A DNA stretch of 43,116 nucleotides, from assembly GCA_038496445.1 (NCBI GenBank), contig JALMLS010000209.1:1-43116 (forward strand), given 5' to 3'. The notes under the pieces are model-generated. The model made no database searches, was not told the DNA's origin, and saw nothing but the letters and a program-made list of their open reading frames with translations. This document shows positions 1 to 43,116 of the stretch, piece after piece. How positions within the stretch are numbered: position 1 is the first letter of the stretch; each line of letters opens with the position of its first letter. Made by a program: the position numbers and the translations under genes. This stretch comes from Trichosphaerium sp. ATCC 40318 (Eukaryota; Protista; Tubulinea).

Positions 1-768
1 TGATGCCTGTGACTCATGTCAAAGACGCTATGCCTCCAGAAAAACATGAGGAGTTATTCTACGGTTGGGAAGTTGTTGTTAGTATTAGAGATGTACTGTC
101 TGATCTCATAGAAGAATTTAATGTACCTGTTTTAACAGAGCAAAATCTAATCAAATGTAAAAGACCTGCTACTTTGTTTTGTTTAGGCGCTATTATGGCT
201 TTTACGTGGATTATAAGGAATGACGTGAAACATAACGTTCCTAAGTACAAGTGGATGTCTGCTAAAATGTTACATCTTAGATTTCACAAGTAGCTTTCTT
301 TGACCATAGATCGTGAATCCTTTGATAAACCATCGTGGTTTGATACTGTCACTGCTGTATCTATTGTTAGAAGATTGGACGGTTCTCAAGTTTCCTTGGA
401 CTATGGTACTGTGGGTTCAGAGGAGTGGCTATTTAAGCGTAGGCAGCGCAATACTCCTGCATTTGCTATTGGTCATGGTATAGATGGTTTTACCAGAGAT
501 GGTACCGTTATTCTATCCAAGCATTTGGCTCCTTCACATAAAAAGCGTAAACCAAAACAAGTTAAACGAATTGGATTTATTGAGTGGGAAGATGATTACA
601 AATAATTAATATCCATTACACTGGCACATGGCCCTCCAAAATTGTGAGAACAAATTTCAGAGCCTGATCGGGCAAGCTGGGATGGTGATTTTTTTTCGAT
701 GTAATTATCTAGTAATTATTATGAATAAAGCAAGGCTACGGCGCTCGCCTCTTGTTTGAAAAAAAAAA
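1..768 (+). mobile_element. 3' end of a degenerate non-LTR retrotransposon (L1/Tx1-like ORF2 C-terminus, 3' UTR, poly(A))
   Basis: ORFs 3-293 and 300-605 share a frame and are separated by one TAG. They contain a decayed zinc-knuckle-like EKHEELFYGW and a WIIRN motif typical of L1/Tx1 ORF2 ends. These are followed by AATAAA (724), a GC-rich hairpin-like stretch and A10 (759-768). Confidence 0.55.
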
Positions 769-1076
769 CAACTGCTACCTTGGCAGTATTCTTTTACAAC
801 CGTTGCGGCACCCTGAGATGATTCTCACATAATATTTTTTGCAGAAAAGGGTAACAGGGCTACCTAGTACTCATGTTGTCATCAGAACAGCGCCGAAGGT
901 AGCTTTGCAGGCAGGAAAAAAACGTACATCAGTTTTTCAAGTTTTTGAGGCTTTTTGTCCTTCACCATTCCTTGAATCAGCCAACACCTGTATAGAGATG
1001 TACTCGCTGATAGATGGTATAACGCTGGAAGGTTATTAGGAAAGTACCTTGTTATTTTTTTTACGAAGTCGTTTTA

Positions 1077-1238
1077 TATGGTTTTTTTGAGCCAAAAACG
1101 AGGAATGTTTACAAATCTTTTTCTCATTGAAAATACAAAACACATGTATTGACATGTAGATCTGTTGTGGAAAAAATCAGAACTGAACTTGAATGTGTTT
1201 GCCATAAATGGTACCTTTCTTATTTTTTTCTGTATTTT
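1077..1238 (+). repeat. Third partial copy of the segment at ~11849-12011 and ~25957-26119
   Basis: Near-identical sequence (tatggtttttttgagccaaaaacgagg...ttttttctgtatttt) occurs at all three loci. Confidence 0.9.
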
Positions 1239-1330
1239 TGGATGAATATGTCACCATTTCAGGTGTTTGAATTCATGAGACCGAAGCTCAACATTGATCT
1301 CAACAGAAGACACATTAACACAATTAAACT

Positions 1331-2560
1331 ATGGCTAATATCAACAACAGTGGGCTGGCGAACCAATCAGAGCCGGCTAATAAATTAAACGCTATGCAAA
1401 AATATTGGATTAACGTGGCTATAAAAGCGCAAGACACGTTTGAAGACTTTATGAAGGTGGATCTCAACAAAAAGACACATGATGAGATTTATCAATTATT
1501 AAGCATCAACTTGGACCCAGACCGACAATTCGCGGGTACAGGGCTATGGAGCTTGATCAGAGAGCTAAAAAAGGACACCTTGGTGGAGATCTTAAGAAAA
1601 GTCCACAACTCAATTCAACAGGGTGTTTACCCCGACACGGGGTATCGCTAGGTAAGACTTATTTCCCAAAAGTTGATGGATCAACAATTTTTCTCCCACT
1701 CTACAGCGTTGAGCAGAAGGACGCACCAAAAGGATTTTTAACTAATCTTGGCCTCAGTATTAGAGAATTTTTGTCCCCTAAGCGGACGACAACAAAGAAA
1801 AACCGCAGTAACCCTCCAGACAATACTGAAAGTTCTTTTTTAGGTGTAGATCTTACTCAAGATCTCGATATTCAGTTACCAGTCGAGACACCTCCTACTA
1901 TAGCCCAACAACTGACCACTCCCGACCAGGTCAATTGGAAATAAGTGATACAACAACTAGCGATCACCAACCAACAACTCCAGCAGATGCTAACAGCAGC
2001 AAACGCATCTCAACATGTCCTTGCTTCTGAAAACAAGACGCTCCAAATAGAAGTGAGGAAGATGAAACAAAGGCAAGCTCAACTGGAAGCACATGCTACC
2101 TCCACTTGCCCCTCAACACAACTACCGGCTCAGTTACAACCTCAAGCGGATCCTCAACAACCTTCTCCGTTAACAGTACCTCAACTACCACCTGTGGCTC
2201 CTCAACAACCTCCCCACTGCCACAACCGCCTCTGCAGCCTCAAACTGCAGCAGCACAATCCAACCAAGCAGCCATACCCAGTACGTCATTGTATGACATG
2301 GCTAAAAAATTAGAGAACAGTCGTGTTGCTATGGAAGAAACTACACGTTTGTTGAACGAAGCTAACTTTAATTTTAAAGGTTCAAGCCCCACCTCCACCA
2401 ATCTTAATTTACAACCTGCTTTACCCAACTTTGCCTCTCACCCTGGACAAGTTTAAAACTATTCACGTGATTTTTAACAAAATCAGAAACAAAAATCATG
2501 TCTATTCTACCACCACAGTCATGGGTAGGATGAGATTTTTCAGTAAGAACTGCAACGTCA
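1331..2560 (+). pseudogene. Frameshifted coding region of unknown function (coiled coil plus Q/P/T-rich tract), possibly ORF1/gag-like of a mobile element
   Basis: A chain of overlapping or adjacent ORFs (1331-1651, 1546-1944, 1945-2313, 2106-2456) has protein-like composition and no introns. No diagnostic motif was recognised. Confidence 0.4.
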
Positions 2561-2626
2561 GAAAATCCCAACAAACAAATGTTTCTATAAATTTCTTTGT
2601 CCAAATTGTTTTTATTAATGCGTAAA

Positions 2627-3360
2627 TGCGTACCGCAGTGGAGTATTCCAACCAGCAGAAAAGCATTACTCTGTCACAGAATGTGAATGTTTAGCCATTG
2701 CAGACAGGTTCAAAAAGTTTAGATGTCACTAATGGGTACTTTACCGTTATCACAGACCACCACAGTCTTAACTGTTACTGAACATTAAAAACTCGACTGT
2801 ACCGATTGGCTAGACGGATAATGAAACTTCAAGAACTGGATTTTGAAGACGATATCGACCAGGACATGTTCATAGTAACGCTGATGCACTATCAAGACCA
2901 CCTATTATTGTTCATGTTAACAACATTTTAGATATCTAAAATGGTGTTCTGTTATCACATGTGCAGACACAATCAACGCATAAATTACATACAATCAAGT
3001 GATAGTTCCCAAGAATCTACAACACTTAGTTTTCCGCATGTGCTACTATGATAAACTTAGTGGACACTTAGGCTTGACGAGACGTTTTACAAACTCAGAA
3101 TTAGATATTATTGGCAAGGATACTACGCTGACACTAAAAATTGGATCAAGGAATGTCCTAAATGCCTGCCAAGAAAACAAGACGACCTACGATTAGAAGA
3201 ATGTGATGAGGTAATTGCTCCATTCAAAATAGTAGCAGATTTGGCTGGAACAGCTTCCAACCACGGGCTACATCATTTTATTCTCAGATTACTTACACTT
3301 TGGGTTGAAGCGTTTCCCTTAGAAAGTACTAGTACTGAAGTTGATATAAACGCTTCACAT
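2627..3360 (+). pseudogene. Degenerate Ty3/Gypsy RNase H-integrase remnant (duplicate of 23781-24560)
   Basis: Motifs EKHYSVTECECLAI, ITDHHSL, HSNADALSR and SGHLG, broken by stops and frameshifts. Confidence 0.85.
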
Positions 3361-3646
3361 TGAACTGACAGTATCTTGCAGCACGAAACAAAAATTAAAG
3401 TATGCCTAGCGTTATGTAACAACGCGTTTCTTACAAAGTTTTAAATAAAAGATAATCACAGTGAAAAGGCTTGAGGTTTGTTAGCATCGTAAAGGCTTGC
3501 TGTCGCTGCGCCTAATTTTTTTCTTTTCGAACCCCTGTGCGTCTAAGTGGCAGCAAGATTTCAGTACTGCAGTGTAGGTTGAGGAGCAAGTGATTTGACG
3601 AGATGTCGCTCAGAAATCATCAGAAAAGCGTACAGTGATAGAGCGA

Positions 3647-3829
3647 TGTAACGATTAGAATTCGTATGGAACTCGGAGAGAACTCATACTGAATCACAAG
3701 AAGAACAATCAATGACAAGTATAAATTATACGAAATTTCCCTTGAATTTCTATCAGTTACCTTTCCCGACTAAGCCTGTAAATATTAATAAATTACAACT
3801 TACAAACGCATCACAACTGTTCTGTTACA
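3647..3829 (+). repeat. 5' LTR (183 bp)
   Basis: TGTAAC...GTTACA, identical by eye to 10278-10460. Confidence 0.97.
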
Positions 3830-3830
3830 T

Positions 3831-3848
3831 TGGCGACACGATACGGAT
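3831..3848 (+). promoter_or_regulatory. Primer binding site TGGCGACACGATACGGAT
   Basis: TGG begins 1 nt after the 5' LTR and is complementary to a tRNA 3' end (...TCGTGTCG-CCA, discriminator G). The tRNA identity was not determined. Confidence 0.85.
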
Positions 3849-3962
3849 TTAAAACCTATAGTAAACTATTGAACAAAATTTACGGCATATATCGTTGTAG
3901 GCTCGGTTTAATAAGCCTACCAGAACCGCTACGTAATTTCATCTTTGACCCCTCATTAAGAT

Positions 3963-5033
3963 ATGTCTCAGGAAGTATCACAAATGGAAGTAGATAAATT
4001 AGCTAAGGATCTCCATCTCAAAATGACAGAAGAAGGCGCACGACATGACAGACAAAGAATACGTAATAGGCGTAAGTCTATGGTCCCGCAGTTTACAAAC
4101 AGCCCTCATAAGTGGAGACATGACGAAAAGGAAGCCGAAAAACTACTAAAAACACCGGAAAATCCTATTGAAGCTATTGTCAGGATGAGACAAATAATGC
4201 GAACCAATACAATACCAGAGGATTTGCCTACCTTCTCTGGAGAAGCACATGAAAACATAGACGAGTGGCTACATCAAATGGCTTTACATTGTAAAGTTAA
4301 TCAATGGTCAGAAGATGAATATATTTTGGCATTAGGAAAGAACCTACGACAAGGTGCATTACAAGCTTGGGGAGAGTTGTCACCAGAGGATATGAAGAAT
4401 CCAGAATCAGTGATTGGTTGTCTACTAGAAGCATATGGTACTGTTGGTGATCGTTCAGATAGGTTACTGGAGAATTTTGAAAATGCTCAGCAAGGATCGC
4501 TTACAGTACAAAATTACTATCATAAGCTGAAACATTTGGCAAGGATAGCAAATCTCGATTTGAATCTTGGAGCAAATGCTCAGTGGTTCATCAGGATTTT
4601 TAGAAAAGGCCTGAATTCAAATATTCGTACATCAATTGATCACAAGGACTTTAATACAATTGAAGGATTATTGCACGTAGCAAAGATGAAGGAAAAGAAA
4701 CTCAGGCAAAAAGCACATAATACAGTGAATTCTTTGCAAACAGCTGAGATTGCGGAATTGGTGATTGCAGCCATTCAGAGTAGATATAAACCAACTCAAC
4801 AAGAAAACAGTGACAGACGAAGATGTTTTATTTGTGGCAAACCTAACCACTTGGCAAAGAATTGTTATTACAATAACAAGAACCAAAATCGCACTCCTAA
4901 AAGGAGGTTTAAAGGCAAATGCAGCTATTGTGGCATTCAAGGACACACAGAAGCAAATTGCTACAAAAAACATCCAGAAAAGCGGCCCAACCGACGACCT
5001 AGAGGTAAAGGTGGTCGCAACACAAAAAACTAG
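3963..5033 (+). CDS. gag: Gag (capsid domain plus two CCHC zinc knuckles)
   Basis: 356-aa ORF with LPTFSG...IDEWL capsid motif and knuckles CFICGKPNHLAKNC and CSYCGIQGHTEANC. Confidence 0.95.
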   Translation: MSQEVSQMEVDKLAKDLHLKMTEEGARHDRQRIRNRRKSMVPQFTNSPHKWRHDEKEAEKLLKTPENPIEAIVRMRQIMRTNTIPEDLPTFSGEAHENIDEWLHQMALHCKVNQWSEDEYILALGKNLRQGALQAWGELSPEDMKNPESVIGCLLEAYGTVGDRSDRLLENFENAQQGSLTVQNYYHKLKHLARIANLDLNLGANAQWFIRIFRKGLNSNIRTSIDHKDFNTIEGLLHVAKMKEKKLRQKAHNTVNSLQTAEIAELVIAAIQSRYKPTQQENSDRRRCFICGKPNHLAKNCYYNNKNQNRTPKRRFKGKCSYCGIQGHTEANCYKKHPEKRPNRRPRGKGGRNTKN

Positions 5034-5086
5034 AGGATAGTGCTGATAAGAGCCCTATCAGCGCTTCAATTGAAGAAAATGGGCTC
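5024..5086 (+). promoter_or_regulatory. -1 programmed ribosomal frameshift signal (A AAA AAC plus H-type pseudoknot)
   Basis: The slippery heptamer at 5024-5030 lies just before the gag TAG, and the -1 frame is open into the protease. Stem 1 is 5039-5048/5056-5065. Loop GAGCCC (5050-5055) pairs with GGGCTC (5081-5086). Confidence 0.85.
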
Positions 5087-5336
5087 AAGTCACGTGATGA
5101 CATTTCAAAACACGTGACATCACAAACCGCACCTTCACAGATGTCCGGAATCCCTATGAACGCTATTTCCGTATCAGCAACAACTTTTGAAGAGAACCTA
5201 CCTAAAAACGCATCAGCTTGGCATTGTTACGCCAAACATGGACCTGTACACATCAAATCTTTGTGTGACACCGGTTCACCGGTTAGTTTAATTAACTTTG
5301 ATTTAGTTAAGACGTTAGGTTATTTAAAACACTTAA
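5030..5336 (+). CDS. pol: Pol N-terminal part: linker and first half of the aspartic protease
   Basis: LCDTGSPVSLI active-site motif. It joins in frame to the downstream pol sequence if the insertion and one TTAA are removed. Confidence 0.9.
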
Positions 5337-6452
5337 GGGGGCACTCTGAGTGATTTTTGACTAATATTTCAGAACTGATTTTTATGCTTGTAAGCCATTG
5401 TTTTTTTTGATTTTTTTTTTGAAGGGCTCCACAATGGCAAGTTTAATCTGTAGTAAAAGATTCATTTGAATGCAGGGCTTGGTGAATGAGTTTGTTATGA
5501 TGAAAATTTTTCACTTTGTAGTACGGAAGGGTACGGAACCCATCTTTTCATCATATGTCCCCTATACAACTGAAAGCTTATTGTGAAAATATGAGCATGG
5601 TGAGTTATGGTGACTATGAGATGTTAACAATTTTATAGCAAAAAACTAAAGATTTTATCTTTGTTTGCCAACACTTGATCAATTAATGTTTGCCTTTGTC
5701 TGTCATAAGAATCTTTCTTGGCCTTAAAAATGCTTTTAAGGTACTAATTGTGACATTTACTTTTGTTTCACCATTGTCTAAGGTTAATATTTCTCATGTT
5801 TTGAACTCATGGTTTGTGTTTTTTCTTGCTTTCCATATATGTCTCCAGCTGCTTAGAAATACCAGCTTTTTTTTGTTTTTTAATCTTTTTAGTGTGTTTA
5901 ATGCATTTTACTGCATTTTATAACTGTCAGAGGCCTTGCATTTCTTATCTTGTTTTGTAAAGTAATCCAATATTTCTAATTTGTGATTTTGAATAATCAG
6001 TAATTTCAAGACATAATTGCTGCAATACATGCTTGTGCAAATCAACCTTGCTTCATTGTTTTCAACAACAAATGCATGAATACAAAGAGTAAAGTTGGCT
6101 TTATAATTGATAAGTTTAGAAACCCATTTTAGCTTAGCATTGTTGAGAGACTCAACATAACAAATATTTTTTGCCATGAATAAATGTGTTTACTTGTTTG
6201 GTGATAAACTCAATCACCTCAAAATGATGCCTTTACCAGAGAATAACCATTAAATAAGTTAATAAACCATCACTTAACATTTATTTCCCAACAAAAGTTT
6301 TGGCAAAAAAACAATTCACATTTTTGTATTACAAATTGTGAGCTTGAGAGTGAACATAATCAAACGAAACCACTGCCAATCAAACCGCAGCATCATTTTA
6401 CACCATGTGGGTGTCTTTGCACAAATTTTTTTTCTGACTCTAGAGTGCACCC
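5337..6452 (-). mobile_element. Non-autonomous Kolobok-like DNA transposon (1116 bp) with transposase C-terminal remnant
   Basis: TTAA TSD at 5333-5336 and 6453-6456. Termini are GGGGGCACTCTGAGT and ACTCTAGAGTGCACCC (RR...YY ends). The minus strand reads FIHGK/NICYVESLNNAKLKWVSK across a frameshift, resembling the LHG.T.N..ES.N motif. Confidence 0.8.
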
Positions 6453-9400
6453 TTAAAACCTTTTAACTTACCTGTTTTTGCTGCTAACAAACAAAAGTTA
6501 AACGTTGCTGGAGTTCTAGAATTGGAATTAGCTTTTGACGATGACGTGAAATTTTCACCTTCTTTTTTAGTGACAAAGGATATCCCACATGAGATTATTT
6601 TTGGTACAGATACGATTAGTGCCTTAGGAGGAAACTTGGACATTGACAAACGAGTTTGGACTCTTAGAAGTGGTTATAAAGTTGCTCTATTTGATGATGA
6701 AGATAGACACACTTGTTTCGTCTATGCTCCAGATACATTTTTGCTTCCAGCAAGATCACAAACAGTGCTTTCGGCACCTATCAGAGACAAGTCAAAATAT
6801 GGGATAGATGGACGAACAGTCATCACAGAAGGTATTCAAAGCGGTAGAAGAAGATACAGAGCAGGAAATTCTGTATGCACAGTTAGAAAGGGAACAGCAA
6901 TAGTTACTTTGGGTAACTTTACTGAACAAGATATTTACATTAACAAAGGAGAACGTATTGGGAAACTACAAACAGTTGTAGCTGCACCAATTGCAGTGGA
7001 GACGAAGGGTATATCAGAAGAAGAGTTAGAAAAAGTTCCAATTGAAGACGTACGATGGGTGAAAGAACATTGCAAATTTAACAAGAATCTCAAGTCTGTA
7101 CAACTTGACAGAATCATTCGTGTTGTTGCACACTTTCGCGATCGTTTTGCAGGGAAAGATGACAAACCAGGCCTGGTATCAAATGTCAAGCATAGAATAG
7201 AAATCCCTGAAGGCACCAAACCAGTTCACATGATGCCGTATAGAGTTTCACCACAGGATGCTAAAATTATTAAGGAACAGTTAGAAAGCATGCTAAAGAA
7301 TGAGGTTATTCGGCCCTCCAAGTCAGAGTGGGCCAGCCCTGTGGTATTGGTTAACAAAAACGATGGTACTAAGCGCTTTTGTGCTGATTACCGAGCAGTC
7401 AATAAGTTAACGAAGAAGGATGTATACCCAGTCCCTAATATTACAGACACACTTCACTCACTGGCAGGATCAGTGCTATTTTCAAAGGTAGATGGAAGAA
7501 GTGGGTATTGGCAGATCGAAAATCACGAGGAGAGTATTGATAAGACTGCCTTTACAACTAAGGAAGGACTTTTTGAGTTTCTCAGGATGCCATTTGGATT
7601 GGCAAACGCACCAGCAACATTTCAAAGATTTATGGATGTCTTACTGTCTGGACTACGTTGGCAATGTTGTTTGGTATATTTGGATGATGTGATAATATTT
7701 TCGAGAACATTTGAAGAACATTTACAACACTTGGCTTTGGTTTTTACGCGTTTCAGAGATGCCGGCTATCAGTTGAAACCATCTAAGTGTGAATTTGGAT
7801 TGGAAGAGATAGAATATCTTGGTCATATTGTGGGTAGGTACGGAATTAAGCCTAACCCCAAATCAGTAGAATCAATTTCAAAGATGGGCAAACCTAAAGG
7901 CCCTAAAGAAGTTAAACGTTTCCTTGGAATGGTTGGCTACTATAGCGACCACATTAAAGACTTACAGCAGATTACAACACCTCTAAAGAAGTTAACAATG
8001 AAGAACGTACCATGGTTTTGGTCAGATGAATGTCAGAAGGTTATGGATTTATTGAAGAAGAAGTTAATGTCAGCACCAGTGCTGGCATATCCAGATTTCA
8101 AAAAGAAGTTTATATTACAAACAGATGCCTCAAATGACGCCTATTCAGCTATACTTTCACAAAAAGGTGATGATGGAAAAGAACATGTCATATCGTATTG
8201 GAGTAAGACATATACACCAGCAGAAAAGAAGTACCCTACCTACTACCAAGAACTTTTGGCAGTAGTACGTGGTGCTATGCACTATAAACATTTCTTACAA
8301 AATGGCTTGAAGAATGATTTTGTTACGGATCACAAACCCCTCACTTGGTTGATGACTCAGAAACACCCTAAAGGAAAATGCTTGAATTGGTTATTGGACT
8401 TACAACAATTCTCGTTTCAGGTGATACATAGAGCTGGTAAGAATCACACTAATGCAGACGCTCTTACAAGGTCTCCATTTTATGCCTGCCCTACGATCAT
8501 ACAGAAGAAACTTACACAGAAGATAAACCGACTACAGGATCCGCAGGAAAGTCAAATTACAAATACACCGTTGGCTGTGCTTTTAAACATGCAAGCACAT
8601 GATAATTTTTGTTCAAAGAAGATATTGGCACTCTCAAACCAAACATTGACTCATGGACGATTTACGTTAAACCCAGATGGCATATTGGTTAGATTAAGGC
8701 AGAACATTGCTTTACCGATTGATAATAAGATTCCTTTTGAAAGATTTAACCCTAAGGACTGGCTCATCGTTGTACCTGAATCACTACGTTCTGATGTATT
8801 ATATTCAGTACACGATGACATTACTTCAGCTCACCTTGGAATTACAAAAACCTATCAGAAGTTATTGCAACGATTTTGGTGGCCTCACATGATAGAAGAT
8901 GCTAAAGATTGGATTAACTCTTGTCCTCAATGTCAAAAAGGCAAGAAAAGACGGCAACAACCTCATGGTAAACCTGGACAGTTTATGATTTTCTCAGAAC
9001 CATTTGAACAAATTGCTGTAGATATACTTGGACCATTTCACAGGACAGATAACGGTAACACTCACATTGTGGTATTTCAAGACTACATGACAAAGTACCC
9101 AGAAGTTTTCGCTGTATGTGACACCTCAGCAAAGCACATTGCACACCTTTATGTAGACGAAATTATCTGTAGACATGGAACACCAGGATCAATACTTTCA
9201 GACAGAGGAACAAACTTAAACCTATCAAAGATTATTTCAGAAGTCAACGATTTATTAGATGTGGAAAGAAGATTGACATCGAGTTATCACCCTCAAACAG
9301 ATGGAATGGTGGAAAGAATGAATTCAACATTGCTCTCTATGATTATGACACTTAAAGACAAACACAGAAGTGATTGGGATGTATACTTACCCCAGCTGTT

Positions 9401-9683
9401 ATTTGCTTATAGAACAGCTGTACACGAATCAACAGGACAGACACCATTTAAGTTGATATATGGACGTGATGCTAGATTTCCTATAGACTTGAATTTCAAA
9501 ACTGGACTAACAAGGACATCACTTAAAGCTACAACAATCAGAGGACAATATTATGAACGATTTAAACAAACACGTGATTTAGCTAGACAACACAAAAGAA
9601 GAAAACGAAGAAGATGGAAGACAATTACAATCAGAGAAGAACAGAAGAAATATTTACAGTTGGAGATGAAGTTTTATTATTAA
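6453..9683 (+). CDS. pol: Pol: second half of protease, dUTPase-like linker, reverse transcriptase, RNase H, integrase core
   Basis: RT motifs RFCADYRAVN, MPFGLANAPATFQ and YLDD; RNase H TDAS...TDH; integrase HHCC and D,D(35)E (VDILG, SDRG, ERMN). Confidence 0.97.
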   Translation, partial: LKPFNLPVFAANKQKLNVAGVLELELAFDDDVKFSPSFLVTKDIPHEIIFGTDTISALGGNLDIDKRVWTLRSGYKVALFDDEDRHTCFVYAPDTFLLPARSQTVLSAPIRDKSKYGIDGRTVITEGIQSGRRRYRAGNSVCTVRKGTAIVTLGNFTEQDIYINKGERIGKLQTVVAAPIAVETKGISEEELEKVPIEDVRWVKEHCKFNKNLKSVQLDRIIRVVAHFRDRFAGKDDKPGLVSNVKHRIEIPEGTKPVHMMPYRVSPQDAKIIKEQLESMLKNEVIRPSKSEWASPVVLVNKNDGTKRFCADYRAVNKLTKKDVYPVPNITDTLHSLAGSVLFSKVDGRSGYWQIENHEESIDKTAFTTKEGLFEFLRMPFGLANAPATFQRFMDVLLSGLRWQCCLVYLDDVIIFSRTFEEHLQHLALVFTRFRDAGYQLKPSKCEFGLEEIEYLGHIVGRYGIKPNPKSVESISKMGKPKGPKEVKRFLGMVGYYSDHIKDLQQITTPLKKLTMKNVPWFWSDECQKVMDLLKKKLMSAPVLAYPDFKKKFILQTDASNDAYSAILSQKGDDGKEHVISYWSKTYTPAEKKYPTYYQELLAVVRGAMHYKHFLQNGLKNDFVTDHKPLTWLMTQKHPKGKCLNWLLDLQQFSFQVIHRAGKNHTNADALTRSPFYACPTIIQKKLTQKINRLQDPQESQITNTPLAVLLNMQAHDNFCSKKILALSNQTLTHGRFTLNPDGILVRLRQNIALPIDNKIPFERFNPKDWLIVVPESLRSDVLYSVHDDITSAHLGITKTYQKLLQRFWWPHMIEDAKDWINSCPQCQKGKKRRQQPHGKPGQFMIFSEPFEQIAVDILGPFHRTDNGNTHIVVFQDYMTKYPEVFAVCDTSAKHIAHLYVDEIICRHGTPGSILSDRGTNLNLSKIISEVNDLLDVERRLTSSYHPQTDGMVERMNSTLLSMIMTLKDKHRSDWDVYLPQLLFAYRTAVHESTGQTPFKLIYGRDARFPIDLNFKTGLTRTSLKATTIRGQYYERFKQTRDLARQHKRRKRRRWKTITIREEQKKYLQLEMKFYY

Positions 9684-10282
9684 GGAAAAGTTACAAGACT
9701 AAAGAAAACCACAAATTGGCACAACGATGGCTAGGACCTTATGCTATAAAAAAGATTAACCCAGTTTCAAAACTATCATACAAACTAGAAGAAATCAAAG
9801 GAGGTATGAGATTAAAACTACCTAATGCTTGGTATCCCATTCAAAGACTAAGACGACATTACAATTCTACATTGAGAAACACCAAACCTATTTTACAGTC
9901 AGAAGATGAAATTCGCGATGATTCTGATGATTATAAGATGGATGATAAGGTAGAAGACAACAGAGATGAACTACAGAACTTTAAAAAAGAGAGGGAGGAA
10001 ATGGATAAAGACGTCTATCCTGAAAATATGAAGAACTTAAAAGATATAATACAACAAATATACAACTCCCTGGAAAAGAAACAATACAAGTCAATCTCAC
10101 GTTTTAAGAAGACAATTACTGATAACTTAGAAACTTTTTGTAGAACAAGTGATCGACACACTGTTCAAAGGATGGTTAAGAAGACAAGATATCAGAACGG
10201 ATTAAGGATGGTTTTATACGCTATTCTTGATGACTTTACAAATCTCTTTGCAAGAGAATTCATTAAGGAGGGAGGAATGTAA
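9614..10282 (+). CDS. pol: Integrase C-terminal region (GPY/F module plus extension), frameshifted from pol
   Basis: FTVGDEVLL and KLAQRWLGPY motifs. The frame changes in an A-rich tract at ~9590-9613, and the stop codon overlaps the 3' LTR start. Confidence 0.88.
   Translation: MEDNYNQRRTEEIFTVGDEVLLLRKSYKTKENHKLAQRWLGPYAIKKINPVSKLSYKLEEIKGGMRLKLPNAWYPIQRLRRHYNSTLRNTKPILQSEDEIRDDSDDYKMDDKVEDNRDELQNFKKEREEMDKDVYPENMKNLKDIIQQIYNSLEKKQYKSISRFKKTITDNLETFCRTSDRHTVQRMVKKTRYQNGLRMVLYAILDDFTNLFAREFIKEGGM
10265..10277 (+). promoter_or_regulatory. Polypurine tract AAGGAGGGAGGAA
   Basis: Purine run immediately 5' of the 3' LTR. Confidence 0.92.
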
Positions 10283-10460
10283 CGATTAGAATTCGTATGG
10301 AACTCGGAGAGAACTCATACTGAATCACAAGAAGAACAATCAATGACAAGTATAAATTATACGAAATTTCCCTTGAATTTCTATCAGTTACCTTTCCCGA
10401 CTAAGCCTGTAAATATTAATAAATTACAACTTACAAACGCATCACAACTGTTCTGTTACA
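10278..10460 (+). repeat. 3' LTR (183 bp)
   Basis: Identical to the 5' LTR and followed by TSD AGCGA. Confidence 0.97.
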
Positions 10461-12169
10461 AGCGAAACAAGCACGAAACGGTTTTTCAAAATACAGTGTG
10501 AAAACAAAGAAAAACCCTTGGTTGGCAAAACCTATTTTCTTTGTAGTTTGTAGTAATGTAGAACGCTTTGTTTTCGCGGACTATTTTTTAACCCGAAAGG
10601 GAACACAAAGTATTATTATAACTACATTATCAAAACGAGAACCGGCAACGAATTCGTCGACCAGTTTTTACGCCAGGCAGACGCTGTAGTCACTTGTGGT
10701 TTTTTGTGTGATCACATGTTGAAATAGATTTTTTTCTCTTGCGTCTGTTGTTATTTTCTATCTTCCACTGGTTTCGTTTGTAACACTTTAGATTGGCAGG
10801 GTAGGCGATGGCTATTTAAATTGCACTGTTTTTGCGCTAAACAGAACCAACAACACTGGGGCATGAAAACGGCACCAAAGAACTCTTTACGCACCACAAT
10901 GCTACTCTACTCTCCGAAGAACATGTACTACAACAGTTTTTTTCTGCTATTTTGTGTATCTACGACGTAGAAGATTAATAGAGTGCCAACAAGGCGTTGT
11001 ATTGAAATAATTTTAGTGTGCGGTTGTTATTGATCATAAAGAATGCTTCCCTACGTCTCATAGACGTCACCGCTTCGTTCCAATTTGTTTTTGTTGAGGG
11101 TTTGGTAATTTACTGTGGTTACTTTGTAATCAAGCTAACATGCAGTCTGTACATTGCCCTACCACGGCGGATACCCGATATATAGTGTTACTAGTATTGA
11201 GCACTAACAACCATCAGTATTTTGCAACAACTTTTTTTTTGACATGACGTGTGCCTATGATCTTTGTAGCAACCATGAACGCTTCCACCCATTTGTTGTC
11301 TAAACCTTAATGATGTAGTATCCGCAATCCGTGTCATTCAGGTTTGAATAGTTGGATCTAGTTTATATGCTCTCCTCCGTGTACAGCTTCGCTTTGGTAG
11401 CTTGTTTCATTCAATATGAGGCTCCTTGATACGGTAACATATATGTTTAGAAGTCAAAAATTGGTTTATCTTTTTTTTTTTTTTGGGTTTTTTCTTCTTC
11501 GCTTTTTTACTGTGTTTGTAGATGGAGAACTCGCTAAGAAGCATTATGAACATATGCAAAATAAGATAGAGGCTCTTGAGAAACAAAATCAAGAGCTTGC
11601 TAGCAAGGTCAAGAACCAAATGACTGAACAAGAGCTCATGATTAAAAGATTGAAAGAAGAAAATGAACGTCTCCGAGAAAAGACAGTCTGCTTTTTTTTG
11701 TGACGTCTACAAAAACGTTTTCTCGTTCAATGAAAACCAAGTGGAGAAAATATTTTTATTGCAGTTTTATACGCACATATACATGTCGCATTAGTGTGCA
11801 AAGAATCAGGTCAAAAATCGATTTTTCAAGCCAGATATTATGACTTCTTTATGGTTTTTTTGAGCCAAAAACGAGGAATGTTTACAAATCTTTTTCTCAT
11901 TGAAAATACAAAACAGTGTGTATTGACATGTAGATCTGTTGTGGAAAAAATCAGAACTGAACTTGAATGTGTTTGCCATAAATGGTACCTTTCTTATTTT
12001 TTTCTGTATTTTCGCTGTGAAAATTTGTTGTGTCATTGGCAGGATGTTATGGATTTATTTGAGCACACTGACCATTCAAAGATACCGACGGTAATAATAG
12101 TATTTACATGCTGATGTCTCAACCTTTTAGTCGTTATGGTGACCGTTACAGGTCCATCGCTGCAGTATT

Positions 12170-13460
12170 TTATGCAGTTACAATATGTTCCTTTGAACTT
12201 TGTTCATGTTTGCATAGCTCTTTTCTAGTGTTATCAACCTTATTATTTGCTTCTTGTAACTCTAGTTCAATTCCATGTTACATTAACACTCTTGTCTAGG
12301 GATATTTATTTTCCATGAAATCAGCTTACAGTAATGTAAGGTTGGTTTTTGGAATTGTCAGTTTGTTGGATGATGGTTACCTTTTGGTCAGGGATATACT
12401 TTGCAGTACACTACAAAATACACAGTGCTCTCATACCTACTTCTTACACTTAGAGAAGTATAAACCATGATTGTTCATATGATATTTAGGAAAGAATGAA
12501 AAAAACTCATCTTGAGTCTTGTCACTCCTGGCAATACCATAGGTTTGGTTACTATGTAAGTGGTCCCAACAACTCAAGTATAGACATTTAGCAGGAGTTT
12601 ACAATAGTATAAAAAATATGCAGTAAACCTCTGGATGTATATCCTGTAAGTACACAAACAAGTCTTTACTTTGAACTAGCTACTAATTATGAAAGGCACA
12701 AGCACCGACAAGTTAAGAGAACAGCCAATAAAATCAGCCTACTACCAAGTTCATTACAAATTGATAGCTAGGGAAAGACCTCTTGAAGACATGTTGGTAA
12801 GCAATGTCAAAAACCAATTTATGATATTTCTGTTGAGATTTCAAAGTATAGAGCTCTATGCGTTGGTAGCTTCACTTGTATTTCTTTAGAAAAATATTTG
12901 AAAAAGTCAACAATTAATGGCTGCACTGAGAGTAGGCTCCGTACCTGTAACGCCTCTTGCTGACACTGTAAAAGAGTACTTAAACCATCCAGTACGCAGA
13001 AGGCATCACAAAAAGTACTAAAGGAGAATGTAGGACACCATTGACATGCCGTCTGCCATGACACATCCAGTCACACCTCGAGATAGTATAAAAGCAATGG
13101 TAATCTGTTCAGTATGTACTTCACCATGCAATTTTTATTGGCTACCTTGTTTCTGTCTATGTGTCAATAAAGGTATCCTTCACCTATACTATTCTTTATG
13201 TATAAAATGAACATCTTAGGTACATATTATAACTGGAACTATACCAGACGCTATTCAGGGATTTGTAACAACAAGGTGCTTCTCCCTTGTTTCTACAAGG
13301 AATAAATGGCAAAAAAAAGTTTCTCCAAAAGTAATAGTTTGGTGTCAGTGGTAGATGTTACTCTATGTTCCTTAGTTATAAACAGAATAGCTTATCTATG
13401 CGTGCTGTTAAAAGAACTAGTGCTATTTCTTGTTCTCATTTTAGAGACCAAAATGAGTAT
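12170..13460 (-). pseudogene. Degenerate multi-exon gene of unknown function ending in a coiled coil
   Basis: Several GT..AG-bounded segments on the minus strand. The last segment reads GIELELQEANNKVDNTRKELCKHEQSSKEHIVTA*. A partial paralog lies at ~26275-26860. Confidence 0.35.
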
Positions 13461-15399
13461 CAGAACATTAAATTATTTCACCTGCAACTTACTTTTGCAA
13501 ACAATGATCGAGATTTATTATATATCTCGCTTGTTGTAATAAATTCTCTAGCAATAATATTCTTCCACTCGCATGATCTATGACGGAAATAGGGAAGAAC
13601 CATCTTTTGTCCTAAAATGCGGAGTAAGTGCGGTGACTTCTCAAAGACGCTTCAAAATCTAACGTAAAGAAAGTTTCTCGGTGCGTTTTAATAAAACTAC
13701 GGCGAAAGGTCTGTATTTCAAAGTCTTTTTTGGGCAAACCAAATAATACAATCTCATGTATAAAACAAACCTATTCCTTTCAATGATGCGTATTTTTGGG
13801 CGTCACGTTACACTTGATGTTATGTTAAGCCAAAATTGCGTAAAGTTTGACACATGTCAAAATGTCTACATTTTTGTCGATGCCTTTTTGCGGGTATGTA
13901 CATTAGGATGTGAATACCTAGTGTGCTAGGCGGTTTTTTTCAATCCAATTGGAGAGCTGCAGTACCGATAGCACTAATTAGGAATAAAACTACGACTAAA
14001 GTCTGATTTCAAAGAACACTGAGCGAATGTGACAAATGTTAGATTTGATTTCTCTTGTTACTTTTCTAACCATGTTACCAAGTTAGCGCGCAATCGACTA
14101 CAATTCAGAGGAATAAACGTAGTGTTAAAAGTCCACAGACTTTCTAAAAACAAATAGCCTAGACAAGAACAGACGCACACAAAAACTGTTGATCGCTGGG
14201 CACAAGAAGTCTAGCTAGTCGTTGTCTACTAACAGCGAACTTTTTAAAAGCTATAACATCCAAAGTATGGGACGATGCAACTAACGCAATATGTACATAA
14301 TCAGTATAGTGCAATGCAGGAGCGACCAAAGTTAATTTACTTGTACACGCACGGAATGTGTGTTTTCTCTGCTAGAGTACTTGTGCTTTGCAACCCTTAT
14401 CGTCTTGGGGTGGCGAGTTACGCTTTGGCTGATAGCTACTACGATATTTCACACGGCGTAGAAAGATGAATTTACTGAGCAAAGACCTAGTACTAGTAAC
14501 ATGAAAAGCTACTAATTGTTATTGAGAAAGAACTTACAAAACTACCGGTAAAGAAAAAGCATGACTTTGCTTCTTGTGGAGGAAAGAACTACGCTGCAAC
14601 AACATGGAGTACTGGCTGAACTCTGTTTAGCCTTTATTGTAGAGGTATCCCATTCGTAGGTGATAAGGGTTTACTGTTACCCGTGCAGCTCCGTTGTGGT
14701 TTATTCTTTTCGCCATCATACTGACAAAGCACCAGCGAGCGATCCTTTGAAAAAGGCTCTCCCTCAAACCATCTTATAATTTTGTGAGCTGTTTTATTGT
14801 AACGTTGCAAACATGCGCGCATACAAGTGTTGAGGGTGCAATTGTGCTATTGCAAACCATAAAATGGCCGTTTGCCACAAAACTAATCGCCCGTACGTTT
14901 ACGCAATCAAAAAACGCTGTGATGTTCTGTACGAAAGCTTCAATTAGAGCTCTATCACTTGGTAGTTTCAACACAAATAGGCCTCTCCTTGCATAAGCCA
15001 GCAACGGATGTAAAATCTATCGCTCGCGCATAATGCAAGTAGAAAATAGGAGCGGGCTGGCAATTGCCGTGCCAAAGCTCCAAATAGGTCTATCGTTCGT
15101 TTCAGTGTAACAATCGTGGTTTCAAACTGCACTGTTTCATTGCACTGCTTAATAATGAAGGCACATGGTCATAGTGCAAACGTTAGAACTAGTTTTGCAT
15201 TATGTATTTCCTTTGAGTAGATATCGCGTGTACGGAATCAACAACCATAATTCCCAGGCTCGACAAAAGTAGATAAATTACATCAGTAGTACAAACGCTT
15301 GGCGTATGTCAAACAAATTTCAAACTACTTCTAATATGTTCTTTATTGTTTTGCAATTTTCTAAAAGCACACTTTGAGTTAGCAAGCCTTATTACTTTC

Positions 15400-16360
15400 T
15401 ACATCCGTTGTTGCTCCGAAGTACTGAACAATAGAAGTTGCAAAGAACTGGTTTTTCATTCTGGAATTTTTTAAGCTTTATTATTTTCTAATCACTCAGG
15501 ATTTGTCGATTTGTCAGTCTATCAATGAGTATGTCTTTGTTTCCTTGCTTTTTGAGGCAATATACTACAATATCCTTGTAAGAATACTTTTTTTAATGTT
15601 TTCAACCTTTCTGGGGTCACGTGAGCGCGTCCTTCTGTAACTTTGTTGTTTTTTACAAGAATCACATCCATTGTTCAGCCTTAGACTTTTTCCTCAACGT
15701 CTTATCGTCCCAATTGAGGCATTCAGAGTGGAACCATAGATTGTAGTGATCACATAGAATCATCAGGTTGCCTTCAACTTCTTTTCTGTCATGTTGACAG
15801 TCTTCAAAGCATGGTTTTGTTGCTATTCTCCACTTATTTAAAGGTAGATTTTATCCAAGTTTATCAAATAGTTTCTTCTTGTGGGTGCTTGGAAGAGCAA
15901 CAGTAACGACTCCAGTTTTACTTTGTTGAGAATGCACAGCTACCCAATCTACAAATTGATTCTCCATGAATCTCGAATCCAGTACTTATTTTATTGTTCA
16001 AATTTTAGAATCAATTTTTTTGCAGCATACAGGAAAAACTGGCTGCGACCCCAGTGAGGAATGATACCGAGTATGTAAGGCTTTTTACCATATTTTTCGC
16101 AGAATAGAGCTTGTACATAGATCATCAAACCATTTGGATGTGGTTTTCCTTTTATGCACTAAATAACATCATCATAATTTCTTTCGCCACTTCTTTGCTC
16201 ACAAAGCCACATTGTTCCTATAAACTTCATAACTTCCTTAGGTTTGATTGCAGTGTCCCACCTGGTTTTTTTTTCGACCTTGCGAGCACGTGGTCATTTT
16301 TTTTTTTGAATCAAACGCGAATAGATATGTAAGAAGCACACCATCAGTCCGTTTGATTCG
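15400..16360 (-). pseudogene. piggyBac-like transposase remnant (copy A)
   Basis: Paralogous to 28980-30023 with KPVLCNFY and LDSRFM motifs, more decayed. Confidence 0.6.
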
Positions 16361-16839
16361 TGAAAAATGATGCAAGTATGGTTGGGATATTTGCAAAACA
16401 TTAGGTAGAGTTATTTTCCCTTCCAACGTAAAGTAGCTCAGTTCTTATCGTAGATCCGTTACCTGGTAAGAAATTATTTACTACTAACCTCATCGTAACC
16501 TGGTTATTCTTGGCATTCTTATCAAATGGTGTTGGAAACTCTATAATCGCGCCAGACATGGGATGGGTTTTTTCCGGCTCTCTGTTGTCAGGCAATTCAT
16601 CAAACATGACGTATATGAAAACTGTATTAATATTGGATTCTGTCACTGTGCGGTCAGCCATAAGGCTTTACCTACCACTGAACTTTGTAACTGTATTCTT
16701 TTAACCTTAGACTAAATAAAATCAAATCAAAAATCAAATTGTGATAATCCGAAGATCCGAAGAGATGATGCAATTAAGAATAAAAAGAGCTTAAAAGAGA
16801 ACTACAATTTCGTATTGTAAGTCGCTTGTAACAATAACT

Positions 16840-17672
16840 TCAATAGTCATTGCTACGCAGGACAATGAAGCAGAGTTATTGTGGGAAAATGAGAAAAATA
16901 ACAACGTAAAGGCGGGCTTACTAACTCATTACCCAACATGGCCTACCAGTGGCACAACAAGGGATTTGACTCTAAGGGCAAAATGCATGAGCTTATTCAA
17001 ACTCCTACAGGGGAGTTTAGGCTCAAGGATTTAAAGGCTCAGAGGACTTTTGTTTATGAAGGGAAAAAACAAGGTATCCATATTTAATCATATATTTTAA
17101 TCATATAATAATTTTAAATGCCTTGAAACCTCAAAATAGGGTTGTTATGGGGCCTAAGCGTGTATTGGCTCATGACTTCAGCTGGATTCCAAAGGAGATA
17201 GTGGAGGAAAACTACTCTTACATTTATTATTACGGCAATTGGAATAGTAAGTAGTTTTTTTTTTGTATGGGTTACCTTTACCTTATTTGGTAACTGACTG
17301 CATATTGTAGGGAAAGGCACTTGCTACATAGCACACCCCTCCACTGTCCGCATCAATAGGCTACTACTATGCTAAGTGGAGCAATGCTGGAGTATACATT
17401 AACCTTCTACATTTGTTTATGGAGAGGGAATATGATGTTACCATTTATGATACTGATGCTGATGGGGAGTGGGTAGTATGACCGGTGTTCCTAGAGATGA
17501 GATAGATGGCAGTCATTTGTGCCATTGTAAGGGCTGTATGACTAAAGGCCATCAAGCTTTTGAGCCTTTTACTGTAAACACCAGTAGAAGAGCATGCCAA
17601 ATTGCTGGAAAATGTTCTATGGACCACAGCTACGTTTCTTGTGTGAACTGCGTTTTTGGTAGATATGAATAA
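16840..17672 (+). pseudogene. Free-standing His-Cys box (I-PpoI-family, His-Me finger) endonuclease gene with spliceosomal introns and frameshifts
   Basis: The C-terminus SHLCHCKGCMTKGHQAFEPFTVNTSRRACQIAGKCSMDHSYVSC matches SHLCH..C....H...E....N..R..C.....C..H...C. Probable introns are ~17074-17138 and ~17247-17310, with a frameshift near 17465. The start is uncertain. Confidence 0.75.
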
Positions 17673-18023
17673 ATGGGTTTTTTTTTTTTTTGACTATGGT
17701 TACCTTTCCTTTTTTACACGCGGACCCAAGCCATTGCCTGAAGCCGAGAGTTATAAGAAAAGAAATCTTATTTTCAGTACATTCGCAATTTTGATCTTAT
17801 TGCTACTGCTGGATTATGTTGTATCACCATTGGACACGAGTTCACTAAGGTTTATAGTCTGCTTTTACATTGGTTTGTTAAAACAAGTTGTAGGCAGTAC
17901 CAACAACTATGTAAAGTTGTTGCAAAAGTACTGATTCACTCGTTACATGTGCCGTTATGACAGCTTTGGATAACTTTGGAAGATAGCTCAATATCATACC
18001 GCAACGAACGTATTGTGTATTAC

Positions 18024-18267
18024 GACAATAAAGGCAATGAAAACTAAAATCGCTTGGTTTGCTCTTTAAACCTGCAATGTAACTAGTAAGCTCTAATTAT
18101 AATTAGCGCGTAGATAGCGTTTAATGGCGTAGTTGGTTGCTATTTCATACTTTATGTTTTAATCTTTCGCTCCATTACGCTATATTTTAATTGCTACGAT
18201 ACGTGACAGAAGCGTCGGATAGAAAAAAAAACCTTATAAACAAATACAGTGAGCAAAAATCTATCTT
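18024..18267 (+). repeat. 244-bp direct repeat, copy 1 (putative long target-site duplication)
   Basis: Matches 18885-19128 with one mismatch seen. The paralogous region (~30984-31217) has a single copy. Confidence 0.92.
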
Positions 18268-18884
18268 GACATGCTAAAGTACTTTTAGTCACACCGCTGG
18301 CCTTTCTTTTGTATTTCGTTGGACACCTCACTATTTCTACGTCTACGGCCATTGAACATGCTTGTAACTCAAACATTATTAGCAGGTAATGAAACTAGAT
18401 GTCAATGAAGATAGCAAGGTCAGATTTTTGAAATAATTTCTTTTTTTTTTTTTTTTTTTTTTTTGGTACTTCCTTTTCGTATAATCACGTGCGCAATGAA
18501 TATGTTTCCACAAGTGTAGATAGCTTTGCTATGAGGAACATTTCTTTTGAAGCTGGGACTGGACCATTTCTATGCACTTGAGCAATACAGTAATTAAACA
18601 GATAGCAACAAATTGTCCATGAAAACGTTAACCTCAGAACCATAATCAAATTGCTGACCATTAATAGAACATACGCATATGCCGGACGACAAGGTTGGTT
18701 AAAAAAAAATGGGCAAAAGAAATTGTTTTATTTTCATCTGTACGATTGGTTCTGTTCCATGACATGATGTCCTCCTGTAACTTTCTGTACACGCATGTCA
18801 ATCTGTAAGTCGTCTTCCATGTAAACCCCCCTATATGTAATAAAGTAGGCGCTAGCGCGCTGCCTCTTGTTCTAAAAAAAAAAA
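18268..18884 (+). mobile_element. 617-bp poly(A)-ended retroposed insert with a LINE-like 3' end
   Basis: Ends in AATAAAG..AGGC...GCCTCTTGTT-A11, like the LINE end at 724-768. It is absent from copy B and has an internal T24 run at 18441-18464. Confidence 0.65.
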
Positions 18885-19128
18885 GACAATAAAGGCAATG
18901 AAAACTAAAATCGCTTGGTTTGCTCTTTAAACCTGCAATGTAACTAGTAAGCTCTAATTATAATTAGCGCGTAGATAGCGTTTAATGGCGTAGTTGGTTG
19001 CTATTTCATACTTTATGTTTTAATCTTTCGCTCCATTACCCTATATTTTAATTGCTACGATACGTGACAGAAGCGTCGGATAGAAAAAAAAACCTTATAA
19101 ACAAATACAGTGAGCAAAAATCTATCTT
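18885..19128 (+). repeat. 244-bp direct repeat, copy 2
   Basis: Begins immediately after the A11 tail and matches 18024-18267. Confidence 0.92.
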
Positions 19129-20129
19129 TCCCACGTGATTTTCAAAAAAAAGTAAATGATGTCCTGTAGCGTGGCGAGATGTGTCGTATATGAACACGTT
19201 CATATCCGTCATTCGTTATCTGAATATAACGAAGTCCCTTGTTTTGTAATAAGATTAATAAAATTAGAATTCTCCTTACCTCGTACCTGCAACAACTCGT
19301 CCTATAACCGTAGCTAAGTTATACGACACTTGCCTTGGTTAGCGACAACTAACGCAAAAGAATTCTAATAAGAAGAAATTGTTCGACAGAGTAAAATGCC
19401 TTCGTTTTGTAACTATGGAAAGAGCTTGATAGTTAGTATCTAGACAAAAACACCGGCGTGATCCTACTTTAAGGCTGTCGCTCAAACCCTTGTGAGCTAT
19501 TTTGTTTTGAGGTTGCATTGAGCGATAAATAGAGTTGTTCAACAAAGCGTATTCGCCCTTACACAAGCTATGTTCACCAAAACTCTGCATTTTGCGTTCG
19601 TATCACTTTTCACTATGCGCAAGTCAAAGTATTACAGCCCTCGCATTAGAATGGGGTAAAAACGCATACAATATATATCGCTCTTGCAATGTTTAACGCA
19701 AGCGGAAAAGTAAACTTTTGGATTAATCGTTGCGTGCTATCGCTGGTTTTCAGTTTAAGTCTCAATATGTGTCTGTCCTTCGTTTTTGTGCTTTATTTTG
19801 ACGCTTGTAGTATTTCGAACACTGCTTGATCATTTAGGCTGAAATGGGATAAAAATAACATGAATGTACTCTCCTAGCGCATGTGAGGAACACAAAACAC
19901 CTCAGTTGCGTTGTAACAGTTAAATACTGTAAAACGGCATAGTTTTTGTTTAAAGTGCTATCAAACGTTTCTGTAAGCGTAGAAATACGTATGAGCAGTA
20001 CTCTCACAGGTTGAAATCAGATTTTTTCAATTTACCGTACAGATAGCATTATTATACGATTTGATCGGTTGAAGCCTCACCGCAAGATACAGAAACAGTA
20101 AAAATCGGTTGTTCAAAGTGTCATTCTCG

Positions 20130-23100
20130 TTGTCATAGTGACGTAACATCAACTCTCACAATGTTCTGGATGGAAAATATTGGCGGCTCCTTGCCAACAA
20201 ACCGTTGATAGCGCCTAATAGAAGCTATCAACGGTATGACAATCAAAACTGCAACTTTGGCAATAATTTTCGGCGCAACAACTTTAATCAACGCCGTTTT
20301 ACCAAAAATCGAAACTTTAAGCGTAGTGATCAACGCCACAGCAACTCTTCTCGATTTTCTTGTTACAATGGAATTGACTCAGATTATCGATAAACTTTTG
20401 TATCGATAAATTTTTTGTTCCACTTGACCACGAACCACAAAGCCGGGAAGCTAGTTGATGCCGGTGAACCAGCCGGCATCAAGGGTCACCATAGAGGTCG
20501 GTCATTCAGCCGGCCTTGTAGTACCGACAATAGGTAAATGAATGCGGTAACTATACCAACTTACCCCCAATTCATGAGAACAGCATGTTCTCCCTGTCAT
20601 TCTTTGGAGCCTGAAGCCCTTGCACTTAATGAAATAGTTCTAGTGTTTTGATCCTGTTTGCTAGTTATGGGGACCAATACAACGTTATACATCCCTTTGA
20701 ATAGCTTTCTATGTCTGTCTTTTGTTGTTCAACCAACCCGAGTAGCAGAATACCTTTACAACACTAAACTAGCTCTAAAAATACTAGCCAAATTTGTCGC
20801 TAGTACAACTTACAAGCCTGTAAAAAGGTAACTCCAACTTTTGAAACAGTGTTGGCTCAAGTACAATGGTCAGTGGGCAAGATTCAGGCTATGGCTCTTG
20901 TAACTTGGATCATATCGTATATTTTTGAATCCAGCAATGTAGATAGGCATGTAAATTTATAAATTTATCACTTTTTCAATGTTGAATTTGTCACAACAAA
21001 AGTACTAGGAAACCTCAAAAGTAAAAAATTTGCAAAATACTGGTCATTACCTGTGCCTATAACGACTTCGCCACTAGCTACAACTTCCAATTGCAATACG
21101 AATTATACGTATGAAAACTGCTTGCTCAGAATGCTTTTGCGTAACAGCTAATGTATTTCTATTAACCTTGAATATGCCCGCTGAATCTGTGGGACTTTGC
21201 AAGGTATATCTCAAGGGAAAATAACATGCTAAGCCGTGAAATGTAACAAGTTACCAAAGCATAAATTTATAAATTTATGCTACTACCATAAACCAAAAGG
21301 AGCTTGCCTGATTTCCAGCTGGCAGTACTGAAGCCCGTATAGGTTTTTTACAAATACAACTTATTTAATTGGTAGTGTACATGCCTGTCAAGCATTGCAT
21401 AACCAACTATTTGAAAAATTTATAAATTTATTGATGATTTTTTTTAAGATACAGAACTTGACATAATGGCAGGGCGTATCACTGACAAACTTATTGATGT
21501 TGAGTTCAGGTAATCACAGTACAATCTCTTTTGTGCATATTCATAGATTGAGAAGACTCAGCGTAACCCTGTAAAAACGCGTAAGTAGTTTTTTTTTTGA
21601 CCAAGAATTTTGTAGCTAATCGACAAAGGATTGCTGCGTATCAGGCCGACTTAACTTTTATAAGAAGCCACTTGCAAACCCAAAAGGACTGCCACAATCT
21701 GAACTAGAAATACAACAACGCATGTATGCACTTGGTGCTGTTAATAACACCTTGAATAGTGTACAATAAACTTGCTGGTACGGTAAAGACAAGAGATTGA
21801 AGAAGAAAAAAACTACAGCAGGCCCGAAGAAAAGAACAGGACGGCACCCAGCAAAATACAATGAAGGCACAGAAGGGATTCATTCATTGCAAATATATAT
21901 AACGGGTCGCCCTTGAGACTAAAGAAACCAACAGAGCACTGGGATAGAGCAGACCCAACAGCACATCAACTTACTACCCAAATTATGAATCACAAAGTGA
22001 TTTCCCATGCTACTCGAGGTGGTACTCTCAATCCCAACGATAGACAAAACAGAACTTGAGGACATAGATCAGTACTTTGGCAGCGATCACAGTTCAGATA
22101 GTGACTTCCAGCAACACGATGAGGTAATAAAAGACTACAGTTTTTGTTACCTACGTTCTTTATTTACTGCCGGCAAATAGCCGAAAGTATATACAATACC
22201 AAGCCGGCTCTCAGAATAGAGACGGCAAAACGGCCGGAAAAATGCCTTCAGCGTTATGAAAAAAAATTATTAATAGCAAAAACTATCGATAATCTGAGTC
22301 AGTTCCAATAAAAAAAATACTTTTTATTCAAACAAAAATACACATTCTACTGCACCATGTCAATAGATCTCTCAGCACCATGCTTTAGTAGTTCGAGAAC
22401 TGTGTCACTCCTAACAATGACTCACTGACACTACAAACTGTCATTACTGCTCCTTGGCCAGCAACATGTCTAAGCCTTGTTGGGCTACTATTATGCCTAA
22501 CTTCAATGCCAACAACTCGTACTGTATTCAAGTTGATACAGCATCTGTTCTTATCAACCAGGGTTACATACTTTACCTTCGTAGCGACACTCTTTCTGCA
22601 ACTGTGTTTGCCTGGCACGATTTACTTCATTGGCCTGATGACGATGAAAATGAGCAACGTTAATACCGCCCTCGATTTATTTGAAGACAATTCTGACTGT
22701 GAGGACAAAGCACAAGAAGATACCATGCTTACAATGCTTATACTGTTGTGGGCAAGTTTCAGATACACAATGGTTTCATAAACCAAACCTGCCTTAAGTA
22801 CTTGCCCTCGACCGGCTAAAGACACTATCTGTTCAGGCTTAAGCACATAACAGAACCCAAAAATAAATAAACAACTTTTCTCATCTCGTTTTTCTATAGG
22901 ACTTTGGTCCACTATTAGTATTGATCAAAGAGAGCAGTTTTTGAAGCTCATTTAATCAAATCAACATTTGTTTAGTATAAACCTGACACTTCCAACATTG
23001 TCAGTACTAAAATTCGCCATCGTATTGACAGGTACAAACGCTCCTGTCAGCTGTACAGAAAGAGCTATTTCTAATGAGAATAGAAAGCATATCAACGACA

Positions 23101-24560
23101 TGTCGAACGATAACGTCATTTCACATTTCCAATCCGAATGCGCTGCACCTGTTGTGTTAGTACCAAAGAAAGATGGTTCTACAAGATTTTGTATGTAGAT
23201 TTTCATAGATTGAGCAAAATAACAAAAAGGGATAACTATCCCATTCCACGGTTAGATTACCCCTTGGATTGTATTGGAAATGCTAAGTTCTTTATCTCAG
23301 TCGACTACACATCCGGTTATTGGCAAATCCCTATGGTAGATGAAGATAAAGAGAAGACTGCCTTTACAACGAAGTAGGGTCTATTTGAATACAAAGGTAT
23401 GCCGTTTGGTCGTACTAACGCTCCTGCTACAAGTTCAGTAGCAATTCGGTACACCATCTTGGCCATATAAAATCGACAGGGCACATAGCGCCTGATCTAG
23501 CAAAGACTTTTCAGACTCATGTGCATGTCTACAAAAAACTGGTTACTACAGACGATTTATAAAGGGCACGCTAAGATACTATGGCAGCGCCTCTCACCAG
23601 TGCGCTTAAGAAAGACAAGTAATTGAACTGGTGCAACCCTCATGATGGTGCATTTGACTCACTTAAAACATTGGTTTCCCAATACTTGCACCTGACCACA
23701 GGTTTACTCTTTTCACAGATGCATCAGACGTTGGCATAGGTGTACTCACACAGATCAATAGATGGTGATGAAAAGGTCATTGCGTACCGCAGTGGAGTAT
23801 TCCAACCAGCAGAAAAGAATTACTCTGTCACAGAACGTGAATGTTTAGCCATTGCAGACAGGTTCAAAAAGTTTAGATGTCACTAATGGGTCCTTTACTG
23901 TTATCACAGACCACCACAATCTTAACTGTTTACTGAACATTAAAAACCCGACTGTACCGATTGGCTAGACGGATAATGAAACTTCAAGAACTGGATTTTG
24001 AAGACAATATCGACCAGAACGTGTCATAGTAAGCACTATCAAGACTACCAATCGTTCATATTTTAGATGTCTAAAATGGGTTCTTTTATCACATGTGTGG
24101 ACACAATCAACGCATAAATTACGTACAAACAAGTGGTAGTTCCCAAGAATCTACAACACTTAGTTTTACGCATGTGCTACTATGATAAACTTAGTGGACA
24201 CTTAGGCTTTGATGAGACGTTTTACAAACTCAGAATTAGATATTTTGGCAAGGGTATTACGCTGACACTAAAAATTGGATCAAGGAATGTCCTAAATGCC
24301 AAGCCAAGAAAACAAGACGAACACCTACGATTGGACGAAGGAGATCTATTGAGGTAAGTGCTCCATTGGCTGAACAGTTTCCAACCACGTGGCATGGTAA
24401 AATACATCATTGCACTTTCACGTTGCGTCGAAGCGTTTCCCTTAGATAGTACTGAAGTAATTGCTAAACTCTCTATTAATATTAAAGAAATAGTTGCAAG
24501 ACTCAGACCAAAGAAGTTACTATCGTTAACACTGGGTAGCAGTCATCATCCTCAGTGATG
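20130..24560 (+). mobile_element. Old degenerate Ty3/Gypsy element (gag, PR, RT, RH and IN remnants), interrupted by a TIR element
   Basis: N/R-rich gag tract ending FSCYN at 20369 and resuming ...HSTAPC after 22340 (split knuckle). Also VDTAS protease-like motif, RT APVVLVPKKDGSTRF / SGYWQIP / MPFG.TNAPAT, RH TDASDVGIG, IN SGHLG and SSHHPQ. No LTRs were found. Confidence 0.85.
20370..22306. mobile_element. 1.94-kb DNA transposon with ~23-bp TIRs and AAT TSD (PIF/Harbinger-ISL2EU-superfamily-like)
   Basis: TIRs GGAATTGACTCAGATTATCGATA and TATCGATAATCTGAGTCAGTTCC, flanked by AAT on both sides. Two divergent decayed coding regions: minus strand LRYTLQSPTDSAGIFKVNRNTL and YKSHSL, plus strand K-rich. 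The superfamily assignment is tentative. Confidence 0.75.
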
Positions 24561-27500
24561 TAATTTGTTACCTTATGGGAGCGTTGATAGAAACGCTTCA
24601 CATTGAAATGACAAAAGTATGGTTTTGAGTGTCGCTAGCGCTATGTAACACTGCGAAAGATAATCACAGCGAAAGGCTTGAGGTTTGTTAGCGTCGTAAA
24701 GGCTTGCTGTCGCTGCGCCTAATTTTTTTCTTTTCGAACCTCTGCGCGTCTAAGTGTAACTACATAGTGAAGGTAGCTAAGACTTCAGTAGTATAGTGTT
24801 AATTGTGAAGCTAGCAAGTGATTTGACGAGATGTCGCTCAGAAATCATCAGAAAAGCTTACAGTGATAGAGCGAAACAAGTGCGAACCGGTTTTTCAAAA
24901 TACAGTTGTGAAAACAAAGAAAAACCCTTGGTTGGCAAAACCTATTTTCTTTGTAGTTTGTAGTAATGCAGAACGCCTTGTTTTAGCGGACTATTTTTTA
25001 CCCGTTCCAAGCAACACACTGTATTATTATAATGACGTTATCATAACGAGAACTGGTAACACAACGAATGTGTTGAGCAGTTTTTACACCAGGCAACGTG
25101 GTAATCGTTGGTTTTTTTTTTGATCACATGTTGAGATTTTTTTTGTTCTGTGTTGTTGTCACTATGTAGAAGTTAACAGAGTGCCAACAAGGTGTTGTAT
25201 TGAAATAATTTGAGTATCGGTTGTTATTGATCATAAAGAATGCTTTTTTCCCTCGTCTCATACACCGCTTCGTTCCAATTTTTTGGCTATGTAATAGATC
25301 AAGCTAACATTCAGTCTTTTCATTGCCCTACCGCGGCGGATACGCGATATATATATTGCGTTACTAGTATTGAGCACTAACATAACAACTATCATCAGTA
25401 TTTTGAACAACTTTTTTTTTTTGACATGACGTGTGCCTATGATCTTTGTAGCAACCATGAACGCTTCCACCCATTCGTTGTCTAAACCTTAATGATGTAG
25501 TATCCGCTGGTCGGTGATGACATGTTCATAGCAATCCGTGTCATTCAGGTTTGAATAGTTGGATCTAGTTTATATGCTCTCCTCCGTGTACAGCTTTACT
25601 TTGGTTATTTGCTTCATTCGCCTAGATAGTTAACCAAAGCGAAAGTCTTGACTAACCCACAGCGCTACGTGCCTTACACTAATGGTAAAAAGAACTATTT
25701 TTTCTGTTTTCTTCCCAGTGTTGCTTGGGCACGTACAATATGAGGCGCCTTGTAATATGCTGATATTATGTTTATAAGTCAAAAATTTGTTCATGCTGCT
25801 TTTTTTTTGACGTCTACAAAAACGTTTTCTCGTTCAATGAAAACCAAGTGGAGAAAATATTTTTATTGCAGTTTTATACGCACATATACATGTCGCATTA
25901 GTGTGCAAAGAATCAGGTCAAAAATCGATTTTTCAAGCCAGATATTATGACTTTTTTATGGTTTTTTTGAGCCAAAAACGAGGAATGTTTACAAATCTTT
26001 TTCTCATTGAAAATACAAAACAGCGTGTATTGATATGTAGATCTGTTGTGGAAAAAATCAGAACTGAACTTGAATGTGTTTGCCATAAATGGTACCTTTC
26101 TTATTTTTTTCTGTATTTTCACTGTGAAAATTGTTGTGTCACTGGCAGGATGTTATGGATTTATTTGAGCACACTGACCATTCAAAGATACCGACGGTAG
26201 TAATAGTATTTACATGCTGATATCTCAACCTTTTAGTCGTTATGGTGACCGTTGCAGGTCCATCGCTGCAGTAATTTATGCAGTTACAATATGTTCCTTT
26301 GAAATTTGTTCATGTTTGCATAGCTCTTCTCTAGTTTTATCAACCTTATTATTTGCTCCTTGTAACTCTAGTTCAATTCCATGTTACACTAGCGCTCTTG
26401 TATAGTCGCCAGGGATATTTATTGTCCATGAAATCAGCTTACAGTAATGTAAGGTTGGTTTTTGGAATTGTCAGTTTGTTGGATGCTGGTTACCTTTTGG
26501 TCAGGGAAACACTTCACAGTACACTACAAAAAGTACACAGTGTGCTCTCATACCTACTTCTTACACTTAGAGAAGTATAAACCATGATATTTAGGAAAGA
26601 ATGAAAAAACACTCATCTTGAGACTTGTCACTCCTGACAAACCTATAGGTTTGGTTACTATGTGAGTGGTTCCCAATCTCAAGTATAGCCAGCTGATAGA
26701 CATTTAGCACAAGTTTACAATAGTATAAAAATATGCAGTAAACCTATGGATGTATATCCTTTAAGTACGCAAACAAGTCTTTTACCTTGAACTAGCTACT
26801 AATTATGAAAGGCACACCCACGACAAGTTAAGAGGACAGCCAATAAAACCAGGCTACCAAAGTCTTCTGAAACAAACCTTTATTCCTTTCATAGACACGT
26901 GAAATTTTCAGGCGTCAAGTTGCACTTGATGTTACGTCAAAATTGCATAAATTTGACACATGTCAAAATGTGTCAACATTTTTGTCGATGCCATTTTGCG
27001 GGTACATTAGGATGTGAATGCCTGGTGTTACGCGTTTTTTTCAATCCAATTGGAGAGCTGCAGTACCGAAAGCACTAATTAGGAATAAAAACAACGACTA
27101 AAGTATGATTTCAAAGAACAATGAGCGCTAGAATGTGACAAATGTTAGATTTGATTTCTCTCGCCACCATTTCTAACCACAATACCAAGTTCATGTGTAA
27201 TCGACTACAATTCAGAGGAATAACCATAGTAGTGTTAAAAGTCCACCGACTTTCTAAAAACCAATACCATAGACAAGAACAGACGCACACAATAACTGTT
27301 GATCGTTGGGCAAAATAAGTCTATCTAGTCGTTGTCTACCAACAGCGAACTTTAAACGCTATAACGACGATCTAACTAACGCAATAGGTACATAACCAGC
27401 AAAGTGCAATGCAACCAAAATTAATTTACTTGTAAACGCACGGAACGTGTTTTCTCTGCTAGAGTGCTTGTGCTTAGCAACTTTATCGTCTTGGCGCGTA

Positions 27501-28979
27501 GTGGAGAGTTACGGTTTGGCTGGTGTTACTATGACATATCACACGGCGTAGAAAGATGAACGTGCACAGTACTGAAGCAAAGAAAGCAGCTAGTACTATG
27601 AAAAGCTATACAAGATTTTTCTCAAAAAACTACCGTTAAAGAAAAAGCAAGACTTTGCTTCTTGTGGAGGAAAGAACTATGCTGCAACAACATAGGAGTA
27701 TTGGCTTGAACTCTGTTTAGCCTTTATTGTAGAGGTATCCCATTCGTAGGTGATAAGGGTTTACTGTTACCTCGTGCAGCTCCGTTGTGGTTTATTCTTT
27801 TCGCCATCATACTGACAAAGCACCAGCGAGCGATCCTTTGAAAAAGGCTCTCCCTCAAACCATCTTATAATTTTGTGAGCTGTTTTATTGTGACGTTGCA
27901 AACATGCGCGCATACAAGTGTTGAGGTTGCAATTGTGCTATTGCAAACCATAAAATGGCCGTTTGCCATAAAACTAATCGCCCTCACGCAAACTGTGTTT
28001 ACGCAATCAAAAAACGCTGTGATGTTCTGTACGAAAGCTTCAATTAGAGCTCTATCATTGTTAGTTTCAACACAAATAGGCGCTCTCCTTGCATAAGCCG
28101 GCAACGGATGTAAAATCTATCGCTCGTGCGTAATGCAAGTAGAAAATGAGAGCCGGCTGGCAATTGTCGTGCGAAAGCTCCAACTACGTCTATTGTTCGT
28201 TTCAGTGTAACAATCCTGGTTTCGAACTGATATGTGACAAAAATACGATGAAGGTACTATCCTAGCGTGTTGGTGTTCTCGTTTTGACCTTCCTTGTTCA
28301 AAAGATGTTACTACCTTGCTTTTGGTTCTCTTTGCGGTGGTTGGTGCAAAGAAGGTTTAAAATACATCCGGACCTGATGACGTAATTATGGATGTTTTCA
28401 TCATACAACAAAGCCCTGTAGATTGCGTAATGCAGTTTTTACGAAATTTATTATTTTTGACACGTGAACAAATGCAACACAAAAATGACTTGACTAGCCC
28501 TGGTTATCGTAAAACTTCGTATTGGGAGTACTCACAGAGGTTAGCAAATCGAACATTTCCTTTGTTGAGAGTAGTAGATATAGCGTGTGCGGAATAATAA
28601 CATCAGTAGCATAAGCGCTAAAAGCTTGGCGTGTCAAACAAATTTCAAACTACTTCTAATATGTGCTTATTGTTTTTGCAATTTTCTAACAGCACACTTT
28701 GCGTTAGCAAGCCTTTTACTTTCTACATCTGTTGCTGCTCCAAAATAATGAACGTGCTATAGTCTCAAACACAGTCTGTTTGGAGAGCATTTCAGTACTT
28801 CTTCTGGTTCATATCTTTAAGTATTTTATCTCATTACAGATATTTCAAAAAAAAATTACAAGTAGTAACATTTATTTCTCAGCGATTGAGCTTACATCAA
28901 CTTCAAATGATCTACAACAGATCCACCGCAAACACTTCTGTAGCTAATAGATAAAGAGGAAAAGCTCAACGCCTTTTTT

Positions 28980-30023
28980 TTTCAAGAATGTAGTCGCATT
29001 GTATGGTGCATATTAATGTCAATTTCAGTAGCCCAGGTGCCGGCACTCATCGCTTGTAATCCGGCCGGCGTGGTGTTTGACAACTCAAATAATAAGCTTA
29101 TCAATAGCTGCAAAGTTGTGATGATAGAAGTTGTGAAGAACTGGTTTGTCATTCCGTGGAGAGCCCAATTTTTACAAGCTGAGCTTTAGTATTTTCGTGA
29201 CAATTTACAGATTTTTTCATAGTCGGAAGTTTGTATTGGTTCACCAGTTTTCCAGCCATATCCAAGTAACCTCCACTCCATAGTCTTACCGTTTTCATTT
29301 CTTACGCATGAATGATACAACTTGACCATGGGTTTGTTGCTATTCTCCACTTATTTTAAAGTAGATTATTTCCAAGTTTTCAAATAGTTTCTTCTTGTGG
29401 GTGCTTGGAAGAGCAGTAGTAACGTCTCCAGTTTTACTTTGTTGAGAACGCCCAGTTGTCCAATCTACAAACTGATCCACCATGAATCTCGAATCCAGTA
29501 CCACATGAGGCGCAAACTTATAACATTGTTCAAATTTTATAATCAATTTTGTTGCAGCATCTACAGGAGAAACTGGTGTGCCGCGACCCCAGTGAGCAAT
29601 GATACCGAGTATGTAAGGCTTTTTACCATGCTTGTCAGAATACAGCATGTACATAGATCATCAAACCCTTTAGATGTGGTTTTCCTTTGAAACACTAAAT
29701 AACATCATCATAATTTCTTTCGCCACTTCTTTGCTCCCAAAGCCACATTGTTCCTATAAACTTCATAACTTCCTTAGGCTTGATTGCAGTGTTCCGCTAT
29801 GTGTTTTTTTCGACCTTGCGCCTTGAACCCTGCCATAAATGTTTGTTGGTTTTTTTTTGTTTGTTCGATCACGTGATTCCAATTTTTTTTGAATCAAACG
29901 CGAATAGATATGTTTCGTGTAAGAATACACATCATCCGTCCTTTTGAATAACGTAAAGAAACTCATGTGTTTTTCAATAAAGCTTAAGCTTGCATACGTC
30001 GCAGTTTCAAATGCATCCGTCAT
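28980..30023 (-). pseudogene. piggyBac-like (DDE_Tnp_1_7) transposase remnant (copy B)
   Basis: Minus-strand motifs in the expected order: FKGKPHLKGLMIY, PHVVLDSRF and KPVLHNFYHHNFAAIDKL, corresponding to KP..G, DN.F and YN..MGGVD..D. Frameshifted. Confidence 0.7.
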
Positions 30024-30547
30024 TATCTTGCTATCCCTACACCTTTTCTAGTTGGCAATAGGGTTGGCAGTAAAACAACTTTAAGTACCACATGGCAAAG
30101 AAAAACAATTATTTCTAGTGCTGTTAATCACTCGGTCTTAAAGTTGTGTCGACAAACACTGTCGTTCCTGAAAAAGAACGTGGAAGCTATTTCCAAGCGC
30201 GGGCATCATTATAATAAGATGTGAGCTCAAATTACCTTTATCATATGTAACACAAGACGTACTATGGGTTATTGATAAAGTAGCTTCTTAATCAATGATG
30301 AGTCCATCAAGCAAGAATACTGAACGCTTCAAGAAAGCACAGAGAATTTGAAACAGGGAACAACCTTCTGTTTCCATTATGACTGAGTACTGGTGGTCAG
30401 TGACAACTGGTATACTTTCAAATTTGATTAAGTATTAACTGTTAGGGTACGGACCAAAGCCATTGACTGAAGCGAGTGTTACAAGAAAGGAATCCTATTT
30501 CAGCAGTACATTTGCAATTCTTATCTTATTGCTACTGCTGGATTACG

Positions 30548-30808
30548 CGGACCCACGTTTTTTCCGAATTTTTCGAAAGAAAAAATTCGAAAAAATAGAA
30601 TTCGTAGAAAGATGCATAGCTAGGGCAGTCCACTAAACTAGAAAGCGCCTGGTTCACTTACGGTCGGGTCTTCCCTGTGCTCGGAACTAGAAACCGACCT
30701 TTGCTCACATATAGTGATCCATTGGTGGGTATAGGCATTCGGTTTTTGTATCGAATTCTATTTTTTCGAATTTTTTCTTTCGAAAAATTCGGAAAAAACG
30801 TGGGTCCG
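30548..30808. mobile_element. 261-bp MITE-like element with perfect 57-bp terminal inverted repeats
   Basis: 30548-30604 is the exact reverse complement of 30752-30808. The element is absent from the paralogous site at ~17818-17850, and no TSD is visible. Confidence 0.85.
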
Positions 30809-31595
30809 GTTTAGAGTCGGCTTTTACATTGGTTTGTTAAAACGAGTAGTAGGCTGTACCAACCAACCTATGTAAAAGTTGTTGCAAAAGTTCTGATTCA
30901 TTCGTTACATGTGCTCTTATGACAGCTTTGGATAACTTTAGAAGATAGCTCAATATCATATTGCAACGAACGTATTGTATTACGACAAAAATCACTTCGT
31001 TTGCTCTTTAAACCTGCAATGTAACCAGTAGGCTCTTTGCACTAATTATAATTAGCGTGTAGATAGCGTTTAATGGCGTAATTAGTTGCCGTTTCATACT
31101 TTATGTTTGTTAATCTTTCGCTCCGGTACGCTATATTTTAATTGCTACGATACGTGATAAAAGCGTCGGATAGAAAAAAAACCTTGTAAACAAATATAGT
31201 GAGCAAAAATCTATCTTGCCCACGTGATTTTCAAAAAAAAAGTAAATGATATCCTGTAGCGTGGCGAGATAGAGAAACTTGCTCAACGAATTCGCTGCGC
31301 GTTACCGGTTCTCGTTATGATAATGACATTATCGTAACGCGAGTGCGTTGCGTGTGGAATCTGATGGCAAACCAGTGATTTAACCCTCTTTATACTATAC
31401 GTGTAGACCATGTAGCCAATTTTTTGGCAGTAGTTGTAGTTTAAAAGGAACGGCAAAAAAAAACGTCAAAAACTACAAATGGCGCATAATTTTAAGCAAA
31501 CGAACCGTATTTTTGGGTTTGTATTGCGCCATAATGTACTATCTCCGTATCTTCTCATCGTACGTGTGAAAAGGCTTTGTATATGAACGAGGAGA

Positions 31596-31830
31596 TATGT
31601 TGAACGCAAACAATGTACACCGAGCCATAACACAAGTAATTCTATGAACCGTCGGCGAAACTTAAATCCATTTTACCGTACAATCAACACTGGTTACAAC
31701 GCTTCATGACGGAGCCACATATCGAAGAATCATCAGAATTAAAAGGTAATAGAAGCGAATCTTCGATCTGCCTCTGTGTTTATTAAAATTCTTCAATAGC
31801 CGAATTGGCGCAGCTTCAATGCAAATACCC
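31596..31830 (+). repeat. Upstream region and first exons shared with 41682-41900 (conserved promoter/5' region of the ankyrin gene family)
   Basis: Diverged direct repeat atgttgaacgcaaacaatgtacaccgagcc...acaacgcttcATG lies in front of both plus-strand ankyrin genes. Confidence 0.8.
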
Positions 31831-34665
31831 CAATATTACAACATGTACCTTCCTTGGTTTAAACACGTTCTCTTTTTCTAAAAACACTGCTCCTTTAGGT
31901 GATGTGCTGAAACAAAAACTACATACTCTTGAGACAGCAAAAGACATTCTATTCTACTCAGGTTTGTATTTACCAACAGTGTAAGTATCAACCCAATTTG
32001 TAGCTCGCAACAATCTCCATGTTGTCGTAATGTTATGCATCCAACCAAGATTGAACATTGAAGCCAAAGAAAACAATGGACGTACTGCTTTAATTGTTGC
32101 AGGTATGATAATGCTTAACCATAACAACATCTGTTACTCACATACACTTTAATTGTTAGCCATTAAAGGACATGATAATGTGATAAAAGTATTACTTGAA
32201 TCAGGAGCCAACATTGAAGCCAAAGAAAACAATGGATGTACTGCTTTAATTGATGCAGGTATATATACTTGATTTGAAGTCACTTAATTCATATTAGCAT
32301 TATTTGGACACAACCCAGTTTTGCAGACTTTATTGAAACAAACTACAGACATATCATTAATAACTATAAAATGGAAACAAGCTTTAATTAAGATACTAAA
32401 ACAGGTGGTTGATGATGATCCTGCATTCATTAATGTGTTTGAAACTCTTTTGACACTGTTTCCAAATGACCAATGCAGTCGTGGACTATGGTTATCATGT
32501 GCACACATGAAAGAGATACCACAGTGGCGACTCAATCTTGCAAAATGGTTGCAATACTTGGTATGGCCTTTTTACCAACAATTAGGCACTAATCACACAA
32601 AGCCAACACGTCCATATTTTAAAGTTGCAATGCAAAAAGGCATTTGCCATTTGATTTGTACATACAGTCCCATGTTTGTACAGTCTTCGGTACAAACACA
32701 CAAAATACAAACGTACATTAACTTATTTTGTTTAATTTAGAGCTTTTGGTTACAGCAAGGAGAGCTGATGGAAGGAATTCTGTCCGACTTATCAGATAAA
32801 ATGTGGAGTAGTACTACACAGCCTGGGTCTGTCATTGAACTGTGTGTAAAAGAAGGATGGTGTACAAATTCTCTTCAAAAAGTACCCAAGCAAGATAGTA
32901 TGTGTTTAGTTGGTATTTCTTTTATTAACATTATACAGCGTTTGCTTGCTATGATTGTTCTCAATATGGATTGTATTTGTGCAGTTATTGTGCTACTCAA
33001 CATAATCAAACCCACGTATTTGTTTTGTATTTATTTTTGCTAACAGTTTGAGTAGAAGCTCTCAAAGCAAATTGGTAGTTTCAAAAAATGTGAATGCAAT
33101 GCTTGCAATCACATACTCACTAATACCTTCTCACCAAATCATGGAGGTAAACATTCCACAACAGGTAAAAAAACACTGTTATTTCAATAGCTGACAATAA
33201 CACTTTTAGGATTAAAAAGTGAGACATCATGGGACTTAAATCCAAGATTACATTATGCCCACACCTGGGATAGATCCAACAACAAGTGAGTAGTTACACT
33301 CGTATTAACTCATGTTTAATTGTTTTTGTCAAACAAAAAAGGGGTACAATTAAAAAAGCAACGCACTATAGAACACTGAATCTTCTTGATTCAAATAAAA
33401 ATGATATTGTAGCCAAGAGAGAACTAGAGTTTCTTCGCGAACAAATGTCAACGATGCACGGCTATGATAAATATGATATTGTAGAAGCTCATCTTGTTTG
33501 CAATGATGTGTTGACTCAAAACTTTGGCACATACAATACCATGCTGAAGCAAAGACACCAGTATGTATACTTATTTAATTGCATTCATAACTGAGCTGTT
33601 TTAATTAGAGACCTACCAGACACATGGAACAAAAAAGATCACAAGCACAATAACCAACAAAAGTTGCCAAACATGCTGTAAATCTCATACAGAACTTGTG
33701 CTTGTATCCATGACGTTTCTGATCAGGTACATTTGCCTACATGTGCATTGTTGACCAAATAATCAGCTACCAGTTGTATTAATGGTTCACGGAACAACTC
33801 GTGAAGCCGCTTGGAGTATTGTAAAAGCTGGATTTGGAGTGATAAGTTCGTTGGATGCTGGATACTATGGACAAGGAATCTACTTTACAGTATGTGCTTT
33901 TTAAAAAGTCACCATCTTACTTGCTTTTTTGAAATAGCACAGCATTAGGTATGCCTGTTCATACGATACATCTGGTACAAATAAAAAGACACTTGTGCTT
34001 AGTTTGGTTACACCTGGAAATGTATATCCTGTACACAACTGCAACCAATCGCACTATTAATTTGTTTATTTACAAAGCATTGATAGGTTACAGAAAACCC
34101 TCAAGATGACTCCAATCTTGTTGGTAAGCCAATTAAAGCTGGATATCAAAGCCACTATGTATTGGTAAACAAGAACGGACAGGTGTTAAACCAAAATAAA
34201 ATAGACACAGCAGTATATGATGAACTGGTTGTAGCTCAAGGTAGTGATTACAATTGATGTACTTGTTGACTAAGTTGTGATTTTAGATGTACAGACTGTT
34301 GCTCGTTACATCATCACAGTTGTGCGAAAACCAAACCAAGAGAAGAAAAGAGCGAAGAAACCGTCTGAGAAAACCAACAAGCAATCATCTGCAACATCAG
34401 AGGGTATTGGTGAATTTGGTTCTGATGACTTGTCTGATTCTGATGATTGTGACAACTTTACCTCTAAGCGGTACAAAATAAGTGTGCATCAATCACTTTC
34501 TTACTTACTTTTGTGCAAAGACAATTATGGGCCTCTAGCTATTTGAATGAGCGCCAAATACAACCAACTGCATATGACAAGCTATTGGAAGAAAACAAAA
34601 GATTACAACAAGTTTACACAAAACTTTTTGAAATTAACACTAGACTAAACCAGCAATTAAAGTAA
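31706..34665 (+). pseudogene. Multi-exon ankyrin - UBR-type zinc finger - PARP/ART - coiled-coil gene, copy A (one exon frameshifted)
   Basis: Spliced by eye from ATG 31706 (MTEPHIEESSELK...): ANK exons, CTNSLQKVPKQDTFACYDC...LCSYCATQHNQTH...CECNAC, HGT (33788), GQGIYFT (33881), YDELVV (34222), stop at 34663-34665. Deletions of 4 and 2 nt relative to copy B in exon 33609-33726 expose TAA at 33679. Confidence 0.8.
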
Positions 34666-36035
34666 CTAAAATTGTCAACACTTGCGCAACACAAACCTCA
34701 GACTGGCTTGTATTTATTACTGTTACAACTGAGAGTCTATATTAACATAAACACTTTTTATCTTGCTTTTTGTTTGCACACATCTAGTGTAGAAACTACA
34801 TTACTATACAATGGTTTTTTTACCAAAATCCTTGTGTTGCCAACCAACATCTTGTTTGATAATTTTGGTTTTCATGTTTGGCAATTGCATCAATACCAAT
34901 GCAGATACTGTAATGTAAAGTAAGATAGTCAAGAGTATCTGTAATAGGTATATTCTTGTATTAATCGTCATGAGTACTTTAAGTGTGATTTGTGCAACTT
35001 TCAGCATTGAATACAAAGTTTGTATTCTTCAACAGTAGCCAATTAAAAGCTCAGTTGTGATCTATATGATTCCAATGTATGTTTACAGAATGTGGTATTG
35101 AATTATCCAGGATATTGATTTCAAGAAAATCACAGATATCAATGGTGAAAATGATCTTGAAGAGGAGGTCGACAAGCGATATCTTGACATCCATCAAAGC
35201 CCTTCAGATCACACTTTGTCTCCAACTTATTCTTTGTGCAAGAGAACACGTGATGACGATTCACGTATTCCTGTAGTTTTTCTCAGTGATTTGAAAGTTA
35301 CAAATTCATTAGTTCTCTCAGCCACTGAGTGTTATGCTATTTCTTCAAAAGTTTAATTCGCCTAGCCTTCAAAGTTTGCAATGTTAAACGTGTGAGCTCT
35401 GTTGAGATTCACATCTGGCCAGTTGGGCTTAGAGCATCTTGACAACTATATTGATAGTTGGAGCAACTTGGATGACTACATTGAACACAAGATCAAGGTG
35501 GGTCATAATGCTGTCTCAAAGAGACACTGATATCTGTACTCTTCCAACTAAAGACAACGCTCTAGGATTTTTAGTAAAACCCAATTGTAAAGCAAGGCAT
35601 ATCATTGACTTAAGCATGCTGAAAGGCGATGCAGTCAACTACTTTGTGGAACCCTTGTTCATGATGGTTGCTTTGAAGGCTGCTATCAGGTTTATGTTTG
35701 AGTTGGTTCAGGATATGCTATGGCAATGGCGGATATAAACAAAGTGTATTGTTGTATTCTGACATCTTACAGCAAAAACTTCTAACTATTTATTCTACTG
35801 TTGGCTAAGTAACTTTCCAATCTCAAAAATTAAACAACTTTTACCAACCCCCTCTTAGCAAATTTCCAAATTCAATAGGCATTGGCAATTGGTTTCATTT
35901 ATTCTTTGATAGATTGTATTCTTAGTCATGGCATAGGAAACATTGTTGGAGTTTATTACTTTGGTATCAATCTCAGCTAGAACATGTTTACGTTATTATT
36001 TGAACTGCTTCTTTTTGCATTTATTAATTTGATGT
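32054..36035 (+). repeat. Left arm of large inverted repeat (palindrome)
   Basis: Reverse complement of ~36325-40323, with mirrored ORFs such as 35439/36622, 34672/37437 and 33286/38773. Confidence 0.95.
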
Positions 36036-36300
36036 TCAAAGCTGTGTTATCTTCCTCTAATTTTAGAATGGCTTGTGTAAGTTCTTCATTTGCTTTCAGC
36101 AGTTGTTGTTCTAAATTGCCATTCAAATAGCTAGAGGCCCATAATTGTCTTTGCACAAAAGTAAGTAAGGAAAGTGATTGATGCACACTTATTTTGTACC
36201 GCTTAGAGTTGGTTTTCTCAGACGGTTTCTTCGCTCTTTTCTTCTCTTGGTTTGGTTTTTGCACAACTGTGATGATGTAACGAGCAACAGTCTGTACATC
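35977..36300 (-). pseudogene. Orphan last two exons of an ANK-PARP paralog with a different C-terminal coiled coil
   Basis: DVQTVARYIITVVQKPNQEKK...TNSKR | intron | YLNGNLEQQLLKANEELTQAILKLEED...NVNMF*. It lacks the acidic segment found in copies A and B. Confidence 0.75.
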
Positions 36301-36324
36301 TAAATCACAACTTAGTCAACAAGT

Positions 36325-39300
36325 ACATCAAATTAATAAATGCAAAAAGAAGCAGTTCAAATAATAACGTAAACATGTTCTAGCTGAGATTGATACCAAG
36401 TAATAAACTCCAACAATGTTTCCTATGCCATGACTAAGAATACAATCTATCAAAGAATAAATGAAACCAATTGCCAATGCCTATTGAATTTGGGAAATTT
36501 GCTAAGAGGGGGTTGGTAAAAGTTGTTTAATTTTTGAGATTGGAAAGTTACTTAGCCAACAGTAGAATAAATAGTTAGAAGTTTTTGCTGTAAGATGTCA
36601 GAATACAACAATACACTTTGTTTATATCCGCCATTGCCATAGCATATCCTGAACCAACTCAAACATAAACCTGATAGCAGCCTTCAAAGCAACCATCATG
36701 AACAAGGGTTCCACAAAGTAGTTGACTGCATCGCCTTTCAGCATGCTTAAGTCAATGATATGCCTTGCTTTACAATTGGGTTTTACTAAAAATCCTAGAG
36801 CGTTGTCTTTAGTTGGAAGAGTACAGATATCAGTGTCTCTTTGAGACAGCATTATGACCCACCTTGATCTTGTGTTCAATGTAGTCATCCAAGTTGCTCC
36901 AACTATCAATATAGTTGTCAAGATGCTCTAAGCCCAACTGGCCAGATGTGAATCTCAACAGAGCTCACACGTTTAACATTGCAAACTTTGAAGGCTAGGC
37001 GAATTAAACTTTTGAAGAAATAGCATAACACTCAGTGGCTGAGAGAACTAATGAATTGTAACTTTCAAATCACTGAGAAAAACTACAGGAATACGGTGAA
37101 TCGTCATCACGTGTTCTCTTGCACAAAGAATAAGTTGGAGACAAAGTGTGATCTGAAGGGCTTTGATGGATGTCAAGATATCGCTTGTCGACCTCCTCTT
37201 CAAGATCATTTTCACCATTGATATCTGTGATTTTCTTGAAATCAATATCCTGGATAATTCAATACCACATTCTGTAAACATACATTGGAATCATATAGAT
37301 CACAACTGAGCTTTTAATTGGCTACTGTTGAAGAATACAAACTTTGTATTCAATGCTGAAAGTTGCACAAATCACACTTAAAGTACTCATGACGATTAAT
37401 ACAAGAATATACCTATTACAGATACTCTTGACTATCTTACTTTACATTACAGTATCTGCATTGGTATTGATGCAATTGCCAAACATGAAAACCAAAATTA
37501 TCAAACAAGATGTTGGTTGGCAACACAAGGATTTTGGTAAAAAAACCATTGTATAGTAATGTAGTTTCTACACTAGATGTGTGCAAACAAAAAGCAAGAT
37601 AAAAAGTGTTTATGTTAATATAGACTCTCAGTTGTAACAGTAATAAATACAAGCCAGTCTGAGGTTTGTGTTGCGCAAGTGTTGACAATTTTAGTTACTT
37701 TAATTGCTGGTTTAGTCTAGTGTTAATTTCAAAAAGTTTTGTGTAAACTTGTTGTAATCTTTTGTTTTCTTCCAATAGCTTGTCATATGCAGTTGGTTGT
37801 ATTTGGCGCTCATTCAAATAGCTAGAGGCCCATAATTGTCTTTGCACAAAAGTAAGTAAGGAAAGTGATTGATGCACACTTATTTTGTACCGCTTAGAGG
37901 TAAAGTTGTCACAATCATCAGAATCAGACAAGTCATCAGAACCAAATTCACCAATACCCTCTGATGTTGCAGATGATTGCTTGTTGGTTTTCTCAGACGG
38001 TTTCTTCGCTCTTTTCTTCTCTTGGTTTGGTTTTCGCACAACTGTGATGATGTAACGAGCAACAGTCTGTACATCTAAAATCACAACTTAGTCAACAAGT
38101 ACATCAATTGTAATCACTACCTTGAGCTACAACCAGTTCATCATATACTGCTGTGTCTATTTTATTTTGGTTTAACACCTGTCCGTTCTTGTTTACCAAT
38201 ACATAGTGGCTTTGATATCCAGCTTTAATTGGCTTACCAACAAGATTGGAGTCATCTTGAGGGTTTTCTGTAACCTATCAATGCTTTGTAAATAAACAAA
38301 TTAATAGTGCGATTGGTTGCAGTTGTGTACAGGATATACATTTCCAGGTGTAACCAAACTAAGCACAAGTGTCTTTTTATTTGTACCAGATGTATCGTAT
38401 GAACAGGCATACCTAATGCTGTGCTATTTCAAAAAAAGCAAGTAAGATGGTGACTTTTTAAAAAGCACATACTGTAAAGTAGATTCCTTGTCCATAGTAT
38501 CCAGCATCCAACGAACTTATCACTCCAAATCCAGCTTTTACAATACTCCAAGCGGCTTCACGAGTTGTTCCGTGAACCATTAATACAACTGGTAGCTGAT
38601 TATTGGGTCAACAATGCACATGTATAAAATGTACCTGATCAGAAACGTCATGGATACAAGCACTGGAGTTCTGTATGAGATTTACAGCATGTTTGGCAAC
38701 TCTATTTTTGTGATTATTGTGCTTGTGATCTTTTTTGTTCCATGTGTCTGGTAGGTCTCTAATTAAAACAGCTCAGTTATGAATGCACTTGTAGTAATAA
38801 TTACAAACATACTGGTGTCTTTGCTTCAGCATGGTATTGTATGTGCCAAAGTTTTGAGTCAACACATCATTGCAAACAAGATGAGCTTCTACAATATCAT
38901 ATTTATCATAGCCGTGCATTGTTGACATTTGTTCGCGAAGAAACTCTAGTTCTCTCTTGGCTACAATATCATTTTTATTTGAATCAAGAAGATTCAGTGT
39001 TCTATAGTGCGTTGCTTTTTCAATTGTACCCCTTTTTTGTTTGACAAAAACAATTAAACATGAGTTAATACGAGTGTAACTACTCACTTGTTGTTGGATC
39101 TATCCCAGGTGTGGGCGTAATGTAATCTTGGATTTAAGTCCCATGATGTCTCACTTTTTAATCCTAAAAGTGTTATTGTCAGCTATTGAAATAACAGTGT
39201 TTTTTTACCTGTTGTGGAATGTTTACCTCCATGATTTGGTGAGAAGGTATTAGTGAGTATGTGATTGCAAGCATTGCATTCACATTTTTTGAAACTACCA

Positions 39301-40323
39301 ATTTGCTTTGAGAGCTTCTACTCAAACTGTTAGCAAAAATAAATACAAAACAAATACGTGGGTTTGATTATGTTGAGTAGCACAATAACTGCACAAATAC
39401 AATCCATATTGAGAACAATCATAGCAAGCAAACGCTGTATAATGTTAATAAAAGAAATACCACTAAACACATACTATCTTGCTTGGGTACTTTTTGAAGA
39501 GAATTTGTACACCATCCTTCTTTTACACACATTTCAACAATAGACCCAGTTTGTGTAGTACTACTCCACATATCATCTGGTAAGTCGGATAGAATTCCTT
39601 CCATCAGCTCTCCTTGCTGTAACCAAAAGCTCTGATATAAAAAAAAACAAGTTAATGTATGCTTGTATTTTGTGTGTTTTGTACCGAAGACTGTACAAAC
39701 ATGGGATTGTATGTACAAATCAAATGGCAAATGCCTTTTTGCATTGCAACTTTAAAATATGAACGTGTTGGCTTTGTGTGATTAGTGCTTAATTGTTTGG
39801 TAAAAGGGACATACCAAGTATTGTAACCATTTTGCAAGATTGAGTCGCCAGTGTGGTGTCTCTTTCATGTGTGCGCATAATAACCATAGTTCACGACTGC
39901 ATCGGTCATTTGGAAACAGTGGCAAAAGAGTTTCAAACACATTAATGAATGCAGGATCATCATCAACCACCTCTTTTAGTATCTTAATTAAACCCTTTTT
40001 CCATTTTACAGTTATTAATGATATGTCTGTAGTTTGTTTCAATAAAGTCTGCAAAACTGGGTTGTGTCCAAATAATGCTAATATGAATTAAGTGACTTCA
40101 AATCAAGTATATATACCTGCATCAATTAAAGCAGTACATCCATTGTTTTCTTTGGCTTCAATGTTGGCTCCTGATTCAAGTAATACTTTTATCACATTAT
40201 CATGTCCATTAATGGCTAACAATTAAAGTGTATGTGAGTAACAGATGTTGTTATGGTTAAGCATTATCATACCTGCAACAATTAAAGCAGTACGTCCATT
40301 ATCTTGTTTGGCTTCAATGTTGG
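36325..40323 (-). repeat. Right arm of large inverted repeat (palindrome)
   Basis: Mirror of 32054-36035. The inner ~2.3 kb is almost identical and the outer part is visibly diverged. Confidence 0.95.
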
Positions 40324-41610
40324 CTCCTGATTCAAGTAATACTTTTATCACATTATCATGTCCATTAATGGCTAACAATTAAAGTTAATGTAACAGATGT
40401 TGTTATGGTTAAGGGGGGACGCTGAGAATGGAATGACCTTAGCCCCACAGGCATCTTCGGGCTTGTAAACCCATCTAAAATCGCGTAAAACGCTGAAAAA
40501 ATAGGATAGCGAACTGCGTAGATTGATTACTTGAGTTCAAAGCCGAAATTTCATTTTTTTTCTCAACTTTTTGACCTTAATTACACAGATTGAAACAACT
40601 TTTAAGCTATTCTTCCACTATTGCACCACTTGGAGACGCATTTTAGGTGGTGTAGAGCAAATTCGTTATTTTTTTTTGCTTTCAAATTGAGACTTCTTAT
40701 TTGAAAGTGTACCCATAGCATGTACTACGTGTGTAGATGCTATGGGTAACATAGTTTTGAACAAATGTGCTTTTAAACAGAAAGATTGAAAAATGCAGTC
40801 GTTTTTTGAAAAAAAAAACTTTTGCAACAAAAAAACATCACAAAAAGGCACACGCTAAAAGTTGGGTTTTTCAAAAGCCCTCATGTCAAAGATATAGGCC
40901 CAAAATTTGAGCCGATTTGAACAATTTCTGCACATCTCAGCGTGCCCCCTTAAGCATTATCATACCTGCAACAATTAAAGCAGTACGTCCATTATCTTCT
41001 TTGGCTTCAATGTTGGCTCCTGATTCAAGTAATACTTTTATCACATTATCATGTCCATTAATGGCTAACAATTAAAGTTAATGTAACAGATGTTGTTATG
41101 GTTAAGCATTATCATACCTGCAACAATTAAAGCAGTACGTCCATTATCTTGTTTGGCTTCAATGTTGGCTCCTGATTCAAGTAATACTTTTATCACATTA
41201 TCATGTCCATTAATGGCTAACAATTAAAGTGTATGTGAGTAACAGATGTTGTTATGGTTAAGCATTATCATACCTGCAACAATTAAAGCAGTACGTCCAT
41301 TATCTTTTTTGGCTTCAATGTTGGCTCCTGATTCAAGTAATACTTTTATCACATTATCATGTCCATTAATGGCTAACAATTAAAGTTAATGAGTAACAGA
41401 TGTTGTTACAGTTAAGCATTATCATACCTGCATCAATTAAAGCAGTACATCCATCATTTTCTTTGGCTTCAATGTTGGCTCCTGATTCAAGTAATACTTT
41501 TATCACATTATCATGTCCTTTAATGGCTAACAATTAAAGTGTATGTGAGTAACAGATGTTGTTATGGTTAAGCATTATCATACCTGCAACAATTAAAGCA
41601 GTACGGCCAT
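37695..41610 (-). CDS. Multi-exon ankyrin - UBR-type zinc finger - PARP/ART - coiled-coil gene, copy B (six tandem ANK exons, 5' end missing)
   Basis: The reading frame stays open after splicing from the ANK array to the stop at 37695, with the H-Y-E triad (E codon 38137-38139). No N-terminal exons or start codon were found beyond ~41610. Confidence 0.75.
40117..41610 (-). repeat. Tandem array of ~152-156-bp units (99-nt ankyrin exon plus intron)
   Basis: Exons at 40117-40215, 40273-40371, 40966-41064, 41118-41216, 41274-41372 and 41428-41526, plus a partial one from 41584. All are phase 1 with near-identical introns. Confidence 0.95.
40413..40949. mobile_element. 537-bp Kolobok-like MITE in an ankyrin-array intron
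   Basis: TTAA TSD at 40409-40412 and 40950-40953, TIRs GGGGGGACGCTGAGA and TCTCAGCGTGCCCCC. Sister introns show the empty TTAA site. Confidence 0.88.
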
Positions 41611-41791
41611 TTATTCTGCTTCAAACGAAACCTTACCAATATTGTGCGACAATATGTATCTGATCCGGGGGAGCCGGGAGCTATGTTGAACGCAAACAAT
41701 GTACACCGAGCCGGAACACAAATAATTCGATGAACCGTCGGCAAAACTTAAATCCTTTTTACCATACAATCAACACTGGTGACAACGCTTC

Positions 41792-43116
41792 ATGGCAGAG
41801 CAGCTGGCGATTGAATGTACGCCGCTAACATTATATTATTAACACTTGGGTTATTAAATATTTCGTCACAGCCGAATTGGTAGAGCTTCAATTAGTTTTC
41901 AGTAACATTACAACAGGTACGTAGCCTATTCCGAGTTAATATCCTTGTTTAATGTTTTACTAGCTGATGAACTAAGGAACAGTATCCGTAATCAAGCGAT
42001 AGCCAATGATATTCTGCTCTATTCAGGTTCGGTGCCTAAATCTTGCTTGTAACCAATAAATATAGTGCTTTGTGGCCTGGCTAGTACTGTGATAATGTGC
42101 ATTTACCAGGAGGTAAACATTGAAGCTTCGTTGTACGACGGACGCACAGTTTTACATGTTGCAGGTACCTCGGATTTGCGCATCACCAAACGCACTGACT
42201 TGAACTATAAAGCCACAACGGGACACTTCAATATAGCTCAAATATTAATCAACTCAGGCGCAAGCATTGAAGCCAGAGATAAAGACGCGTGCACACCTTT
42301 ACATCTTGCGGGTATGTTAGATTAAATAATGACTCCAATTTACGGTTCTTAGCGAATGAAGGACATATTGAAGTAGTTCAAATATTGCTCAATTCAACAG
42401 CGGATTTTGAAGCGACGGATAACAAGGACGGACACCTCTTGTTTGCGCAGGTAATTGTAATCTTGTAACTACTAAACTAATTCGCACTTCGTATCTTAGC
42501 CAATAAAGGACACAAAAAAGTTTCTGAGATGTTATGCCAGGCGATGATAAGTACTAAAAAAGTAGGAAAGGATGGACGTACTACTTTACACAATGCAGGT
42601 TAACCTAAGTTATACAGGGTGTTAAGTGGATTAACTTGATTCCAAGCTCGTAGCGGACAAATTACAATTGTGGAAATGCTACTCAACGCAGGTGTAGATG
42701 TAGATGCTACAGAAAATAATGGATTCACACCCCTACATGATGCAGGTATATTAGTTTACTAATAATAATTATAAAACGTACGCTGACATCCTATACCAGC
42801 GTTTCATGGACACGACAACATTGTACAATTGTTACTGAAAGCAAACGCAAACATACAAGCGTCGAATATCTATGGACACAAACCGATTCATTGCGCAGGT
42901 ATTGTCGTCTTTCAAGTTTTGAGTTTAAGTCTTAAATTAGCTCAAAATGGGCACAGTGAAGTTGTTGAAACATTAATCAAATCAAGTGCGAACATTCACG
43001 CTACAGATAAAGATGAAAACACAGCTTTACATACAGCAGGTATCCTAAACTTCTACATAATGTACTAGTGACTTTAATTCACAAAATTCGGTAGCCATCG
43101 AGGGATACAGTGAAGT
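41792..43116 (+). CDS. Multi-exon ankyrin repeat gene C (one repeat per exon), runs off the window
   Basis: ATG 41792 (MAEQLAIE...) with N-terminal exons homologous to gene A, then seven diverged phase-1 ANK exons (GRTVLHVA, CTPLHLA, FTPLHDA, NTALHTA). Exon 42353-42450 is 98 nt, which is either a 1-nt deletion or a sequencing error. Confidence 0.85.

Follow-up and report, generated by a model that had tools for sequence, protein, structure and literature searches.

A probable pair of convergent ANK-PARP gene duplicates from a large gene family in the amoeba Trichosphaerium

Positions 31706-41610 of the window (the whole 43,116-nt stretch of Trichosphaerium sp. ATCC 40318 DNA analysed here, contig JALMLS010000209.1) carry two convergent, tail-to-tail copies of one gene, copy A on the forward strand and copy B on the reverse strand. 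An earlier note on this DNA had read the span as a single gene; alignment separated the two copies, and both their inverted duplication and the defects that each of them carries had been overlooked. Taken as a whole, our results are probably best explained by two recent duplicates within an amoeba family of about 100 genes, a size indicated by 107 genome matches to the 72-aa exon at which the PARP domain starts, with the architecture and mechanism that follow.

The protein would open with a short N-terminal region, followed by ankyrin repeats encoded singly on 99-nt exons and by a helical linker that matches no known family. In roughly one family member out of four a zinc module would come next, then a PARP domain with the catalytic His, both Tyr and the Glu, a basic and then acidic tail and, at the C terminus, a coiled coil. 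The ankyrin array may hold a protein partner, and the coiled coil may pair or multimerise the enzyme, by analogy with the SAM domain of tankyrase. The catalytic domain would transfer ADP-ribose from NAD+ onto the partner or onto the protein itself, with the zinc module as a putative added binding surface. Judging from its sequence, each copy in the window seems incomplete, with A disrupted ahead of the catalytic site and B missing the first two exons.

An inverted duplication with unequal arms

The left arm of the duplication (32054..36035) is 98.2% identical over 4001 nt to positions 40321-36325, and this alignment defines the right arm (36325..40321). Blocks of 100% identity alternate with blocks of 92-96%: the inner arms are identical across ~3 kb, the outer blocks show 92-96% identity, and an island of divergence lies at 33566-33738. 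In the spacer (36036..36324) a further 3' end from a family gene, the third here, lies orphaned on the reverse strand (ORF 35977-36264); its coiled-coil tail is unlike that of copies A and B, and RNA contigs cover 36092-36400. A third family member, gene C (41793..43116, forward strand), has A-like exons 1-2 and is truncated at the contig end. The 5' region of copy A is 91% identical to that of gene C (31591-31715 versus 41677-41801). The ankyrin array of gene C differs from that of copy A, and a homologous array on contig C259 sits upstream of a PARP body.

The assembly was built with Canu from DNA that had undergone whole-genome amplification with REPLI-g (PMC10521059). Amplification of this kind can create inverted chimeras, and the perfect identity of the inner arms on a contig of just 43 kb would suit a fold-back artefact in which a single copy is present here. 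We nevertheless consider an artefact improbable. The arms differ in the substitutions of the outer blocks, in the diverged island, in the number of ankyrin repeats and in a 594-nt insert, differences that fold-back of one template would not yield, and the same tail-to-tail arrangement of family genes occurs on contigs C259, C241, C83 and C328.

Gene model and state of the two copies

The copy A model has 16 introns, every one of them GT-AG and frame-preserving. For 11 of them the RNA contigs (four runs from three studies, which could come from close paralogues instead of this locus) provide a listed joint, a loose end or abutting contig ends; for the intron between the second ankyrin exon and the linker and for the one ending at the 32004 acceptor this support consists only of contig starts, at which the acceptor AG matches by chance. 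Exon 1 (31706..31745) is open from its ATG start to a GT donor, and its end is joined to 31800 in one RNA contig (loose end at 31798), an unspliced contig also being present. Exon 2 (31800..31961; AG/GT borders, phase 1-1) encodes an N-terminal region without known domain or Pfam match. Two 99-nt ankyrin exons (32004-32102 and 32160-32258, together 32004..32258) carry one repeat each, and the joint between them (32100>32158) is present in all four RNA runs. The next exon (32298..32560; RNA contigs from 32296, joint 32559>32602) encodes a capping half ankyrin repeat and the helical linker, and matched no Pfam family. It is followed by a 29-aa exon (32603..32689) bounded by the GT..AG joints 32559>32602 and 32688>32740 and 83% identical to residues 69-86 of the protein P0002.

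Beyond the zinc finger exons lies a short pre-catalytic exon (33210..33285, ..NPRL..W.RS..; joint 33285>33342) with 67% identity to P0002 residues 139-162. The PARP domain starts on the 72-aa exon 33342..33560 (joint 33560>33609). The exon at 33767..33889 supplies the catalytic His (HGT) and Tyr (GIYFT), and its identical copy B counterpart matches PF00644 with E 0.0022; of two transcript proteins, P0156 has the 40-nt intron ahead of it spliced out and P0155 still contains it. A second conserved Tyr is encoded at 33938..34030 (contig or loose ends at 33938 and 34032), and GYQSHY with the catalytic Glu (YDELVV) at 34087..34240 (contig ends at 34087 and 34240). The translation of 34287..34470 gives the last PARP strand and then the basic and acidic, Ser/Asp-rich tail, 76% identical to P0156 residues 205-255. 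The final exon (34521..34665) contains the coiled coil and the stop codon, and the joint 34469>34520 leading into it was found in three runs. Copy A exons 11-17 abut residue by residue on P0156, an MMETSP transcript protein, and JGI transcript scaffold L020 places about seven ankyrin repeats, linker, PARP domain and coil in one mRNA.

The earlier note had proposed that short introns hide the protein, and the GT..AG joints of the RNA contigs agree with splicing as modelled. Both peptides that it quoted are present: HGT...GIYFT lies on a single exon, 33767-33889 (+), repeated at 38595-38473 (-), and YDELVVAQ closes exon 34087-34240 (+) or 38274-38121 (-). While these peptides and introns stand, its exon set missed the 29-aa exon, and two of its boundaries move, the linker exon to a start at 32298 with the half repeat and the second finger exon to an end at 33164. 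It also missed an in-frame TAA ahead of the catalytic site, on the exon 33609..33726, which is broken in copy A: relative to copy B it lacks first 4 nt and then 2 nt, with the stop codon between the two gaps. All RNA contigs covering this site carry the 4 extra letters, the copy B form.

Copy B begins on the reverse strand with a decayed ankyrin remnant (41584..41650), recognised by its sequence and frameshifted reading frames. Upstream of it we found no counterpart of copy A exons 1-2 and no recognisable start, the sole homologue of the copy A 5' region (41677-41801) being on the forward strand. Six full ankyrin exons follow (41526-41428, 41372-41274, 41216-41118, 41064-40966, 40371-40273 and 40215-40117, from translations and splice sites), with no in-frame Met; their block, 40117..41526, includes the 594-nt intron or insert at 40372-40965. 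The block 39209..40077 holds the linker (40077-39815), the 29-aa exon (39771-39685), the C-x5-C exon (39631-39475) and the two finger exons a and b (39434-39358 and 39317-39209), all open with AG/GT borders. In the block 37695..39163, the first three PARP/tail exons (39163-39088, 39031-38813 and the intact 38758-38635) are followed by 38595-38473 (His and Tyr), 38423-38331, 38274-38121 (Glu), 38074-37891 and 37839-37695, again all open. The PARP/tail exons abut on P0156 with 76-100% identity, reaching 100% for exons 12 and 13.

These defects, together with the orphan 3' end in the spacer, make it quite possible that both window copies are dead or dying, such that the family is real and the locus makes no full-length enzyme. 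This would have to accommodate, however, that copy B has an open frame in each of its 19 full exons and matches an expressed transcript perfectly over exons 12-13. An upstream exon of copy B might also have been overlooked, and the copy A indels could be assembly errors, though they are not of the homopolymer type.

Ankyrin repeats, catalytic domain and coiled coil

Single copy B exons match the Pfam families Ank (23.7-25.2 bits) and Ank_4 (24.3-27.6 bits) above their cut-offs, as expected from the ankyrin repeats described in the earlier note. For the catalytic domain, P0156, a transcript-derived and near-identical paralogue (76-100% identical to the copy B body exons), scores 35.7 bits and P0004 36.1 bits against PF00644 (cut-off 26.7 bits), covering profile positions 48-197. 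No window exon taken singly reaches the cut-off, the best having 18 bits; the best profile scores and the structure model derive from paralogues rather than from the window copies. P0002 shares ~28-83% identity with the copy B body exons and has no real match to exon 12.

Searching the PDB with a profile built from 88 relatives found PARP13 (E 5.7e-9), PARP10, PARP12, PARP4, PARP14, PARP2 and PARP1. The AlphaFold model of a paralogue (pLDDT 83.9) was used with Foldseek, and all 50 matches listed are PARP catalytic domains (E about 1e-10), with PARP12 at the top and tankyrase catalytic domains among the best; the ESM Atlas rows listed are likewise all PARP clusters. Across the alignment of the 88 relatives there is no variation at Tyr170, at Tyr177 (the second conserved Tyr) or at Glu245 (the catalytic Glu), and the HGT motif is nearly invariant. 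Membership of the catalytic domain in the PARP family is therefore solid, the H-Y-E triad noted earlier being borne out by Pfam, profile, structure and conserved residues alike.

From these residues, the domain is apparently an active ADP-ribosyltransferase. Among solved structures the best sequence match is to PARP13, which is inactive, and this would fit a catalytically silent scaffold of the PARP13 or PARP9 kind. We think such a scaffold improbable, as PARP13 has neither the His nor the Glu, whereas the family retains these two and both Tyr.

The C-terminal coiled coil was already described in the earlier note. Its heptad pattern can be read straight from 34521..34665 and is short; the longer tails of paralogues match the ZapB, bZIP and KASH coiled-coil families.

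An optional zinc module

The Cys/His peptide is assembled from three exons, 32741-32897, 32939-33015 and 33056-33164, through the joints 32897>32939 and 33015>33056, both GT..AG in RNA contigs, and contains 12 conserved Cys/His. The first exon ends in C-x5-C (..C.KEGWC..), the first two finger ligands, which are kept in all 12 finger-bearing copies examined. Exon a (C-x2-C-x8-C-x2-C-x3-H-x3-H) has both flanking joints in RNA, and its four Cys and two His are invariant across 8 paralogues; in exon b (C-x-C-x2-C-x-H), followed by a 45-nt intron in RNA contigs, the three Cys and the His are invariant across 9. The cassette is optional, a point that had escaped notice: it is present in ~25 of ~107 paralogues and absent from ~80.

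The earlier note took the finger for a UBR box, so that the protein would couple N-degron or substrate sensing to ADP-ribosylation. The finger resembles UBR boxes (PF02207; UBR1/2, UBR7) in size and ligand order (C, CxxC, CxxC, H..H, ~12 residues, F/K-x-C-x-C), probably with three zinc ions, and its H-K-L-S-K-Q...F-K-K-C-E-C recalls the genome's own UBR box on contig C128 (H-I-L-S-E-Q...F-R-C-S-C). The likeness presumably lies in the order of the metal ligands only. With hhalign both finger exons align to the UBR profile in the right order (exon a P 6e-4, exon b P 0.11), but a ZZ control scores equally for exon a (P 5e-4).

PF02207 matched neither the finger exons nor a paralogue's 111-aa ORF (C-x5-C exon plus finger exon a), and a six-frame scan of the genome with it found seven UBR boxes, none in the ANK-PARP family. 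Conversely, profiles of the family's finger exons, read to E 10, pick up none of these seven loci. The finger also differs in its two upstream Cys, in the spacing of its His pair and in a 2-residue last loop, which has ~11 residues in UBR boxes. Acidic residues beside C-x-C hold the N-terminus in UBR1/2, whereas the positions beside and between these Cys vary in the family (E, A or Q between the two), some paralogues have lost ligands, and most genes do without the cassette altogether. A UBR identity is accordingly doubtful, and nothing was found in support of N-degron sensing.

Relation to known ankyrin PARPs

The architecture is not that of an annotated family, and the earlier description as a non-tankyrase ANK-PARP with the catalytic Glu kept and no SAM evident holds. 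ANK-PARP without SAM is itself already known elsewhere: the fusion arose several times, as the existence of clade 1A ankyrin PARPs (ANK-WGR-PRD-PARP) implies (PMC2964712, PMC4245714). New features are a greatly expanded family, a tail with a coiled coil and a zinc cassette.

Tankyrases (PARP5a/5b, clade 4: ANK-SAM-PARP) share with the family an N-terminal ankyrin array and an H-Y-E catalytic domain; partner binding by that array and a self-association module would be common to both as well. They have 15-18 ankyrin repeats (PMC2964712), compared with 2-7 or more in the amoeba family, which in place of SAM has a coiled coil after the catalytic domain and, between ANK and PARP, a 200-aa linker of unknown type and in some members the zinc module. 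The clade 3 mono-ADP-ribosyltransferases PARP12, PARP13 (ZAP) and PARP10 give the best PDB profile matches (E 5.7e-9 to 1e-4) and also have a zinc finger upstream of the catalytic domain. However, their fingers are of the RNA-binding CCCH type and occur with WWE domains, and their Glu is replaced (PMC2964712), whereas the amoeba family keeps the Glu, lacks WWE and has another kind of finger.

Clade 1A ankyrin PARPs such as Dictyostelium ADPRT3 and C. elegans PME-5, the latter put in clade 1 (PMC4245714), are likewise non-animal or non-tankyrase ANK-PARP fusions, including some from Amoebozoa. The amoeba catalytic domain resembles clade 3 and tankyrase more than PARP1, and WGR and PARP_reg were not found on the exons or on P0001/P0002. 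The mollusc Ank-MIB_HERC2-PARP cluster of the ESM Atlas is another non-tankyrase ANK-PARP. An ANK-PARP transcript in public Logan runs, P0154 (540 aa), combines ankyrin repeats with a downstream catalytic domain of the same subtype (GYYGQGIYFT, PGYQSHY) but has neither the zinc module nor the coiled-coil tail. Neither of the two is known to have paralogues in numbers comparable to those in the amoeba genome.

Two convergent copies of one spliced gene

The window spans all of contig C295 in an assembly of 70.3 Mb and 642 contigs, and has a G+C content of about 37%. The published draft genome of Trichosphaerium sp. measures 70.87 Mb, its G+C content is 37.7% and its introns average 75 nt; it is a Canu assembly of REPLI-g-amplified nuclear DNA (PMC10521059). 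The region 31706-41610 had been read in an earlier note as a single gene. We find instead that it holds two tail-to-tail copies of one gene, copy A on the forward strand (31706-34665) and copy B on the reverse strand (41650-37695). A third family member, gene C, starts at 41793 on the forward strand and runs past the contig end. The arms of the palindrome (32054-36035 and 40321-36325) share 98.2% identity across 4 kb in a patchwork of blocks at 100% alternating with blocks at 92-96%, with a diverged island at 33566-33738. The 290-nt spacer between the arms contains a third family-gene 3' end, which is an orphan.

Copy A consists of 17 exons. Its 16 introns, of 39-57 nt, all have GT-AG borders and preserve the frame. 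We aligned Logan RNA contigs from four runs of three studies to positions 31500-36400; these contigs are not assignable to this locus as against its near-identical paralogues. RNA joints were found for the introns at 32103-32159, 32561-32602, 32690-32740, 32898-32938, 33016-33055, 33165-33209, 33286-33341, 33561-33608, 33890-33937 and 34471-34520. Four further introns, including the one joining exon 1 to exon 2, have matching contig ends or loose ends in the RNA. The proposed short introns are thus spliced as modelled, being GT-AG, in frame and, for most of them, represented by joints or contig ends in the RNA contigs of four runs. The joints also revealed a 29-aa exon at 32603-32689, placed the start of the linker exon at 32298, which brings in a capping half ankyrin repeat, and set the donor of finger exon b at 33164. 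The nearest transcript proteins come from MMETSP. Taken singly, exons 11-17 of copy B abut on one of these, the near-identical paralogue P0156, at 76-100% identity; P0155 is the same transcript with a 40-nt intron retained.

RNA contigs of two runs (X4 and X8) join 31758, just past exon 1, to 34222 within the Glu exon and skip 2.46 kb; this join may reflect a misassembled chimera, a shortened paralogue or an unusual isoform. Within the palindrome arms, about 1.2 kb 3' of each copy (34700-35930 and its mirror 36430-37660) is almost without RNA contig cover in all four runs and carries short ORFs only, on both strands. The orphan 3' end (35977-36264, reverse strand), on which RNA contigs do lie, encodes a different type of coiled-coil tail, like those of paralogues on contigs C259 and C94.

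Either copy may be defective. Copy A retains the start codon and exons 1-2, and its exon 12 (33609-33726) is shorter than that of copy B by 4 nt and then 2 nt, with the indels at about 33653-33697, leaving a TAA upstream of the His-Tyr-Glu residues; the RNA contigs over this indel site all carry the copy B form. Copy B has all body exons open. It lacks a counterpart of exons 1-2, and its 5' end is a frameshifted ankyrin remnant that lies only about 180 nt from where gene C starts. The inverted duplication itself could be a fold-back chimera, a product that amplified DNA is able to yield, but the arms differ in substitutions, in the number of ankyrin repeats and in the presence of a 594-nt insert, and other contigs show the tail-to-tail layout too. 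Two real copies with exchange between their arms are therefore the likelier, if unproven, origin of this sequence pattern. For annotation, the locus illustrates that a prokaryote-style ORF track misses the ANK-PARP family completely and that single copies may be broken, as here.

A PARP domain with an intact H-Y-E triad

We searched the exons of the window singly and the spliced relatives whole against PF00644, for which the curated cut-off is 26.7 bits. The best single window exon reaches 18 bits, and the His/Tyr exon is the only one to reach the profile when taken alone (E 0.0022). The transcript-derived close paralogues P0156, P0004, P0001 and P0002 score 35.7, 36.1, 36.5 and 30.9 bits, with the matches of P0156 and P0004 spanning nearly the whole profile; in exons 12-13, P0156 and copy B share 100% identity. 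Paralogue ORFs that read through in-frame introns score at most at the cut-off. The PARP domain predicted in the earlier note is therefore borne out on spliced paralogues, with the single exons of the window below the cut-off.

The triad is distributed over several exons: exon 13 carries HGT and GIYFT, exon 14 a second NAD-stacking Tyr, and exon 15 YDELVV. An exhaustive search returned 329 relatives at E <= 0.001, 88 of which were aligned. Y170, Y177 and E245 are invariant in these 88, and G140 and T141, the Gly and Thr of HGT, are near-invariant. The HGT...GIYF stretch aligns to the matching stretch of PARP10; the position of the catalytic Glu was set by the PF00644 match and by invariance, rather than from a printed alignment. 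The suggested H-Y-E triad is thus retained, with His, Tyr and Glu in exons 13/15, and no NAD-contacting residue is missing from the domain. PARP3 and PARP4 act as mono-transferases although they retain the triad, so the product, mono- or poly-ADP-ribose, is not readable from H-Y-E alone.

Profile and structure searches with relatives point to an ADP-ribosyltransferase fold. A profile of the 88 relatives finds PARP13, PARP10, PARP12, PARP4, PARP14, PARP2 and PARP1 in the PDB; phmmer with the single protein P0004 finds PARP10 alone (E 0.57). AlphaFold modelled residues 150-466 of paralogue P0002 at a pLDDT of 83.9 with the 88-row alignment and of 37 from the single sequence. The 50 Foldseek matches listed for this model in the PDB, which include PARP12, tankyrase 1/2, PARP1, PARP3 and PARP15, are all PARP domains, with a TM by target of 0.38-0.75 overall and of 0.6-0.75 for tankyrase, PARP12 and PARP15. 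All ESM Atlas rows listed were likewise PARP clusters, and a feature search of the same atlas returned PARP clusters at 0.86.

A tankyrase-like arrangement without a SAM domain

Upstream of the catalytic domain, single 33-aa exons pass the cut-offs of Ank (PF00023; 23.7 and 25.2 bits against 21.1) and Ank_4 (PF13637; 24.3 and 27.6 bits against 22.7), establishing the ankyrin repeats. Copy A has two such exons plus the cap; in copy B there are six, together with a decayed remnant. The copy B array also contains a 594-nt intron or insert (40372-40965), where the other introns are 57 nt. The linker of about 170 aa matches no Pfam family. Downstream of the PARP domain, a basic stretch is followed by an acidic Ser/Asp stretch and about four coiled-coil heptads; the coils of paralogues extend to about 200 residues and match coiled-coil families.

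Tankyrases are the best-known PARP-ankyrin fusions and choose their targets through the repeats. As in these clade 4 enzymes, an ankyrin array here precedes an H-Y-E PARP domain. In tankyrases, however, a SAM domain lies between the two, whereas this family has an unrelated linker at that place, a coiled coil instead of SAM and, in addition, an optional zinc module. No SAM match was obtained on any window exon or on P0001/P0002, in agreement with the absence of this domain proposed earlier. By analogy, a family protein would work like a tankyrase but, having no SAM domain, would not be classed as one. Ankyrin PARPs of clade 1A carry WGR and PRD before the catalytic domain, unlike this family: neither WGR (PF05406) nor PRD (PF02877) matched the window exons or P0001/P0002. 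The nearest enzymes by sequence, those of clade 3, have mostly lost the Glu that the family keeps. In two surveys of PARP architectures, ANK-PARP fusions are recorded as having arisen independently several times and no UBR-PARP is listed (PMC2964712, PMC4245714), and the Trichosphaerium genome paper mentions neither ankyrin nor PARP (PMC10521059).

An optional putative zinc module without a UBR profile match

The finger ligands are spread over three exons: C-x5-C at the end of one (32741-32897), C-x2-C-x(5-8)-C-x2-C-x3-H-x3-H, and C-x-C-x2-C-x-H. All 12 Cys/His are kept in every finger-bearing copy examined, a pattern which suggests that three zinc ions would be bound; the residue between the Cys of C-x-C differs among paralogues (E, A or Q). 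Finger exons a (32939-33015) and b (33056-33164) form a cassette present in about 25 of the roughly 107 family copies, with the ligands decayed in some copies, and the flanking exons are joined directly in finger-less members. A transcript-derived protein with the finger was sought among the relatives, which yielded only finger-less members or 5'-truncated ORFs.

The finger had been proposed to be of UBR type. PF02207 gave no match at E <= 10 on finger exons a and b, the C-x5-C exon or a 111-aa ORF of a paralogue (L015), a test of low power because the domain is split over three exons. A six-frame genome scan with PF02207 located seven UBR loci, none of them in the ANK-PARP family. Reciprocally, profiles of the finger exons (A3 and A4) retrieved about 25 copies of the family but none of the UBR loci at E <= 10. 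With hhalign, exon a scores alike against the genome's own UBR boxes (P 6.3e-4) and a ZZ control (P 5.1e-4), a likeness that may not exceed what generic Cys4 fingers share. Exon b is collinear with UBR and weak (P 0.11), and not collinear with ZZ (P 0.017). As the genome contains no match to the B-box (PF00643), this finger was unusable as a control. The UBR assignment is accordingly unsupported, since profile matches are absent in both directions and the ZZ control scores as well for exon a. What remains is a parallel ligand order and a local resemblance to one UBR box; a UBR-like fold is possible but less likely than not, and N-degron sensing is unsupported.

A family of about 100 genes

The 72-aa PARP exon has 107 matches in the genome, on many contigs and often in close opposite-strand pairs. 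Tail-to-tail family pairs occur again on contigs C259, C241, C83 and C328, and at least one recurrent pair combines near-identical 3' parts with diverged 5' parts. A 13-kb contig (C575; stretch L014, G000:C575:1500-11499) carries a head-to-head pair of the same gene, the two members being 97% and 95% identical to the window at 30-34.6 kb, with 97% to 30001-33885. Its exon 12 differs from that of the window and is of a type found in other paralogues. This contig is possibly a haplotig; alternatively, it may show that paralogues shuffle exons. A JGI transcript scaffold encodes about seven ankyrin repeats, the linker, the PARP domain and the coil in one contig.

Outside Trichosphaerium, this catalytic subtype is combined with other partners; in one case, P0154, it follows ankyrin repeats. 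Two public metatranscriptome proteins, P0003 and P0005, each contain two tandem copies of this PARP subtype. A search for contigs encoding P0004 found none on record. A viral origin of the family was considered and dropped for lack of evidence, IMG/VR viral contigs having given two weak matches only, of about 60 residues. Independently of tankyrases, this amoeba seems to have arrived at the same logic, in a family that has grown to about 100 genes.

The ankyrin array would bind a partner, the coiled coil would gather enzyme molecules, and the catalytic domain would ADP-ribosylate the partner or itself in an NAD+-dependent manner. If the enzymes are active, the family would offer a large natural collection of ADP-ribosyltransferases with differing targets, usable to study target choice in ADP-ribosylation; it is also a candidate for an innate defence repertoire of a protist. 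In a more speculative scenario, which we consider unlikely, the genes would make up a "catch-and-tag" repertoire encoded in the germline. Ankyrin arrays that vary between members, supplemented in a quarter of the genes by a previously undescribed 12-ligand three-zinc module, would pick out proteins that are foreign or altered, such as those of giant viruses trading genes with this amoeba; the PARP domain would mark them with ADP-ribose, and tail-to-tail pairs with arm exchange would spread and shuffle the variants.

Other features of the window

A Ty3/gypsy-like LTR retrotransposon occupies 3963-10282. Its Gag ORF (3963-5033) has two CCHC knuckles, and its Pol ORF of 1053 aa has the reverse-transcriptase motif YLDD as well as a zinc finger of integrase type. 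A 300-nt direct repeat (11693-11992 and 25800-26099; 99% identity, 14.1 kb apart) could be either the LTRs of some large element or the result of segmental duplication, and near-identical ORFs lie at the repeat sites (11794-12114 and 25901-26200).

Follow-up and report, generated by a model that had tools for sequence, protein, structure and literature searches.

The window examined here (the whole stretch of Trichosphaerium sp. DNA that was analysed, 43,116 nt long, with a GC content of about 37% and short introns) carries near its right end a run of almost identical ankyrin exons that leads into a PARP-type domain. The question raised by this locus is whether the array belongs to an immune sensor that diversifies its binding surface, as originally predicted. 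Six tandem 99-nt exons were indeed confirmed on the minus strand between 40117 and 41526, in a gene referred to below as gene B: B1 (41428-41526), B2 (41274-41372), B3 (41118-41216), B4 (40966-41064), B5 (40273-40371) and B6 (40117-40215), the last of the array. All six are in phase 1-1 with canonical borders (TAG before the exon, GTAT after it), and each encodes one ankyrin repeat, the cut point falling after helix 1. The ankyrin assignment is based on a Pfam Ank match for a single 32-aa exon (E=4e-4) and on 348 matches to ankyrin and DARPin structures in the PDB. The array has a TRF score of 1190. A search of metagenome contigs with the exact exon pattern returned 0 matches, and an 18-mer query returned chance matches only.

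Seven nucleotide columns vary among the six exons, six of them nonsynonymous and one synonymous (AAT/AAC). The amino-acid changes are K/N, E/K/Q, N/D, N/D, R/C and V/D at ankyrin positions 14, 1, 2, 3, 5 and 10, respectively, with one codon being tri-allelic; B1 carries K14, E1, N2, D3, C5 and D10. The claim of six variable codons, all with amino-acid changes, therefore stands, but the codon of position 2 also holds the synonymous change, and only five exons are distinct, since B3 and B5 are identical. Positions 2, 5 and 10 co-vary as a single haplotype. The introns had been described as nucleotide-identical, which is wrong. Their lengths are 57, 55, 57, 53, 53 and 57 nt, they differ by a CA>TG change and small indels, and the intron types alternate with a period of two. 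The intron between B4 and B5 contains a 537-bp non-coding MITE (40413-40949) bounded by terminal inverted repeats of 15 bp; its outermost letters are GG...CC, which is Kolobok-like, and its target duplication is TTAA. A contig of RNA run X1 matches 340 nt of this element with 8 differences, so that other copies exist. No inverted or spare repeat exons were found inside the introns of the array (53-57 nt, one with the MITE).

From B1 to the stop at 37695, 19 exons join into one open frame of 800 codons, and several splice junctions of this model were seen in RNA contigs. The array is followed on the same strand by three exons encoding a helical linker without a Pfam family (39475-40077), two exons with a Cys/His-rich motif that is UBR-box-like by eye only (39209-39434), the core of a PARP-type ADP-ribosyltransferase (38121-38595), and two final exons with an acidic/basic stretch and a long, coiled-coil-like C-terminal helix (37695-38074). 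For both the linker and the Cys/His motif, searches of Pfam (exon by exon) and of the ESM Atlas yielded no named family. The Cys/His motif is found in genes A and B of this window (gene A is described below) but not in the related transcript product P0003, suggesting modular gain or loss.

The fusion of the array to a PARP domain was borne out by the in-frame exon model, by profile searches and by a structure model. The array runs in frame into a PARP domain with an intact H-Y-E triad (His at 38574-38572, Tyr at 38481-38479 within a GIYF motif and Glu at 38139-38137). We assigned the triad by PARP1 motifs; the corresponding residues H88, Y119 and E198 are shared by 90-100% of the 31 homologues compared, and B has all three. 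In its C-terminal part, B shares 88% identity with P0152, a transcript product from MMETSP that served as a stand-in for the gene B product in structure prediction. The P0152 model (pLDDT 84) matched the catalytic domains of PARP10 and tankyrase in Foldseek with E=2e-8. A PDB search with P0152 as a single sequence gave no match, PARPs being found by profile only. When the family profile was used against solved structures, the best matches were the ART domains of PARP12, ZAP and PARP10 (E about 1e-6), with which the B-family domain shares its fold. However, it differs from these in the low identity (14-17%), in having no accessory domains in common with them and in retaining the catalytic Glu in B. 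Mammalian mono-ARTs of the PARP12/ZAP/PARP10 type are not known to carry this residue. The PARP branch of B also has members in Mastigamoeba, Pyxidicula and Copromyxa, where they are positioned behind other domains, and a homologue from MMETSP0405 (taxid 498012) is 55% identical. Length-limited searches of protein databases revealed no full-length ankyrin-PARP from Trichosphaerium. Two loops of the PARP domain, 38152-38189 and 38376-38384, show dense paralog variation in RNA contigs while the remainder is conserved, and are possibly substrate-facing.

Two relatives in the window indicate what the beginning of such a gene looks like. Gene A (31706-34665, plus strand) has its ATG at 31706, followed by three N-terminal exons, a capping ankyrin exon (32004-32102), one array exon (32160-32258) and a PARP domain; it is the paralog that had been noted as having a single full array exon, and this proved correct. 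Gene C (41644-43039, plus strand) lies head-to-head with B and exits the window. Its transcription begins near 41765, the point at which run X3 shows a template-switch adaptor, its ATG is at 41792, and its three N-terminal exons are followed by diverged 99-nt ankyrin exons. The promoter, ATG, three short N-terminal exons and capping ankyrin exon of A and C are homologous. No promoter, ATG, N-terminal exons or full capping repeat of this A/C type were found for gene B, which as assembled is without a recognizable 5' end. Its first piece is the 3' remnant of a capping-type ankyrin exon (41584-41611, minus strand), which meets DNA from upstream of gene C at a junction with a short CCATT overlap (41606-41611). 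The first in-frame Met of B is codon 268 counted from B1, located after the array in the linker exons. A search for upstream starts found no ATG path of one or two exons into the half exon; it yielded three direct paths with weak donors and 12 three-exon paths that run antisense through the 5' region of C, and the three-exon paths are contrived. A bacterial promoter scan was at chance level and is irrelevant here.

We propose that gene B would have arisen with an inverted duplication and that its promoter, ATG and first three-and-a-half exons were probably lost at the microhomology junction. Given this loss, B is most likely a recently silenced copy, and about even confidence is placed in the reading that it is a real tandem expansion which survives as a headless, silent member of a birth-and-death family. 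The intact 800-codon frame and splice sites weigh against silencing, as they would be expected of a live gene or of one lost very recently. The array should in any case not be counted as a functional receptor, given the junction at its 5' side.

This junction may itself be a chimeric artefact, because the probable source assembly was made from amplified DNA and inverted microhomology junctions are typical of MDA chimeras. The published Trichosphaerium genome was assembled with Canu from DNA that had been whole-genome amplified with REPLI-g (PMC10521059), and inverted junctions with short complementarity are the commonest MDA chimera (PMC1855051). B would then be intact in the cell, and the junction at 41606, perhaps together with the fold-back at 36324, would be due to template switching during MDA or to misassembly, an explanation that we regard as rather unlikely. 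On this explanation, B would work as an ankyrin-PARP and carry at least six repeats, the exact copy number being uncertain. In its favor, B is bordered on either side by an inverted junction showing 5-7 nt of microhomology, the frame of B is intact, and the window does contain indel errors: exon 42353-42450 of gene C is 98 nt long, and all four RNA runs add one base at 42420-42425, an indication that the assembly has an indel error there. A contig of run X7, by contrast, is counted for the headless reading: it matches from 41606 rightwards and is preceded by 206 letters of different sequence (this is one low-depth contig from another sample).

The inverted duplication on which the proposed origin of B depends spans 32054-40321, with arms of about 4 kb (32054-36035 and 36325-40321) that are 98% identical. 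The arms diverge by about 4.5% beside the array and have zero substitutions from 33758 inward, so that the inner 2.3 kb of the palindrome is free of substitutions, a point in favor of a chimera. The 289-bp spacer (36036-36324) contains the two final exons of a further PARP-family gene, which run into the reverse complement of arm A, and the fold-back involves a 7-nt microhomology; it may be a real rearrangement or an MDA chimera. The palindrome as a whole was rejected as a pure fold-back artefact in view of the divergence of its arms near the array. This same divergence between A and B, together with the MITE, also argues against the chimeric explanation for B, which is not a simple fold-back copy. 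Gene A as assembled has a frameshift and a stop at about 33656-33700, which may likewise be an assembly error, since one is indicated at 42420-42425. A cluster of small deletions relative to B and the MMETSP transcript covers 33566-33757 of gene A and could reflect a pseudogene or sequencing error. Upstream of gene A lies a perfect inverted repeat of 57 bp whose arms are separated by 147 nt (30548-30808); it is probably another small TIR element.

We also considered the available RNA data. The ankyrin-PARP family is expressed and spliced, as contigs of spliced family transcripts were recovered in four runs drawn from three studies and show several paralogous variants at each site. At the B-private alleles 39117, 39538, 39858, 39879 and 39891, however, every covering RNA contig has the non-B letter, and the contigs of run X3 agree with neither gene A nor gene B at 38865 and 38895. 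The absence of B alleles is weakened by the nature of these data, which are de Bruijn contigs from which rare variants are dropped, and by the runs perhaps representing other strains. It nevertheless counts against the chimeric explanation as well. The prediction of a working immune sensor at this locus is thus unsupported, B having no 5' end as assembled and its five private alleles being missing from the RNA contigs. For B to be an intact, expressed sensor whose array is diversified on purpose, by somatic shuffling or in-frame exon skipping, it would presumably have to be transcribed in the opposite direction from the promoter of C. The symmetric exons would permit in-frame skipping, the gene lies head-to-head beside an active promoter, the family is transcribed, and the few contrived paths to an ATG exist. 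Nonetheless, without homologous first exons, a strong start or B-specific RNA, and with none of the inverted or orphan intronic repeat exons known from Ectocarpus, we consider it very unlikely.

The array itself is informative about how repeats are gained and lost. Gene C maintains one repeat per phase-1 exon even though its repeats have diverged, and one repeat per symmetric phase-1 exon is shown to be the basic gene structure of the family; gain or loss of a whole unit therefore keeps the frame. The B array is a real tandem expansion of such an exon-plus-intron unit within a multigene ankyrin-PARP family. As assembled, B has six array exons and A has one, although the paralogs are 95-98% identical. 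The array exon of A consists of the 5' part of B1 joined to the 3' part of B6, internal B units share their 3' haplotype with the capping exon, and all four gametes are present for sites 14 and 2c. The units of B are thereby shown to be mosaics of a few haplotypes on an invariant scaffold. From the sequences we infer that entire exon-plus-intron units have been exchanged by unequal crossover and conversion, and the original suggestion of either process is supported by the six versus one units, the recombinant-like exon of A and the four-gamete pair. Ordinary unequal crossover and gene conversion would suffice to gain, lose and homogenize these units. The locus can be viewed as a snapshot of the mechanism: sister copies that have six units and one unit, an exon that looks recombinant, and a headless copy.

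Whether selection has favored change on the binding face is a separate matter. Position 14 was counted as randomized following the DARPin design. Together with positions 2, 3, 5, 10, 13 and 33 of a published library (PMC4308713) it forms a set of seven, into which five of the six variable codons fall (P=5e-4 for clustering). The variation had been placed on the binding surface, and it does cluster there, but position 1 is framework in the published library designs (PMC4308713). Outside the hairpin/helix-1 set, 0 of 54 nonsynonymous sites in scaffold codons vary, which supports the scaffold being under constraint. With events counted by hand, the density of nonsynonymous changes on the face exceeded that of synonymous and intron changes (7/20 versus 5/67, P=0.005); an alternative event count gave 5/17 versus 5/67 (P=0.025), and the strict six-position face set gave P=0.054. 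These comparisons are suggestive of diversifying selection on the face codons of the array, as had been claimed, and a tri-allelic codon would be in keeping with it. However, over the whole array there is no significant excess of nonsynonymous over synonymous change (P=0.68), and the same sites vary in ordinary ankyrins, positions 2, 3, 5, 10 and 13 having the highest entropy among natural repeats (PMC4308713).

It is possible, at somewhat less than even probability, that diversifying selection is not involved, and that purifying selection on the scaffold combined with a few conversion tracts left variation at sites that are merely tolerant. Only about 5-7 events are involved, three of them linked in one haplotype, and dN/dS between A and B is already 0.82 in the three non-repeat linker exons after the array. 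Similarly, transcript L001 (1-784) encodes about seven more-diverged ankyrin repeats upstream of the same PARP, which vary at positions 2, 3, 5, 10 and 13-17, with a pN/pS of 0.93-1.35 on the face and 0.57 in the scaffold. Such an explanation holds whether or not B has kept its 5' end and has against it mainly the face comparisons above.

Homogenized arrays with a variable face are known from fungal NLRs and from brown-algal candidates, and the B array would appear to work like them while being a member of neither. Fungal NLRs with ankyrin repeats of high internal conservation include Pa_2_8180 and Pa_3_8560 of Podospora (Dyrka et al. 2014, PMC4986451). As in these, where repeats exceed 85% identity along at least 100 aa, the B repeats are on average 91% identical (minimum 81%) along 198 aa, repeat number varies, and the variable sites lie on the inner helix and beta-hairpin; the difference of six versus one is between paralogs only, compared with polymorphism among fungal isolates. 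Unlike in the fungal proteins, the B repeats are N-terminal, each has its own exon, the effector is a PARP, and positive selection on the face codons is suggested at most. Neither a NACHT nor an NB-ARC domain was found in the gene B model or Pfam scans, and membership of B among the NLRs was rejected on the lack of a NOD domain. The ROCO-LRR and NB-ARC-TPR genes of Ectocarpus also devote one exon to each repeat (Zambounis et al. 2012, PMC3341825). These resemble the family described here in the single repeat per symmetric exon, the tandem clusters, the many pseudogenes and the birth-and-death evolution. In contrast, B has ankyrin rather than LRR or TPR repeats and no ROC-COR or NB-ARC domain, and its tiny introns are duplicated with the exon and hold no inverted or inactive repeat exons.

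According to Perina et al. 2014 (PMC4245714), ankyrin repeats and PARP were joined on several occasions, amoebae being among the lineages concerned. Like tankyrases and other ankyrin-PARPs, B has an N-terminal ankyrin arm and a C-terminal H-Y-E PARP domain, but its repeats are homogenized and its catalytic domain comes from the protist PARP branch that is found behind FG-GAP, EGF and SH3 domains. No SAM domain was matched in the B exons tested or in relatives P0003 and P0004, and B was accordingly rejected as a tankyrase. By analogy, in intact members of the family the ankyrin arm may bind a target protein and the PARP domain may ADP-ribosylate the bound target, as in tankyrase. We found no paper on such arrays joined to PARP in amoebae, Trichosphaerium included.

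Exchange with giant viruses has left extensive traces in the Trichosphaerium genome (PMC10521059). An antiviral or antibacterial role is plausible on the basis of the birth-and-death pattern and the analogy to the fungal and brown-algal candidates, and we tentatively suggest, at somewhat less than even odds, that intact members act in conflict with viruses or intracellular bacteria. A broader proposal seems improbable, though less so than an intact sensor at B: that Trichosphaerium has a large family of 'bind-and-tag' ankyrin-PARPs whose one-exon repeats undergo reshuffling and positive selection directed at viruses or bacteria, with the array belonging either to an intact member that was misjoined in assembly or to a silent copy that donates repeat variants to expressed paralogs. 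Were this so, a unicellular amoeba would possess a recognition system that diversifies and that has an ADP-ribosyltransferase as its effector. Should the family prove to be under diversifying selection, it would be a testable candidate for how a free-living amoeba recognizes non-self. The B array illustrates the reshuffling of repeats in a fast-evolving gene family rather than a proven immune sensor.

Finally, the remainder of the window contains further traces of the family and of mobile elements. PARP-family remnants occur at 12.2-12.8 kb and 26.4-26.9 kb and, together with the frameshift of gene A and the fragment in the palindrome spacer, count in favor of a silenced copy in a birth-and-death family. 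These decayed fragments (12200-12830 and 26425-26865) lie inside a segmental duplication spaced by about 14 kb (11688-16284 versus 25796-29820), and part of them is 93% identical to transcript L001. A Gypsy-like LTR retrotransposon with a gag-like ORF and a 1079-codon pol-like ORF occupies 3960-10279. It is flanked by direct repeats of about 185 bp (3641-3829 and 10272-10460), and decayed relatives of it are present at about 2.6-3.4 kb and 23-25 kb.
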